Shown here: piece after piece, positions 1 to 64,000 of the stretch | Numbering within the stretch: position 1 is the stretch's first letter | How the letters are laid out: every line of letters starts with the position of its first letter | Assembly: GCA_965655095.1 (NCBI GenBank) | Contig: OZ296656.1 | Location: 32,798,001 to 32,862,000, forward strand | From: Haplodiscus bocki | Taxonomy: Eukaryota | DNA length: 64,000 bases | Direction of reading: 5' to 3' | Position numbers and translations under genes: made by a program | Notes under the pieces: model-generated | What the model was told of the DNA's origin: nothing | What the model saw: only the letters and a program-made list of their open reading frames with translations | Database searches by the model: none

Positions 1-3000
1 TCACAATGGTTTTTTTGGCAATTAATTGCATTCAGTGTTTGTGTGAAAGAAACGTGGGGAACTTTTTTATTCATTGAAAATTAAGTTTGAATACACATTT
101 GGCAAGTTGTGAGGAAAAGATTCCTCTGCATGGCACTATATAAGACTTAAAATCAATAAATTTCTTCACAGATGATTAAAAATAGCTCGATTTTCAAGTT
201 TATTTGTGCAAAAAACCCATCGAAAAATTTTCCCACTCAACGAGAACTTTGTTGGTGATGGCACTGGGTCGCCATATTGAACCTGTCCAATTTTCATCTC
301 ATCTGGAGGCCTATATACGAAAGGAAAACGCCTTCTAGTCAAATGTAGTCGATGTAGCAAAAGTAGATCGAATTTAAAATTTCGTTTGCAAAAAGAACCA
401 TCGAAAAAATGTTGCGCCGCAACCTAACTTTTGTTGGCGATACATTATTCTTGCTGTCAAATTTTTGCCAAACGCTGATGAATCCGTCAAATAGGTCAGA
501 ACATATTGAGTTTTGAAGAAAAGGTTCGACTTGAAAGCGGAACGGAATTTTTTCAAAAATTGCGTGTGAATTTTCTAGAATTTGGGTCTAAAGGGTTTTC
601 GGTCCGCTTCCGCAATGCTCGCCTAAAAGTGCCCACGGCGAGAGAAGGATTTCCCCCATTTTGAAATATGGCGGAAAATGACTGTGAAATTGTAAAAAGC
701 GAGAATTTTTTTGTCCTTTTCTGAAATCAATCTGGCAAATAGATAACGAACATCCAGTGAATTGACTCGTGTATGGATTTTTGGAACATTTCTTGATTTA
801 GTGGAAGAAGTCTCTTGCGTTCCAAAGATTTCATTTCGCGGATGAAGAACAAGTTTCTACGGGACCTGAATTTAATGGTGGCGCCAGAATCTATAACCCA
901 AAGTTGAGTAACCTTCGGTCGGGATTCTAGGTTTTCCAAAAACTCAGAAAGTAGCATTAGTAACCGCTTTAATGTATTCCGTGTATCGGTGCTACCAAAA
1001 CCGTGTATTGCGATCCGAAATGTACCGATATCAGTACAGTGTGTAATTCAAGTTGCGAAGAGTAGTAACATTGTGCTAAATGTGAAAAAGCTTCATGGAA
1101 AAAGTCTCTCTCATCTTTAAAGAAATGATCAAAAGCAAACTTCAACTGGATGCATTTTGGAAGGTACTACTATTTTCAGCAACGATAATTCATCTTACCT
1201 GGTCCTTTTAACCTGAAAAATCGGAGGATCTTTTTTTAGTGGGCGTACCTTAACCGTGTTTCCCATTTAATGTTAATGGAACTTTCAAAAGGTGAAGGTA
1301 GCAACCAAACAAATATGAGTCTTTTGAAGTGATTGGGAGAGACAAAGTACATCGGAATTAGGCGGCTTAAGCATTGCTAATTGGAGGTTTACAAAATCAG
1401 TGAGGTCCTTTAAATTTTACAATTCTCTTCCCTGATCAACTCTTAATTCCGCCATCCTATGCAGCTCTGAGTCTCCTTTGATTTTGAACTGAAGGATTGT
1501 TTTTGAGCTTGAAAATTGTTTTAGGTGTGACAAGTTTCTATCCAAACCTGATGCGTTTTCGGAGATACATTCTTTTTGACGGATAGATGTGTTGTTGTTC
1601 AAGCTTTACATAAGCATTTCCTAAATTAAATTTAGTCGTACCACGACCGAAAAATAAATGCATTCAAGTTAAATTTTTGTGCATCGCAACGAATTTTGAT
1701 GAATTTGTATTTAATCGCATAAATTCAAAAAGGTGCTCATAGCACTTCTTTTTTTAACGGGCTCTGAGCGAAATTTTTTGACCAATGAAATAGTCCAAAC
1801 TTTGGAGCAACGTGTGAGAAATTCCAGAAATTCTGTGCCAACTTATTTGAAGATGATGTGTTTTTTACTTTCCATGGACAATTGCTTTGTTCCCGGATGT
1901 CCTCATTTTCTCTAGGAAGGGTTGTAAAACTTCCAGGTTTTCAACATTATAACATGTTTTTATTTTGAAAAATCCTGTTTTTGAATCAAATATTTTTTAT
2001 TCCAGTGAAACAAAGGGTACGAACAAACTACATTTTACGGTCTACGAAACCATGGAATGAAGAATGTTTTTTGAAGGTTTCTAATTTCCAAGACAAACAT
2101 GAAAAAAAATGAGTGGGTGACGAGCTCGCACTTGAGTTTTATCATGTTAGCTTAACTATTCTGAACTTTAACTAGAAAGTGTTGAAAGAGTTTGTAACAA
2201 ACTTTCCATGGGCTTCAGTTGAACTGGCGTTTATGATCAGAAACAAAAAGTGTTAACAGTAAAGCTCCTCCGACTTTTATCAAAGTTTAGTCAACAATTG
2301 TCTAGTATCCTAGTTACATATAAGTAACCTATATCAGTTCAAAATTTGATCATCAATTTAAGTGTCGGATTGTGCGACACAATTTGCAGTTTGTTGTCGA
2401 CGTTGTAAACCTTTTTTTTTCATGTTGTCATTTGGTTTATGGACAGAAAAAATGTCTGGAATTTCGCTTTCATTACTGTGCGACAAGATCGCTCAACCGG
2501 AGAACGTGCGAAAAGAAAACGTGACTTGGTCAATTTTGTTAATTCTATGCGTGTCAACTTTTAATGCTCTCTTAACCAAGGCTGATACTGCCTGAAATGG
2601 TGCTGAGACGACTATGAATGGATTTAATTAGGAAGTTATCCACCGGGACATAAAAGCTCTTCAATGGTGAATATTGTGTCGTCATCCTCAGAAAAAGATA
2701 ACCACAAGAACATTAGCATACCATGGTCTATGAAGCACCTTCTCGTATATCTTGGATGCTACACCGTTACTTCTTGTTTCCTCGTGGGGGAGGGGGGAAT
2801 TTCGGTCGTGTCGGGTTTGAAACATCTTCACTACTTATTCCGCTGCGCGAAGAAACGGAAATCGAAAAAGGGAAGAAAGCTCGATGGCTAGACGTACATA
2901 GAGTTATCCCCGACCAATATTTTCTTGGGGAAACAAAAAGAAGGCAATGAAATGATGAAATTTGAGAAACGGAAAAAATGAAACGGAGAAGTGATTATTG

Positions 3001-3954
3001 TTCTGCATTATTTAAAATTTAAATGTATGCCTTTCTTGCCTTTATATTCACCGTTTCCCACATAAAAGCTCGTTTCGTGACGCCAGCGGCCGCGGGAAAA
3101 TCTTGCCCGTAGAAATCTCCCAACACCAAAGAACTTACCGTAACATTTGAAATTATTCAACCTTTATTATTGAATTAATTTCATTTTTTTCATGCTAATG
3201 TATCAAAATATTAAATGGTCCAGAATGCTAATTTATTTTTCAGCACTTGTTTTGTGCTGTTAATTGATAACTTGGATTACAAGTTAGGATATACTTTCAT
3301 TAGAAAAATTGTGTTGTGTTTCCGCTACATACATTTCAACACACACTTGGTTTGAAACGTCAGGCCGTGCGAAGTTGTTCTTCCTAATTTGTTTACCTGT
3401 AAAAATTCCAAGCCGATTATGTACAATGTTGAGTGGTGTTAGGTACTAAAGAGAACCGTTTCAATTATTCTTAATTGGCAATGTGCTTCAACCGGGCTTG
3501 TTTATTCGCCAGCTTAAGAATACGTCATTAGGCTTCAGACATCATTCTCCAAAATAAGTTCATTCTGTATGTTCACACAACCACTGTGTAAGTAATTTCT
3601 CCTTGTTTTTTCAAATATTTAATACGGTTTGGCTCTTTTCATAGTGTGGACCGCCATTTAAATGGAGAGCTCATCGGATAGTTTTCTTGATAACTCTTAG
3701 TTTTATCACATGTCACGGTGATCGTTATAGTTGCCATGATACTGGTACTGGTACTCAACAAGCCGAGAATGACCAAGTCGGTGGTACCCGTTAGGCTCAA
3801 AATACTTTTTGTACCCTTCGTGGTGCAAAAAATTGGCTGTTTTTTAGGAAATTGTTAGGTATATGCAACGGTTATCACGAAAAAGTTTTGGACTACTCAC
3901 AGCGGAGGTATCACAAAAATTTCCTGGATTGCCCTTACCGGAAAATTTTGTATA

Positions 3955-4738
3955 CAGTAGTGATTTTAATAAATGCGACAATTTTAATGCATAAGTCAAT
4001 TCTAAGCACGAATAACTTCGTGAATAATCATTTTGGACAAAAGTACCAGAAACAAAATATTCTTGGAATTTTTAGGAGATTATAATGGTGTTTGTTTGAA
4101 AAATTTCCAACGATAAGAGCAAAAACTAGAAAGCGTTTTTAGCCAAAATTTTCATTCTTTTGAGAATTTCTTAACTTTAAAAAAATTGATGATTGGGATT
4201 TTACTTCATCAATAGATACCTCTGATGTTTCCTTGACAGCTGATATCAGCTGCCGGTGGAAAAGTTTTCAAATACTATTCTAAAATTCATCTTGAATCTA
4301 TTAAATTTGAAAATCAATACATTAAAATAGGATGTTAAAATTATACTTTTACACTTTGCAATTTCTTCTGAAAATTCAAAGTTGTGAAAAAAGTGTTGAA
4401 GATGAAAAATCTGGGTAACAACCAAGACTAACAAATTATGCAATTGGTTTCTTGCTATCTTGCATCATTGTCAAGATCTATTACGAAAACTGCCAAAATT
4501 AGCCATTATTCGCAATGTTTGCTTGTATAGTTTATTTACTCAACTTTGGGACGCGATTTTCTACCCTTTTGAAGTATTTGTTTTGGCAAATAAAACAGCC
4601 GTGTCGTAGCCCTTTTGATGAGTTTTCTCAGAGTACCTTTGTTTACTCTGATCTCCTGTTATTTATATTTACTTCTCCAATTAGGATTTTGTAAAGCGTA
4701 TCGAAATTGCTTAGTCGCGTTAAATAAAATCACAACTG
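3955..4738 (-). mobile_element. Tc1/mariner-type MITE, copy 1 (~784 bp), opposite orientation to copies 2 and 3
   Basis: Left end TA|CAGTAGTGATTTTAATAAATGCGAC; right end GTCGCGTTAAATAAAATCACAACTG|TT (imperfect TIR). TA target and CAGT start. No coding capacity. Body is the reverse complement of 4841-5605. Strand label is relative only. Confidence 0.85.
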
Positions 4739-4840
4739 TTTTGCTGAGAACGTATCGTAGAAGTTTTTGTGATCTGCTTTTGCGGAAAATTTTTGTCTAT
4801 GCTTTCCTATTTTTTGAAGGTTTTTCCTGTACAGGATATA

Positions 4841-5605
4841 CAGTAGTGATTTTAATTAATGCGACTAAGCACTTTTGATACGATTCACAAAATCCTAAGT
4901 GGAGAAGTAATTAATAGGAGATCAGAGTAAACAAAGGTACTCTGAGAAAGCTGGCTACCACATGACTATTTTATTTGCCAAAACAAGTACTTCAAAAAGG
5001 TAGAAAATCGCGCCCCAAAAGTGAGTAAATAAACTATGCAAGCATTGCGAATATTGACTACTTTTGGCAACTTTCGTGAAAAATCTTGACACAGACGCAG
5101 AATAGCAAGAAACAAATTACATAATTTGTTAGTCTGGGTTGTTCCCCAGATTTTTCATCTTTAACACTTTTTTCACAACTTTGAATTTTCAGAAGAAATT
5201 ACAAAGTGTAAAAGTATAATTTTAACATCCTATTTTAATATATTGATTTTCAAATTTAATAGATTCAAGATGAATTTTAGAATAGTATTTGAAAACTTTT
5301 CCACCGGCAGCTGATATCAGCTGTCAAGGAAACATCAGAGGTATCTATTGATGAAGTAAAATCCCAATCATCAATTTTTTTAAAGTTAAGAAATTCTCAA
5401 AAGAATGAAAATTTTGGCTAAAAACGCTTTCTAGTTTTTGCTCTTATCGTTGGAAATTTTTCAAACAAACACCATTATAATCTCCTCAAAATTCCAAGAA
5501 TATTTTGTTTCTGGTACTTTTGTCCAAAATGATTATTCCCGAAGTTATTCGTGCTTGAATTTGACTTATGCATTAAAGTTGTCGCATTAATCAAAATCAC
5601 TACTG
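4841..5605 (+). mobile_element. Tc1/mariner-type MITE, copy 2 (~765 bp)
   Basis: TA|CAGTAGTGATTTTAATTAATGCGAC ... GTCGCATTAATCAAAATCACTACTG|TA: ~25-bp TIRs with TA on both sides. Confidence 0.9.
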
Positions 5606-6414
5606 TAGTGCTGGGTGAAGTATGGCTGAAGCAGTGTCTGTGGTACGAGTTAATAGGGCGTCATATACAGAGTGAGATCTGTCATCATAAAAACCAAGCT
5701 TTGCTGTAATAGGGCTTATTTGATTCAAACTAAAAGTGGTATTTGTACATAGCGAACAAGCTTTAAAAACTGAAGCTCTTTCTGCAAATTGACATTTCGA
5801 AGATTTGTGATTCTTTTGCCAAAATCGCCATTGCCCATACTTTGAGTTCTGACGTATAGATAACATGCCCGGCTACTTCTGGAAAAGTTTCCCTTTACAC
5901 ATTGTGGCTGAAAGAAAGATTTGCGTATTGAACCGACTGACGCCGTTTATATTCCGTTCAAAACTTCATTTTTCGACGTCATCCGAGTGTAATCTTCTAG
6001 TGTAAACGGTCTCTTTTTGGCAGCTAATTGTTCATTTTCGCGTTGTTTACTGTGCACGCTGCTTAAAAACAAAGGGCAGGACGTAGCACTCGTCAAGAGT
6101 CGATATGAACGATCGAATACTAGAACCCTTTTGGTGGCGAGCATTTGACATCATGTTATTTATAGTAACCATTTCTTTGAGTTTTTGTCTCGTGCAATCA
6201 AAATTGAACATACTATTAGTAGTAGGAGTGCTTGTCAACATCGTTTTGTTGATTTTGCGAAATTGGCAATTTTTGTGTAAAAAGATCTGAATGTTGAATG
6301 AATGATTTTTGTTCTGTATATGAAATGTGGGAGGAAAATGACAATTGGCTAGTTAACAGCTAATTGATGGAAGGAGAATTGGGTACTAGTAAATGTATCG
6401 GTACATTGTGGTAC

Positions 6415-7036
6415 GTACTCTGGCTACCGTAATTAAAATCTTAGACGCTAGCATCGTGCTGCGATAGGGGAACTACGTATTGGGAAAAAGAAGGGATCGA
6501 TACATATTTTTGCGTATTACTCTGATAATTTTTGCGTAAATAACTGAAATTTAAAACTAGTGCCCTAAAGAAAAGTTTCACCCATATTCCAATGATGTTT
6601 GTTTGAAACTTCTACGATTAATATTGATTCCAGGTTTGTTGGTTTTCATAGGCAGTGTAAACATTAGGGAGCTACCAACGTTTAAGTGCATTTAGTAGGT
6701 GCCGGGAATCTTGCGATTAAATGAAATGTAAAGATAATCAGAGTTTGAGGCACTCAGATATTGAAAAATTGAAATGCAAAACGAGACTTGTTATCTCATT
6801 ATTTGTAGACTTTTTATCTCATTATTTGTAAACACAAAATCTCCAAGCAGCTTTAATATTAATCCTAGAATTTTGAACAAAAATTATTTTAAATAGGATA
6901 TTACATTTGATTTTCAGGTATGTTAAAGCATTACGCAAAAATATGTATGGTTCCATTCTTTATTTCTTATGCGGGGTTCCCTTCTTTTATCGCAGTAGTG
7001 CAATGGTGGCAACAATTCACCTGGTAGCAAAGAGTG
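6415..7036. mobile_element. Old foldback/MITE-like element with ~100-bp degenerate terminal inverted repeats
   Basis: 6415-6520 (tactctggctacc...ctgcgatagggg...atacatatttttgcgta) aligns to the reverse complement of 6930-7036 (tacgcaaaaatatgtat...tatcgcag...ggtagcaaagagt). No TSD resolved. Confidence 0.5.
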
Positions 7037-7949
7037 TAAAACTTTTGTGATGGATGTGGATGTGGAGAGTTCTTTATGGTCAATTTTAGTTCTGGTACAT
7101 CAGTATAAACAATCGAAACGTAAGGCTTGGAAATGGAATGGAAAACGTGAATTTTAGTTCAGTTATTCGCTAGGCGAGTAAAGTATTTTGTGTTTGTCTT
7201 TGAATCCTGAATATATGATTGTTTTTGGAATTCTGCGAAAGACTATAGAACAGTCTAATTATAAACTAATTTCCTGACTCTTATAGCTCAGTCTCAAACT
7301 GAATAAAAACATCTAGATCCAGAAGTAGCATTAAAATCATTTATCAACAATAAGCAAGGGAAGTGCGTCAGAGCAAAACACGCCAACAGTTTATTTCTGA
7401 GCCAGTCTCGAGAGAACATCAATTCAGGAGCTGTTTTGTGGCAAATGCGGTTCTCGATGAAGCGAGGAATCTTGCGGTTTAAGTTATTCTGGGACGAAGC
7501 TTCAATTAAATTGCCCCAAAAATAATTTTCTTGAACTTTCAAACTGGAATGAAAACAAGACATCCTGCGCACTTTCACAATTTTTAGTCGGTGCTTCGGT
7601 TATGACTAAAAGCCGGCTATATTACTATTATTTTTTTTAAATGACAAGAGCTCGCCCTGTATAGGACCTTCTTTTACTAACCTTGCATATTTCTGCCCAT
7701 TCTCCCCTCAGACTAAGCACCAGACATATTTTCATTAGTGTTCCGAACAACTTGATAAGTTTTTTGGCAGGGGCAGATATCAAAACTTTGTTGAACAGTT
7801 TCAAAAATTTTGGAAAAGTTAATTGCAAAAATTTTCGTGTTACCCCCATATGTGCAATTGCAATTAAACTTGTTTTACATAATTGCATTGAAACAAGTTT
7901 TTAGTTTGGCACAAACTATCACTAAATTCACCTCAAAGAGCGATTTATA

Positions 7950-8640
7950 GTATTTTCCACTTTTTCGGGTATGTTTTGCCCTCGAGATCATGTTTCTAGT
8001 TATTAATCCGTAGTAAATCTACTTAAAAATACAATTTGTCAAAAATTTGCTGCTTCTTGAAAACTTATGCAACAACAAGGTTTTTCGTGTTTTCAGAGAT
8101 GCAAGTTGAACTAAATGTGCAATTTTTTGGGCTATTTTCGCCTTTTACCTTCGTATAAACTTCGGTGCTCAATTCATACTGTAACTTCGATGTTGAACTA
8201 CATTTTTTAAAAAATTCACCGAAATATGAAATTTTTTCAAAAGTAAGACTTTTTTGTGAAGTCTTTTCCATGTTTTGCAAATCAACTAACTTCACATTTT
8301 TTCGGCAGATTTCCGACTTTTTGCCCTTCGAACCAACTTTCTTGATACTGCTCCTTCATCTATCGATGTCAAATTATAATTTATGGTAAACTGCTTAATT
8401 TCGCAGTAATTAAAACTTATTCCATGTTTTAAAGGTGGTAAAATTAACTAACTTCGTGTTTTTCGGGTGATTTCCGATTTTTCGCTCCAAAACTCAGCTT
8501 TTTTGAAGTTATCGCGGAATGTTTTGATAAGGAGTTACATTTTTTAGTTTTGCTGAAATATCTACTCACTGGAAAATTCCTACATGTTTTGGTGGAGTTG
8601 AAATCAGCTGACATTCAGTTTTTGGGATTTTTGCTGCTTG
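7950..8640. repeat. Degenerate tandem array, ~155-165-bp unit, about 4-5 copies
   Basis: Recurring catgtttt...aatyaactaacttc...tttcggnngatttccga at ~8268, ~8421 and ~8581, with weaker copies at ~8090 and ~7950. Confidence 0.55.
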
Positions 8641-8669
8641 GCACACCAAAAGCACTTTCTAGCTGCTTG

Positions 8670-8895
8670 TTACAGTTGCGCAAACAAGTGTTATATCACA
8701 GACTTCTGCGTATTTTTCTGCTCTGTTCACATATCGCATTTGCTCCTACATTTTGATCGAAAAGAAGGGAGTGTCCTAGGCTCGAACCTAGTATCTTTCT
8801 CGCCACAGTCGCTTGCTGTACTGACAGTGCCATTGCCGCTTTCGAATCAGTATTTCCAAATTAAAATATCAAGCGAATGAAATATTTTTGCGTTT
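8670..8895 (-). mobile_element. Dispersed repeat with a tRNA-derived (possibly His-like) SINE-type head
   Basis: Minus strand reads TGGCACTGTCAGTAC (A-box-like)...GCGACTGTGGC...CTAGGTTCGAGCCTAG (B-box in a T-arm stem). Homologous copy at 27056-27283. Confidence 0.65.
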
Positions 8896-10012
8896 CTTGT
8901 ATGCCGTTTTTGCGAGTGTTGCGATATACAGCTTGGCCTCTATTCAAACTAAGCTGATGCAAAGATATACTTTTCCTCATTTTCGGAAGTTTTGAACTGC
9001 TTTCAAACAAGGATATTGTGGGTTGCAATTCCCGGAAATGCAATAGTATTGGTCCTGGGTCATTGGTTTTCTTTTACTGTGGACCATACTTTTTTTCCTT
9101 TGTGTGAAAAAGCGAGATATATAGGAAAAATCTACATCTAATTTGAACATGAATGAGGTTGTAAGGAAACGCCGTTTTTTGAAAAACCGATCTTGTGTTC
9201 TTTTTCGTTACTAACTGAAATATCAGTGAAATTAAAAGAATTTTGGACTCCTTTGCTCAGATATTCGAGCCCCGTTGGGGCCTATTTTTACATTAATGGG
9301 AGTTCTCAAAGAACGCCGAGAATATTGGAGCCGAAGCGAAGAATCAAAATTAATTTGCTATATATTATTATAGCTTTGTATTTCACGTATACGATTAAAA
9401 AAATAATTTAGTTTGCTCCGCTCGAAGCTCGTTTCATGTTTTTTTCCTAATTATTGAAAACTACTAGAAAGATTTAAAAAGAATGCGAGAAGTTCAAAAT
9501 TTCGACCCCTAATAATTCGGTTTCATACTGGCAACTTACGAAATATTATCATCCAAATCGATTACGGCACCATTTGTCGAAATAATAGCAAGAAGACTGA
9601 CCTTCCCACTGGGATGCTTGTGTCCCACATGCCTGCCATAGAGCAGATCTCAGTCAAAACAGCACACCTAATTGATTTACTTCATATTAAAATCTTCAAA
9701 TTTGACTGAAAAGTGTAATGAATGAGAAGATGGGTACCGACCGTAATTCATCCTGTTCGAGCTGTTGCGTCTAGAATTGAACTTTGCTTCACTTCCGGCT
9801 TCTAAATGGAGTGAAGCAAGTATGCTTGAATTCGTTGAAATATAATGGCCTCCATCAAGGATAACTGTTTCAATTGTTCATACCAAGTTGTCAGGCCAAA
9901 TGAATTGGTGGGCGAGAAACAATTGGAATTAGGCTGAGTCTCTGACTCTAAATGAAATGTCTAATAATAATTAAGAACGTGTCCAGATTCATAATGAGAA
10001 ATCTTCGCATTT

Positions 10013-10362
10013 AAATTTGCGCAAACAAGTATTGTACCACAGGTTTCTGATTTTTTCCCATCCGTTCAAAACTCGCATTTGTGCCTACATTCTAATGTTG
10101 CGTAGATTTTGTTCATGCGCTCTCACTTGCAAAAATTTGTTCATGCACTCTCGCGCAGTTGCAAAAAATTTGCTTACGTGGCCTATTTCCTAGCGGGTGC
10201 ACAATGCTTGTATATTGCAGTTCGTACTTATTACACTTCTACATATGTTTATAAGAATTAATGAGTTAATTAAATTTCGTTTTCATTGTTTAATCAGTAG
10301 TTTTCGTTGTAACGTGGCGACTCCAAAAATCAGTGATACTTGTTCGATTTGTTCACTAGTGT
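10013..10362 (+). repeat. Dispersed repeat, homologous to 28604-28975; first ~85 bp also shared with 8670 and 27056
   Basis: Shared blocks tttgcgcaaacaagt..cacag, tcgcatttgtgcctac, gcaaaaatttgtt, gttaattaaatttc, taatcagtag, cgtggc, atacttgtt..gatttg..actagt. Confidence 0.7.
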
Positions 10363-13167
10363 TCCGTTGGGTCAATCAAGTGTTGCAAAGCCTCTGTGTT
10401 TCATGACTTTTCTGATGCTTTGATCAAATTTCTGGTGAACAAGCGAGTACCTTCGCTTATCTTTACGCTTAATCGGAACATTTCCTGTATTGACTTCTGA
10501 TTTTTCTTCGATCTCTCGATTTTTCCTATTATTGCTGCTAAAATCAATTCCATATTGAGTGAATCATGCAACTTTTTTCGTTTGAGACTAAGCACAGCTT
10601 TCAGCCTACATACCCGTTGAGTCTGTATAACATTTTTGACAAATTCTGACTGAGAGGAAACCGGCTTATGTTGTTTTTATCCTGTCCGAAACTTGCATTT
10701 TTTGAAGTCACTAGAGAGTCTAACGGTGTAAAGAAAACTATCAAAAACAACCTTTTTGAGACATTTAGCAGGTAATTATTTATTTTCGCGTTGTAGAAAG
10801 TGCTAATTTGTAAATATATGGTCTGAAAAAAATGAACAACAGCCGCCTAAAAAGTTTTTTTTTACTTATCAATGTCTTATAAATATAAGTAAATACATCT
10901 TAAACACTGTTGGTGGTATGTATATTTTCCGCCTTGTTTACTGTTCAAATCTTGCACAAAAAAACATTAAGCTGCAAAATGGCAATTCTAAAAAGGCATG
11001 TCTGACTGATTAAATGTTTGAGGAAGAGGCACTGTGACAGGTACTTCGACTTTTTAGAGCAAACTTTCGATTGACAGCCAGTGTAGTAATTCTAAAAGTG
11101 TCAATCAGATCTGATTTTATGTTTTCAAACGTCTCTCAGGACCTTTGATGTGTAATTCTCATTTTTGATCTCTACCTACAAGTCAGATTGTGTTGCGAAG
11201 GTCTACTACGCCTCTGTGTAAATGGTTGCAAAATGTTTCCCAACGAGGAACACACACTTTAATATTGGCAAGTGAAAATGAAATTTTATCAGATTTTGGC
11301 TAGTGTAGTTCCACTCTGACTAATGCGAAATAATTTTCGAGAAATAGTTAGAAAGGAAGAGACAAATGGTCTATAAATGGTGTGTATTGCTTGTGAAGAT
11401 ATTAGGTTCCAAAAGATTTCAACAAACACCCTGTCTTTGCTTACGGAGATATGTCACTCTTTTCTGTATTTGTTTCCACGAGTTCAGCAGTTGATTTAGT
11501 TCAGTTTTGCTTTTCAATTTTTATTAATTTTCAAGCGCCGAAGTGGTCACGATATTATAGAAGCATTCAACTCCAGTTTTTTAGGCATTGATCCATTGAT
11601 TTTACTCTCTTGTTTTCTTCGCAACTCTCGCTCACAATGACGTTGCGCGGAACAGGCCAATTTTCAAAGCGAGTAAAAGTGATACCGTTTATTCTCATTT
11701 TTCGAACTGACCCGATGTGAGTATTTTCCGTTCCAACTAATGTTTTGCTCATCAAGTAAAAACATTCGTTCACTTTCGGGTGGATGCAGCGTAATTAGTT
11801 CACATTCAGTGCTTCTAAGTGATTCAACTGAACTTTTTTTCCAGCTTTTGCATGATTTTTTGCACCCAGTTTAAGTGAAATTGGCTATTTCCCCTTTGAC
11901 TGTGAAGATGCCCCTCACCCACTGATTACACTCAGAAGTTGGCAACTCCCCCACCCCCATCCCCCCCCCCCCCCGTGTTAACACTATCAAAGAACATAGA
12001 CATTTTTTGAGAAATGGCACCCTTTACAAAATATTAACATTGAGAATGATACTTTTTTCAAAGAATAGCTATATTCTTTGTAAACATTTGGGGGGTGCCA
12101 ACTTCTGAGTGTAATCAGTTGGCGAGGGGCATCTTGACAGTATATGAAATGTAAACAAAAACATAGCAGAAAGTACTCAAAACATCGAAAGTTGTGATTC
12201 AAAATCAAACTCCCATCTTAATACAACATATAGATACAAAATCTCGTCGCTTCTATAATAAAGATGTTAGAAGTTTCAAACAAGCACCATTGTAAACTAG
12301 ATAAAATTCTAAGAAACTTTTGTTGCGACCATAAAGTGTGATTTTCAATTGTTTTTAGTATTACGCAAGTATATGTAGCGTTCCAATATTTAGTCACAAA
12401 TAAAAGTTCCATCATTTTCTGACAACTGTATGATCTCACTCAGTATGTATTTTTTAGTCGAACTTTGAATATTTTTAGCCAATCTATTGGCCCTCAAGGC
12501 GTCATTCGGTTTGATTATACTTACTGAAAATGCTTTTTAACCTATCGAAAGTGTTTAACAGGGTCAGTTATTGAATCGCATTCTGGCATAAATTACTGCT
12601 CTGAATCATGGCTACCCTTTCTCCAGATGATTTTCAGTGTAATATAATCAACATATCACCAAACGGAATTGAACTCTAAAGTTATCACCACCGAGGTTGA
12701 TATTGTTCATCAAAGTTGTTTCTTCCATTCGTATTCTGTCACTGCTTCTCAGTTTTACCCGGCGCTTTCGCACCTAGGCGTAATTATTATATTTCTTGAG
12801 AAATAAATACACATTTTGCGCGCTCTGTTGATATTGGAGCTTTATAAATTGGGAAATGGGCGCATTAGTTTTGCCTGATGGGATGTGTACTCATAAATGG
12901 CGTTGTTGCCAATTTGAGAAATGCGACGTCAGTAAGCAAACCAATTACGATGGCAACGCATTTTTAGAGAGTTTTACTGCTGTTTGTAAGCTCAACTCCA
13001 TATTATGGCCATAAAAACGGTGAAAGCAGCGTCGGTAAATGTATAATAGTTTCTAGGTCAGTTTCTCTCCAAGTATTATGGAAGTGTTTAGCAATTAGTG
13101 AAATTGTGTCGGCTTTTCCTCATTCCGTTCTTTTCCTATTTTGTCATTCGCGACTCCTGTCATGGCA

Positions 13168-13632
13168 TGTAACACATACACTAAGTGCTGGTCTTCTTTT
13201 ACAACTAGAAAACCAAGCCACATACCATTTCCCTTCACACACTTTCTGTCCTGTCCTGTCCTATCCCCTCTCTGTCTCTTCCTCCTCTCGCCGTATTCCC
13301 CTATTTCTTTCTCTTCCAACCGTACCGATACACTACTCCTGTTTCTGCTGCAACACTGCGAGGGAGTCCTTGCTTGCTTATAGGTACTTCTTTCTACAAA
13401 TCTACTCTAAGAATTACCGCTCTCGCAATGATTACTCTTGAGCCGCGTCCGTCCACCAACCAACAACTGCTCAATAGAAAGTGCTGAAAGGAAGAGCATA
13501 AGTCGCCGAAACGTTCGCTGTCGTCACGCTAACCGAACACTACTTGGCTTGCCTGTTGTCTGACAACTGCTCTAGATTGATAGACTCCTCTCTATCTCTT
13601 TTCTCCCGTTTGGCACCCGAAATGTTGTCACA
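13168..13632. mobile_element. Possible solo LTR (~465 bp)
   Basis: Starts TGTAACA and ends TGTCACA (TG...CA, near-inverted). CT-rich, GC-richer body. No matching TSD, so tentative. Confidence 0.3.
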
Positions 13633-15499
13633 GTGTACTGCTTATTATCCTATTGCCCTATAAATATTATTCATGACTTGTTTATTACTTCAAAAGAGGT
13701 AAAATTTACTCTTATCTCGTATTCGTCCCTCAGGTACTTTTTTGTCTTTAATGAGAAATGTCTAGATATAGCTGATTTTGTTGATTGCGTTAATTTGAAG
13801 GAAAAAGTACAGGGTGGCCGCTTTTAGTAATTTATGATTACATTTTTGGTAAAATGGGAGTTAAGTTGGAAGTTTGTTGACTTTTAAAGGCTCTTTTTCA
13901 AAACTGCAGACTTTTTCCAGGATCTTCAACGAAAATAAGTTCCCAAAACACAAAAAAAACGAAGCGGTAATGCAGAGATTAATCAAAGTGACCATGGTAC
14001 TAACGAATGAGAGTCCAGTCTAACGCAAAAAATACTTTACGAAATGGTAGCTTTGACGGCATATCTTAAATTATGATGTCGTTTTTGAGATATGAACAGA
14101 TAAAAATTGTTAATCATGCTAGTTAACTTCTTTTCTAACTCGTAATGCTCGAACTAATCTTTCGCTTCTGAAGATTTGGATATTTGAATCGAAAGCTTCC
14201 TGTGAAAAATCGAGGATGTCTCAGAAAAAAACACATGCCGAGGTTGACATGCAGTTGTTCATTTTGTTCACAAATGCCGAAAATCAGCTTTAAGGATTAA
14301 AACTGAACTCCGTCGAGTTTTCAGAAACGCAACTAAATTGGAAGCCGTCTATCAAACCGCGTAAAACGTCATAATTTCAACGGCCGCGCTTTGGTTAGAG
14401 CAATTTTGTCCCTGTACAATGTCTTTCCACCCGAAGCTTACTTCAATTAATAAATTGTTAGCTGGCCTTACATGCAGAAGTAAAAGCTTAAGATAGTCCT
14501 GCTTTAAATTCTCACCGCTGTCGTAGAAAAGCCGAATCTTGTGATGAATCAATCGTAGTGAAGTGCCACTTGATCCGTTCCCGACTTACTTTTACGGAAA
14601 CGGGTCAAAAATTGGTTGAAAATTGCCGACTGCTCTTGGCTATTTTGTGACTTGAGTGGTAAATCCTTTCAAATGTAGATGCACATTTTCTAGTCCCAGT
14701 TTTGCTGATAACTTACTTTACTAGAATATTGTTTTCTTTAGAGGTGTGTATGGCTTTTAAGAGCAAGTCGACAAGCCAGAAGTAAATCAAGCTAAATCAG
14801 GCATAGGATATTAAAAAGATTAGAATTTTTTGAGCCGAATTTTCTTTGTGATACCCTCATTTTTTTGCTTAGTTGATGGGCCGCGCCAACTCGAACAATT
14901 TTTGAACGATTTTTAGCTACACTCGGAAGTCAGCATGAGCGCAGGCGCTGATCTTCCTTGTCATCATCATCATCATTGTGTCTTATCAAAAGATGCTTCA
15001 TACTTTTCTTTTACAGTCGCACTCTGCGGTTCCCATTAAGAGTCACACCTCGAACTGTCTGAGCCTCAAAAATGGTGAGCCACTTCTAATGGAACTTTTT
15101 CCTTTTCCCCCACGCATTGCCAAATTTCAATTCAAATTGAATTTCGAATGGATAACGAAAAGATTTCGGAAGGTTTTTTCACACGTTTAAACAATGTTGA
15201 GTGACAGTGCCAAAGTAATCCATTATAATGAAAAATATTTGGGAAATTTGGAAAGGAAACATCGTTTGGGAGGCTCTAATTTTGACCTCGCCTTGTATTG
15301 ATATTTGACTTTGCTGAAAATTTAAACAAGACGGCCGACCAGCACCGGCATATTTTTCGAAAGGAATACAAATATTTTGATCAACATTTGCCCACAGTTA
15401 AAAACGAGACTACTGTTTAAAATCTAGTTTGCGAAAGTTTTCTACAAACATCAATTCCACCACTGATTTCCATATTCTATGCACGACTTTTCGTTCAGA

Positions 15500-16880
15500 T
15501 TTTTTTTGTCTCACTGTACCGAAAAATTTTATGCATCAGAGAGGGGGGAGGGGGTATCAAGATTTTCCGTCGAAAATTTTTTGTCTCACAGTGCCGAAAA
15601 TTTCCGTAGGGGGAATCCTTTAGTGTTTCATTAATTTCGGGTATCGAAAAATTTTATGCTTCAGAGGGTTATGTCACGATTTTCGATTTTCTGTCGAAAT
15701 TTTTTTGTCTCGCAGTGCCGAAAAATTTGGTAGGTGAACCCTTCTGTGCTGTGTTTCAGAAAATTTCCGATGGCGAAAAAGTTTATGGATAAGAGGGGTG
15801 GGGGAGTTTCAACATTTTCTGTCAAAAATTTTTTGTCTCACAGTGGCGAAAATTTTCGTAGGGGGGGGGGGAATCCTTTAGTCTTTCATTAATTTCGGGT
15901 ATCGAAAAAGTTTGGATAAGAGAGAGAGGAGGGGGGGGGGGGAGAGGGAGTATCAAGATTTTCCGTCGAAAATTTTTTGCCTCACAGTGCCGAAAATTTC
16001 CGTAGGGGAATCTTTTACTGTTGCAATAATTTCGGGTATCGAAAAAGTTTGGATAAGGGGGGGGGGGGTATCACGATTTTCCGTCGAAGTTTTTGTCTCA
16101 CTGTACCGAAATATTTCATTGGAGAACACTTTAGTGTTGCAGAAAAATTCTTTTATCGAAAATTTTCATGCATAGGAGGGGGGGCATCACGATTTTGTCG
16201 AAACTTTTTGTCTCACAGGACGGAAACGAAAAGTTTTGTAAAGAAACTCTTCTGTTTTCCGGAAAATTTCTGGTATCGAAAAAAGTTTATGGATAAGAGG
16301 GGGCATATCACGATTTTCAGTCGAAATTTTTATGTCTCACTGTACCGAAATATTTCATTGGAGAACACTTTAGTGTTGTAGAAAAATTCTTTTATCGAAA
16401 ATTTTCATGCATAGGAGGGGGGGGGCATCACGGTTTTGTTGAAACTTTTTGTCTCACAGGACGGAAACGAAAAGTTTTGTAAAGAAACTCTTCTGTTTTC
16501 CGGAAAATTTCTGGTATCGAAAAAAGTTTATGGATAAGAGGGGGCATATCACGATTTTCAGTCGAAATTTTTATGTCTCACAGTGCCGAAAAATTTCGTA
16601 AGGGAATCCTACTGTTTTTGAGAAAATTTCTGATTTCGAAAAGTTTTATGGATGAAAGGGGGGTATCACGTTTTTCCGTCGAAAATTTTTGGTCTCACAG
16701 TGCCGAATAATTTCGTGGGCATCCCTTCAATGTTTCAGAAAATTTGGGGTATCGAAAAATTTTATGCATAATAGGGGGTATCACAATTTTCCCTCGAAAC
16801 TTTTTTGTCTCACAGTGCCGAAAAACTTCGTAAAGGAACCCTTTAGCGTTTCATTAATTTCGGGCATCAAAAAATGCTAA
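15500..16880 (+). repeat. Satellite-like tandem array, 12 units of mostly ~115-145 bp, including a ~240-bp dimeric higher-order duplication
   Basis: Anchor TGTCTCAC(A/T)GT(G/A)CCGAA or a variant at ~15507, 15582, 15707, 15834, 15978, 16094, 16209, 16333, 16450, 16574, 16691 and 16806. Units also share gtatcgaaaaa, ggataagagggg and tcacgatttt. Confidence 0.95.
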
Positions 16881-16899
16881 GGATAAATTGTAAAAATAT

Positions 16900-16972
16900 T
16901 TGGCACGACAGAGACTCGAACCCGGAACCTACTGATTGAGAACGCTGTTGTCCTAACCATACTGCTGTCATT
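16900..16972 (-). pseudogene. tRNA-Glu(CTC)-like derived segment (Pol III A/B boxes)
   Basis: Minus strand: GCAGTATGGTTAGGA...GCGTTCTCAA...CCGGGTTCGAGTCT, matching tRNA-Glu landmarks TGGTTAGGA, TCTCA and CCGGGTTCGA. Acceptor and anticodon stems do not pair. TTTTT follows within ~10 nt. Confidence 0.6.
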
Positions 16973-19078
16973 TATTTTTGAGTAAAAAGAGTTGGCAGTT
17001 TTTGTCAGATAAAAAAAAAGGAAAAACGACCCTACTGAATGAAAATTTTTTCTTGTATGTTACATATACTGCGAAAAATAATAATCTTTCTTGTATATTA
17101 CATATACTGCGAAAAATAAAAATGTTTTGTCGGTGGTTGTTCACATAATCGAACTTTGCTTAGTCTTCGACTCCCAAGTTGTGCGCTTTCCCGGTCTCAA
17201 CTGATGCAAATTTTGGTGGAAACGAGTAAACTCCAAACTTCTGACTGATAAAGCTGATGAATCTGAAATTTTATTGGATGTCCCTCATTCTTAGAACCTT
17301 CTTTCTTATTGTCAGCAACTATCAACCGACCCTCTAGAAAATAATCCTAAATTTTAATAGGAACCACGGAGTTTTTTTCGGCGGGAAGCTCTCTCTGCTT
17401 TAGGTTCCAAGGACTTTTAATGTACAGTGATGAAAATAATTGTTTTTTTTGAAACATCTAATTCAATTCCTTACATCCGTCGCTCATTCGAAACAACTCT
17501 AAATTCATATTCGTGCGTCTGGAAGCTGAGGATTGTAACAGATGTGCATATAACATATCAGGTCTGTCGGAAATAATATTGTAAAATGCTCAAAAATGGG
17601 AGTTGTCGCAACTTTGTATGAATATGGGATGGCACAATTATGATTCAGTAGCGCCAGGCTTCTATCTTCGGAAGGTGGACAAAAATCAGCTTGAAAAATT
17701 ACATTTGGACGGCAGAAAAACAGAAAGCAGCTTAGCGATGCTGCAATTGTTGCCCAATAAATTTTTCATCAGTTGATCAAAGCATGAGCCAAAATTTCTG
17801 GCCGCTGAAAAATTGATGAGTTGAAGCTAGTGCATTTTTGCTGAGAAAAAACTTCTATTGTATATTGCTGAAGATGAGTTCTAATTCATGAATGGAAAAC
17901 AAACAATTGTTGAATTTATCTAATCAATTTCGATTTGGTTCTTTCTTTTTAAAATTGAACACGACTACTATACTGAACTACTGCAGCATTTTACCACCTT
18001 TGGGCTATTCTTTTCCCTTTGAAGTTACCGAGATTTGAGCTAGCATTTCTAATCCAAGGTATTGAAAGATTAGTTCGTGCTGTGTGTTGACGGGTATAGG
18101 TTTCATCATGTTTCTGATCGTTCATGTATCGTATTTTCATATATTGTCGTGTGTGTATTTCTTGTTTAACCTCATATAAAAAGTAGTGATCATTCAAGTA
18201 GTTGCTGCCTGTGAGGCTCAAAATATGTACTTCTTGGACTTTTTGGCTACGGAAAAGGGGTTTGTGCGAAAATTTTTTACATGGGTTTTTAAGATACCTC
18301 TTAAAAATGAAAGGTAGCTCCAGGTAAGCTGGGTTACAAATCTTTCACGTGATCCATTTTGTGTGGCAGCGTATATATTTCCATTATTTGTGAAATCTTG
18401 TATTGATGTATCATGCACGACACTGAGCTTGAGGCTGTGTCGTATTTTTTAGCCCGGATCCGGAATTGTCATCTTTCGCCCGTCTTAAAGTGTAAAAACA
18501 GCTTCTTTTTACAGAAAATCGCTTCAGCCCCCGCAACCGATTTTGAGTGGTAGCTTTTACAGCTAGTAGCTTGTAGCCAATTAAGTTCATGAAAAGTAAG
18601 TTGAATATTGACGAGAGAAGGGGTCGAACTCGCAATCGTACCCACTAGGCTTATTGTACTGGAATAATCAAAACCATATGCGTAAATCTTTGCAACCAGG
18701 GGCCAGCATGAAATGATTAGTGACAGGTAATTGCGATAATTATTATGAAAATTTGGATTACTATTTTTTGGAGCACTACGAAGTTCCCTGTCAAAATAAA
18801 GTCAATGCCTCTGAACTAATTCGTTTTGCTTATGAGTTGCTACAGCCTCGTTTGCGAAGTGATTCGAGGTTTCAAAAGTGTCATTCCAATGCTGTTCCAC
18901 GACTTTAAAGTTTCTAGTCGAATTCGGCTGTGCCAGGAAATCCGACGACAATGGATATTTTGCATGGCATTGTATTGTTGCACTTCTAGATGATTTGCTA
19001 TTTTAAGGCATTGATCGAAACTCAACTCATTCTTCGCAATGATGTCGCACCAGTATCAACTCTTACGTGAATGTATAA

Positions 19079-19515
19079 CAAGACACCCGGCTACCACCGG
19101 GATATTTTAAGTTCTTCAACTTTGTTGAAGATGTTTTTTAGAATGCTGAAAGCGGTATTTTTAACTTTCTAATTTTCCAACTTTTCAAAATTTTAAAATT
19201 TTCTGAATTTGAAAAACTTCAATTTTGGTCAAAAAAGACATTTTGAAAAAAATATCACTTGATACGTATTCTACTGCAAAATTGCCAGCTTACCGATTTT
19301 GATATAAAATCATGTTTTTTCCAAAAACCCAAATCTTTCTATTTTAGTCGCATTCTATGGCCAATTGGCTATAATTTGGTGATGAAAGTTTTTCAAATCC
19401 AGAACCGTCGGATTTTCGGACATTTTCAATTGGCAAGTAAATGTAAAAAAAACACGCGTTGCGTGGATGATTTTCTTTCCATAGAAAATAATGAAACGAG
19501 AGAGCATAATAATAA
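19079..19515 (-). mobile_element. Short Helitron-like non-autonomous element (hairpin-CTTG family)
   Basis: Plus strand AACAAGACA-CCCGG-CTACCA-CCGGG is a minus-strand hairpin followed by CTTG|TT. Body aligns with the reverse complement of 24050-24545 and with 44151-44430. Confidence 0.6.
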
Positions 19516-22500
19516 ATGGAGCGATTAGAAGAAGCCTTTCTATGTTTAATTTTCCTACATCCCGGATGTTAATTTCGTTCCTGCTAATATAACTCAGAAA
19601 GTGACCTTCTTGACATTGTTCATGTAACCTCCCGAGGAGATCTTGTTGCTCATTCTTCTCCGCAATGCTTTCGAGTGGCTGTTTTCTTGGTTGCTAAGTG
19701 ATTCAACTTTTCTCTCGTGTTGTTTGTCAATTTTATCCTTTTACGCTACACTGGTCAAAAAGTTATTCTCATCGATCGGATAGACGCTAATAGCCCATGA
19801 ACAATTTTTTTCTGCGTAATGCGAGCCATAGCAAAATATTCAAAACAGTAGTTTTCTTTTTTCTCCGCCGATCAACCAACACCTTTTTCTGCTATCCGCT
19901 ATCTTGTCTGTATTTAACTCCATTGATCTGTCTTCCCTCATCGTATGCACTTTATGCAATCATATCCACTGCAAGCACACAGCGTTGCTTCAAAACTTTC
20001 ACTTTCAGAAAGTTTAGATTTGGGATGGAAAATTTCTCTCGAGGGCTGATAAAACTCGGAAATTTAAGAGTTCCAAAAAAATGGCCTGGAAAAGTTCCTC
20101 TGAACCTTTAATGAGTTTTGAACGTTTCTAGGCGTTCGCAGTTGATGAAAAAACTATCAAGTTTTTTGGAGGTTTGTCGACATCTGCTTATTTGGGAAGC
20201 CTAAGTAATGTGATCTGTTTCAAAGAGACCGACTATTGGGTGCTTAAAAAAGGAATTGAAAAGAAGTGGGACATATCTAAGACGATTCAAGATCATATAC
20301 TGCCTCGTACTTCAGAAAAAACCAGCAAACTTATCTTCAATTCCATTTTGTTAATCAGTATCGAAACGGAAACCAAAAGATATTATACGATCCATATCCA
20401 GACAAGACAAAGCAAAACCGGACTCTTCTGCCTCACTAATTATTATCAGAGCCGAAGGCGAAAAATACTACAGAGGCGATCCTGAGTTTTTATTCCAGAC
20501 GTGCAGAATGTTTACTGCCACACCGCGCATGTCACGACTAACTGTCGCTTAGTCCAACGGATTTGCTCACATTGTTTTATTGCTACCTGACCCGCTGTTG
20601 CGCCAGGTTGCTTTCTTAAGCAGCCATTATCTGTTTCCATCGGTTTTTAATATTATTTTTGAGAAATTCTTTTTTCTTCCCAATCAACTTCTTTGCTACA
20701 ACTTCATTAGAAGTGATATAACTAAATGTTTTTACTGATATCCTCGATTTTTTTCGCAAATTTTATGAAGTAACGTATGTGAAAAACACTAATAATAGTT
20801 TCGACCTATAGTCAAATGTAGCGGTCGTCTGTTATATAACACGTATGCACCAAGGAGGATGAAAATCCACTTGCTACTCTTTCAAATCCGAACTTTGATA
20901 TTCTTTTCAGGCTGAAGTCTTGATATAAGATATACTTTTTTGAACCAGAAGTGAACCTCCTCGCGCCCTAGGGCGCCACTTTTTCATTTGGTAGCCTCGA
21001 AATGGCGCTTTTAATACTTGGGTTTTATTATTCGAGACGAGCCAGTGGTCTATTTTGAAACCTCACTGGATACATTTACAAATTTGCTGAAGTTGGTTGC
21101 CAGATACTGCTGTGTTGCGGAAAAATACTTATTATCCATGTAGTTGACACATACAGTAGCCTTTCGAGTAGCCTTTCGTAATTTCAATTCAAATAGTGCT
21201 GTTGTCTTCCACGGAATTTTAGTTCGTTTTCCGTGGTAATCAAAGTTTGCGATACAAATCTTAAAACGGCCAACTACGTTTCGTTAGGCTTTTTCTCGTC
21301 CTCCCAACTCTTTTTTCCATAGCTGCATTCTGGACTTTCTCTCAAGGTCTAAGTCGACAACTTCCTACCTGTAGAAGATTTTCCAAAATAATATCCTGAG
21401 TTCTAGGCCTTGCATCAGAAAAATGTTAGGCTAAACTTACGAAAAACTTTTTAATTTTGATTTCTCTTGTTTTTTTTTTCACTCGTTTGTCTGCAAACCA
21501 TCGATAGTTTTAAATTTGTAGGTTACTCGAACATAATAAGGGTTTTTCCTTAAATTAGAAACCCGACAATGCCGCCAAGAATTCCGATTTAAGTGTTTTT
21601 CGATCGGCCGAATCATTTTCTACGAAACCATGAGCTGATTTTAGTCCAGCAGTGATCTAATTGAGAGCAACAATGACCTTAATGACCTTTTCGTTGAAGA
21701 AAATAATTAACTGCAGCTAGTTTCAAAACTACATATCACGGGAGCTGAGGTTTCAAAAGAGCCCAAAAGACCCTACGCATTTCACGAAGGGTGCTTTGAA
21801 ACATTTGTTCGGTTGCTGTGTGATTCTGTTTGTTTTCCTTGGAGTTTTATGATGGAAAATATCCGAGAAAAAAATTGTCCTCAATTTTTCCAAAGTTCTG
21901 GCGACCCTTCCATGTATGAAAAATAGAAAGATAAGCTTCCAACAAGCTCAATATTTTTATCTGAAAACGCAATCGAATCCAATCCTTAGCAGCCTGATGT
22001 TTCCGCCACTATCCAAAGGCATTTTTTAGGACATTTTCATTAAGTAAACAAAGAAAATATTGAAGTTGTCTTTCTTTCTAAATTGCGAACGTTTTATCTT
22101 GAGGGCTGAGTTTCTAATTGAGCCAGGCTTTCATCCAGCTGTATGAAAACAGTAGTTTGGGCCTTTTGTGGGGGTTTTTGTGTCGTCTTGGTTGTTTCCT
22201 TGCATTTTTAGGAAAGTTCGAAAAAAAATGCTTTTCCCTGATTTATTTCCACAGTTTTGCCGTCTTTCAGAATTCAAATTTTCTGCACATCAGTTTTCAA
22301 CCAGCTGAATGTTTGGCTGAATATATAATGTTGAATAGACATTATATCTGGTTTCTAGGTGGTTTGAGGTTTTCAAGGCGACACAGCCGACTTTGAGGAA
22401 TTTTTCATCAGGAAAAACGAAGATATTCTATTTGCTTCATTTTCTTTTTTGGTGCATTCAAAACGGTATATCTTAGCACCTGTGCTATAAAAAGAGCAGA

Positions 22501-24049
22501 AATTTGCTGCAGTATTACTTGAAAAAGTGCTTTTTTTCGTTACCCAACAGTTTCACAAATCGAACTGAAATTAATCAACCGTGACCGTTCATCATCCGTT
22601 TATACTCGCCTTTGGTAGAAATAAGGACCCCAAGGCCTATTGCTTTTACTTTTTTGTGAATCAGAAAATACCAGGACGGAAGATCGATAACGATTTGGCT
22701 GACAAATTATGCGACGGAGAGTGACTGCATGAAATTCTGGTGACCGGATGAAGCTGTATATGCTTTTTGGGAACTCCGATGTCTGAATTTTATCCATTCT
22801 ACTAATTTGTTCATCTAATGAACGAAGTTCTCAGTTTGTTTCCGTGCACTTTAAGTGTGGATCTTCAGCAATTGAAAGCACTTGCAAGTCCCTCCTAATT
22901 GTTTCGAATTCTCTCAAATGTCCATTTTCTTTTGCTTGATATTTTGTGCGTTTTCGATATTTTCGTGAAAATAGCTAACTTTTTTGGCTCTGCAACTTCT
23001 TTAGCGCTTTTTGTCTAGTATCCTTGATGCCTGTGTTTTCTTCTCTAGACAACATACTCATTTCGCAGTCACCCTTTTCACAGAATTTTTCAAACCTGAG
23101 CTTCTTTCTGATGCCATAAATTGCACTGTACATTAAAAGCCTGGAAAACCCCCTGCTTTTTTCATTTTTGAGTGGGCTCTGTGGTTATAACTAAAATACC
23201 CGACTATAGTAATATTATGGTAATTTTTGCGAAGGTATAAATGCAAACTTTTGTGATCCCTCTTCGCAACATCACAACATTCAAAGTTCTTCAATCGAAT
23301 AATTTTTGACGAAAATATCAAAAATTTTGTGATACCTCCCAATTTTGATTTTGAGGTCGAATTTTTTTCGTGATAGCCTATACTTTCCAGGTCCAAAATT
23401 TTTGTAACGTTGGGCAGCAACGTTAATGCCCAAAATCTTCGTTGCTTGTCTTAATTGGTTGTTGCAAATGCATTTCCCAGGGACCTTAGGATGTAGCAAA
23501 GAGTACCCGTACGAAGAAATGTTTCCACGCTCCGCGCAAAATTCCCAATCCTCAAATTTTCAGTCTGGTATAGTATTTTGGAAAACAGGAAGCTTTCTAA
23601 AGACTGAAGCGTCCGATCTACGAGTATTTTGAGCCTTACTGGTGGAGCCGATTTGGCCGTTATGGGGTTGTTTTTTCTAAAGACAGGTATCAGTCTGTAT
23701 ACGACATTTTTACTAACCGGCATTGCTACCAACTGCCATACTATATACGGTCCATACTTTTTACTAAACGTTCCAAAGACATCTGCGTTCGAAGTAGGGG
23801 GACCTGATTTTTCCCTTTGATTTTCGATAGAAAATTGTCTTGAAAACTTATTTGGAATGGAGTTTCCAAACTACTCATTCGTTTTTGTCTTTTGAGAAAA
23901 GCATTGACCCAATCTTGGTGGATTGAACAAGTCTTTATATGCTTTGGTTGTCAATGTTACAGCAGGGTTTACTGTATATTTTTAGCGAGTGCAGGACGCT
24001 GTGACTCGATTTAGTTTGAATTTTCACTGAGGCTATCCTTTGAATGTAG

Positions 24050-24545
24050 AATACTTTTTTTCCACCATAAGTTTAATATGGGAGGAGAATCATCCATTAA
24101 ACGTGAACGTTTTTTTAACGCTGTTTGCCAATTGATAATGTCCGAAAGTCTGACCGCTCTGTTTTTGAATTGTTTAATCAACAGATTATAGCAAATTTGC
24201 CGTATAATGCGACTGAAATAGTACGATGTCTCAAAAGTTACAAATTTTGGGTTTTTTGAAAAAAAATTAATGTTTTTTTTGAATAAAATGAATTTTTTCA
24301 AAATTGGAAAGTGGCAAATTTGCTCTAGACTGCGTGCCAAATGATATTATTTCATAAAAAAATGTCTTTTTTTTTCTTTGAATTGGCTGTATTTAGCAGA
24401 AATCAGAGAAATTTTAAATTTAAAAAAATTGTCAAAGTTTGCTGAAGATAGTATTTTTTCGGAAAAAAACGCTTTCATCTTTCTAAAAGGTATCTTTAGC
24501 AAAGCTAGAGGGCGGAAAATATTACGGCGCTGGCCAGCCTTTTTG
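24050..24545 (+). mobile_element. Hairpin-CTTG family element, inverted relative to the 19079 copy
   Basis: Ends aatattacggcgctggccagcctttttg|tt. Internal aatcatcca, tttgccaattga, attatagc and tggcaaatttgctctaga match the reverse complement of 19079-19515. Confidence 0.6.
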
Positions 24546-26180
24546 TTAACTAACCACACGCACTGATGAATAAGATCATAAGTGGTGGGTTAACGCACGT
24601 ACGACTGGTGCGGAACGTTGACACTTGAGAAATTCCGATTTGCCTGAAAATGCGGAAGCTTCCTTTTTATAAAGGCTGGATTCATTTAAGGAGAATTTCT
24701 TTTCGATAGAATCAATTTAACTGAAGAGATTATTGTTTGTCATTAAAATTTGCAGATCGCATTAAAATCTGGGCTTGTAAAGATTTTCTGTCGACTCTAG
24801 GGTTCAGCAACCTCTCAAGTTCAAGTAGTATATTTTGTGCGTTCAATTTCCAGAATTATTAAATGACATTAACAAAATTATGTTTTTCTGTATTTAATAA
24901 ATTAGACAGTAACATATTATAAATTTTCTATTGTAAAGTGCATTGATTGGTGGCTGCCGCAACAAAATTCATAACCCGAGGTAACGCAGGAATATGTGTT
25001 TCATGTTGAAGATTGGTGGGACGAATGGGTACAAAAACTATGGATTTTTTTGGGTGAAAAGGCGTGTGAAAACGTTTGATATCCCCGTCGGTTTTACCAA
25101 AAATTTTGGAACTACGACCGCAAAAATTATTTTCTGTTTTTTGACCAATTAAATCGTTCGCGGCAAATATGAAACACTTTGCTCTAGGAATCGCGATTAA
25201 TCGAAGCGAAATCCTCAAGCGACCGGGGAATCTCATTACCTATAATTTGATGAAACTGTCGAAAGATCCTACAGTGTGAAGAGCGAAGAGCTGTTGGGTT
25301 TGGCTAGTTGCCCAGGTTGACCAACCATTGATAATGACCAATAGGCATTAATGAATCGATATCCATTGGTAGCTATCTTTAAAAGTGCAATGATGGTTGA
25401 TGTAAAATCGATGGAGGTTTCATGGTCCATTGGTGAAAGTCAGTCAGATGTCAACAAACAAGAATCGGGTTTTTGTTTGTTTGAAGATAGCAGTTAACAT
25501 TTGAAATCAAAGAATCAAAAAAGTTTACATTCTTCTCGATTTTTTAAACAAAGAGTATTTGAAGTGGAAATTGCCATTTTTCCTACTTGATACCTTTGCC
25601 TTTTTTTGTCCAGAAGACACTTTTTGTGACCAGCCTTCAAGACTGGTGCAATGCACTAACACTGAGCTTTGCCGGCGTGTTTTTAAATATTTAGACTCGA
25701 AGGAAAAGTTCATTAAACCTTCAGATTTAGTTTAGCTGCAGAGTTGAACACTTTTTAATGTCATGGCTCCGGTTGACTAACAATTTATGGCGTTTCATCT
25801 TCGATCTTTGATTATTATCATTCTGCTCTCATTAAGCTGTAAATTTGATTTTTATGGCAATTTCTTTTATTAGACTCAGAAATTGTTCCGACTCGTTTGT
25901 ATTCATTCGAACGTCGACATGATAATGATAGACTCAACCAATTCAAATGATGTTACATTCTTTACTTCAGACTGCAGAAATCGGCACCTGTCAAAGGTGT
26001 TTTTGTGCAAAGCGAAGCTTGAGAATAGGAAAAGTAAAAAGTATAACTTATTGATCAGCCGACACTTACATGTTTTTCTCAAAATTCACTAGTGCTCAAG
26101 TTTCAATTCGAACCATGTTTCTTAAATCCGCCAAAACGTGTTAGAGGGATATAACTAATAAATCGGAACAAAGTTGCTAA

Positions 26181-26478
26181 TATGTCGAAATTCAAATAGA
26201 ATGCCTTTTTATGTCAACATATTCGAGAATGGTAATTTTCACTGCTGTCAATGTTATGCATTGTAAGCCAACTACCGGATTGTGAACGAAATTAATATCG
26301 CATTCAAATACTTGAAATTACTAGTAATTTTACTCCATCACGAACTGTCTGAAAAGATTCTACTGTAATAAAACAACTGCTTTCCGCAAAACGTGTTTTT
26401 GGTGACTAGTGTGTTTTCATTTTTCTTCCATTGAGTAAAATCAGCTGAGGGGGTATAAGTAACTTGTTACCACTGGGG
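26181..26478 (+). repeat. Dispersed repeat, homologous to 35787-36103
   Basis: Shared tatgtcgaaattcaaat, tggtaattt, gcattcaa, actgctttccgcaaaac, ttttcatttttct and aacttg(t/g)taccactgg. Confidence 0.75.
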
Positions 26479-27055
26479 GGTATGTAAGTGAGATGGTCCT
26501 TTAATTCGAAACGGTCTAGTGAAATCGAAAAACTTCCGTCTGAAAGAATGAATTGATACTTGCTTTTGTTGAGTCAAATTTTCGTGCAAACACAAGTCAT
26601 TTTGCACTCTAGCCATGCTATTTTATCACGCTCATATTCAATTTTCCGTTTCAAACCTCCAAATTCTACAGTCCTCACTCCAAAATTGGGTGAAAATGGA
26701 ATGAGGGTTAAGGGGGCCCCTATGGACCAGCATTGCCAATACTGGGAAAATTGGAGGCAATTTTTTTATTTTCCGTCTGAATGCATATTACGAAAAGGAA
26801 ATCATTCCCTCAGTATGTAGACTTTTTTCTCTCCAGTTCATTGCCAATTCTGGCTGCGCCAACTGCTAAATTTTCGGAAAAAAATCTATTCGTCGAAAGT
26901 GTTCCCTCGGAAAACCCAGCCGAAAATATTTCACTCAAAATCCGAAAAAAACGACAATTTTCAAAAATACGCTTTAAATGTTCCTCTGGACACGTAGGTT
27001 TGAAAATACCAGATTTTTCAAAAAACCGAAAAAAAATCATTCTTGAGAAAAGTTA

Positions 27056-27283
27056 TTACATTTGCGCTTGCACGTGTTTGATCACAGGCTTCTGAATGCT
27101 TTTTCCGATCCGTTCACAAATCGCACAAGTTCCTAGATTTTGACCGGAGAGAAGGGAGTGTCCTAGGCGCGAACCTGGGACCTTTCGCGCCGTATTTGAA
27201 TGATTTACTGACAGTGCCATTGCGGCTTGAGAATCAGAAGTTTTATTTAAAAAATCAAGCGAATGAAATATTATGGCGTTTCA
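27056..27283 (-). mobile_element. Second copy of the tRNA-derived SINE-like repeat (see 8670-8895)
   Basis: agaagggagtgtcctaggc.cgaacct, tactgacagtgccattgc and atcaagcgaatgaaatatt are shared with 8763-8886. Confidence 0.65.
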
Positions 27284-27664
27284 TATTTGTATCTAAATCT
27301 AGAGAAATTAATTGACTTTCGGTACGATTGTTATCAGTACTCGTAGTATCGTGGCCCCTTCAAAATATAGTCATATTCAGCTGATTTGTTGACTAGTATT
27401 CCGTTGGCGCAAGTGTTGCGAAGCACAACTTGGCCTCTGTGTTTATAAATATAAATATTTGAACTTTATTTCTGCTTTTTGGTTTCAGATTTTTTTCTTG
27501 TTATTCTGGTTCCTCGAGAACCAAAAAACAACAAAATAACTGCAAAATTTTTTCCTCGAACACCTCGCTCTATGATCCCTGCGTGCCAAAAGAAGAATAA
27601 TCACTGATTTTGCTGGCTGTTGCAACTCGCTTCTCCGCAAAGTTAGTTGGTGCAACTCGTTCAT

Positions 27665-28400
27665 CAGGTTCTCAGTCGACAGCCTGTTACTTGAGGAGGA
27701 CCTTTCAAAAGAAAAATCGGCATTTCCTTTCGTCCCAATCCTGACACTGACAGACCCAAGCTGCCTAAAATGCTGATTATGATAGACCTCCGTCTTCATA
27801 CCCTTAATTATCCAAAACTACAAGCTTGATTTTTTTTTATGAGGGCTCAATCGACAGCTTTTTTCCTGAGGGAAACTTTTGGTTTTGTTACTTCCGTTCG
27901 CATCCTGCTAGTGAATAAACTGCCTAGAGCGCTATGAATTGTGACATATCTGAAAATTCAAATTTTCATAATGATAACCCTACTGCTTCCATCAAAATCT
28001 AAATCCGCTGCTTTCTACTTGTGGAGCACTATTGCAGTAAGAACAGTTTTTTCCAACTGTTGGAATCCTTATACTCGGAAAATGCCAAAAACTGCGGATA
28101 ATTTTGACATATCTTGACGTTAAAATTCGTATTTCTTCAACACTCTCGCTATAATGGTCTCAATCAACAGCTTTTTTCGGAGGAGGACTTTTCAAAAAAC
28201 ATCATTACATTTTTCTTTGCATTCGGATCCTGACAGGCTGTAATTGTTGAAAACATTAATAATACTCAAAGGATGTCGATTTTCAAGCTCATAATGCGAA
28301 TCTTCTAATAATTTCTTCATAAAGGGCTCAATCTACAGCTCTATATCTGAGGATTTTCATTTAGTAGAAACTTTATGGATCTAGATCCTTTCGTCCTTAT
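27665..28400 (+). repeat. Degenerate tandem array, ~160-bp unit, about 5 copies
   Basis: ctcaatc(g/a/t)acagct...gagg recurs at ~27671, ~27846, ~28159 and ~28327, with a weak copy near 28010. Confidence 0.6.
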
Positions 28401-28603
28401 GGTCTGAAATTGATAAAATTTTTCATTCACGATATTCAATTCCATTTATCTCTTAACGGTTCGTTTGAGTTATTTCATCAAGGAATTGTTCGGCAGCTAT
28501 TCATTTGTAGAAGGGTCTGCGAATTGAAAATTTGTGCTTCTTGCTTGAGCAATAGAAATTTCATGTCGAAAAGTTCAATTTTTCTGTTATTTTGTCGCTA
28601 TTT

Positions 28604-28975
28604 ACATTTCTGCACGGAAGTGTTGTATCACATCCTTAGTTTTTTTGCAATTCATTCACAATTCGCTTTTGTGCTTACCTTCTAATGTATCTTGTTTTTT
28701 GTTCGTCCGCTCTCGTAATCTTGCAAAATTTGTTGATGCGCTCTCAACCAACTGCAAAAAGTTGTTCACGTGGCTCATTTCCCACCCTCCATGTTTGTTT
28801 CATATAAATAGAAGGCGAATTAACTGCTATATGTGAAGCACTTTTTACGCTGGTCCATAAGTGTACAACAAATAACGGCGTTAATTAAATTTCCGTTTCT
28901 TTCTATAATCAGTAGATTTTGTTGTACCGTGGCCACTTTGAAGATCAAATATACTTGTTAGATTTGCTAACTAGT
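28604..28975 (+). repeat. Dispersed repeat, homologous to 10013-10362
   Basis: See 10013-10362. Confidence 0.7.
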
Positions 28976-31900
28976 TTTCCTTTAGCTGAAATGTTGAGAG
29001 GCACAGCTTTGCCGCTGTGTCAAACTCATCTTTCTCTAAAGCTCTCGGCTCAAATTTTTTGTGAGTCATTTTTCGTAAGTTCCATCAATTTTTTCACTGC
29101 CCTTTTGACAGAAAATAGCGCATTGCGACTGCTACTCTTGTTATTTTCTTTCCATTCATCTCATTAGTTTTTCCGTTCCTTTTTGAAATTGGTTTTTCAA
29201 AGCGCAGTATCTCTTCACCTATTTGACGATTTTTTCATCTTTCTGCAAAAAGGTAACGGCACAACTCTATTTACCACATATTAGATTTTGGTTCGAGTTT
29301 GACTACTCTTCGATGTTAGTTTGTTGAAAAAATATCCAAAAATCGAGCTATTTTTGGTATTGTCGGGCTATAGTGGAGTTTTTTTGATCGCGTCCTGACA
29401 TCCAATTCACCTGAATTTTCCAGAGGATTAACTGAGAGACTCCATTCTAGCACATACTAATACTTGGTGTTTTTCATACTTTTCGATAAGTTTTTGTGCA
29501 AAATACTTGGAAGTTGATGTAGTTTTGCGGCTCCTTTGCATATTTCGGGGACTTCGGGAAATGTTATGTTTTTAGAAAATCTTTACTGTCACTCGGATTT
29601 TTTGATGCTCTCGTACGGCTTTCTGCGACCTCCTCCCAAAGAAGGATTTCGGTGCGACATCTGAATTTTTGTTCAAAACGCTTTCAAGCTGCGTGGGAGT
29701 ACGGGAGGGAGCATACGGATCATCTTAGTAGCGGTGAGAGCGTGCAAGTCAAAAAACTCACACAAGTTTGCGAAGTGCTATCCGCCTTGGGCTGTTATGT
29801 TAGTTTTTGTAGGTGTTATTCGTTGGAACCTAGGTCTTCTAGTTGCTCAAGTGTTGCTTGGGCTCCACAAGGAGGTCAGAAAGTTTTGTCATTGGTTTTC
29901 CTGCCAAAGATTGTTGAAAACCGTTTTTTTTTCGGCTGGTTTTCGTTTTTTCAATAATTGCCATACGCCGCACCAATATTGTCCAAAATTGACACCATTT
30001 TGCAGTTGGTATAACAGGGAAACCCCTAGTCTTATATGTTCAGATTACTGAATTATAGTTAGAAAAATATTCAAAAGTTTTTTGCTAGAGAAGTTTGATA
30101 ATCGAGCAATTTCTAGTGGTTTTGAATTGTCATGCAGATTTTAGTCTTTTATCCAAGACGGTGGCGCCCAATATTGATCTATGTTCAACGGAGGAAAAAC
30201 CAGAGGACTCTAATGTAATACATATGCTCATTCCTTGGGATCAGAATTTTTTGATTGCCTTCTTACTACAAAAATAAGAGGGAAATCGATTGGTTTTGGA
30301 AAACTTTCAAATATAAATTCTTAGCTCTGTATCAAATCCTCCAGGACCTGAGGTTTCAAGTTACGTAGGATAGGGAAAGTAAGGGCACTGGCAAGGACTT
30401 GGTGTGGCTAAATGTTTGTTGTTCTTCTCTAGGGTAGTATCTGGGTAAAGGTGTGCATTTTTCAGACTTGTGGGAGGATCGAGTGAAAAAAGTTGAAAAA
30501 CATTGTGATTAGTCACATTTGCGTACAGGGGTTAGGGAGGATATGCGAAGTAGTGGCCGTAGCCGGCGAAATTAAAGTGTGGATTGGTTTCCATTTTTAA
30601 TGTGGGGTGGTATTAGGCAAGGATATGGGTATTCACTGTCAATGGAAATCTGGAGAATCTCAAACTTTTTCTGATTCGAGATTATTCCAACTTTAGTTTC
30701 AGTGCCATTAAGTTTCATTTCTAATCCGGAAAGTTTTGTACCTGGGCAAAAGCCTTGGCAGTCGCATGCTATTTGAAGTTTTTGATGACTTTCTCCTGGA
30801 GATGATGCTTTCTGGGGATTGAATTGTAGTCCCTACAAGAACCCCCATACGCAGAAATCCCTTGGATGGTTTTCCCAAAATTTTTCTGAAATCCTTTCCG
30901 GCTGGGGCGGCTATGTTCATTAACTTTTGAAACAATGGGCGTCAAATTCTAAAGTTCACAAATTTCAAAGCAATAAAGGCCATAAGTTTTTCCGTGACTA
31001 TGAAAAAAAATAGCTTCAGCTGTTCTGAGTGAAGCGCATGTTAGTTCATAAGGGATATGCGATTAGAAAGTTTTCTTTAGAAAGAAAGGAGTAATATTCT
31101 GCTATGAAGATGAATATTCGCATAATCGTTTGCTCAATTTCCCAGAGAAAATGGTTTCGTAAAAGTCGATACATTTACTCTTTCACTCAGTAGTATATTT
31201 TTGATAATAATAAGCTCCATTCGAATTGGATTTTCGTAATTTGGTTAGGTAGTGTAGACTGTGGGTTATTGCATTTTACTTTTCTCGCTTTGTTGGGCTT
31301 ATTCGAAGTAGTTACTCCCAGCTGACTGACGACTATCAATCCCCGCTTACAAAGGTTTTCTGTTATGGTCCAATTTACGTCTCAATTTGCTCAGCTTATT
31401 GAAACGTCAGTTGAGCTACTTTTCCCGGGAAGTCCCCCCCCCCTCAATTTCCTATTACATCATTCTCATCTCGTCACACATTGTACAGGTATGTGTCAGG
31501 ACATTGTGAAATGTCTTATTTGTATTCCGTAGAAGGAAGCTACAGTCAGTGAGTCACTCGACCTATTTCATCATTGTTCCATAGTATCTAGCATTTCGTC
31601 ATCAGGCGCTTCGAAGAGTTATTGATTCTCTTAATTAAGTCAACAATTTACGTCTACTTTTTGCTGTCTGCCGTAATTCCTTTCAACAGGAAAGGCGTTT
31701 CGATGACTTATTGCCACTGAGTAATAATTCAAGATTTGAAAGTACTTGTCTGGGGTAGGGGGGAAGCAACGGGGTCGTGACCAACCCCAAATATGTGCAT
31801 AAAAACATAAAAATTGACCCTGCCGGGCTTGAACCAGGCTTCTGGGGCACGGTTCGATCTCTGTGCAGTCAGGTCTGATCCTGAAAGTCATTTTTATGTA

Positions 31901-34900
31901 GTTGGGATTGTACAATATTCAAGTCTTCAAAAAATTCTATATGAAAATCTTTCAAAAATGGCCTCAATCTTGAAGAAATGAGATGCAATGCAATTCTTCC
32001 AAGGTTAGGTGTTTCGAGCTAAACCAAATTTCGAATATTCTCCTTCCCGTATCTCATAGAGTGTCATCAGAACTTTTGTTTTATGGCTGGCCCATCGAGG
32101 TGCGTGACCAGCTCACCGTAGTGCCTCCGACACCTGCGATTGCGCCGGGGAAGATGGTGGGAACGTCTGTCCATCTCCCTGTGCTCCTCCACTTGAACGC
32201 TATCAGGAATTTGCGAAGATGAAATTGTTAGTTTACTGGTGTGCAGATGAAGATGCTACTTTTACAGGTATTCATAGCACAGCATTTTTTGTGTAACACT
32301 TAATACTTTAACAAACCGAACAGACGTTCAAGTTGTACGTAGTGATGGCTATTATGAATGTTTCCATTTTTTAAATCCAAATATGATGGCGCAGTTTCAT
32401 TTCATACGGAGGTACTATTTGTACTGAATTCTGTCCATTGAAATTGCAATGAATATCTCATGAGATAAAATTTTGGTCTCTCCTTCAAATTCACTGCAAT
32501 TAGTTAGATAGCAGTTTTCTTGGAGGGAAAAGATTCATACAATGCAAATGAGAAATTCAAACGACAATTGCGAATGTTAGGATAAAAGGGCAATTAATCA
32601 CTAACAGCAGACAAAACAAGTTAAAAATCCTGTAACAAAAAGGCATGGACTTTAGGAAGTCAATCTTTCCGAACAGTAATGCATTATTCAGAGCTTCCCA
32701 CCATGCACATATAGGTATGGGCATTATATGTCTTTAGAACAGTGCTACATGTTGTATTCGGTTTGTTTCAGCACTATTTTAATCAGCTAACATGTTGATT
32801 TCTTCAACGTTTCATCACCAGGAACCAATTCAATCCAGTTATCATTTGTAACCATTTTCATATTTATCTATAAAGTGTTGCATTCAGAGTATTATTAAGT
32901 CGATATTTTACGATGATTGAAGATGGTCAATTTCCACCAGCTATCTTCTCCGAAAAATGAAACTGAAACTGAACTGCCTAAATTGAGTTGAGAATTTCAG
33001 TTGGCGCTTTACCAAACGTAAAGATGCCGACTATTACAGTGCCTTTTTTCGGAAGATGGCTCACACACGATCGAATCCCGAGCCGGCATTATCTTCGATC
33101 TACCTCATACTTTTCGAACTCATTAAAGACCGTAGAGAAGCCCGAAATAGTTTGTGATACCCCATTACATAAACCGGAAAATTTTCCTACGGCCAAGAAG
33201 TATTGTAGAGAGAACGTTGCGTCATAAATAACTGACAGTAGAACATGTTTTTGGAGCAATCGACACAGTGACATACGGCGAGACCGTAACATACTGCAAA
33301 CCCAAGGAGCGTCTGGGAAGTGCCACTGTTAGGCAAAATGACATGAAGATTTTTCCACTGTGCTCGAATTACGCTTATGCTAGTTTCAGATGCGCCTATG
33401 CTACCATCCTTTTTTCAGAGTTAACTAGATATTGCATTCTTTGTATCAAAGCCGAAGGCGAAAGATACACGTTGACCTTTTTTTTCAGACTGGACGAAGC
33501 GCAATCGGACACTTCAACTGACCTCACTTGTAACAGCACTTGAATGAGATCCTTTCCGTTATATTATGAGACTAGCAGAATGATGCTTCAGAGACCAACA
33601 GAACAATTGTCATCGGCAAATTTTATTTTCACCGTTAATTCGTAAATCAAACTTTAACTTTTAATTGAATTAGAATTTCTTTGAGCTGATTTTGGCTAAT
33701 TTTAAGATTTTTTTGTCAAATTTGATTGCTATATCTTTGCACTTAAGTATGCAAAACATTTGAATTTTGCATAGGAATTACAAACAAGCTCCAATCTATT
33801 CATTATTAAGTTTTGGTTGCGGTTCAGCGTTTCTCCATTTATTTTCTTGGAAGTCAAGCTATTTTCGGCTATTCATTTGTTTTTTGTCAAGTTAAATCTA
33901 AGTGTTTTATCCTTGCATCTATGTTTTGAAACCACTTCATTTTTGCATAGGGAATATCAGCAGGGTACAATCTACAGATTTGAGTGCTATATCTTCTCAC
34001 CTAGTTTTCAAAATCACTTGAAATCTTACAATGTATTTACTGTTAAGTTTTTTTTAGTTGAGGTTATTTGATAGTTTATATTTGAGAAAAGTACTTGAAA
34101 ATCGATCTGAGTTTGACAATTTTCAAGATAATGCATCAAGTTTCAGTCTTTTATTATGGCACCTACGCCTCGGTATGATCTATTTTTGAATAAATGTAGC
34201 AAGGAGACTTCAATTTAGCTCTCTTTAATTTAGCTTCGATACTCGAGCCCCTCCAGGGTCCTATTTTGTTAACCTGCATTTCAATTGGAAGACTACTAAT
34301 TGTAGATTGATCCCTAGACAAGCGAGTTTTGCGTTTTCTTCTTATTCAAATCTTAGTTAATCAAAAATTCACAAAATGAAGTTTTTGTTTGAGTTCCAGT
34401 TCCAAAATGGTTTTTTCCGACGTTTAATTCGAATTTGATCATCCAAACCCTTTTCTTCGAAGATCCTAATTCGTCAAACGTTTTGAGTGTTTTAGCTTGA
34501 ATGTTCGAGTAGTGTCAGGGGCTTATTTATGTTAAATGGAATGAAGGAAATCAAGATAAATAAACACTTCCATAAAATGTTTTGACTGACAATGGTTTGG
34601 AGCCTTTATTTTCTAAATCAAAATACTGAATAGATCTAAATGCACAGAAGTTGCCGACCCAATTGTCAATGTGACAAACCAAATTGCGGAGCAAGTTGTG
34701 TTCATCTGTCAATTTTGTGCAGACCAAATGTAACTCGGAATGTATGACGCGGCTTTTCTGTTGCGTCTCATTGATCAATCTTTTCTTCCTCACCAACAAA
34801 CGACCCAACAGTTGTGTTATATCCATTGTCTGAAACTATGCTGGAAACAATTGACCATTGTTTACTGCTTCACCTGATACGTTCACATGTTATCACTGTA

Positions 34901-35786
34901 ACATGTGTACTCATGTGTCATTTTATACAATAATGCAAGTTTGCTTGTAATTTCTATCAAAAATTGACGCTTCTCGCCAAACAATGATTGTTTTCTTAGT
35001 TTTTGATGTTTAGTTTTTGTTCCCCAGCTTAAACATTGGCTGTTCTTACTTCTTCTGAATCAGCATGGTTATTATAACGGGTGGTTATTATAACGTACGT
35101 GTAGTTATTTTAGCAGATTATAATTGTGGTTATCAAGGGATAGGGGGAACCCTGTACTATCCGTTATCGTATTTTGTAAATAAAATTATTAAGCTAGGTT
35201 AGAGGTGAACATAAACAGTCTTTGTTAAATTGATTGACCCTTCGTTTGTTTCTCGCAAGCGTTGTATCCATGCTGAGTACACCCTTATTCAATTGGAGGC
35301 TACCCCGCCCCCGCCCCCAATTATTTGGTGGGATTTCCTCCCTAGACGGTCAAATTTTGCCTGTTAATATTTTGTAGCTGTAATTTCAAACATGAAATCA
35401 TTACCAGACAGGTTAATTGCTATTTTTGAATGTCTGACAGACTGTTTATTGTCCAAAATTATGCCCCCAATTATGCCAGGGGATTGATTCTTTGAAAGGA
35501 TGCATTTTGTTTTTGCTCAACATTGCTGAGAGTAAAATGCCAGAGCGTACATGCATGTGCGTAATCATAAAACGGATGTCATGGAAACGTCTTGCTTCAC
35601 TAATATGTGCAAGTAAACCATGCTTATGTTTTGGATGAATGAACTACCAACTTGAAAAGGCATTTTTTTGCACCAAAATTGATTCTATGCAGAAAATTTT
35701 TTGGACCATTTTAGTTTTATCACCGCCCCTCCCCTAAAAAAGGCGTTAGGGGGGAAAATAAGTTATTTAAGGTCAACGTCCAAATT

Positions 35787-36103
35787 ATGTCGAAATTCAA
35801 ATGGAATACCATTTTATGTCGACAGTGGTAATTTTTAGCGTCAATATTAGGCATTATAAGCGAACTTCAGCCTTAAAAATGAATGGAATATTGCATTCAA
35901 TTTTTTTGAATTTACTATTTTTATTGCGCCATCCCAACTATCAAACTATTTTACTGTGCTAAAACGACTGCTTTCCGCAAAACTCGTATCTAGAGATTTA
36001 TCTGATCATGATGTTGAAAATTTTGACAAATATTGCTGAGGAATTTTCATTTTTCTGCAACTGATTAAAATTAGCTGGGAGATATTAACTTGGTACCACT
36101 GGT
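35787..36103 (+). repeat. Dispersed repeat, homologous to 26181-26478
   Basis: See 26181-26478. Confidence 0.75.
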
Positions 36104-37259
36104 GTGTCAGTGTACTACCGTGCAGCAGCTTACAATGATTTAGTTTTGTTTCAAAATTCTCAGATAACTTGAAACATGTTATTTCAATTTTTCAATGAAT
36201 GGTGGCAGCTCGGGGAAACAAATTAATCTTGAAGTCATGGGACTGTTATGAAATTTCATTTAAAAAATTCCGGTGTTCATTTTGTTTGCTGGGTTGTAAT
36301 TGCGAACATCTCTGGTTTCAGAATTAAGTCGCCAGTTTTCAAATCTATCGAGTGTCAGATCTTTTTCAGTTACGCACCGCACCCTCTAAGTATTTTCAGC
36401 TTTTTAAACAAATTTTCATCGACAGTTGCTCATAATTTTGGCTATGGGTTTATTTGGAGTTGGACGTTTATTCTATTCTGGCGACGAATGCGACGTTATT
36501 GCGTTCTTCCGGCATCTCCGAGTTGCTCTTCCACCGTCGCTCTCTTGACTGATAGTTGTGAGAATGTTCGATCAGTCCGACAAACTAAAAAACAAAATGA
36601 AGAAACATTACATATTTATGGACGAGACGGTGTGGTCAAAAGCCACGGAAATGGATAATTCCTTCTACTTTTGTGTTTTCGATAAAATTGACCTTTTGTC
36701 CAATTTTTAAGCATTACGCTTGTCTGAATGCTTATGGATTTTACTTTTTCTAAGCTCTTTGCAAACGCTGGCGTGATAGATCGACTGAGCGAGGTTGAGC
36801 GCTAAAGTGATAATTTCTACGTATTATCTAACTTTTGTTCTTTTGTATTTGCTTTGTACGCTTTCCCAAGCTAGAGCGAACGTTACTGTTTACTCTTAGA
36901 TTTTAAGTACTTGATCCAAATATTCTCAAGTTTTTCAAATTACTTCATCTTATTTCCCGCTTTTTCTCACTGATGACTTTTCATCGTGTCGAAGCAATGT
37001 TGATTCACAACGCTTCTAAAAATTGCGAACTGCATAGCGGCAAAAAATGACCAGTGAACTATTGAAAGCAAAATTTTCAATTCTTGAATATATGCAATTT
37101 TTTGATTGTATTGGAGTGTTTTCGAATTCGGATAATCCCAAATTTTTCTCATCGTACCAAGTTTTTAGCGCATGATGCCTAGCATCCTCGATGCCTTTGT
37201 TTTTTGTGTGTGTGATTATTTTTTCTTTGTATTGAATGAATGATTTTCTTAGGCTATAT

Positions 37260-37407
37260 AAATTTCACTTAAGTGTCCGTCTGCAATTTTGTTGCCACTG
37301 TGAGACAGAGAGAAAACAGTGTCGTGTCAATTTTTGTCGAAAAAATTTGAATTTTTTCGAAGACGGGAGCCCTCAAGGCGGCGCCGGGCTGTGTCGTTCC
37401 CGGCTAG
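37260..37407 (+). mobile_element. Helitron-like 3' end fragment containing one satellite anchor
   Basis: GCCGGG-n10-CCCGGC hairpin ending in CTAG|T (37383-37408). ccactgtgagaca at ~37295 is the reverse complement of the 15.5-kb satellite anchor tgtctcacagtgg. Confidence 0.5.
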
Positions 37408-37989
37408 TTAGTGTGTCTCTTTAGGAGAGACATCGAAATTTATTGAACGAAATTATCGCATTTTCGGCTGAAAAACTAATATTTTTCTGAAGCGGGAAAT
37501 TGTTTCGCTAAAAAAGGTCAATATGGTGCCCTTGGGTAGTAATTCGTCATGGACCTAGTTTTCCAGAACCTCGGACATGTAATGATTTTGTCACTGAAAA
37601 TGGAAAAATTGAAGAAATCTTTGAAGTTGGGTCCGAGTTTCATCAAATGACAACTTGTGTAGTCTTGTGAGAATTCTAGAATACTATTCCGATCGTGTCT
37701 GTTTCTTTTAGACCTGACGTAAGTGGATACGACGTAAAATCAACTGATTTTCCGTTATGTGAATTGTTGATCTCGTTCAACTGTGCTGAATCCGTCAGTG
37801 AACTAGCTGCACTGCGTTCCTACCATAAGAATTTTTCACTGTTATTTGACGATGAATTATGATCTGGTCACCTAGCAATAATTTTGAAAAAAAAATTCTG
37901 CAATGGAAATCTTTCGTTTGAAACCCGAACTGCATTTGTCAGATTTGTGTGTACCTGTCGGAAACTATGTTAGAAGTCTAATCTACCAA

Positions 37990-38720
37990 ATATTGAATTG
38001 TTTTTGCGTTCCGGTTGTTTTTTTGCGGTATTTTTGGCTGTTTTGTCGATTTTCCATCACAATATAACTCTATATCTGGACACCTAGGCCACCTATTTTT
38101 GCAACGGCGTAACAAGCAGATTCCTATTTACGTCATCCGAGAGTTTGGTTTCGTTGAGAAATTTTTTCATTTTAACTGATTTTTTTGCGAAGAAACTTGA
38201 ACTCATTTTCGCGGTCAGCAAATTGGAAGTGCTATATCTCTGTACCTAGGCTTACAAATCACCTAAGTCTTCCATGGAAGTAACGAAAAGACTTTATTAT
38301 ATACGATACATTGAATTTTGCTTGCCGTCTGAAGTTGTTTGATTGGATTTTCGCAAAAAAAAACACTAAATTCGACATAATTTTGGCTTCTTTCTCCAAT
38401 ACTTCTTCAATTTCAAAATGCTTTGTCTTAAGACATAGGGGTCTAAATTATATGAAATTTGCTTACAAGTAATACACACACTCCCATCGAAGTCACCTGA
38501 AGTTTATTTGCTGTCCCAAGTTTTTTTTGGAAAAAGGTCGAAAATGGACCTGATTTTGGCTATATTGTCGATACATCATCGTGCGGTATATCAACACCTA
38601 GGGCCTCAAATTATCATAGGTTTTCAGAGTAGTAACAAAAAAACTCTCATCTAGGTCATATCAAATATTTGCTGGGGGCCGAAAGTTTTGATTGATTTTG
38701 TGCGAGAGACCTGAAAATCG
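37990..38720 (+). repeat. Degenerate tandem array, ~165-190-bp unit, 4 copies
   Basis: tatatc...acctagg...gtaac and gatttt..gc(g/a)a recur at ~38071, ~38233, ~38422 and ~38588. Confidence 0.6.
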
Positions 38721-41700
38721 AACCGGCAACATACTTGGGCGACATAATAAGACATTTAATGCTTCGATAGTCAAATGACGAAGAGGCCCATTTTTAAATC
38801 AACCTCTCAGTTTCTAAGATTATGAGGCTGAAAAATCTAGCTTTTGCTCAGGTTTTCGCTCATTTTAATCATTACTATATTGTTTTTGTATGCGTCTTAC
38901 GTAGGTTTTGGCACATATTCGGGAAAAAGGGGAGTTTGTTTTAGTTTTCCCATAGGCTTACCTCGCAAAAACGATCTTGAAAGGAACAAATGACCTTATT
39001 AATTGCATCCATGCATAAATATGGAGGTGGAAAGTTAAAAGTTGAAAACATCCAATAAATATTAATGCGCAAGCCCTGCAGGGGCCTACTTTTTTAACTT
39101 GCAACTGATTATCAAAGTTTTTCGTTCTTGAATTAATCAGGTTAGTATCCTTCTTTCAAGTCGAACTTATAAGGTTTCTTTAAAATGGTTTTCTGTCTGT
39201 TCTGTACCTGATAAGTATGCGTTTTTGTAAAGATCTATCGAGAGAAATGGCGAAATCAAAAGAGTGTCTTTCATCTTTGTGAAATCATTTCTGTTTCGTA
39301 ATTACAAATTGAAGAAAAGCTTTGATATTCCACCGCGTATATGGTATGCTGCGTCGCGTGAATTCTGGTCTCATTTTTCAGACGGCGTTTTCTCACGTTT
39401 TTCACCGATTGGTCGATGGTTAAAACGCTTGAAGAGATTCATTAATAATTCGGTTACATTTTCAATCTCTCTCTGTGTCTAATTTTTTCAAGTTTTGAAC
39501 TAGTATATAGCTGTGGGGATGATCATCATTGTTGATAAAAATGAAAACCTGGTTTAAGAGTCAACAGTTATTAATAAATAATTTAAATTTTTGAAACATC
39601 ATGACGCCTATCGACTACTGAAAGCAGTTCGACCAGAAGTTGGTACTGCTTTCAGATGAGTAATGTATAGCTGATTCTAATGTTACTTTTTTAAATAAAA
39701 ATATTGTCAGGCTTGCGCATCGTAGCGAGGCAAGTCTAATACAGTCAAGGAGAGTTTTCAGTCCTTTAAAACTCGCATTCGCTTTCAATTTTCAAAGTAC
39801 TGTCAATTCTGATTTTTGGAAAATCATAGACGTTTTTTAGTTACATTGTTCGTTAAGCCTGTAATTCTCATTGACTAATGGTCTGATGGGCCCATCTTGC
39901 GCTGACTGAGCTAGATTTAAGTAGTCCCTTTCTGAATTTTTTAAGAGTAGCTGGGATAGTTAATTTTAACGTTTTTTTGCGAAACATCTTCATTTATATT
40001 CGAAAATCAAAGATGTTTATCTGCGTTATACCTTAAAAATTTTTTTGTTGAGTTCTGATCGGATTAGGTGCGTCTAGTTTTGATACAATTACTACATGTT
40101 TGGAGCTTTCGAGTAACATCGAGCATCGCATATTTCAAAATTTACTGCCAAATATCTTCTGTTTGAAGATTCAAAGTTGTTTCGAACAATGTTCGTCAAA
40201 ACTTTTTTTGCCTGGATTCCACTAACTTTTGCTTGGATTTCATACTTCTTCAACTCATGCAACTTCTTTGTGCTTTGAAAGTATGCAAAGTATCCGATGT
40301 AGTTATTTCCGCATTGTTATGCTCGATATAAGAACTTGCAAAAGGATAGCGATTTTTTTGTGTATTTTCTTGGAAATTTTTTGTCGGATAGTGTCCATCC
40401 AATGCTTAGTCGACTTCGCGCTGCTTAGAGCCACTAAACAATATCAGGATTAATCTGCTCCACCCTCTAAGTGAAAATACTCGAGTCGTATGCTGTTTCA
40501 CACTGTCACCGAGATGTACATTCCCTTGTTTTGTAAAATTGAGGTGTTTCTGTTCTCTTTTCAAGTGGTTTGTGGCATTTTTGGATTGTTTTTTGCACAG
40601 TGCATCTGGAAGGCTGGTGATTTGGATTGTTTGTGAACAGCAGCTGAGTTTTCCAAATTGTTTTTTTTGTTTAGGATTTTTTCTGCGAACTTTGTTCATG
40701 AGTCAGATTCAGATTCAAGTGGATTGTTTTTCTCGCTTGGCAATACAATCGATAGCGCTTCTCACATTCTGCCAAGTGATATGGAATAGGATTGCTAACT
40801 CGAATCAGGTCTTTTATAACACGCCTGTCGAATTTTGACAGAATTTTATTTTAGCTTGCTTTTGGAAGGACGTCATTGAAACTGGTAAGCAGTGACCTCT
40901 TGAGCAAAGATATTCACATAGCGTCATTAAGTACGTCGATTAAATGCCCTTATTTGTTTGTGAACTCTGTTCTTGATTGTTTTCCGTCGACCTTTATGCC
41001 TCAGACTGCCTCCATCTACTGTTTTTTTCAAAGCGGGAATTTTCCGGAATCTATGTAGAAGGAGAGACATCCCATCTTATGCTTCATGCGAATCATCTCG
41101 CAATTTATTTTGAATTTCGAAAGATTTTTTTTACTTGGGTCTTTATTCGCTTTTGGTTCATCTCTACGAATACCGGTTAGGTTGCACCAATGGAATGCTC
41201 ATCTAAAAGCCCTAATATGACTAACCAATGGGGAAAGCTGGATTTGCCGTTTCATATTTTTCACGCGAAAGTTCTTGTCTAGTTTAATTTTCGACGTTGT
41301 TAACTTGCGTCCTTTTTCAAAGTCGTTTTGTTGGGATTGCGGCCTTCCAGTTCTCATTCGAAAGCTGGCAATATGAAGAATCTGTTGAGAAACAGGCATG
41401 TCACGTTTCGTACGTTTCTTATTCTGCGCTTTGCGAAATATGTTGGCTTGTTTGTGAAGCGGAGAATTATAACCTGCGTCGTTTTTCTTAGTTGAGATAC
41501 TGCTGTTTGGTTTGCGGAAATCCAGTGTTCATTCAAAAGACTGTAATGTGGAGAATCTAAGAAAAAACAACAGACATTTGTCATTTCCAACGTGTCATTT
41601 CTCACGTGAATGAAATGTTTTGACTTGTTCATTGCGATTCAATTTTTTTTTATTCTTGCGTCTTTATTCAAACTTGGCTTCGTCGGAGACTATCGGTTGG

Positions 41701-42957
41701 ATTGAGAACATCCAACGTCTATTTTGAATTCGGGTCGGTAGGGTTGTTTTTGAACAGCTGTTTTTGCCATTTCATTGGCAGTGCAACTTTTTCTAAATTC
41801 TACTGTTTTGAAAACGTCATGAGAATTAATTGAGCTGTTTTCGTCGGTGGGCAATTTGTCGATGCCCTTCCTGAACTCCGCCACAAGTGTATGCGATTTG
41901 CAGCTTCACTTTTTTTTATCAAATAGTGTATTTACCAGTTTGTAAACTGCAGAAGTTATGCCAGTTCGAATTTAAACAGTGATGTGCACTATGTTATATA
42001 TTGTATCAAAAGTACTCTTGTTGTCAAACTAAATATACAATTCTATAATCAAATAGTTGTTCGTCTTCCACTCTTTAGTACTTTGAGCTAACTCACTTGT
42101 TTTTCAGAGCATGGAAAGGCGTTTTTCAAGGCCACACGACATCCCCGGGCAGTGTAGCCTTGAATGAACAAAACCAACGATACATTCTGTATGCTTTCGC
42201 GTCACGATGCCACAACGACGGCTACGTTTAGTTGTTGGGATTTGATCCTTTGGTTCTTGGATACTTTATACCTTTTCAATCTTTTACGTCAATTTGCTCA
42301 CTTGTTCAGCGGCAGCATCTACGACACATATCAAAACCGAAGTTGTGCGTGACAAAACAGCTACGGTTACTAGCACTGTTCTCTCCACTGATATTTATTA
42401 TGCGTGGATTAATAATATTATAAATGGGTCAAACATCAGCACGGAACAGCAAGGGCGGCCAAACAACTCCTGTGTTTGAAACTTAAGTACATTTATGTTC
42501 CCCATGTTACTACGCTACTGACGAAGGAAATACCAAACAAATTCATGTAATCTTGGTCTTTTTACCTCGCGGCCTGGGGCTTGAAGATTGAAGCTTATTG
42601 TAACTCTTATTCATTATAAAAAAATATTACTGACTGATTTTCTGAAACAGAGTATTGTTTCAGTTCTCAACTCTATTTCATGCAATTCTGGTGAACAGTC
42701 TACATTTCGGTGACTACGATAACTTTATGGCAAGAATGATCGCAAATTCGCTAACTTACAAAAAATTCCCCTGTATTGAACGTGGAACAGATGTAACATA
42801 AATACAATAAGTTAATTTTGAATAGAGATTATTTATGAACCACAATTATTTTTGGCAACAAGCAGCAGGATCTGTTATAATTTTGTAATATAAAAGAAGT
42901 TTTGGATAAAATTGTTTAAGTCTGAAATACTTGGTTGATTAATTTTAACTTACCATT

Positions 42958-43470
42958 ATGACTAGTGGGCCCTTAATAGGCCACAGTGGCTACCCTGTTA
43001 CAAACCCTAATTCCATCGATTCCTGGGCATCCCCAAAGAACGCTGCAGCAGGTGCATTTTCGCTTGATGGGTCTGCATCTGTTGGTACCCCAAATATACC
43101 GTCGCCTCTCGCCCCAGATCAACAAAAACAGTTGTCAACACCCTCTTCTCACAAGAGTCCTAACCAACAACCAGGCTCAGGCTCAAATAATGGTGATTCT
43201 ATTACCATCAAATTGCAACTTTATGGCTTTCAGAACCCTGGATCGTTTACTTCTTCCAAATATAGTCCTGATTGTGTTTTGCGCAGTGAGATGTTAGAGC
43301 CTGCGAAGTACGCAACTATGCCGATAACGTTCAACAATGTGCCGTGTGATGCAGTCCAACAAAACGCAATTTTCTCCAAGTTTCTTACTTTGCCTGGACG
43401 CCAAGAGTTCTTACAGCTGCTGCAAAATAGTGAGCACTTTCTCATCTTCTCCCGTCCAGGCAAACCTTAA
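42958..43470 (+). CDS. Possible host coding exon, 170 aa, Ser/Pro/Gln/Asn-rich, product unknown
   Basis: Longest ORF in the host portion. It coincides with a GC-richer block, and all three minus frames contain stops. No recognisable domain. Confidence 0.3.
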   Translation: MTSGPLIGHSGYPVTNPNSIDSWASPKNAAAGAFSLDGSASVGTPNIPSPLAPDQQKQLSTPSSHKSPNQQPGSGSNNGDSITIKLQLYGFQNPGSFTSSKYSPDCVLRSEMLEPAKYATMPITFNNVPCDAVQQNAIFSKFLTLPGRQEFLQLLQNSEHFLIFSRPGKP

Positions 43471-44150
43471 AAAGAATCAATTAATTTTTTTGTCCACAGC
43501 AAAACAGAATGATACCGGAGATTGCATGTAATGCAATTTGCATACGTTTCAGGTATCTTGGAAACAAAACTAAAACACTTCCCACGAGAGCACTGAAATG
43601 AAAGACTTGCTTCGGTAATTGAAAGCATAGCCACGGAGTTTAGCTCTTGCCTCGCATCTGGGTCGTTTCAAAAAAAGGCTAACTTTTTTTGACATTCTTT
43701 TGTTACCGGAAACCTTCGTGCCTGGGGATTTGATATACAGCTACATGTGAAGAAAATAAGAATAGAAGTATTTCCTTACCGTTTCTGAACTTTCGTGCAG
43801 AAGGACCCGTGATTTGTTGTCACAAAAATTTTCGTTTAGATCTCGTTTTGTATTGATGACTCATGTTGCTTCAAAAACATTCAAGTATTCGGAAGGCTTT
43901 CTGATTTAGCGCATTTTTTCTTGGTTTTGCACTTTAAATATCAAGATCAAATAGTTGAGACTTGACAATTTATTAGCTGAATTTCAAAAGGTCTTTAATT
44001 TTAGAGAAATCCAAATCTCGAGACAACGCCTTAGAGGACTAATCGCTGCCTTCTTATTCAAAACCGGATCCCTCTAGATGATCGCAAAGTAATTTTTTTC
44101 CATCAGGACTTCGAATGAGATGGTTTGACAATATTGAAGGCAAAATCCTA

Positions 44151-44430
44151 CAAGACGACCGGATACCACCGGGATTTTGTCCGCCCTCTAACTTTGTTTA
44201 AGATTATAAAAAGCATTCTACATCAAAATTTCGGTTTTTTTAAACGAACCTTAACTTCCGTCGGCAAAGGCATTTTTGAAAATATTACCTTGTTTATATG
44301 CATTCTACAACCATTTTCCTATTTTTTGCTGATTTGATAATTCAGATTTTTTCCTTGAAACTTTGTTTCGGTCAAAAAAAGGCGTTTTGAAGATATATAC
44401 AATTTGACACGTACGCCAGAGCACCTCCGC
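44151..44430 (-). mobile_element. Truncated hairpin-CTTG family element
   Basis: CAAGACGA-CCGG-ATACCA-CCGG start, then ccgccctcta.ctttg (as in the 24545 copy) and ggtcaaaaaa..ttttgaa (as in the 19079 copy). Confidence 0.55.
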
Positions 44431-46124
44431 TGTAATTTGGTGCTAAAATTTTGCAAAACTGGAAATCATGCAAATTTGCCAGATGTAAAAAATACTTAGC
44501 TGCCCAAGGCGGATAGGCTTCAGCAAATTTTTGGGATAACATCAGGGTCCCCCTTAACCCTCATTCCGTTTTCTCGCGAGTTGGGATAAATGACATCAAA
44601 ATGTCGCCCCGTTTACAATCCTATGAGCATATTGGCTGGAGAACGAGATCAATGTTCAGTTCTTTTTATTTGCGCGCTATCAGCTACAATGATGGTTCCT
44701 GTGCTCCCTCCTGTCGTCCCGGAGTTTTGCTCCGTTTTTTAAAGAAAATTTCTAGTGCCATAGCAAAGATCAAAGACAGAGTAACACTATAAATACTCCG
44801 TAAAATAAAAAATTTCCGAAGTCCTGAAAAGATTTTCTGGCGGGAGAAAGGTTTTCCTTCCATGAAATAAATATCGGCGGAAGATAAAAATACTGGCTCA
44901 GAGCTTTTGAGGTGATAAACTACACCGTTTTTAGTAAAATATCGAGAACATCCCGTTTGTTAGGCTCCAGAAATTCTTTCTTCGTTTTCTGAAAAAAATT
45001 CCAAAACCGATGAGAAATTGAGGACGGGATGACTTTTTATCATAGAAGACAAATCCGCGAGAATCTGACGTGCTGACAATAAAACTTGATCTCGCAGCAA
45101 ATGAACGAAAAACAACTTTGCACAGTTTTTCCTAATTTTCATAAGTGTCTTCAATTCGAAACTTCCTTGTTTTTCTGTCTGTGGTGATGAGTTGTAATGA
45201 TGATTTCAAAAAGGTCTCGGCATCGGTTTTGAGGTGAGTATTTAGTCAGAGTCACGCTCTTTACAGCAGTCATTTCTCACAAGCTAGTACTAATGAATAG
45301 CAACCAATTGATCAGTGGTTTCCTAAGGTCTTGTTGCGAACAACTTATTTAACGCGTTCTACTGTGTAATGTATTTAGATTGCGAATTTCTTTCACTTGA
45401 AAATTAGAGCAATTTCTGAAGTCGAATTAGTAAGAAACTTCGAGAACAGTCAACTTTAAGTTTCAGGAAAACTCAATACCAATCTCAATCGAAAAATCAT
45501 ATAAAGAGTCGTTACGTCCACGCACCAATCAGGAAGTCTAGATTTCAAAACGGAGGACTTCGAACTTGCTAATATAGCAGAAAATCTTCAGAAAAGCAAC
45601 ACAAAAACTCTCGGGTCGAAGTAAGATTCATGTTTTCTTGGTCTCTTCGTTATGTTTCTGCAAAAATCAGGACACTCTGATAAACAGCTGTAGCACTATA
45701 CAGCTCTAGACAACTTTCCCTCATCTGAAGATTCAATTGCATCAAAATTAATCTTCCAGATTTTTGTGAGACGGGTATGAAGTGGTATCGCTCTGTTATT
45801 GCTTCGGCCACCCAAAAAGTTCAACAGAGGCTCTTTCTGTACGAATCAATGGCAAATATCAACTTATACCGAAATGATGACCTCAACTAAATAGGCAGAT
45901 AATTTTGATAGTTTTTATACCAGTTTTTTTCCAAAACCCGTCAAAGGCCACTCATGAAAATAATTCATATAGAGCTTCGCTATCAACTATCGCACAGGAT
46001 ATTTTTTTCTTTTTTCTTTGAACTCATCTTTCAAAAATAAACGTGACATTTTTTCGAATGAACGTGGTGTGCCAAAAATTTCAATTTTTGGAGTACTTCA
46101 GCCTCCCATGCTTGCTCGGTATGT

Positions 46125-47110
46125 TACCATGTGCAGAGAAGCTTGATCAGTTTTATGTGACGTTTTAAATGGGGTCCAAAACTTTAGGATTGATTCTACC
46201 GGAGAAGTATTTGAAATGGGTTAGTTTTGACGATTTTCGTTTTATAAATCTTCTATATAAAATAACAATATGGATTTGCTACCATTTTCCTAAGAGTACG
46301 CAAAAACGACAAACTTTAAACTTTGATGATGGGATATTTGGACGTTCATAATTTTTTTGCGTAATTTTAGTGTATTTTTCATTTAAGATTTCAAACCAAA
46401 GGAAAATTCAGATGTTCTACACTTGTATATAAATTTACAAAAATTATCCAAGTTTCTCTGCATTTGTTGCCAATGGTATTCGTAGTATTGTCGTCTGAAT
46501 AAATCAGTCATCTTTGGTAATTTTGGTCGCTGGTATTCTTTTGGTGGAAGTATTGTGAAGCACAGCTGCGCGTCTGTGTAGTAATTGAAGTTTTCAAAGT
46601 TGGATTTTTCAATCTTTTGGGTGAAAGTTTTTGGAAAAAGCTGAAAACTTTTGTGTTATTTCCGCTTTGACAATTTTAAACTAAGTTTCAGTCTTTTTAG
46701 GTTTTCTTGAGAAGTTTTGCTCCAAAAGGTCAAAGTTAATAATTCAATTCATTAAAAATACGCCTTTAGCATGGCTCGAACATCGGAGCAAAAGCCATCA
46801 GCTTTTGTTCATGTTAGGATTTTTGAAATCAATGTTTTGATGGAATAGGAGTAACGTTGGAAAAAAGGCTGTTTGCGACTGGCATTTATCTGAATTCTTT
46901 CCCAACAGTCAAAGCTCCAGCCGCCGATTTCAGCTTTCCAGGTTCGTTCTGTAGTTACCATGTGAAAACGAGCCTGATCAGTTTCATGTTACGCTATAAA
47001 TCGGGTCCAAATTTTTGGGGTTGCTTTAAAGGGATAAGTATTGAAATGGGTTAGTTTCGACGAATTTCTATTATATTATCTAATATATAAAACGACACCA
47101 TGGAGTTGTT
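46125..47110 (+). repeat. Two diverged ~155-bp direct repeats (46125-46280 and 46955-47110)
   Basis: Both read ttaccatgtg...tgatcagttt.atg..acg...taaat.gggtccaaa...aagtat(t)tgaaatgggttagttt.gacga.tttc. Confidence 0.7.
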
Positions 47111-48672
47111 GCGAGTTCCTGGGACCAAGTGAGTCTGACATGTTTTGAGCATGAAAGATAGGACTTTGAACGTTGGTAAAACGTTTTTAACGCCAGCTAT
47201 CTTAAAAAAGTCAATTGAACGTTAAACTGTCAGGCGAGATACTTTGAATTTTCACCGATCTCTTGTTGTGGAATATTCAATATGTGGAATATTCAATAAT
47301 TTTTCAGCCGTCTCTGCGAGTATATCCAAAGCTCAGCCTCGCCTGTGTTAATATATATGCGTTTCGGTAAATTTGAGGAAAGCCGAAGGCTCTGAAGAAC
47401 TTTGAATTGCGTCGACCTAATGCAATTTTTTTCCAAAAGTAGCAAAGCTGTTGAGAAGCTGAGTGGAGACATATAGATCATCACAGAAGCAGTGAGTTTG
47501 TGCAAATTATTATGTTTCCGATTTTCTAACATTGCAGGACGCACAGATGAGGATTACATTTCGACATTTTCTTTTCCTTTCAAAATTTGTCGAAACTGGT
47601 AAACTTTGAAACCTTTCGCGATAACTACTTTTTACATTTGCCGAGTTTTACATTATCCCCAACTACTTCTCTGAACATATTGCAGCTATACCAAACAAAA
47701 CCTTTATACGGCTAGTTCCCGCAAGGTTGAAAAGCTTCGGGAGCGGCGCTACTTGGAGCAATCCCAGCTTGTTCAAAAAGAAACTCTACTGGGTTCCAAT
47801 TGTTCCAATATAAATGTTTTCAACGCGATACCAATTCAATCTTTCCTCACGCTGCAAACCAGGTGTGTGAGAGCTATTTTTTAGATCACTGAATTCGTTG
47901 TCGAAATCACGAGTTTTTTTCATTACCTTGAAAAGTTTTTTGATTTTCGTGATTAAAAGAATTAAATAGATTAGTGGGTTTTTTTGTCCAGTTCTGTCAG
48001 TGGCAATTATTTATGCAGAGGGAATTTCAGGAACTCTATAGACTATGTGGGAAACCTGGCAGTCCAATAAATTGTTATGTGTCTTTCGGAGTTTTTGGGA
48101 ATTTGTTACGTGATTCCGAAAAAGGGTAACATCCCCGATAGTACTTGATGCTCGCGCTTTCTTGGATATTGGCAAAGGGTCGGGTTATCTCGAAAAGTTT
48201 TAATCAGAAAAAAATGTACTTCATTATTATTAGTGGGAAAATTTGTTTGACAGTGTCGAATTACGTCGGTGGGAGGAGCCTTTTCGTGTTTTGCAAATTT
48301 TGGGCTCTTCAGTTAAGATGAGACGCTTTTCGATGAATTTTTGCAAGTTGCTGTGAAAATTAGAACTAATCAAAAGCATGAAAGCGTCTTGAGAGAAAAA
48401 TAGTCACCTTAATAGACGGTCATCAATTAAAAGTAGATATAAATCACTAAAAATTATGCCGCCGACCGCTAGTTCACTGCATCGCCTAAAAGCGGAATCG
48501 AAGCTCATTTCCAAACCGAGCTTTTCCAAAAAAAAGGGGGTAGGGGGAGAGGTAGAGGGAGGGAGGGAAGTTAACAGAAAAGATGCAAAATTGGTTCAAA
48601 GAAACCCTAATATGACGGGCCCTCTAACGTTATGGAATGGAGTTAAACGTTATTCGTTGTCGCCGCGATATA

Positions 48673-49446
48673 CAGTAGTGATTTTAATTAATGCGACTCA
48701 GCAATTTTGATAAGCTTTACAAAATCCCAAGTGGTGAAGTAAATATTTGGAGATCAGAGTAAACAACGGTACTCTGAGAAAGCTCATCAAAAGGGCTACG
48801 ACATGGTTGTTTTATTTGCGAAAACAAGTACTTCAAAAGGGTAGAAAATTGCGTCCCAAAGTTGAGCAAATAAACTATGCAAGCATTGCGAATAACGACT
48901 AATTTTGGCAGTTTTTGTAAGAAATCTTGACAATGACACAAGATAGCAAGAAACAAATTACATAAATTGTTAGTTTTGGTTATTCCTCCGAGCGTTTATA
49001 TTTAACACTTTTTTCACAACTTCGAATTTTCAGAAGAAATTGCAAAAAGTAAAAGTATAATTTTAACATCCTATTTTAATACATTGATTTTCAAATTTAA
49101 TAGATTCAAGATAAGTTTTCAAGTAGTTTTTGAAAACTTTTCCGCCGACAGATGATATCAGCCGTTGGAGAAACATCAGAGGCATCTATTGAAGAAATCA
49201 AATTCCATTATCAATTTTTTAAAGTTACGAAATTCTCAAAAGAATGGAAAATTTGGCCAAAAACGCATTCTCTAATTTTTGCTCTATTATTTGGAAATTT
49301 TTCAAACAAACACCATTATAATTTCCTGAAAATTCTAAGAATATTTTGTTTCTGGTATTTTTGTCCAAAATGATTATTCCCGAAGTTATTCGTGTTTAAA
49401 GTTGACTTATGCATTAAAGTTGTCGCATTAATTAAAATCACTACTG
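48673..49446 (+). mobile_element. Tc1/mariner-type MITE, copy 3 (~774 bp)
   Basis: TA|CAGTAGTGATTTTAATTAATGCGAC ... GTCGCATTAATTAAAATCACTACTG|GA. Colinear with 4841-5605. Confidence 0.9.
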
Positions 49447-49625
49447 GAACTCAAATTCACTTCCAATGTTTCAAGAGTAAAACAGATTGCAGCAGCAGTC
49501 TATAGCTTTCAGCGGTGTTAGTTGCAGTTGCTTAAACATGATGCTTTTTAAGTTTTAGAAGCGAAGGTCATTTTTGCACTGAAGTCTTCTTATGGTTGAA
49601 CAAATTGTTGAAAGTTGTGTTATTT

Positions 49626-49945
49626 CGGGTCTTTTCCGTTTCTCCCCCCCCCCCAGCCCTACTGACAAAATTATTATTTCCCCCCCTAGCTGATATGCTC
49701 AGCTGAGCAGTATGGTTCAAGTTTCTGCTTAATAAAGTTATTGCAAATACCTGTTTGTTTATTTTAACTAGCTTTAGCGAGCAGTCAGCTTCTTGGAAGG
49801 TACTTGAGATTTGTGAATTGTGTGCACTGTCTACTGACTCGCGAAAGATGTATTTAGTGAATAAAATACATGTACACTGGTAGCAGCAGCCACAGCTTCG
49901 ACTGGGGGGAAATAATCCGCCTGGGGAAGAAACGGAAAAGACCCG
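49626..49945. mobile_element. 320-bp MITE with 18-bp perfect TIRs and a 6-bp TSD
   Basis: TTATTT|CGGGTCTTTTCCGTTTCT ... AGAAACGGAAAAGACCCG|TTATTT, with additional subterminal inverted attatttccccc/gggggaaataat. Confidence 0.8.
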
Positions 49946-50262
49946 TTATTTCTATCGACATTTGCAAACATTAAAAAGTAAAATCTTGCCGGAAAAAATT
50001 AAATTTTGCGGCACATGTAAAACAAAAGAAAAACAAGTCTTAAGCCATGGAGGTGCTCCCCGAATTTATTTAATTCACAGAAGCACAAGTGAAAAACAGA
50101 TCTGCTTCTTCAGTTTTGAGGTTCATTCTGTGTTTCCTTTAGAAAAATCACCGAGGAGAGTAGTGTATAAACTAGAATTTGACGCCAAAAGCCGTGGACG
50201 CAACGGAGGGGGAGTGTAAATTAGGTACCCCCTTCATCAATAAAATTTATTAAAAAGTATAC

Positions 50263-50475
50263 TATGTCAATGGGGGTACACAGGAATGAAAATTTAATTT
50301 TATAAAAACATTTTTTCATTTATATGTCAATGGGGGTACACAGGAAATGAAAATTTAATTGTTTAAAAATTTTTTTGAGTAGTCTTATCAAGGGGGGTAC
50401 ACAGGTGTGAAAATTCAATTTTGTAAAAAATATTTTGCGTGGTATTATCAGTGGTAGTACACAGGAAGAAATTCA
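50263..50475 (+). repeat. Subterminal 60-61-bp tandem repeats (4 copies), probably within the Polinton TIR
   Basis: tcaatgggggtacacagg at 50267 and 50327, tcaaggggggtacacagg at ~50388, tcagtggtagtacacagg at ~50448. Inverted core gtaccccc at 50225. Confidence 0.85.
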
Positions 50476-50513
50476 TCCATATAAAAAGAGCAGGTGGTTA
50501 TTAAATTATATAA

Positions 50514-50984
50514 TTACATACAATTTTTGATCCATGTCTAACATGCAAAGTGAAAAGGATTATTTCTATCATTACAATGTGTTTGTACATAATCACGATT
50601 TTGAGAAAGTTTTTTAAAAAATTGTCGATGCATTATTGGAATTCGATGTTTTAGATAATAACTTATGTTTATATATCGTTGATGTGATAATATTTTTATT
50701 GTTAGTTTGTTTATTTGATTCAATATAAAACCTCTTTGTCGAGCAATAGTTAATTTTTTGTTTAATTCATACAAACCCAAGCTTTCATCAGAAATTGTCA
50801 TATTAATTATTTCATTATTTGTGATTTTTGTAAGTTTAATATCATATATACAAACATATTAAAATGTATGAAAAAATTTTTTGTGACAATCTCTATAACA
50901 ACCATCTATTTTAGAATCTATTTTAGTAATGAGTGGGTTATCAAATTTATATTCTTTTACAACATATAATTCGTTTTCATTCAT
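50514..50984 (-). pseudogene. Disrupted Polinton accessory ORF (~150 aa), function unknown
   Basis: TAAATG start at 50984 (MNENELYVVKEYKFDNP...) is in frame with the listed 50538-50801 ORF. In-frame TAA at 50859-50861. TAG at 50538-50540 may also be premature (frame continues TWIKNCM to TAA at 50514). Confidence 0.65.
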
Positions 50985-51039
50985 TTATTGGTAGCAAATT
51001 TATTGAAATAAAAAATGTTTTTCAATAAAATTATGATTT

Positions 51040-54000
51040 TCAATTCCATGGTATACTTTCAGTTTCATTTATATAACATCGTTTATCATCGAATATAGAT
51101 AATGTTGATTTTTTTACTTCTTGAAGAACCATTTCATGATTAATTGATCTTATAATATAATTATTACATTCTTTTTGATATTCTTTACCAAATAAACAAT
51201 TGTAATATTCTTCAAATTTAATATGTTTTGATTGAGATTTCGAATTACCTTTTATTTTATTTTTATTTTCATTATTAGTTTTACATTTAAACGAATAAGC
51301 TTTTGATCTCAAACAAACAAATTCATCTATAATAACATTTTTAGGAGTCTCTATTTTGAATTTACCAACAACTTTCTTGTTTTTCTCACTAAATAGTTCA
51401 TGGTTTTGATCTAGATTACTAAAATCGAATATATCTTCTAAATTTTTTAAGTCTTTGATAATGTCTTTTGTTTTCATACTCAAAAACATGCCATCGGTAT
51501 CAATATAATGTAATTGTAATTTTTCTTGTCCAAAATATGGTTGTAATGTATCATAATATGTTTCATACATATGTAATTTACTTAATTCCAAAATACTAAA
51601 ACCAACATATATAGCTTTATCCATAACGATTTCATTTTTTTAATATGTGAAGCTATAATAGTTTTCATATGTTTTTTGTATACCATTAAATGTTAACTTT
51701 GATTGTTGATTAACAATTTTTTTAATATTATCTTTTTTAATTAATTCTAGGTTCAATCGATTCCTAATGTTTTCTAAAAATTTACCAAAAGCAGCATTAA
51801 CAAGCAATTTAAAGAAGTCTTTTTCGAAGTCATTTTTAGCTTTGTTTCGTTTTTGTGTATTAAAACTAATATAACCTTCCAACCATCTGCTTTGTTTAAA
51901 TGATATTATTTCATGAATTTTTTCGACTACCATACCATGTCTTACATAAAATTTTAACATCCTATAATGAATCAGATACTTCTTTTTATCAGTCGAATCA
52001 CATATTAACTTTTTAGATTTTGTATAATTTTCCGGTTTTATAGTATTCATATATTCATTATATTTATTTGGATCTATTTTTTTTTCTGGACAAAACGGAA
52101 AATACTTGGTTTTTTGTTTTATATCATCAGGATATTTTAGATCGACTTCAACAAAATAACCAATGTCTGAATCATCTGGTGTATTTAAAATTTCATCTAA
52201 CCAATTCCAATACTTATCAGGACTACCATGCCACATTTCAATTTCATCATAAGGTAAAACTTGACTCATTGAAAAACCATATAAATTAGTAGCATCTATA
52301 TATGTTATCTTATTATTTTCATCTGATTTAACATATCTATCACCCATAACTGAGCTTATGCCGCCACGTATATTATTCTCTATTAACAAAATCAGATCTT
52401 TATCTTGTAGTGCTTGTAATTTAATATTAGTATATTTCAAAGCACATTGATAAGTATAACCTGGTAAACTCAAACAATATAAAGGATTAATTTTATATTC
52501 TTTGGTAGATACTTTTACAAATTTTTCAAAAACATCAGCTAATAAAATAACATCACTTTTACATTATAATTCAGTTAGTTCTCTTCCATCTTTGATATTA
52601 AATAGTTTAATAATTTCTTTAGTTCTTTCTATTTCTTCATCATCAGGATAATCATTTTTTATTTTACTGAAGAAGTCCTCTTTTTTTAAATCATTAACAG
52701 AATTTTTATCATCATTGATACTATTGAAATATTGATATGGATATGCTAGTTTTTTATTTAAATATTGCCATTTGTCAGGAAATTCTTTTTTCAAAATTTT
52801 AAAATCATCCTCATCCAAATTTTTAACTAATTTATCCAAACTCTCTGATAAGAAGCGATAACTATCAATAAATCTAATACAACCATATTTAACTGTAATA
52901 TATTCTTCGTTGGTTTTAGGAATAATTTTAAATTTTACTTTATCTTTTTTTAAATCAACCAACTTTTTAAAAAACATATGACAATCGTAATTACTAAAAT
53001 TATGGAATGCAAATGGTATAAAATTACTATCTTTTTGGTTTACGTTTATATTACAAATATTATGAGCTGGACCTCTGTATTTTCCTGTTAAATGACAGTG
53101 ATCACGAACTTTATCTGATAATATTTCTTTTTCACAAAATCGACAGATGTTATTATTTTTAAAATCTTCATCTTCTTTTGTCATAATGATATCTTTTTTA
53201 GTGTTTTTAAAATAGAAAGCCATTTTATTTTCTAATTTTATAACTTCTTTAACAAACCAATCAACATTATCATAACCTAACGGAGATTCGTATTAATCAC
53301 TCTTTAAAACGTCTTCCAATTCAGATATTATATAATAACCTTTAAGTACAGGATTTTGTTTGTATATGTTGGTTGTTTTGTTTCCTATCTTAGTATTATC
53401 TTTTTCATTATCAGCTTCGAAATCGGCAATAATCCTAAAATATAATGGATTTTTATGAAAGTGTTTTTTCCAATAAAGATGAGATTCATTTGATGTTCTA
53501 ATAGTACATATATTATCATCTCCACATTTTTCTTTATGATTTATTAAAGCATTTTCACACGTATAAGAATTCAAACAACGTCTACATACAAAACTTTTGT
53601 GATGATCTCCTAAAAATACATGTAATTTTTTAATGAGAGCATAATGATTTTTTTTAGATTAATAAGTCAATAACATTATCTGATTCGTTTTTACTGATTT
53701 CGATGGGTATCAAATTATGTTTCCATTTATCTCCATCTTGATAGAAATTTAATTCGTATATATTTACAGATAAATTGTTTAATTCATTAAATTTGTGAAC
53801 ATCACCACATTTAAAACCGTTTGTAAAATCGAAATTTTGAAAGTTTAATTCATTAAAATATTGTATATAATTGTTTACTCTTGATGGATGAGTATTTTCA
53901 CAAGGATGAAGACTAGCTAAAATTGACCAAATAAAACAATATTTATCATTATTTTGAACATTTAAGATAGCAGATGTTCTCAATGGAATTTTAACATAAG

Positions 54001-54703
54001 AAGTACCGTTTAATTCTTCAGTTTTGTAGAATGATATTTTCATTGAATTAATTTTATCAAATATCCAACCAGAATCCTTTGTTTCTTGTATCTGAATTTG
54101 ATGTTCTAATTGAGATCTAACGTCAATATTATCAATATCAGATTCAGTAAAATTATGATTAATTTTTAAGTTTATATATAATTCAATTTCATTATCTCGT
54201 TGATCTTCTTCATTAATTTTATAAAAGCTCGCTGAAAATAATGTGTGATATTTAAATTTATATTGATTTATTAATCGAGAATAAATAACAGATAATTCTT
54301 TTATGATTTTATTAATATATCTATACTCAACGCCAACGTCTGGATATTTACATGTAATAACCAAAATAGAATTTGCATGACTAATATTATGACTTTCTAA
54401 ATTAATTTTGAAACCATTTTTTAAATTTTCATCAATAAAATAATATGGGTTAATCATTATTTTAGCTAATTCTTTATCATCCAATTTAATTTTTTCTCTT
54501 GCTAATTGTTTCAATGTTTTAGGGTTATATACTTTTTATATCTTTTTCTTAATAGGTGTTTTTTCTTTCTTAAAAAACCATTCTGGTATAATCATTTCAT
54601 TTCGGTTTATATTTTCTAAATGTTTTTTGCTTCTCAAATGCTTTTGCATAGATGCTCTGTGTACATCAGCATTACAAATTTCACATGTGCGGCTGTTTTC
54701 CAT
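51040..54703 (-). pseudogene. polB: Protein-primed family B DNA polymerase (pPolB), ~1220 codons, disrupted at five sites
   Basis: Exo motifs IIADFEA, FHNFSNYD and L*CKSDV; polymerase motifs YIDATNLYG, KLLVNAAFGK and YIDTDG; KG motif. ATG at 54703. In-frame TAA at 54536, 53293, 52564 and 51640, plus a stop with frameshift in an A-run at ~53654. Joins listed ORFs 53654-54514, 53293-53574, 52564-53223, 51640-52473 and 51040-51624. Confidence 0.95.
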
Positions 54704-54772
54704 TTTGCGTCCTATTTATATAGTATTATTTTATTGAAATAAAAACACTTCAATTAAAAATATAATAAATAA

Positions 54773-55069
54773 ATGGAGAGTAAAATTTGCACTCAATGTA
54801 ATTTTGAAAAACATATCAACAACTTTTACAAAAAATATTCAGAATGCAAAGACTGTAACATCAAACGAGGTGTAAAACGTTACCATGATAATAAAAATAA
54901 AATATCAATGCAACAAAAAATATATTATGAAAAAAATAGAGATAAACTTTTACAGAAACAAAATGATTATAGCAAAAAAAGAAGCACAGATTATAAGGAA
55001 TTACAAAGATCCTATGGTGAATTACAAAATAAATTAAAAGCATTGGAAGAAAAATTAAAGAATGTATAA
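54773..55069 (+). CDS. 98-aa C4 zinc-finger plus basic coiled-coil protein
   Basis: CTQC-x15-CKDC followed by a Lys/Tyr-rich helical tail. TAAATG start, divergent from pPolB. Confidence 0.8.
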   Translation: MESKICTQCNFEKHINNFYKKYSECKDCNIKRGVKRYHDNKNKISMQQKIYYEKNRDKLLQKQNDYSKKRSTDYKELQRSYGELQNKLKALEEKLKNV

Positions 55070-55085
55070 GTACAATATTTTAATC

Positions 55086-55153
55086 AAAATTGTACTCAAA
55101 TTGTACTCATATACTTGTACTTATATTTAGTATACATACTTGTATAAGAGTAT
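55086..55153 (+). promoter_or_regulatory. Intergenic module upstream of the integrase; inverted copies at 61406-61532
   Basis: aaaattgtactcaaattgtactcatatac...ttagtatacatacttgtataagagtat matches the reverse complement of 61464-61532 and 61406-61459. All copies have the same orientation relative to the downstream gene. Confidence 0.6.
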
Positions 55154-55180
55154 GATGTTTTGTATGTTTACAAAATATAA

Positions 55181-56035
55181 ATGACTCAGAAAAACATTAA
55201 AATATTTATAAACGAAATTTATTCCAAACCACCAAAACGAAACTATGCTACAAATAAAACAGACGTTTATTATATCGATGACATTTGGAGTTTAGACATT
55301 TTAGACTTAAAAGACTATGGTCCTGAAAACAATAGAGGTTACAGATATGTTCTTGTCGTCATAGACAATTTTAGTAAATTTGGTTGGACAATACCCCTAA
55401 AAAATAAAAATGCTCAAACAATAAAAGACTCTTTCGAAAATATTTTGATAAGCTCAAAAAGAAAACCAAATTTAATCGAAACAGACCATGGCAAAGAATT
55501 CTACAACAATTTTTTTCAAGATTTCTTAAATAAAAACAATATCACACTTTGTTCTAGAAACAGTTCATATGGTGCTGTTTTTGCAGAAAGATTTAATCGT
55601 ACTATCAGAGACCTTCTTAAAAAGATCGTTTTCGAACGAGGTGATGCAAATTGGACTGATGTATTACCTACAATAACAAAACAATATAATAATCGAATAC
55701 ATTCATCAACAAAACTGTCTCCAGAAGATGCTTCTTTAAAAAAGAATGAAGGATTCGTTTACAAAAACTTATTAGATAAACGTGATAAACTCAAACCAAA
55801 GTTTCAAATAAACGATCTTGTTAGAGTTGCTGACTTAAAGAAAACGTTTTCAAAAAGATACAACAAATTGGTCTTATAAATTATATAAAATTACAGAAAT
55901 AATCAATGATTCAATACCAAGTTATAAAATAAAAATTTACCAGAAAGATACAACGAGTCGTTATTAAAAAAGATTAATTTAACAATGAAAGAAAATAATA
56001 GTGTTATGAAAAAATTAAGACTTGATATTGTATAA
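55181..56035 (+). pseudogene. int: Retroviral-type (rve, DDE) integrase with two frameshifts in the C-terminal part; catalytic core open (55181-55879)
   Basis: WSLD, VIDNFSKFGW, IETDHGKEF, AERFNRTI and YNNRIHSS. After FSK the expected DTTNWSYKLYKITE continues in another frame (~55855). LPERYNE...KKLRLDIV* returns to the original frame after ~55930 and ends at TAA 56033-56035. Confidence 0.93.
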
Positions 56036-56110
56036 TTTAAACACCCACTCATATAATTGTATGTATACCTTAATATAATTACTCGTATATTTGTATGTGT
56101 TATGAATACT

Positions 56111-57361
56111 TTAACTTAAATCAAACATTCGTTGTCCGTCGCTGCTTATAGAAATTAGTTTGTTTGTTAAAACCAAAGCATAACCGTATATGCTAGCAGG
56201 GACTACTCCATCAAATTTAAATTCAACTTTTATTGGCTGAGAACTTTCAAAATTTTTTTGATATCGGATATCGAAAGCGTATATATTATAACCAATATTA
56301 TCACCATTTTTAGACGATCTAAAATCATCATCAGATATGTATGGTTGAAGAAGGTTATCTTTTGTTAGAGCTTTAAAAGCTTCTTTAATCTGTCCATAAC
56401 CTTGTGAATAATCATCATCGTTATAATTTAATAGAATTCCACTATCAGGGTACTTTTCTGTTCCGATAATGCATTGAGCTGATGTTACTAGAGGTCTATA
56501 AAAAGTGTCGTTGTTCAAATTTTGATCGTTTTGTCTATCATTTTGTTGAAAAGCTACAAATATCCATATAGGTACGTTAATACCTTCCTGAGTACCTAAT
56601 TCGAAAGTCCAAAGATTTTGAGTATTTACCTCTTTCATGAAAACAGATCTTTCAGGATAATGAAGTAGTGTTGGAGAGTTTTTCTTAATTTGAGTCATTA
56701 GTTTGTTATATTCTTCAAGATTTGGACTATAATGAGGCACATACCAATCAAGACTATTAATTTTAACTCTACCATTAGCAACTGCATTATCTTTATTCAA
56801 AACGGCGTTGTCTGTATTTCTTGTCAAGGTTAATTTGTATCCGAGACCGTAAGTCCCTTTTTCTTGGTGTTCGGCAAATCCAAAAATATCTTTTAGATGA
56901 ATTCTAATATGATATTTGCCTTTGATAGTTTTATTATTAGTTAATTCATTTTTTCTTCTTCCTCTACTACGATCAAAGCAAATAGATAAGTCGTCACTGT
57001 CTTTACTCGATGTTAAAAGTTTGTACATTAAACTAACAATATGAGCATGACTGATCTCTTCTAGGTGTTTGCCTGATGATGTTGTTAGCTTGTAATTAGA
57101 GAATGAAGCTATTGGACCCAAATTAACTAATCTAATATCATTAGCATCTACGTATCTGTTACTATTATCAGCTCGTAATACGTCAAAATTTATTTCAATA
57201 TAACTATTTAACAAAGAAATAACAGAATCTTTTCTTGGTATATTAATATATATTTGAGAATTAGCAGTGTTTATTGTAGATATTTCAGCTGGACTGTATC
57301 GTATATAATCACATTTCAGAATCCTTCTATCGACTTCATAATTTTCACTGAGTTTAAACAT
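56111..57361 (-). CDS. Major capsid protein (double jelly roll, Polinton PY type), 416 aa, uninterrupted
   Basis: Size, beta-strand-rich pattern, N-terminal YxPxx...IxIxI..D...L.SYIEI, VPHY linker, PIWIFVAFQ, KYP and IYAFDIRYQ...IKVEFKF resemble Polinton MCPs. Genomic context fits. Confidence 0.85.
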   Translation of the reverse strand: MFKLSENYEVDRRILKCDYIRYSPAEISTINTANSQIYINIPRKDSVISLLNSYIEINFDVLRADNSNRYVDANDIRLVNLGPIASFSNYKLTTSSGKHLEEISHAHIVSLMYKLLTSSKDSDDLSICFDRSRGRRKNELTNNKTIKGKYHIRIHLKDIFGFAEHQEKGTYGLGYKLTLTRNTDNAVLNKDNAVANGRVKINSLDWYVPHYSPNLEEYNKLMTQIKKNSPTLLHYPERSVFMKEVNTQNLWTFELGTQEGINVPIWIFVAFQQNDRQNDQNLNNDTFYRPLVTSAQCIIGTEKYPDSGILLNYNDDDYSQGYGQIKEAFKALTKDNLLQPYISDDDFRSSKNGDNIGYNIYAFDIRYQKNFESSQPIKVEFKFDGVVPASIYGYALVLTNKLISISSDGQRMFDLS

Positions 57362-57498
57362 TTATATATAAAAAAAATGTATACATACAATTATTTGAGT
57401 AATTATAGTTGACTATATGTACAATTATATTCTCATTTTATGTTACATACTATTATACTTGTACATATACTTATGTATGCTTACAATTATATGAGTAC

Positions 57499-58333
57499 TT
57501 ATAATAGATTACATTTAATTAAAATTTGCTTATGTTGTTTCTTAGATATACATTTATATTCTAATAATTTATCAATTATAGCAACAATTTCTTCATCAAT
57601 TAAATAAGATTTATTACCAGCATGTTTTTCTTGTAATAATAATTTCAACCTATCACACAATTCATTTGAATCAGATGATAGAAATATTGTTTTTGAAACA
57701 CCTGAAGCCATGATCAAGTAATCTAATCAATGAATTGTGTCTGACACTAGGTCTACCAGTACTTTTGGTATCATAGTTCATTTCTTTTGCAAATTCATAA
57801 ATTATTTTTCGATCTTGTTGATTAGGATGATCTACATTGAATTTATAATTTGTTATTACTTTCAAAAGATCTCCTTCTAGTTTAAAAGTTTTTTTACTAT
57901 CTCGAAAAGTTATCATATTACTAAATAAAGTAACTGGTATAGTTCCATGAATTAAAAAATCATTCAATTTAGTTGAATTAGGATCTTTTCTTAGTCTAAA
58001 TTGACTTTTGTTATCTTTTTTAAATACTTCAACAAGAGAAGTAGTTAGATAAGGGGCTATAATACCTTTATCATTCAATAATTCTAAAATTTTTTCGTTT
58101 AAATTCTCAATTGCTTTGTTGTTATTAATAGAATGTTCTGTAATAGTTTTTGTTATTTTTTCAGAAGTATTTTTCATTTCATCAGTCATTGTTTTAAAAA
58201 ATTTTTTTATATCTTCATGATAATTCTGTTCACCAAGCTTGTTTTGTAATCTAACTTCTTGTACTTGTTTTTGTAACGAGATTGCCTCATTTAATTTCTC
58301 TAAATCTTCTATATTTTTAATTGAATACAACAT
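57499..58333 (-). pseudogene. Conserved Polinton protein (~280 aa, coiled-coil N-terminus, C-terminal NELxxRLxLL..AGN motif) split by one frameshift
   Basis: ORF 57671-58333 and ORF 57499-57717 overlap at ~57712 (RLLD / IMASGV). SDSNELCDRLKLLLQEKHAGN resembles the DPNELxxRLxLL..AGN motif seen in many animal Polintons. Only the upstream ORF has a TAAATG start. Confidence 0.7.
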
Positions 58334-58414
58334 TTATTTTATTAAAAAAGTTATTCTTGTATACTTACACATATTCAAATATGAATATCATATTTACAAT
58401 TTGATAAGATTAAA

Positions 58415-58496
58415 TAATTGTATCACTTTTTAAGAATATGTAATTGAATCTAGAACCAGATGGTTTTATACGTATTTTTAAAAAGTGATACAATTA
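58415..58496. promoter_or_regulatory. 28-bp inverted repeat in the divergent intergenic region
   Basis: taattgtatcactttttaagaatatgta (58415-58442) and tacgtatttttaaaaagtgatacaatta (58469-58496), 2 mismatches. Confidence 0.65.
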
Positions 58497-58508
58497 TATA
58501 TACTATAA

Positions 58509-59240
58509 ATGAGTTCTATAATTAAAAAACTTAATACAAATTGTGTGTCGTGTAATGTTCTGTTAAACGATAAAAATTTGGTTAAAAATAGAAAAAAATG
58601 TAATAAATGTCTCAATAATATTAGGAATAAAAATAAAAAACCAATTATTAAACACGTATATGAAAACAATACTATGATAAAAACCGATAGAACGCTTATA
58701 ATCGGTAGATCAGGTTGTGGAAAGACATTTCTGATGTTATCACTATTAAAAGATAAGAATCCAGATGATGTTTATATAATCTGTAAAACAGACAATCAAT
58801 ATCCTTCAAATTTTCACAATCAATCTAGAGAGATATTACCCTTAGAAGATTATGGTAATAAAACTATTGTCTTTGATGATATGTTAGGATCGAAAGAAGC
58901 AAAAGATATTGATGCTTTTTTTACTCGTGGCCGTCATCAACACCTCAATATTTTTTATATCTCTCAATCATGGTATGAATTACCTAAAAACACTATTCGA
59001 AATAATTGTAGTAGAATTATGTTGTTTCCACAAACATTAAAGGATATAACTATGATTTGCAACGATATTTCAGGTTTACATATGAATTTTTCAGAATGGC
59101 GTGTTTTTTGTCGAGATGCATGGAAGAAAAAATATAATTATATTCAAATAGATAAAGATAAAGATCTAGATGATATGTATAGCATTAAAAACGTATCAGG
59201 TTTAGAGATTATAGCTATTCCAGAGACAGATGCTTTTTGA
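58509..59240 (+). CDS. A32/FtsK-HerA family DNA packaging ATPase with an N-terminal C4 zinc finger, 243 aa
   Basis: Walker A GRSGCGKT, Walker B IVFDD, TRGRH arginine motif, ISQ, IRNN. N-terminal CVSC-x15-CNKC. Confidence 0.93.
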   Translation: MSSIIKKLNTNCVSCNVLLNDKNLVKNRKKCNKCLNNIRNKNKKPIIKHVYENNTMIKTDRTLIIGRSGCGKTFLMLSLLKDKNPDDVYIICKTDNQYPSNFHNQSREILPLEDYGNKTIVFDDMLGSKEAKDIDAFFTRGRHQHLNIFYISQSWYELPKNTIRNNCSRIMLFPQTLKDITMICNDISGLHMNFSEWRVFCRDAWKKKYNYIQIDKDKDLDDMYSIKNVSGLEIIAIPETDAF

Positions 59241-59313
59241 AAAAACTATGTTCTAGGTTGAAATTTTAATTTATTATGACTAAAAAAGATTAATTTTATT
59301 TTTAAATTCATGT

Positions 59314-59847
59314 TTATAAAAAAGATTCATTTTTGTTTTCATTAACATATTTAGTAAAAATATTACATAGACTTTCATATTCGGTTTTATCAATTACATT
59401 ATCTTGTAATGATTTTCTGTATAATTTATCAAAAGATTTAATAGTATTTTGATCTCTTTCATATTGTTTTTTATATTTATTGTATTTGTTTATGATTAAT
59501 TTGTGTAATATTTTGTTACCTAATGATAGGCCGCAAGCAATTCCAGCTGATATAGGCAAAACAATTAAACCAATACCAGTAACCGATAGAGTTATCGAAG
59601 TTGATGTTGCTCCGATGATAACGACGCTGTCTACCGATTCTAAAACTGCATTCAAAGTTTTATAATTTTTGTATTTCTTTTTTGATTTATGGTTTTTGTC
59701 TTTGAAATATGTTATCATTTCTTTAATGTTATTGATGTGGTTATTAAAACTGTTAACATCGTTTATTTTCTTTTCTAATCGTTTTTCTAAATCAATATTT
59801 TCTAATAATGGTGCACTGGGATACAATCTTTCGGTTTTTGTTTCCAT
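59314..59847 (-). CDS. 177-aa putative membrane-active protein (hydrophobic hairpin between basic coiled coils; similar in plan to adintovirus GasderminX-type proteins)
   Basis: Uncharged Gly-rich stretch VVIIGATSTSITLSVTGIGLIVLPISAGIACGLSLG, flanking KKKYK helices, C-terminal LQDNVIDKTEY, N-terminal LYPSAPL. Confidence 0.7.
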   Translation of the reverse strand: METKTERLYPSAPLLENIDLEKRLEKKINDVNSFNNHINNIKEMITYFKDKNHKSKKKYKNYKTLNAVLESVDSVVIIGATSTSITLSVTGIGLIVLPISAGIACGLSLGNKILHKLIINKYNKYKKQYERDQNTIKSFDKLYRKSLQDNVIDKTEYESLCNIFTKYVNENKNESFL

Positions 59848-59861
59848 TTATATAGTATAAT

Positions 59862-60260
59862 TTATACAAATTTACCGAGGTATAAACCTTTACCTGTATT
59901 GTAAAACGTTATCAATTCTGGTAACGTTGATAAAGCCTGTTTGGAATTTCGAGAAGCAGCTGCTGTAGCTATTTTTGCTGTTAAATCTAGAGCTCGTCCA
60001 GGATTACTTAATACGTTTCTTGCCATCTTTTTTGACACATTTAATCCTTTTTTACTAAGATTTTTGAAAAAGTCGCCAAGGCCTTCCGCTTTTATTGTAT
60101 CATCAGAAACTGTCATAGATTTTTTGCGGTTACAAATTGAACAAACGCCAATTAATACTTTGCTGCCTTTACTTGTTATACTACCATAAATTTTTACTGT
60201 TGCAGATCGATGCCTGCCTCCAACACAGTAACTGTCTGTTTTAAATTTATTGAATGTCAT
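59862..60260 (-). CDS. 132-aa basic virion core/entry protein candidate (Zn-ribbon-like N-terminus, amphipathic helix, GKGLYL tail)
   Basis: YCVGGRH...CSIC; IKAE-GLGDFFKNLSKKGLNVSKKMARNVL amphipathic pattern; TGKGLYL. TAAATG start. Confidence 0.7.
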   Translation of the reverse strand: MTFNKFKTDSYCVGGRHRSATVKIYGSITSKGSKVLIGVCSICNRKKSMTVSDDTIKAEGLGDFFKNLSKKGLNVSKKMARNVLSNPGRALDLTAKIATAAASRNSKQALSTLPELITFYNTGKGLYLGKFV

Positions 60261-60295
60261 TTAATATACAAAAAAGTGTGTGTAAACATGTTATA

Positions 60296-61390
60296 TTAAA
60301 TTTTAATCATCTGTAAAGTAAAAGTCAACGTTTCGTGATTAAAATCAACTTCTTCATTATTTTCATCTTCTAGATAAAATGTTATAGTATTCAAAACAGA
60401 TTTGTTTATTTTTTTATAATGAATCGTTTCAGGTTCTGAAAATACTTTGTAACCAGGTTTTTTATCTAATACAAAACTATATAATATTGATTGTCTCAAA
60501 CCATTGACTACTGAACCATCGATAACATCACATTTCAAGTGTATTTTATTAGTGTTACTTAGGTTTACAATTTTTTGACTAATATACTTATTATAGTGTT
60601 TGTAATCCCAACCTGGGGTAAAACCTAAGATAGTACTAAAGAACGATTTTTCATCAAATCTTACGGCTAAAATTCCAGATTGTACAACCAATTTAGTTTT
60701 CATGTTAATATCATCATATTCAATAACAATAACATTGCAATCACCTGGACAATCTGATTGGAGAATGCTAAAAAGAGCTTCGGAAATATCTTTAAAACTA
60801 TAAATGCCTGGATCTAATTCATAAGTAATAAAACTTGAATTGTATTCATCTAAAACCAATTTAATATCATCTTCAACCAGATCAACTTCTGTTCTGAGAA
60901 AACTTTCGAAATCTTGAAACACAGAACTTGTATATCTCGCTAAAATATCCATATATCCATCATCATTCATTCTTTTTGTTACTTGTTCATTATATTCTTT
61001 AATAATAATCGGAGCTATTATTTCATCTTGTAAATCTTCCACAGTAATATCTTCAAGATCCAAGTCTCTTTCAATCTCATCTCTGACTTTTGTATATGAA
61101 ATACCACCAGCTTTTTCATCAGGAAATTTGTAAAGTTCGAATTTGTTATTTTCTTCGGTTATATTATAAATAGAATTGTATACTACTAAGTCTACTAAAC
61201 CGATCATCCAATCTCCTTTGATTTGAATTGGTGGTTTGAAATGGAATGATTCTCTTGATTTATTCATTTTGAATTCCAAGGTCTCATCTGCTTTTCTGTG
61301 AGTCTGTTCAATTAGTGTTTCACAATTTTTAGTTATTGAAAGTAATAAATCTTCTGTTTGAGTTTTAGGTCTGATCATATTTAAATTCAT
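60296..61390 (-). CDS. Minor capsid protein (penton, Polinton PX type), paralog 1, 364 aa
   Basis: FKPPI..W.IGL, NITEENNKF, PGIY, TILGF, KIHLKCD.IDGS.VNG, ILYSF, PGYK, YKKINK and VDFNHET.TFTL: single jelly-roll penton pattern. Confidence 0.85.
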   Translation of the reverse strand: MNLNMIRPKTQTEDLLLSITKNCETLIEQTHRKADETLEFKMNKSRESFHFKPPIQIKGDWMIGLVDLVVYNSIYNITEENNKFELYKFPDEKAGGISYTKVRDEIERDLDLEDITVEDLQDEIIAPIIIKEYNEQVTKRMNDDGYMDILARYTSSVFQDFESFLRTEVDLVEDDIKLVLDEYNSSFITYELDPGIYSFKDISEALFSILQSDCPGDCNVIVIEYDDINMKTKLVVQSGILAVRFDEKSFFSTILGFTPGWDYKHYNKYISQKIVNLSNTNKIHLKCDVIDGSVVNGLRQSILYSFVLDKKPGYKVFSEPETIHYKKINKSVLNTITFYLEDENNEEVDFNHETLTFTLQMIKI

Positions 61391-61405
61391 TCAAAACTTA
61401 CAAAA

Positions 61406-61532
61406 ATACTCTTATACAAGTTTGTATACTAAATATAATTACACGTATAAGAGTACAATAAAGATACTCTTATACAAGTATGTATACTAATTATAAACAC
61501 ACGTATATGTGTACAATTTTGAGTACAATTTT
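61406..61532 (-). promoter_or_regulatory. Two tandem copies of the intergenic module between the pentons
   Basis: atactcttatacaagt(t/a)tgtatactaa at 61406 and 61464. Reverse complement of 55086-55153. Confidence 0.6.
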
Positions 61533-62602
61533 TATATTTTAATTAACTGACAGGTGAATGATATTGTTTCATTATGAAAATCTACTGGTTTGTAATCATC
61601 ATCTTCAAAATAAAATGTTGAATGAGACAAAACAGATTTATTTATTTTTTTAAAAAGTTTAATTCTGGGTTCATTATATATCCTATGACCAGGAGGTGAA
61701 CTTAAAGCAAAACTATATAAAATAGGTTCTCTTATACCGTTAACGATAGATCCTTGTATACAACCACATTTCAAATGAATTTTATCGATTCCTGTAATGT
61801 TAATTGGCTTATCGCTTTTGTATGATCCTGCTATAATTTGATAATGACTATCTATATCATCTAGTGGATAAGATCGTGATTGTGTAAAACCTAAAATTGT
61901 ATAAAAGAAAGATCTTTCAGTAAATATTAAAGTTTGATTAATTTTTAAATTTGATTTTAATCTAATATCCTCTATTGTAATGTTTACTTTTACATTATTG
62001 GGTAAAATATGTTTTAAAGTATTATTTAAATCGACAACTTCATAAATACCTGGATTCAAACTATAACCTGTTCTTTTTGTAGGAATATATTTCAAGTCTA
62101 ATATATCCATAATTTCATAATAAGATAATCTCATTCTGTAAACTAAATCTTCAAGATCATTGTATTTAGCATTTTTTAATTCTTGAACTATCTCATATTT
62201 TTGATTATCAAAATCTGATAATTTATATTCATTGTCACCTATTTTTATTTTATTTCCTCTTTTTTTAACTTCTTCTACATGTAATTCAAGAGATTTGAGC
62301 TCTAATATTTTATTTAGATCGTTAATAGTTTTTTCATCAGATTTGTTTTGGTAATGACCTCGTATAATAATTGAAAAACTATTGTTTTCGTTGGTGATGT
62401 TAAAGACTGAATTTGTACATTCGAATGAACTCACAGCTAGTAACCATTTACCTTCTTCAACTAAATTTATTGGAGGATTGAATGAAAACGTTTGCATTTG
62501 CTTATTCATTTTAAATTCCAAAGTCTCTTGTGGTTTCGTTTTTGTTTGTTCAATCAGAGTATCAGTATGTTTTTTAATCAAAAGTAACAGTTCATTATTC
62601 AT
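61532..62602 (-). CDS. Minor capsid protein (penton), paralog 2, 356 aa
   Basis: Colinear with paralog 1: TLIEQT..ETLEFKMNK, FNPPI, NITNENNSF, PGIY, TILGFT, KIHLKC, ILYSF, KKINKSVL, VDF.NET, Q.IKI end. Confidence 0.85.
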   Translation of the reverse strand: MNNELLLLIKKHTDTLIEQTKTKPQETLEFKMNKQMQTFSFNPPINLVEEGKWLLAVSSFECTNSVFNITNENNSFSIIIRGHYQNKSDEKTINDLNKILELKSLELHVEEVKKRGNKIKIGDNEYKLSDFDNQKYEIVQELKNAKYNDLEDLVYRMRLSYYEIMDILDLKYIPTKRTGYSLNPGIYEVVDLNNTLKHILPNNVKVNITIEDIRLKSNLKINQTLIFTERSFFYTILGFTQSRSYPLDDIDSHYQIIAGSYKSDKPINITGIDKIHLKCGCIQGSIVNGIREPILYSFALSSPPGHRIYNEPRIKLFKKINKSVLSHSTFYFEDDDYKPVDFHNETISFTCQLIKI

Positions 62603-62925
62603 TTATAATATCAACATTGTATAATTACACGTATTCAAATATAAATATTCTTATACTTGTATGAATAAGTTAACTTATTTGTAATCGCGAGTGATCAACT
62701 TAGTATAAGTACACCTATTCATATAGGAATAATAAAGTAATTATAAGTACACATATAATTGTAAGTATATCCCTAGTATAAGTACAAATATATTTGTATC
62801 AAGTACTTTTAAATAATATTAATTATTGTTTATTTACACTTATTGAAATATGAATAACCCTATAATTATAAATATACTTGTATGAATAATTTAACAAACT
62901 TTATATATTCTTATACATGTACATA

Positions 62926-63123
62926 CTATTTTGTAAGTACTTTAAATCCCGATGCTGTCACTTTTTTAAGGAATTTTTTATTGTTTTGCGAAATATTTCT
63001 GTTTTGTTTACGAGGAAGTGAACCAGCTTTTATTGTTTTTGATTTAATCTCTTTTTCTTTTGTTTTTTCAGTTATTGGAGTATATCTAACACTGTTATCA
63101 ATAGTTATTTTTCGTAATGTCAT
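62926..63123 (-). CDS. 65-aa highly basic protein, candidate DNA-condensing core protein
   Basis: Lys/Arg-rich, TAAATG start, directly downstream of the protease, C-terminal VTASGF. Confidence 0.6.
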   Translation of the reverse strand: MTLRKITIDNSVRYTPITEKTKEKEIKSKTIKAGSLPRKQNRNISQNNKKFLKKVTASGFKVLTK

Positions 63124-63149
63124 TTATTTTAAAGGAAACATTAACGTTT

Positions 63150-63575
63150 TCATATCATTTGATAGTATAAATTTAAAACAGCAATTTTAAAATCAATACC
63201 TAACACTTTTGTCAAATATATTATATATAAACAATAAAAAGCACAATAAGAGTCTTGCTTACTTGTTAGACCTTGTATTTTGTATTCTGAATATAAACAA
63301 TATCCATTTCGTTTTATGATAAATTTAGATAGTTTCTTTGGAGGTGTAATCCCATATGAATCAAAATAGCTTCCGTGATTATATAAAACCCAATGGGTTC
63401 CTTTTGATGGATGTAAATTTACAATGCCAATATCAGATTCAAAAGGTTCGTCTCTTAAATAGATCCCTATATCATTCAAAGACAAAGATGAAAGGATCTG
63501 TTGAATTTTTATATTTGATGTTGCTTTGTTTTTCAATTTGTGTTTTTTAATAAAATCATTGAACATCAGTATCAT
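63150..63575 (-). CDS. Adenain/Ulp1-like (clan CE) maturation cysteine protease, 141 aa
   Basis: IVNL..GTHWV (His), YFDSYG (Asp), IQ (oxyanion Gln) and SYCAFYC (Cys) in the canonical order. Confidence 0.92.
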   Translation of the reverse strand: MILMFNDFIKKHKLKNKATSNIKIQQILSSLSLNDIGIYLRDEPFESDIGIVNLHPSKGTHWVLYNHGSYFDSYGITPPKKLSKFIIKRNGYCLYSEYKIQGLTSKQDSYCAFYCLYIIYLTKVLGIDFKIAVLNLYYQMI

Positions 63576-63866
63576 TTAAACACTCATATAATTGTATGTA
63601 TAAATATACATATAATTGTAAGTATTACTCATATAATTATATGTATCAATACCCATATAAGTGTATGTATAACTGTATGTATCCGTGTGTTTTAAATGTA
63701 ATTATTTATTTTCTTCTGATAAATCAAGAAACTTATTCATATAATTGTAAGTATACCCCAGTATAAGTACTCGTGTAATTATATTATCACAATTGTGAAA
63801 CATATGTATAAATACTCGTATAAATGTAAGTATACCTTAGTATAAGTACTCCTATAATTGTAAGTA

Positions 63867-64000
63867 TCATGAATCTCGTCTTGTTGTAAACAAAAAATCT
63901 TCTAAAACTTTATCAGCATTAGCATAATTGTCGAATAAACCTTTGTCATATAATATTTGTATCGTCGTTTTCACAGCTCTTTGAATTAAAATATCTTCTA
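63867..64000 (-). CDS. C-terminal end of a further Polinton ORF starting beyond the window
   Basis: Open frame EDILIQRAVKTTIQILYDKGLFDNYANADKVLEDFLFTTRRDS* ending at TGA 63867-63869. Confidence 0.6.
   Translation of the reverse strand, partial: EDILIQRAVKTTIQILYDKGLFDNYANADKVLEDFLFTTRRDS

What the first reader, a model, noticed from the sequence alone, without database searches (positions are those of the whole stretch)
50159..64000. Endogenous adintovirus-like Polinton with a complete virion gene set
pPolB, integrase, MCP, two pentons, packaging ATPase, protease and at least seven accessory ORFs lie within 13.8 kb. The class is established. This gene order and complement (two pentons, Zn-finger ATPase, TAAATG starts) may define a lineage not yet described; novelty cannot be verified without a search.
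Basis: partly seen in the sequence, partly recalled or inferred. Interest (0 to 1): 0.7.

Follow-up and report, generated by a model that had tools for sequence, protein, structure and literature searches.

The report
Decayed two-penton Polinton provirus copy
This is a young but already broken copy of a known kind of integrating DNA virus (Polinton/Maverick) from a large unnamed family, unusual mainly in carrying two versions of the capsid corner protein.

Summary
The genes are real, but 'complete' overstates it. A Maverick-Polinton (adintovirus) starts at 50159 with the canonical AGTAGT end; GC falls from 36.7% to 25.4%. It runs off the window, so the right inverted repeat and target duplication are untestable. 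pPolB, RVE integrase, double-jelly-roll capsid and A32 ATPase match profiles; penton 1 folds like the mavirus penton; penton 2 is a 37%-identical paralogue; the protease rests on motifs only. This copy cannot replicate itself: pPolB has four stops and a frameshift, the integrase tail two frameshifts. The seven virion-side ORFs are open, but the two compared carry as many private substitutions as the polymerase, as neutral decay predicts. The family is large: the best 120 capsid hits are all 87-94% identical and unnamed, and 48 of 120 polymerase hits are full-length. TAAATG precedes 11 of 13 starts and intergenic DNA carries an element-specific repeat motif. Two pentons are reported in Trimcap-B polinton-like viruses; I found no report for animal Polintons. 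Host and Alpha/Beta class are unresolved. Verdict: new variant of a known kind, modest interest.

The parts
50153..50158 (.). Candidate left copy of a 6-bp target-site duplication (GAGGAG); cannot be verified
   Evidence: Read from the sequence; the right end lies beyond the window
50159..50164 (+). Left terminus, (AGT)2 end motif
   Evidence: coincides with the GC step; the motif is canonical for Mavericks (PMC8097293). AGTAGT alone occurs 23 times on the + strand of the window, so the context is what counts
50267..50471 (.). Subterminal 60-bp tandem repeat, 3.4 copies, within the presumed left inverted repeat
50538..50984 (-). ORF148, accessory, one internal stop; no family match
   Evidence: break read by eye, not checked against relatives
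51040..54703 (-). Protein-primed DNA polymerase B (Zn finger, terminal-protein region, vOTU motifs, EndoVII/HNH insertion, exonuclease, polymerase). Pseudogene: TAA stops at 54536-8, 53293-5, 52564-6, 51640-2 and one frameshift near 53654-53703
   Evidence: two HSPs in different frames against 1222-aa P0243, 90% identity; PF03175, PF02945
54773..55069 (+). ORF98, CxxC-x-CxxC Zn ribbon plus basic coiled tail; similar to the N-terminal part of phage endonucleases
   Evidence: PHROG 2340 E 4e-7, PHROG 1035 E 3e-5
55181..56035 (+). RVE (DDE) integrase; core open to 55879 with D-D-E motifs; C-terminal part broken by two frameshifts between about 55850 and 55970
   Evidence: PF00665 E 9e-12; motifs; three-frame reading, not checked against relatives
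56111..57361 (-). [quoted passage not shown]
   Evidence: PF21738 E 2e-10; Atlas DJR cluster 0.97, weak recognition; 106 of 120 relatives are 416 aa; the AF2 model failed, pLDDT 31.6
57499..58333 (-). Accessory gene of about 290 codons, split by one frameshift near 57700 into 220-aa and 75-aa ORFs; its C-terminal motif resembles a conserved Polinton gene (recalled, not tested)
   Evidence: no significant family match
58509..59240 (+). A32/FtsK-type packaging ATPase with an N-terminal four-Cys Zn finger
   Evidence: Pox_A32 above cut-off when trimmed; Walker A, Walker B and RGRH motifs; PHROG 2666 E 2e-12
59314..59847 (-). ORF177, membrane protein with a hydrophobic stretch from about residue 83 to 111; weak SLATT-like match
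   Evidence: KD19 maximum 2.06; NF033634 E 0.002, below cut-off; SLATT labels occur on adintovirus maps
59862..60260 (-). ORF132, basic (+16) with an amphipathic helix; candidate core or membrane-active virion protein (inference)
   Evidence: Hydrophobic moment 1.7; no family match
60296..61390 (-). Penton 1, 364 aa: N-terminal helix, single jelly roll, inserted domain with a helical addition (about residues 100-185)
   Evidence: AF2 pLDDT 80.9; mavirus penton 6g41 E 8e-9; VIA Z 12.4 (PBCV-1 chain, rmsd 2.9, 127 aligned) and 11.9 (mavirus, rmsd 11.0, 228 aligned)
61532..62602 (-). Penton 2, 356 aa, tandem paralogue of penton 1
   Evidence: 37% identity; has its own orthologue cluster P0394, 356 aa, 83%; separate clade 100/99
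62926..63123 (-). ORF65, small basic ORF
   Evidence: no family match
63150..63575 (-). Putative adenain/Ulp1-type maturation protease, 141 aa
   Evidence: Motifs GTHW 59, FDSYG 71, Q101, CAFYC 111; no profile hit
63867..64000 (-). 3' end (43 aa) of a further ORF that runs off the window: the element continues
   Evidence: no family match
55064..63870 (.). Dispersed intergenic family of quasi-palindromic, purine-pyrimidine-alternating units (6/12/24-bp period), clustered at about 55070-55160, 56040-56100, 57390-57500, 58355-58500, 61400-61530, 62610-62925, 63577-63870
   Evidence: 41 of 42 element hits of a 12-mer matrix lie in 1,582 intergenic bases (both strands counted, matrix trained on them), 2 hits in 50,158 flank bases; likelihood 457 against 91-129 in 5 dinucleotide shuffles (run with fewer seeds)

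Best explanation
A recently inserted, now inactive copy of a high-copy Maverick-Polinton (adintovirus, class Polintoviricetes) family. How the family works: the pPolB polyprotein frees its terminal protein by its vOTU protease and copies the linear genome from the ends; the RVE integrase inserts it into host DNA with a 6-bp duplication; the DJR capsid protein builds the facets, pentons close the vertices, the A32 ATPase packages the DNA and the cysteine protease matures the particle. These steps are inferred from family knowledge; the domains are shown here. The two pentons come from an old tandem duplication and are kept across the family. Most likely both are virion vertex proteins whose exposed inserted domains have diverged, either as mixed pentamers or as two vertex types (inferred). 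TAAATG and the intergenic repeats are probably the element's own initiator and regulator-binding sites (inferred). This copy has lost polymerase and full-length integrase (shown) and is decaying neutrally; its open virion ORFs have not yet been hit.
For: Hallmark genes; canonical terminus; vOTU Cys and His motifs in this copy and in 47 of 48 full-length relatives; both motif-C aspartates in 46 of 48. Breaks mapped against a natural 1222-aa relative. The stops are not a code change: the relatives' commonest residues at the four columns are of three kinds, and TAA ends 7 of 12 genes checked. Private substitutions at conserved columns: MCP 6 of 370, penton 1 5 of 281, polymerase 9 of 683, one rate, as neutral decay predicts. 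Family size: 2,672 MCP clusters at E<=1e-3, best 120 all 87-94%; 3,374 penton hits, best 119 non-self 81-91%; 48 of 120 pPolB hits of 1,200 aa or more. Most vertebrate Mavericks are likewise degraded (PMC8097293).
Against: All nine breaks avoid the seven virion-side ORFs (1,829 of about 3,937 codons), P about 0.004 after the fact; 3.1 stops and 3.5 frameshifts would be expected there. Only three of the seven were length-checked against relatives (P 0.047 for those). No second terminus or target duplication could be seen. The protease is motif-only and the MCP fold failed. No virion has been observed for any Maverick-Polinton (10.64898/2026.06.19.733378).
Confidence: 0.86

Rival explanations
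1. The virion module of this copy is being kept by selection (host domestication, or supply of particles in trans to other copies) while the replication module decays.
For: 0 of 9 breaks fall in the seven virion-side ORFs, P about 0.004; regulatory motifs are in place.
Against: Private missense rates in MCP (1.6%) and penton 1 (1.8%) are no lower than in the dead polymerase (1.3%). The test is after the fact and the window was picked for its open capsid genes. Open MCPs are common in the family: 106 of 120 are 416 aa, under a length filter.
Confidence: 0.07
2. The element is intact and active; the breaks are sequencing or assembly errors.
For: Four breaks are frameshifts in AT-rich DNA; pPolB has 24 A/T runs of 6 or more.
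Against: Five breaks are in-frame stops, not indels, and they come with 1.3-1.8% private missense change.
Confidence: 0.04
3. The family is helper-dependent like a virophage: its genes are transcribed by the RNA polymerase of a co-infecting poxvirus-like or other giant virus. This concerns the family's lifestyle and is compatible with this copy being dead.
For: TAAATG at 11 of 13 starts contains TAAAT, the initiator of vaccinia intermediate and late genes; yeast pGKL elements use TAAAN (PMC6211774). No RNA polymerase gene lies in the part seen. Polinton-like viruses associated with entomopoxviruses exist (PMC11296320).
Against: The motif precedes replication genes as well as virion genes, so it is not a late-gene mark. 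It may be an AT-rich translation-start context. No helper virus is known here, and there are no transcript data.
Confidence: 0.15
4. Penton 2 (or penton 1) is not a vertex protein any more but a spike, cement or decoy protein, or the two are alternatives used in different particles.
For: The paralogues are about 0.8 substitutions per site apart and only about 30% alike in the inserted region for many relatives; BFVD lists two penton-like proteins in Tetraselmis viridis virus S1 (ranks 1 and 2).
Against: Both keep the N-terminal helix and the C-terminal jelly-roll strands.
Confidence: 0.25

Closest known systems
Maverick-Polintons / adintoviruses (Polintoviricetes, Amphintovirales, Eupolintoviridae; renaming in PMC12451622)
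   Same: vOTU-pPolB, RVE integrase, DJR MCP, penton, A32 ATPase, cysteine protease, (AGT)2 end, SLATT-like accessory gene, integrated and mostly degraded copies.
   Different: Two tandem pentons of about 360 aa; the Polinton pentons in Krupovic 2014 Fig. S2 run to about 250 aa where shown, and Table S1 (72 Polintons) marks none as duplicated, though it scores presence only. Gene order differs from the two-module vertebrate order (PMC8097293): here integrase is divergent from pPolB, and the ATPase sits between MCP and the pentons. The ATPase carries an N-terminal Zn finger. No PLA2X is seen in the part available.
Polinton-4_NV / Nasonia / Tribolium-type pentons (Mavpol2-like virion module)
   Same: By eye, both pentons follow the P-4_NV_PX row of Krupovic 2014 Fig. 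S2 (N-terminal helix, then the same strand motifs) rather than the Ciona, urchin and Xenopus rows. No score or tree with these references could be run.
   Different: An added helical segment of about 100 aa inside the inserted domain, and the duplication.
Trimcap-B polinton-like viruses; Tetraselmis viridis virus S1
   Same: Two penton genes are reported in several Trimcap-B members (10.64898/2026.06.19.733378); two S1 proteins are the top BFVD matches to penton 1.
   Different: Protist viruses of another class; PLVs mostly lack RVE integrase and protease (PMC4642659); Trimcap has three MCPs; sequence identity 12-13%.
Mavirus virophage
   Same: Closest solved penton (6g41); also encodes pPolB and RVE integrase and integrates.
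   Different: 8% identity; the MCP here matches the PF21738 type; no helper virus is known here.

Membership tests
Maverick-Polinton (Polintoviricetes) | [quoted passage not shown] | tested here: met
   PF03175 above cut-off on the X-read-through; exonuclease and polymerase motifs; broken in this copy, full length in relatives
Maverick-Polinton (Polintoviricetes) | Retrovirus-like RVE integrase | tested here: met
   PF00665 E 9e-12; D-D-E motifs
Maverick-Polinton (Polintoviricetes) | [quoted passage not shown] | tested here: met
   PF21738 40.6 bits, cut-off 27; the structure model failed, so this rests on the profile
Maverick-Polinton (Polintoviricetes) | Single-jelly-roll penton | tested here: met
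   for penton 1; penton 2 by paralogy
Maverick-Polinton (Polintoviricetes) | A32/FtsK packaging ATPase | tested here: met
   Pox_A32 25.0 bits, cut-off 22.8, on the trimmed protein; below cut-off untrimmed
Maverick-Polinton (Polintoviricetes) | Adenain/Ulp1 maturation protease | tested here: inconclusive
   Motif order fits; no profile or PDB hit; not folded
Maverick-Polinton (Polintoviricetes) | (AGT)2 or (AG)3 end motif | tested here: met
   AGTAGT at 50159, left end only
Maverick-Polinton (Polintoviricetes) | [quoted passage not shown] | not testable with these tools
   Right end beyond 64000; the left 362 bases have no inverted partner in the window
Adintovirus (Eupolintoviridae) | OTU-like domain N-terminal to PolB | tested here: met
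   Cys and His motifs in this copy and in 47 of 48 relatives; motif-level evidence only
Adintovirus (Eupolintoviridae) | Animal host | tested here: inconclusive
   The flank has no Pfam hit in 121 ORFs and no Rfam hit; relatives are unnamed
Alphadintovirus versus Betadintovirus | Archetypal PF03175 PolB (Alpha) or divergent PolB (Beta) | tested here: inconclusive
   PF03175 is weak (55-61 bits; absent in 4 of 5 full-length relatives scanned), which leans to the divergent type; the reference sequences could not be reached
Alphadintovirus versus Betadintovirus | PLA2X (Alpha module) or GasderminX/Cupiennin (Beta module) | tested here: inconclusive
   No such match in the part seen; the element is cut; ORF132 is only basic and amphipathic
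'Intact' Maverick (criteria of PMC8097293) | All core ORFs open | tested here: not met
   pPolB and integrase broken
Polinton-like viruses (Aquintoviricetes) | Usually no RVE integrase and no maturation protease (PMC4642659) | tested here: not met
   RVE integrase present
Virophages (Virophaviricetes) | Virophage-type MCP, ATPase and protease by dedicated HMMs (PMC9952930) | not testable with these tools
   Those profiles are not available; no virophage family appeared for the MCP in Pfam

The most novel reading that the evidence does not exclude
An undescribed, massively expanded and still active animal Polinton lineage whose particles use two different pentons, each with a lineage-specific helical spike domain, at the vertices, and whose genes run from a poxvirus-like TAAAT initiator plus an element-specific palindromic regulatory repeat, possibly read by a helper giant virus. 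With hundreds of near-identical capsid genes and dozens of full-length polymerases, its host would be a strong place to look for the first Maverick-Polinton virion.
Probability: 0.15. Interest if true: 0.7.

Novelty: new variant of a known kind. Interest (0 to 1): 0.36.

Why it matters
This copy alone is an ordinary viral fossil. The family is of specialist interest for two reasons. First, no Maverick-Polinton virion has been observed, and a family with many full-length capsid and polymerase genes points to a host in which natural particles could be sought. Second, a penton duplication kept across an animal Polinton family, and a near-universal TAAATG start with its own intergenic repeat, bear on how these capsids recognise cells and on whose polymerase transcribes them. 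I found neither described for animal Polintons.

Tried and rejected
TAA read as an amino acid: rejected; the relatives' commonest residues at the four stop columns are of three kinds, and TAA ends 7 of 12 genes checked. ORF148 as a stand-alone copy of the pPolB terminal-protein region: rejected; 2.8 bits against up to 11.7 for 1,000 shuffles. MCP fold: failed, pLDDT 31.6, the alignment held only 87-94% relatives, so no fold search was run for it; its profile found nothing in PDB. Penton 1 with penton 2 complex: no verdict, score 0.05 against a mark of 0.34, alignments not used; this says nothing either way. Protease, polymerase and ATPase sequence searches of PDB: nothing informative; protease against phage genomes: no match. 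Penton profile against PDB: best E 0.002, to an unrelated helical protein. Atlas searches: viral 'hypothetical' clusters, recognition below the reliable mark. Names and accession numbers of the relatives could not be looked up, so their sources are unknown. The representative search with penton 1 returned mostly fragments of the same family (144 of 150 closer to penton 1) and no named outgroup, so the duplication is undated and the tree (38 of 38 rows, C-terminal part only) is unrooted. An early note that the polymerase is Alpha-class was withdrawn. Strict motif counts of 18 and 21 of 48 'intact' polymerases were artefacts of a pattern that missed a DCD variant. A capture-recapture estimate from shared contig lengths (2,400-4,800) is too crude to use. 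Literature: TAAATG with polinton gave 3 papers, none on the subject by title or abstract; the two-penton phrases gave 11 papers, 10 listed, none on animal Polintons in the listing or the passages read; acoel with Maverick or Polinton gave only repeat tables. The viral and metagenome contig collections, Repbase and Dfam were not searched, so gene order in other copies and any existing annotation are unchecked.


Full report
Observation. The element starts at 50159 with AGTAGT. GC falls from 0.367 in the 50,158-base flank to 0.254 inside, and 86% of the inside is coding. (AGT)2 is the commonest 5' end of vertebrate Mavericks (PMC8097293, passages). The hexamer alone occurs 23 times on the + strand of the window, so the GC step and the genes are what make this one a terminus. 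A 60-bp repeat of 3.4 copies follows at 50267-50471. The window ends inside an ORF, and the left end has no inverted partner in the window, so size, inverted repeats and target duplication are unchecked.

Gene identities. Integrase: PF00665, E 9e-12. MCP: PF21738, 40.6 bits against a cut-off of 27. ATPase: Pox_A32 above cut-off only after the first 47 residues are left off; those residues hold a CxxC-x-CxxC finger. Polymerase read with X at its stops: PF03175 at 54.8 bits and an EndoVII/HNH domain; vOTU, exonuclease and polymerase motifs are present (my ExoIII pattern falls on a break and did not match). Nuclease insertions in Polinton polymerases are known (PMC10748475 and PMC11071308, passages). 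Penton 1 folded from a 113-row alignment at pLDDT 80.9. Its best PDB match is the mavirus penton (E 8e-9), followed by adenovirus and Sputnik pentons; VIA gives Z 12.4 and 11.9 for a PBCV-1 chain and mavirus. TM-scores are only about 0.3 because of the large insertion. Penton 2 is 37% identical and was not folded. The protease has no hit in any library tried and is assigned from its His-Asp-Gln-Cys motif order and recalled family knowledge. The MCP model failed. ORF177 is hydrophobic with a sub-threshold SLATT match; SLATT labels occur on adintovirus maps. ORF132 is basic and amphipathic.

State of this copy. A natural 1222-aa relative aligns to 54703-51043 in two frames at 90% identity: one frameshift and four TAA stops. 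These are not a code change. Three-frame reading shows two frameshifts in the integrase tail, one in the gene at 57499-58333 and one stop in ORF148; these four were not checked against relatives. MCP and both pentons have the length of their relatives. Private substitutions at conserved columns are 6 of 370 (MCP, 120 relatives), 5 of 281 (penton 1, 119) and 9 of 683 (polymerase, 30 closest picked from 120). One rate of 1.3-1.8% across live-looking and dead genes points to a young insertion under neutral decay. Against this, none of nine breaks falls in the seven virion-side ORFs (P about 0.004; about 0.05 for the three checked). The test is after the fact, and the window was chosen for those genes, so I give domestication 0.07.

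The family. MCP has 2,672 hits among 4,780 candidates; the best 120 are 87-94% identical, all from ENA and unnamed. Penton 1 has 3,374 among 6,655; the best 119 non-self hits are 81-91%. The polymerase has 1,898 among the 8,000 scored; 48 of the best 120 are 1,200 aa or longer, in three groups at 80% identity; 47 of 48 keep each vOTU motif and 46 of 48 both motif-C aspartates. How many of the lower hits belong to this family is unknown, and the searches filter by length. Five contig lengths are shared between the MCP and penton lists, weak support for linkage elsewhere. Penton 2 has its own orthologue cluster (P0394, 83%, 356 aa) and its own clade, about 0.8 substitutions per site from the penton 1 clade, with further penton lineages of 230-345 aa beside them. 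So the duplication is old and not private to this copy; its date is unknown for lack of named outgroups. Large expansions are known elsewhere: 1,676 and 1,724 elements in two corals (PMC11131425, passages).

Host. Not established. The flank has no Pfam hit in 121 of 127 ORFs of 70 aa or more (six in the satellite were left out) and no Rfam hit. Its 116-bp satellite reminded me of acoel flatworm repeats; that is recall and untested. For context only: Mavericks make up 4.5% of one acoel assembly (PMC6451197, passages), and 28 xenacoelomorph pPolB1 rows from two accessions are tabulated by Jeong et al. (supplement rows). Neither source describes gene content.

Regulatory signals. TAAATG precedes 11 of 13 starts, against 19 of 517 other ATGs in the element (P about 1e-14; 5e-8 if the background were 0.15). 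TAAAT is the initiator of vaccinia intermediate and late genes, and TAAAN that of yeast pGKL elements (PMC6211774, passages). Here it marks replication and virion genes alike, so it may be only a start context. Intergenic DNA is built from quasi-palindromic purine-pyrimidine units: 41 of 42 element hits are intergenic and 2 lie in the flank, with the matrix trained on the intergenic DNA; likelihood 457 against at most 129 in five shuffles. The units occur between convergent as well as divergent genes, so they are not simply promoters. A binding-site array for an element-encoded regulator (ORF98 is a candidate) is my guess.

Mechanism. Shown: the domains, the terminus, the breaks, the family size. 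Inferred from family knowledge (PMC11071308, PMC4028283, PMC8502044): vOTU releases the terminal protein, pPolB copies the linear genome from its ends, the integrase inserts it, MCP and pentons form an icosahedral shell, the ATPase fills it and the protease matures it. Both pentons keep the jelly-roll strands and differ most in the inserted domain, which suggests two vertex proteins with different exposed parts. This copy cannot replicate or, probably, integrate by itself.

Comparison and novelty. It meets the testable hallmarks of Maverick-Polintons (family now Eupolintoviridae; PMC12451622, passages) and fails the 'intact' standard. Alpha or Beta is unresolved: PF03175 is weak, which leans to Starrett's divergent type, while the pentons look by eye like Polinton-4_NV PX (Krupovic 2014 Fig. 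S2, part 1 of 2). Table S1 of that paper (read whole) marks no duplicated penton but records presence only. Two pentons are reported in Trimcap-B polinton-like viruses (10.64898/2026.06.19.733378, passages), and two Tetraselmis virus S1 proteins head the BFVD list. Searches for the feature in animal Polintons found nothing. Also seen as passages only: PMC4642659, PMC7805220, PMC9952930, PMC11296320, 10.64898/2026.10.13.758929. Of PMC8502044 I saw part 2 of 6, passages and part 1 of the supplement. Its sequence file, the .doc FASTA of PMC4028283 and the bioRxiv supplements could not be read and may bear on classification and on the two-penton claim. Repbase, Dfam and viral contig sets were not searched.

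Verdict. A real but ordinary fossil of a known class, from an apparently unnamed high-copy family with a conserved penton duplication and a distinctive regulatory signature. New variant of a known kind; interest 0.36.

Noticed in passing
window 15520-16861: Satellite of about 11 copies of a 116-bp unit, 67% matches, with a 241-bp higher-order pair. It resembles repeats I recall from acoel genomes; untested.
   Followed up: no
window 3953-4540 and 5020-5607; 48667-49457: A 588-nt inverted pair (94%) whose sequence recurs about 44 kb away at 85-93%: a dispersed non-coding repeat, probably a MITE or foldback element; one copy lies about 700 bases left of the Polinton.
   Followed up: no
window 49626-49648 and 49923-49945: A 23-bp inverted pair (96%) enclosing about 320 bases just left of the Polinton; possibly a small MITE.
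   Followed up: no
window 42949-43470 (+): A 173-aa Ser/Pro/Asn-rich open frame that reads like a host exon; no Pfam match.
   Followed up: partly
window 11899-11950 and 12090-12141: A 52-nt inverted pair (90%) 139 bases apart.
   Followed up: no
P0270-P0360 (polymerase relatives): 23 of 48 full-length relatives carry Cys in place of Thr in polymerase motif C (DCD in 22), across several length classes: a lineage-wide variant rather than decay.
   Followed up: partly
window 55098-55153 and 61406-61519: The intergenic repeat upstream of the integrase is a 91-93% inverted match to two tandem 58-bp units between the pentons, suggesting recent copying or conversion among regulatory blocks.
   Followed up: partly
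P0385, P0387, P0423, P0425, P0477, P0511: Further penton lineages of 230-345 aa, roughly equidistant from pentons 1 and 2; they may belong to sister families or to a third paralogue.
   Followed up: partly
PDB 9l35: A weak hit (E 0.35) of the penton profile to an uncharacterised protein C45G9.5; not significant and absent from the fold-search rows shown.
   Followed up: no

What the first reader, a model, noticed from the sequence alone, without database searches (positions are those of the whole stretch)
50984..63578. 11 of 13 Polinton genes begin with TAAATG, the poxvirus late-promoter signature
Seen: TAAATG at starts 50984, 54773, 55181, 57361, 58333, 58509, 59847, 60260, 62602, 63123 and 63575, on both strands. 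Penton 1 has TGAATG and pPolB has AAAATG. The TAA is not the stop of an upstream gene, and T at -3 goes against the usual purine preference. Established: poxvirus late genes initiate in TAAAT(G) and gain 5' poly(A) leaders by polymerase slippage. Inference: a dedicated initiator giving near-leaderless or poly(A)-led mRNA, or dependence on a helper large DNA virus transcription machinery as in virophages. No RNA polymerase gene is visible in this window.
Basis: partly seen in the sequence, partly recalled or inferred. Interest (0 to 1): 0.75.

Follow-up and report, generated by a model that had tools for sequence, protein, structure and literature searches.

The report
Polinton genes with poxvirus-type late promoters
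Nearly every gene of this integrated virus-like element starts at the six letters TAAATG with a run of Ts ten bases upstream, the layout of poxvirus late promoters, which likely means the element is read by a large helper DNA virus's RNA polymerase rather than by the host's.

Summary
Confirmed. TAAATG heads 11 of 13 genes of a decayed Polinton (50,159 to beyond the window), against 19 of 518 other ATGs in the element (P about 1e-12 to 1e-14). Other copies carry it at penton 1 too, and pPolB has TAAAT 15 nt upstream. New here: a T-tract at -14..-12 (25 of 33 positions), where vaccinia late promoters have their conserved T; a 75%-identical capsid gene from another metagenome keeps both. An unrelated Polinton-like contig has TAAATG at 7 of 7 genes. 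Four elements with the same capsid family (PF21738) have TAAA beside 51 of 65 starts, behind an A-tract and a T-tract; four elements with the other Maverick capsid have it at 10 of 50. Best reading (0.55): an initiator for a large cytoplasmic DNA virus's RNA polymerase, making these elements virophage-like. That the helper is a poxvirus relative is less sure (0.3). No RNA data, no helper and no host name were obtained, so start sites and poly(A) leaders are untested. Not found in the open literature searched. The scan noted AAA-ATG starts earlier in giant-virus genomes, not in Polintons.

The parts
50159..64000 (.). Polinton/Maverick element, decayed copy; left end AGTAGT, right end outside the window; 25% GC against 37% in the flank
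   Evidence: terminal AGT repeat as a Polinton end is recalled
50982..50987 (-). TAAATG, start of ORF-L (about 150 aa in other copies; here an in-frame stop after 41 codons)
50985..51039 (-). Spacer pPolB to ORF-L: inverted ATTGAA...TTCAAT pair, and a TTTTTNT 24 nt after the pPolB stop
51040..54703 (-). pPolB, broken into at least five pieces; start AAAATG at 54703; no TTTTTNT on the sense strand
54714..54718 (-). TAAAT at -15..-11 of the pPolB start (candidate initiator with a short leader)
54704..54772 (.). Divergent spacer pPolB / zinc-finger gene with an inverted ATTGAA...TTCAAT pair (early-promoter-like or a dimer binding site)
54770..54775 (+). TAAATG, 98-aa zinc-finger gene (54773-55069)
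55099..55156 (+). 58-nt intergenic repeat, hairpin-forming; inverted copies at 61402-61459 and 61460-61517
55178..55183 (+). TAAATG, rve integrase (open frame 55181-55879, 3' end disrupted)
57359..57364 (-). TAAATG with T-tract, major capsid protein (56111-57361, PF21738)
58331..58336 (-). TAAATG with T-tract, 220-aa gene of unknown function
58506..58511 (+). TAAATG, A32-like packaging ATPase (58509-59240)
59845..59850 (-). TAAATG, 177-aa putative membrane protein (weak SLATT hit, below cut-off)
60258..60263 (-). TAAATG with T-tract, 132-aa small basic protein
61388..61393 (-). Penton 1 start: TGAATG in this copy, T-tract in place; other copies carry the common hexamer
62600..62605 (-). TAAATG, penton 2 (61532-62602)
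63121..63126 (-). TAAATG, 65-aa basic ORF
63573..63578 (-). TAAATG, putative maturation protease (63150-63575; no family hit, 29-38% to genes in related elements)

Best explanation
TAAATG with a T-tract ten bases upstream heads nearly every gene of this Polinton and is likely a promoter-initiator read by the RNA polymerase of a co-infecting large cytoplasmic DNA virus, so that the element would behave as an integrated virophage. Shown: the hexamer, the T-tract, their conservation in copies and relatives, one short AT-rich spacer per gene, and no RNA polymerase gene in the visible part. Inferred: transcription starts in the AAA, messages are near-leaderless and may gain 5' poly(A) by slippage, the replication genes also use an ATTGAA early-type signal and avoid TTTTTNT terminators, and the element is silent until the helper infects. 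Relatives with the same capsid family would use the looser intermediate-type form (A-tract, T-tract, TAAA).
For: 11 of 13 starts, P 1e-12 to 1e-14. PMC11980589 (passages) puts a conserved T at the 10th base upstream of TAAAT in late promoters; here T is at that base in 8 of 11, and at -14..-12 in 25 of 33 positions (background 0.42, P 8e-5, best of 54 windows; non-start TAAATG controls 22 of 57 and 48 of 153). At the penton-1 start 98.5-99.2% of laid contig depth in 4 of 4 DNA runs (one study) carries the common hexamer. L001, 75% identical capsid from another metagenome, keeps T-tract and hexamer. L013 (pPolB 38% identical, 38% GC) has TAAATG at 7 of 7 ORFs. Four elements with PF21738 capsids have TAAA within 9 nt of 51 of 65 starts, each P<1e-7, behind an A-tract at -21..-16 and a T-tract at -15..-8; four elements with the other capsid type 10 of 50, none significant. 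TATAWA matches occur only at -56 or within 19 nt of the ATG, none at the -45..-20 spacing of a TATA box. TTTTTNT: 0 against 4.6 expected in the replication pieces, 7 against 8.65 elsewhere. Virophages carry helper promoters before their genes (PMC6723459; Gezel-14T). An entomopoxvirus-associated element's capsid has PF21738 as best hit and branches next to mavpol 2 (PMC11296320).
Against: No transcript, start site, poly(A) leader or helper virus was observed, and the host is unidentified. The T at -10 is weak in L013 (2 of 7; 9 of 21 positions) and moderate in three of four capsid-family relatives (6 of 11, 10 of 18, 8 of 14; L014 9 of 11). The window lacks the relatives' A-tract. TTTTTNT avoidance in pPolB is shared with protist-type elements (8 against 22.4) and absent in L013 (1 against 0.5), so it is not poxvirus-specific. 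TTGAA also lies upstream of two non-replication genes, and the ATTGAA pairs are palindromic. The strict form is rare: 1 of 30 distinct contigs with 4 or more ORFs has it at most starts, one more at 5 of 12. The family is very large (2672 capsid hits, clusters of 171 and 374 members), which is easier to explain by autonomous nuclear spread. ORFs within one element are not independent, and the capsid comparison is 4 elements against 4.
Confidence: 0.55

Rival explanations
1. The motif is an element-specific core promoter read in the nucleus by host RNA polymerase II, helped by a host or element-encoded DNA-binding protein that may bind the intergenic TACAAT/ATTGTA repeats; messages are near-leaderless but no helper virus is needed.
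For: Large family size; TTGTA/TACAA is 37 times in 1594 intergenic bases against 67 in 10,599 coding bases, and repeated palindromic blocks fill the spacers; several genes have no assigned function; some coral polintoviruses encode VLTF3 and show expression (PMC11131425 passages; expression as cited).
Against: No TATA box at canonical spacing; no transcription-factor family hit in 9 unassigned proteins; it does not predict the T at -10 or the split between the two capsid types.
Confidence: 0.25
2. TAA-ATG is a translational signal: an in-frame stop that blocks upstream frames, or a fixed start context for this host's ribosomes.
For: All 12 non-pPolB starts follow an in-frame stop codon, penton 1's TGA included; AAA before ATG is common in related elements.
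Against: TAG and TGA would serve as stops but are not used, and other copies have TAA at penton 1; relatives keep TAAA at varying distance and frame from the ATG; the T-tract at a fixed distance is unexplained; flank ORFs show no enrichment, although true host starts were not available.
Confidence: 0.1
3. The promoters were shaped by a helper or by a cytoplasmic ancestor with its own RNA polymerase, and are now a relic; or a polymerase is supplied by another resident element or lies in the part outside the window.
For: This copy is decayed; the right end is not visible; cytoplasmic linear plasmids with pPolB use TAAA-type initiators and poly(A) leaders (recalled, no call).
Against: The motif is kept between capsid genes 25% diverged in protein; none of the four longer capsid-family relatives showed an ORF recognised as an RNA polymerase (not all ORFs were scanned).
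Confidence: 0.1

Closest known systems
Vaccinia/poxvirus late promoter (TAAATG, T at the 10th base upstream) and intermediate promoter (TAAA, AT-rich block 15-19 nt upstream)
   Same: Hexamer overlapping the start codon and T-tract at the same spacing; relatives show the TAAA plus upstream A-tract layout.
   Different: It lies in a Polinton integrated in a cellular genome, with no polymerase of its own in view; it also heads integrase and two genes beside pPolB; start sites and poly(A) leaders untested.
Mavirus, Sputnik, Guarani and Gezel-14T (virophages and a PLV that carry helper-virus promoters)
   Same: One promoter per gene, non-host motif before nearly all genes, integrase and pPolB as in mavirus, no RNA polymerase.
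   Different: Different motif (poxvirus-type rather than CroV or mimivirus late), PF21738 capsid rather than Sputnik-type, helper unknown and dependence not shown.
Entomopoxvirus-associated PLVs AHEV_PLV1 and CBEV_PLV1 (PMC11296320)
   Same: Capsid related to PF21738, next to mavpol 2; pPolB, protease and A32 ATPase in AHEV_PLV1; proposed poxvirus hyperparasites.
   Different: The paper has no promoter analysis (0 occurrences of 'TAAAT' or 'motif'); their DNA could not be read here; the paper reports no detectable integrase for some of these elements, whereas this one has rve.
Group 2 Maverick-Polintons (Polintoviricetes)
   Same: pPolB, rve, ATPase, protease, capsid and two pentons; relatives carry the phospholipase domain said to be common in group 2.
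   Different: No promoter consensus was found described for the group; helper dependence of animal Mavericks was only speculated (PMC8097293).

Membership tests
Poxvirus late promoter | TAAAT overlapping the start codon (TAAATG) | tested here: met
   11 of 13 starts; the twelfth in other copies
Poxvirus late promoter | Conserved T at the 10th base upstream of TAAAT among further Ts | tested here: met
   8 of 11 at that base; 25 of 33 over three bases, P 8e-5; not met in L013
Poxvirus late promoter | RNA starts in the AAA and carries a non-templated 5' poly(A) leader | not testable with these tools
   no RNA holder listed
Poxvirus late promoter | Read by poxvirus RNA polymerase and late factors after DNA replication | not testable with these tools
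   needs infected cells or extracts
Poxvirus late promoter | Part of a poxvirus genome | tested here: not met
   gene set is that of a Polinton
Poxvirus early programme | A-rich element interrupted by TG upstream of replication genes | tested here: inconclusive
   ATTGAA upstream of ORF-L, pPolB and the zinc-finger gene, but as inverted pairs, and TTGAA also before two other genes
Poxvirus early programme | TTTTTNT absent inside early genes and present after them | tested here: inconclusive
   0 against 4.6 expected; present after 2 of 3 genes; same avoidance in protist-type elements
Virophage lifestyle | Helper-virus promoter before most genes | tested here: inconclusive
   a virus-type motif is there, but no helper genome to match
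Virophage lifestyle | No RNA polymerase of its own | tested here: inconclusive
   none among 13 visible genes; right end outside the window
Virophage lifestyle | Expression and replication only with a helper virus | not testable with these tools
   experiment needed
Virophages in the taxonomic sense (Sputnik/mavirus capsid) | Sputnik-type major capsid protein | tested here: not met
   capsid matches PF21738 only; two surveyed loci did match the Sputnik models
Polinton/Maverick | pPolB, rve integrase, A32 ATPase, double jelly-roll capsid, pentons, protease | tested here: met
   rve and PF21738 above cut-off, Pox_A32 just below, EndoVII domain in pPolB; pPolB, pentons and protease by similarity to related elements
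Polinton/Maverick | Terminal inverted repeats and 6-bp target duplication | tested here: inconclusive
   left end AGTAGT at 50159; right end outside the window
Group 2 Maverick-Polinton (mavpol 2) | Placement by the published capsid and ATPase profiles | not tested
   inferred from PF21738; a pPolB tree left the window unresolved

The most novel reading that the evidence does not exclude
Polintons with PF21738-type capsids are integrated virophages of large cytoplasmic DNA viruses, set apart from host-transcribed classic Mavericks by their promoters; this lineage carries a two-stage poxvirus-type programme (ATTGAA early signal with TTTTTNT terminators, TAAATG late promoters), which predicts an undescribed poxvirus-like helper of its host.
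Probability: 0.3. Interest if true: 0.88.

Novelty: new variant of a known kind. Interest (0 to 1): 0.68.

Why it matters
How Polintons, which have capsid genes but no RNA polymerase, are expressed, and whether those of multicellular hosts depend on helper viruses as mavirus does, is an open question that has been argued without promoter evidence. A poxvirus-type promoter that can be read from sequence gives a cheap reporter test, a way to sort Polintons into helper-read and host-read classes by their gene starts, and a pointer to the kind of helper virus to look for. It would also explain why such elements look silent in uninfected tissue.

Tried and rejected
No whole genome is held for the window, so host gene starts and endogenous helper remnants could not be examined. 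No RNA holder listed; only DNA contigs were laid, which showed 40 of 1250 difference rows, so conservation of the other ten triplets among copies was not measured there. Direct searches with window capsid or ATPase in viral contigs, GTDB genomes and phages found nothing. pPolB tree of 39 rows: quick search only, window piece on a long branch with no supported group. Search for an element-encoded transcription factor: no family hits; Atlas gave weak ankyrin look-alikes below its recognition level for ORF-L and nothing for the 220-aa protein; the ORF-L model had pLDDT 50.6 and no fold match above Z 5.8 or E 0.001. No Rfam match. Stop-start coupling to upstream genes, a TATA-box reading and a splice-acceptor reading were rejected. 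Depletion of internal TAAAT in coding DNA was not seen (63 against 68 expected). Intergenic hairpins were significant in 2 of 10 spacers, marginal in 1. DNA of the entomopoxvirus-associated elements is not held; the paper's supplement lists proteins only in the part read (1 of 72 parts). bioRxiv supplements are closed and may hold the group profiles needed to test mavpol 2 membership.
Full report
The element. From 50,159 to the window's right edge GC falls from 37% to 25%. The stretch begins with AGTAGT and holds a pPolB in at least five pieces, an rve integrase, a PF21738 double jelly-roll capsid gene, an A32-like ATPase, two pentons, a putative protease and six small genes. It is a decayed copy of a very large family: 2672 capsid hits, the 120 shown all 87-94% identical and from ENA assemblies. 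The host is a eukaryote that I could not name.

The observation. All 11 listed starts read TAAATG. TAA precedes 19 of 518 other ATGs in the element and 51 of 1590 in the flank; P for 11 of 13 is 1e-14, and 2e-12 under a control that mimics ORF picking in shuffled DNA. The starts are the mechanical longest-ORF starts or agree with homologue N-termini. No TAA is a neighbouring gene's stop. Of the two exceptions, pPolB has TAAAT at -15..-11, and at penton 1 about 99% of the contig depth from four DNA runs of one study carries the common hexamer, so the family rule is 12 of 13.

A second poxvirus feature. A review of vaccinia and mpox promoters (PMC11980589, passages) states that late promoters have TAAAT(G) and a conserved T at the 10th base upstream among further Ts, and that intermediate promoters have TAAA with an AT-rich block 15-19 bases upstream. 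In the 11 starts T is at that base in 8, and at -14..-12 in 25 of 33 positions (background 0.42; P 8e-5; highest of 54 windows). Non-start TAAATG sites give 22 of 57 and 48 of 153. I had seen the T excess and recalled the vaccinia feature before reading the paper, so the test is fixed by the literature but was not blind. L001, a capsid gene 75% identical from another metagenome, keeps both parts.

Replication genes. ORF-L, pPolB and the zinc-finger gene have ATTGAA 40-51 nt upstream, as inverted pairs. TTTTTNT, the poxvirus early terminator (PMC3061580, passages), is absent from their sense strand (0 against 4.6 expected; 0 of 500 synonymous permutations as low), normal in the other genes (7 against 8.65), and follows the pPolB and ORF-L stops. 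The control limits this: pPolB avoidance is also seen in four capsid-family relatives (1 against 6.9) and ten protist-type elements (8 against 22.4), not in three classic-capsid elements (13 against 10.4) or L013. It fits T-run termination by a viral polymerase in general.

Survey. pPolB searches gave 53 loci, 36 with four or more ORFs, on 30 distinct contigs. One, L013, has TAAATG at 7 of 7 ORFs, though without the T at -10 (2 of 7); L037 has 5 of 12; the rest have 2 or fewer. Sorted by capsid, the four elements matching PF21738 have TAAA within 9 nt of 51 of 65 starts (11/16, 17/19, 10/14, 13/16; each P<1e-7), while four whose capsids form a separate cluster have 10 of 50, with several abutting or overlapping genes (Fisher P 5e-10, ORFs not independent). 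Calling that cluster 'classic' or group 1 is from recall. Aligned on TAAA, the 51 starts show an A-tract at -21..-16 and a T-tract at -15..-8, the intermediate-promoter layout. A helicase-type element with a related capsid has 6 of 10, and protist-type elements range from 1 of 11 to 6 of 6. A TAAA start-site element thus follows the capsid lineage, and strict TAAATG is a variant seen in the window's family, in L013 and partly in L037. A pPolB tree could not say whether it arose once.

Mechanism. TATA-like words sit too close to the ATG to be TATA boxes. A translational role does not explain why only TAA is used, why relatives keep TAAA out of frame, or the fixed T-tract. Virophages are known to carry their helper's promoter before most or all genes (PMC6723459 passages; Gezel-14T preprint passages), and entomopoxvirus occlusion bodies carry elements whose capsid best matches PF21738 and branches next to mavpol 2 (PMC11296320 section 6 and supplement part 1). 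I therefore put 0.55 on an initiator for a helper NCLDV polymerase, 0.25 on an element-specific nuclear promoter, 0.1 on a translational signal and 0.1 on a relic or a polymerase from elsewhere. A poxvirus-like helper in particular gets 0.3: earlier unchecked notes of this scan describe AAA-ATG starts in other giant viruses. Against the reading stand the lack of RNA data and of a helper, the weak T-tract in L013, and the family's size, although over a thousand PLVs are reported from cryptophyte genomes.

Literature. Searches (open-access PMC and bioRxiv only) listed no paper describing this motif in Polintons; the three papers with both 'TAAATG' and 'Polinton' were seen as listings only. In-text searches found no 'TAAAT' or 'motif' in PMC11296320, no 'promoter' in PMC11131425 or the 2026 PLV framework preprint (section 4 part 1 read), and only a speculation on giant-virus activation in PMC8097293. 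Passages of PMC4542343 and the Halocafeteria preprint were also read. Subscription papers were not searchable.

Verdict. Real, well beyond chance, and richer than first reported. It works like a poxvirus late promoter in layout; it is not part of a poxvirus, and its function is untested. New variant of a known kind (helper-type promoters on a small integrating virus); interest 0.68.

Noticed in passing
window 50267-50471: 3.4 tandem copies of a 60-nt unit containing GGGGGTACACAGG near the left end, probably within the terminal repeat.
   Followed up: no
window 55099-55156, 61402-61517, 56047-56107, 57377-57517, 62619-62882, 63577-63874: Intergenic DNA is built of repeated TACAAT/ATTGTA-rich blocks; the 58-nt repeat between head-to-tail genes folds well (z -4.35 and -3.15). 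Terminator hairpins or protein-binding sites.
   Followed up: partly
window 58204-59154: Laid contig depth over the ATPase region is about tenfold lower than over the rest, and joints suggest that spacers are exchanged between genes in other copies; the ATPase here may be a minority variant.
   Followed up: no
window 42949-43470 (+): 170-aa open frame that looks like a host exon; no Pfam hit and no longer homologue found.
   Followed up: partly
window 15520-16861: About 11 copies of a 116-nt satellite-like repeat in the flank.
   Followed up: no
window 63863-64000 (-): 3' end of a further element gene whose start lies outside the window.
   Followed up: partly
L013 2740-4251 and 4984-8745: Integrase fused to an N-terminal protease-like part and a C-terminal chromodomain; pPolB begins with a Cys/His zinc-finger-like stretch as in the window.
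   Followed up: no
L017-L039, L049-L053, L057, L058: Many GTDB bacterial and archaeal MAGs contain Polinton or PLV contigs, probably eukaryotic or viral contamination; L037/L057/L058 is one near-complete element in two MAGs.
   Followed up: no
L004 60-115: pPolB of a distant element is preceded by TTTTATTGAA, a T-tract and TAAATAG directly before the ATG, much like the window's pPolB spacer.
   Followed up: no
L002 1-723: A capsid gene end joined to unrelated coding DNA, apparently a rearranged copy from the same metagenome as L001.
   Followed up: no

Follow-up and report, generated by a model that had tools for sequence, protein, structure and literature searches.

The window (the whole 64,000-nt stretch of DNA that was analysed) enters an adintovirus-like Polinton/Maverick, a viral-type DNA element lodged in an animal genome, near 50 kb, where the GC content drops from about 37% to 25%. 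The left terminal inverted repeat (50159..50435, plus strand; 90.5% identity by blastn over 211 nt to L017, on the right arm of the element) adjoins the 6-bp target duplication GAGGAG at 50153-50158, and the right end was found 5,889 bp beyond the end of the window. The element is approximately 19.7 kb long, and its AG...CT ends, terminal inverted repeats and 6-bp target duplication are all present. Next to the left repeat lies a putative protein-primed DNA polymerase gene (50538..54457, minus strand), which is broken into at least five pieces in this copy; the split ORFs carry what we take to be pPolB motifs, and the pPolB Pfam match is absent from the four pieces scanned. It is followed by a retroviral-type integrase (55181..55879, plus strand; Pfam rve, E = 9e-12, above cut-off), a double jelly-roll major capsid protein (56111..57361, minus strand; Pfam PF21738, E = 2e-10, above cut-off) and an A32-like packaging ATPase (58509..59240, plus strand; Pfam Pox_A32, E = 2e-4, below cut-off, with blastp matches to Polinton ATPases). 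The ATPase is the convergent downstream neighbour of the gene studied here, a minus-strand ORF of 177 amino acids at 59314..59847. Upstream of the latter is a 132-aa ORF (59862..60260, minus strand), which has no family match in Pfam or NCBIfam and which, from its sequence features, we take to be a likely pX/protein VI-like virion accessory protein. Further on are two tandem paralogous ORFs of 364 and 356 aa (60296..62602, minus strand), which both match the ATPase-adjacent gene of two viral loci (L115 and L124) and are, from their position, likely minor capsid (penton) proteins. Both are longer than the single gene of about 260 aa found in L115, L124 and L129. An ORF at 63150..63575 (minus strand), with homologues in six Polinton-like loci, is presumably an adenain-type maturation protease.

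The 177-aa gene sits between the ATPase on one side and the pX-like and two penton-like genes on the other, and its homologues in L115, L124 and L129 are likewise found among ATPase, penton-like and capsid genes. Its description as a Polinton protein in the first-pass annotation is borne out by this location, inside an element with terminal inverted repeats, integrase, double jelly-roll capsid protein and A32-like ATPase. The intergenic gaps of the element also contain AT-rich repeats of 28-60 nt, in both orientations and mostly upstream of genes, with a core like ACTCATATAATTGTA.GTATA (window positions 55074-55156, 56034-56098, 57376-57517, 58355-58392, 61402-61532, 62615-62921 and 63575-63873), which are possibly a shared viral promoter element. 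Just inside the right terminal inverted repeat (L017:5209-5517) there is a long imperfect A-rich/T-rich inverted repeat, with arms of about 120 nt, a 67-nt spacer and 7-nt units. The right arm (L017:1212-2953 and 2874-3904) carries three plus-strand ORFs of 182-191 aa, then tandem arrays with units of 28 and 51 nt and an acidic ORF of repetitive sequence.

Translation of the 177-aa ORF confirms the sequence LYPSAPL at residues 8-14 (59806..59826, minus strand), in which LYP overlaps P(S/T)AP, both being motifs of the late-domain type, within a tail (residues 1-15) that is predicted to be disordered. The tail is followed by a long helix, a hydrophobic hairpin and C-terminal helices. A Lys-rich basic patch (residues 50-64; 59656..59700, minus strand) lies N-terminal to the hairpin, with a net charge of +5 in the 30 residues preceding the uncharged stretch. 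This Gly/Ser/Thr/Ala-rich stretch (residues 74-111; 59515..59628, minus strand) has a Kyte-Doolittle peak of 2.06 at residues 89-107, is flanked by net charges of +5/+6 on either side, and is predicted either to cross the membrane as two helices or to form a re-entrant hairpin. The hydrophobic hairpin noted at first is supported by both the AlphaFold models and the hydrophobicity profile, while its length needs correction from 36 aa, the uncharged stretch measuring 38 aa. Towards the C-terminus, a conserved L-x-D-N-x-I-x3-E-Y segment (residues 147-157; 59377..59409, minus strand) precedes the last helix, and L147, D149 and E156 are near-invariant in an alignment of 77 sequences.

The AlphaFold model of the 177-aa protein, based on the same 77-sequence alignment (pLDDT 63, pTM 0.39), has long helices turning at residues 91-92, next to the near-invariant G91. 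That of a 43%-identical homologue, P0167, has a pLDDT of 72 and a pTM of 0.55. Both models share the disordered residues 1-15, a long helical hairpin with its turn around residue 91 and, at the end, a short helix; a disordered tail followed by a two-helix hairpin is the predicted architecture. The tail has a pLDDT below 50 in both, which places P(S/T)AP in a predicted disordered, accessible segment. By chance, given the residue composition of 14 element ORFs (3294 aa), P(S/T)AP would be expected 0.0066 times and was observed once, in the 177-aa ORF, a post hoc figure next to which selection and conservation are the real evidence. At the other end, the near and mid families terminate in or near (E/N/H)-(S/N)-F-(L/F/Y) (window positions 59317-59328 here), even after a variable low-complexity insert, and F176 is near-invariant, so that it may belong to a second linear motif. 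The C-terminal ESFL was considered as a PDZ ligand and rejected, since conservation is broad for the Phe alone and many homologues run beyond it.

No Pfam or NCBIfam family matches the protein above cut-off. The SLATT_1 family gave weak matches, in Pfam for 2-4 of 18 proteins (best E = 0.005, 17.3 bits against a cut-off of 26.3) and in NCBIfam with E = 0.002 (17.9 bits against a cut-off of 41), and a scan of 28 members of the far clade did not place SLATT among the families listed (25 of 56). The Pfam RTX N-terminal match (E = 0.05) and the NCBIfam GarD and xenorhabdolysin A matches (E = 0.001-0.003, well short of the cut-off) were put down to composition, the hairpin being rich in small residues. 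For both models the best fold matches are uncharacterised invertebrate iridovirus proteins (A0A5B8RH66 and A0A068QKD3, E = 1e-4 to 7e-4), followed by giant-virus proteins annotated as SLATT (E = 0.02-0.05), although helical hairpins match loosely. In BFVD the best matches are A0A5B8RH66, A0A068QKD3, S6DF61 and Q06VM1, grouped as uncharacterised proteins of invertebrate iridoviruses, although Q06VM1 is an entry without a name. With the profile matches below curated cut-offs, these predictions weakly suggest a SLATT-like hairpin. The pore-forming hairpin toxin fold that the first-pass annotation had suggested looking for did not appear: Foldseek against the PDB gave no match at E <= 0.001, and a wide VIA search returned generic coiled coils only (best Z 10).

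A first look at the source genome (G000) returned 17,463 candidates for the 177-aa gene, of which 150 were scored, with identities of 89-100%. In a genome of 1.5 Gb, so many candidates for a single Polinton gene suggest an extreme expansion, which possibly accounts for several percent of the genome if most of the candidates are full elements. The sequencing runs listed are four DNA-type entries from one study, with none of RNA among them. Since copies must not be chosen on the motif, selection was studied on copies retrieved from this genome with residues 45-177 only; the set consists of 90 copies from the first 92 matches, two with the same score as a neighbour being skipped as probable duplicates, and includes the window's own copy. 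The motif is conserved within an otherwise variable N-terminus, with 85/90 copies coding for LYP(S/T)AP (LYPSAP in 64, LYPTAP in 21, other sequences in 5) while the flanking residues 2-7 drift, and this also holds for clades that are 19-45% identical. None of the 90 copies has an amino-acid change at L8, Y9, P10 or P13, where synonymous differences occur in 39, 28, 44 and 20 copies, respectively, and A12 shows three single changes. At residue 11, 66 copies code for Ser (TCA, TCG or AGT) and 21 for Thr (ACA, ACG or ACT), and the remaining three have a stop, a Trp and a gap. A P(S/T)AP constraint would lead one to expect just this, namely Ser drawn from both of its codon families and no shared alternative other than Thr. 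The pairwise pN/pS for residues 8, 9, 10, 12 and 13 is 0.017 (bootstrap 0-0.04), compared with 0.57 (0.50-0.67) for residues 2-7, 0.29 (0.20-0.39) for residues 14-22 and 0.137 overall; with residue 11 counted, the six-codon motif window has a pN/pS of 0.144, which is unexceptional (rank 107 of 171). Columns free of amino-acid change make up 49/176, windows with at least four of them 12/171, and none of the 15 columns flanking the motif (2-7 and 14-22) is invariant, so that the motif forms an island in the disordered tail; genomic copies, like the clusters described below, are related, and such counts do not represent independent events.

A first search for homologues gave 3682 matches, the best 120 of which are near copies, and a search of representatives gave 1353. 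A five-sequence profile reached a sister family about 40% identical, whose typical tail reads LYPSL followed by PTAP and/or PSAP; this family was not found in G000 (best identity about 40%). Scanning viral contigs for polymerase motifs yielded 13 loci, two of which contain a homologue: that of L115 carries IYPDL...PTAP (hhalign probability 92%, E = 5e-7, 26% identity), and that of L124 (L124:10131-10664) has no tail. Scans of the viral contigs with P0001 and A2 found no relative, and with A5 only the two contigs already found. Querying with L115 and L124 gave 557 matches, and the best 120 of these include three named from Dreissena polymorpha; Mollusca is the commonest known phylum for this far clade in the Atlas. 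The far clade is 19-25% identical, has molluscs among its named hosts, and shows [LI]YPxL followed by [PA](S/T)AP with variable spacing.

Tails were counted in 359 of 362 sequences, three being dropped for want of an anchor. In the far set (n = 119, the best 120 of 557 matches possibly being motif-enriched because the query held the motif), YPxL is present in 89 tails, YPx[LIMV] in 107, P(S/T)AP in 77 and [PA][ST]AP in 106. The mid set (n = 120) has YPxL in 90 and P(S/T)AP in 44, and the near set (n = 120) has LYPx3L in 113, P(S/T)AP in 118 and YPxL in none; PPxY was sought in the tails and found in 0/359. Among 12 core clusters (75% core identity), [LIV]YP occurs in 11, YPxL in 9 and P(S/T)AP in 5, compared with means of 0.24, 0.15 and 0.01, respectively, after 2000 shuffles, while the first 60 aa of 138 other ORFs (some of them spurious) contain YPxL once and P(S/T)AP never. 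Homologues that were found without the tail, by core or polymerase patterns, carry both motifs in 3/4 cases (L048, L115 and L129; not L124), L130 being cut before the N-terminus and outside this count. L129 (CBDDTI010000304.1) and L130 are Polinton genes in contigs of bacterial MAGs, which is probably due to binning contamination from an animal host.

The 102 distinct far-clade tails have L/I before the Tyr in 90/94 and L at +3 in 83, with a free +2 position, and the second motif has P (59) or A (26) and then S (47) or T (41) before AP, beginning 3-22 residues past the Tyr. The free position after YP, the Leu that comes next and the variable spacing indicate two separate linear motifs, of which the LYPSAP of this element is, judged by these sequences, a fused or compressed overlap. 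In the 77-sequence alignment (19-92% identity), Y9 is kept in 73 sequences and P10 in 72, both among 14 near-invariant columns. A core-only tree of 62 rows (midpoint-rooted, with a long-branch warning) is divided by a very long branch, and both motifs occur on either side of it. Within the far set, P0389, P0414, P0434, P0478 and L124 form a supported clade without the tail, and both motifs are absent from P0443 and P0477. The tail-less clade shows that the core can persist without the motifs, and lineages with a single motif show that neither is universal.

The variation that is allowed in the motif follows the TSG101 and ALIX consensus motifs, and LYPSAPL very probably represents a real ESCRT-binding motif, as the first-pass annotation had proposed. 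Its two halves do not stand equally. An ALIX-type [LI]YPxL is found throughout the family, while the LYPx3L form named at first fits only this lineage (1/12 clusters). The overlap with PSAP removes the Leu at +3, which makes ALIX binding by this protein less sure than TSG101 binding. The genome contains a UEV domain match (E = 1e-30) as well as ALIX-type V-domain matches. The host UEV exon aligns to residues 50-144 of human TSG101 (E = 7e-26), and at the positions that we take to line the PTAP groove it is identical at T58, Y68, N69, V89, T92, M95, P139 and V141 and substituted at three (Y63F, F142Y, S143A). A second UEV-domain match in this genome (L113, G000:C1:62186947-62187237) has an internal TAG stop. 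Prediction of a complex between residues 1-40 and the host UEV exon scored 0.01, which speaks neither for nor against binding, the exon being of 96 aa, lacking the first 49 or so UEV residues and modelled with no alignment. The ASAP/ATAP variant seen in part of the family is also a TSG101 ligand. It was counted as weaker than P(S/T)AP because the ASAP of Tacaribe virus does not drive self-budding, according to the accessible text of PMC3509680.

Both motif types are known from retroviral Gag proteins (EIAV p9 YPDL, HIV-1 p6 PTAP with YPXnL, MLV PSAP/LYPAL), where YPXnL and P(S/T)AP late domains often occur together and are interchangeable, as summarised in the available part of PMC8402826. The IYPDL followed by PTAP of L115 is similarly Gag-like, and the one-motif lineages resemble the interchangeable late domains described in the same excerpt (PMC8402826). 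In contrast to Gag, the Polinton motifs stand on a predicted integral membrane hairpin protein and not on a capsid-forming polyprotein, their order is YPxL then P(S/T)AP, and PPxY does not accompany them. The first-pass annotation had considered a late domain unexpected for a presumed non-enveloped virus, a view that precedents contradict. Hepatitis A virus, which is non-enveloped, recruits ALIX through the YPXnL of VP2 and leaves the cell non-lytically as a quasi-enveloped virion, although there the motifs lie in a capsid protein, without a membrane adaptor (PMC8402826, available part). The other precedent, and the closest layout, is NS3/NS3A of bluetongue virus (an orbivirus), likewise a small protein of a non-enveloped virus, which drives TSG101-dependent non-lytic exit and, in the accessible text of PMC7409164, has an N-terminal PSAP, a predicted coiled coil, polybasic motifs before two TM helices and a capsid-binding C-terminus. 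It differs in belonging to an RNA virus, in its second motif (PPRY for NEDD4, and not the YPxL of the Polinton family) and in its loop, which is glycosylated and 21 aa long, while a tight turn is predicted for the Polinton protein. With the P0001 model, the 50 best Foldseek matches include six orbivirus NS3 entries, all of them weak (best E = 0.07, TM 0.26-0.47 by query), and the 50 best for the other model (P0167) include none. The parallel with NS3 is one of layout, best taken as analogy rather than homology.

In L115, L124 and L129, a pX-ended gene and an amphipathic gene, presumably cupiennin-like, look like separate neighbours of the 177-aa-protein homologue. Compared by description with GasderminX, Cupiennin and Adintoc of Beta adintovirus, which form the same kind of capsid module with a membrane-active theme (the accessible part of Starrett et al. 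2021, PMC8502044), the 177-aa gene is for this reason probably neither GasderminX nor Cupiennin. Cupiennin was rejected also in that the separate amphipathic gene fits its description better, and the 177-aa gene may be a numbered Adintoc gene. The modelled helix-2TM-helix layout also loosely resembles that of the two-TM SLATT proteins of Polinton-like and giant viruses and of the iridovirus proteins. The SLATT profile nevertheless stays below cut-off, and the accessible text of the SLATT papers does not mention a late domain (PMC12220804, PMC9503650).

Taking together the motif, the selection on it, its deep conservation, the capsid-module position and the host genes for both partner domains, we consider, on balance and from sequence, that the protein is probably an ESCRT-recruiting membrane adaptor for the non-lytic exit of virions. 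As a product of the capsid module it would be anchored in a membrane by its hairpin, with the conserved N-terminal LYP(xL)/P(S/T)AP pair and both termini presumably facing the cytosol, since no signal peptide is evident and the flanks are basic. The P(S/T)AP would bind the UEV domain of TSG101 and, probably also, the LYP(x)L the V domain of ALIX, while the C-terminal helices could bridge to the capsid, by analogy with bluetongue NS3. Scission of the bud by ESCRT-III would follow, either at the plasma membrane or into multivesicular bodies, and capsids would leave the cell non-lytically inside a host-derived membrane.

Alternatively, the ESCRT-binding motifs could act on the protein itself, a SLATT-like viroporin or pore; they would route it to exosomes or multivesicular bodies or control its turnover, and would have no part in capsid budding. 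All of the motif-conservation data fit this equally well, the weak SLATT similarity in Pfam and NCBIfam and the fold matches to SLATT-annotated giant-virus proteins speak for it, and SLATT proteins have been proposed as pores (PMC12220804 and PMC9503650, as far as their accessible text goes). For such proteins in related viruses, the available portions of the published accounts lean towards pores that serve entry, lysis or abortive infection (PMC12220804, 10.64898/2026.10.13.758929). The tandem arrangement of YPxL and P(S/T)AP is, however, that of budding proteins (PMC8402826, in part). The SLATT scores remain under curated cut-offs and the family is absent from those shown for far-clade members, and the gene stays in the capsid module, which makes self-sorting rather unlikely. 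Less probable still is recruitment of ESCRT to the nuclear envelope, with capsids assembled in the nucleus budding across the inner membrane of the envelope. In its favour are the presumed nuclear assembly of Polintons, as in adenoviruses, the use of ALIX in the nuclear egress of herpesviruses and the position of LYP as the best-conserved part of the motif, and the basic patch might direct the protein to the nuclear envelope. Against it, P(S/T)AP usually acts at endosomes or the plasma membrane.

We consider it improbable that the tail is a decoy which sequesters TSG101 and ALIX, blocking membrane repair or receptor sorting and promoting hairpin-mediated lysis or entry. It would accord with the membrane-active proteins that abound in Beta adintovirus capsid modules (accessible part of Starrett et al., PMC8502044) and with the lytic egress or abortive infection that the available part of a 2026 preprint proposes for the pore-like proteins of these viruses (10.64898/2026.10.13.758929); both motifs, in a fixed order beside a membrane anchor, are not obviously needed for a decoy. 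A partner other than ESCRT, for instance an adaptor recognising a YxxPhi sorting signal or an SH3-type protein binding a proline ligand, is similarly hard to support. YPxL and YPxM do conform to YxxPhi (Met occupies +3 in 5 far and 5 mid tails), but this signal needs neither the near-invariant Pro at +1 nor the L/I at -1, the present lineage has Ala at +3, and a separate [PA][ST]AP block with free exchange of S and T is left unexplained. That the motif is a chance match without function, as the first-pass annotation had cautioned, is scarcely credible in view of the codon-level selection and the conservation across two deeply split clades, even if short motifs do arise by chance and one clade is without it.

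Whether animal Polintons produce virions at all, and how these would leave the cell, is a long-standing open question, and for this family the searched literature, in which most subscription papers were outside reach, describes no exit route. The same literature gave no prior report of late domains in Polintons, and the accessible text of Starrett et al. (2021, PMC8502044) mentions neither late domain, ESCRT, PTAP nor envelope. What is new here is late domains in Polintons, such domains being already known in non-enveloped viruses. A budding-type motif pair that purifying selection holds both in a massively amplified family and between clades of about 20% identity is evidence, at the level of sequence, for an extracellular phase within a membrane, and the role offered for viral SLATT-like proteins differs from the pore models in print. 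More tentatively, and as a conjecture that we hold to be plausible rather than probable, a dedicated ESCRT adaptor of the NS3 kind may be encoded by a broad lineage of animal Polintons, having arisen from a SLATT-type hairpin that iridoviruses perhaps share, and quasi-enveloped virions may carry these elements from cell to cell (possibly from the soma into the germline, or from one species to another). If this is true, the selection that still acts on the motif in thousands of copies within one genome would mean that the expansion has proceeded via extracellular particles and not only by intracellular transposition. With two named host proteins and a 15-residue peptide, the question of exit becomes directly testable without a live element. 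The tail-less clade provides a natural contrast, since its members could be helper-dependent elements or use a different exit.
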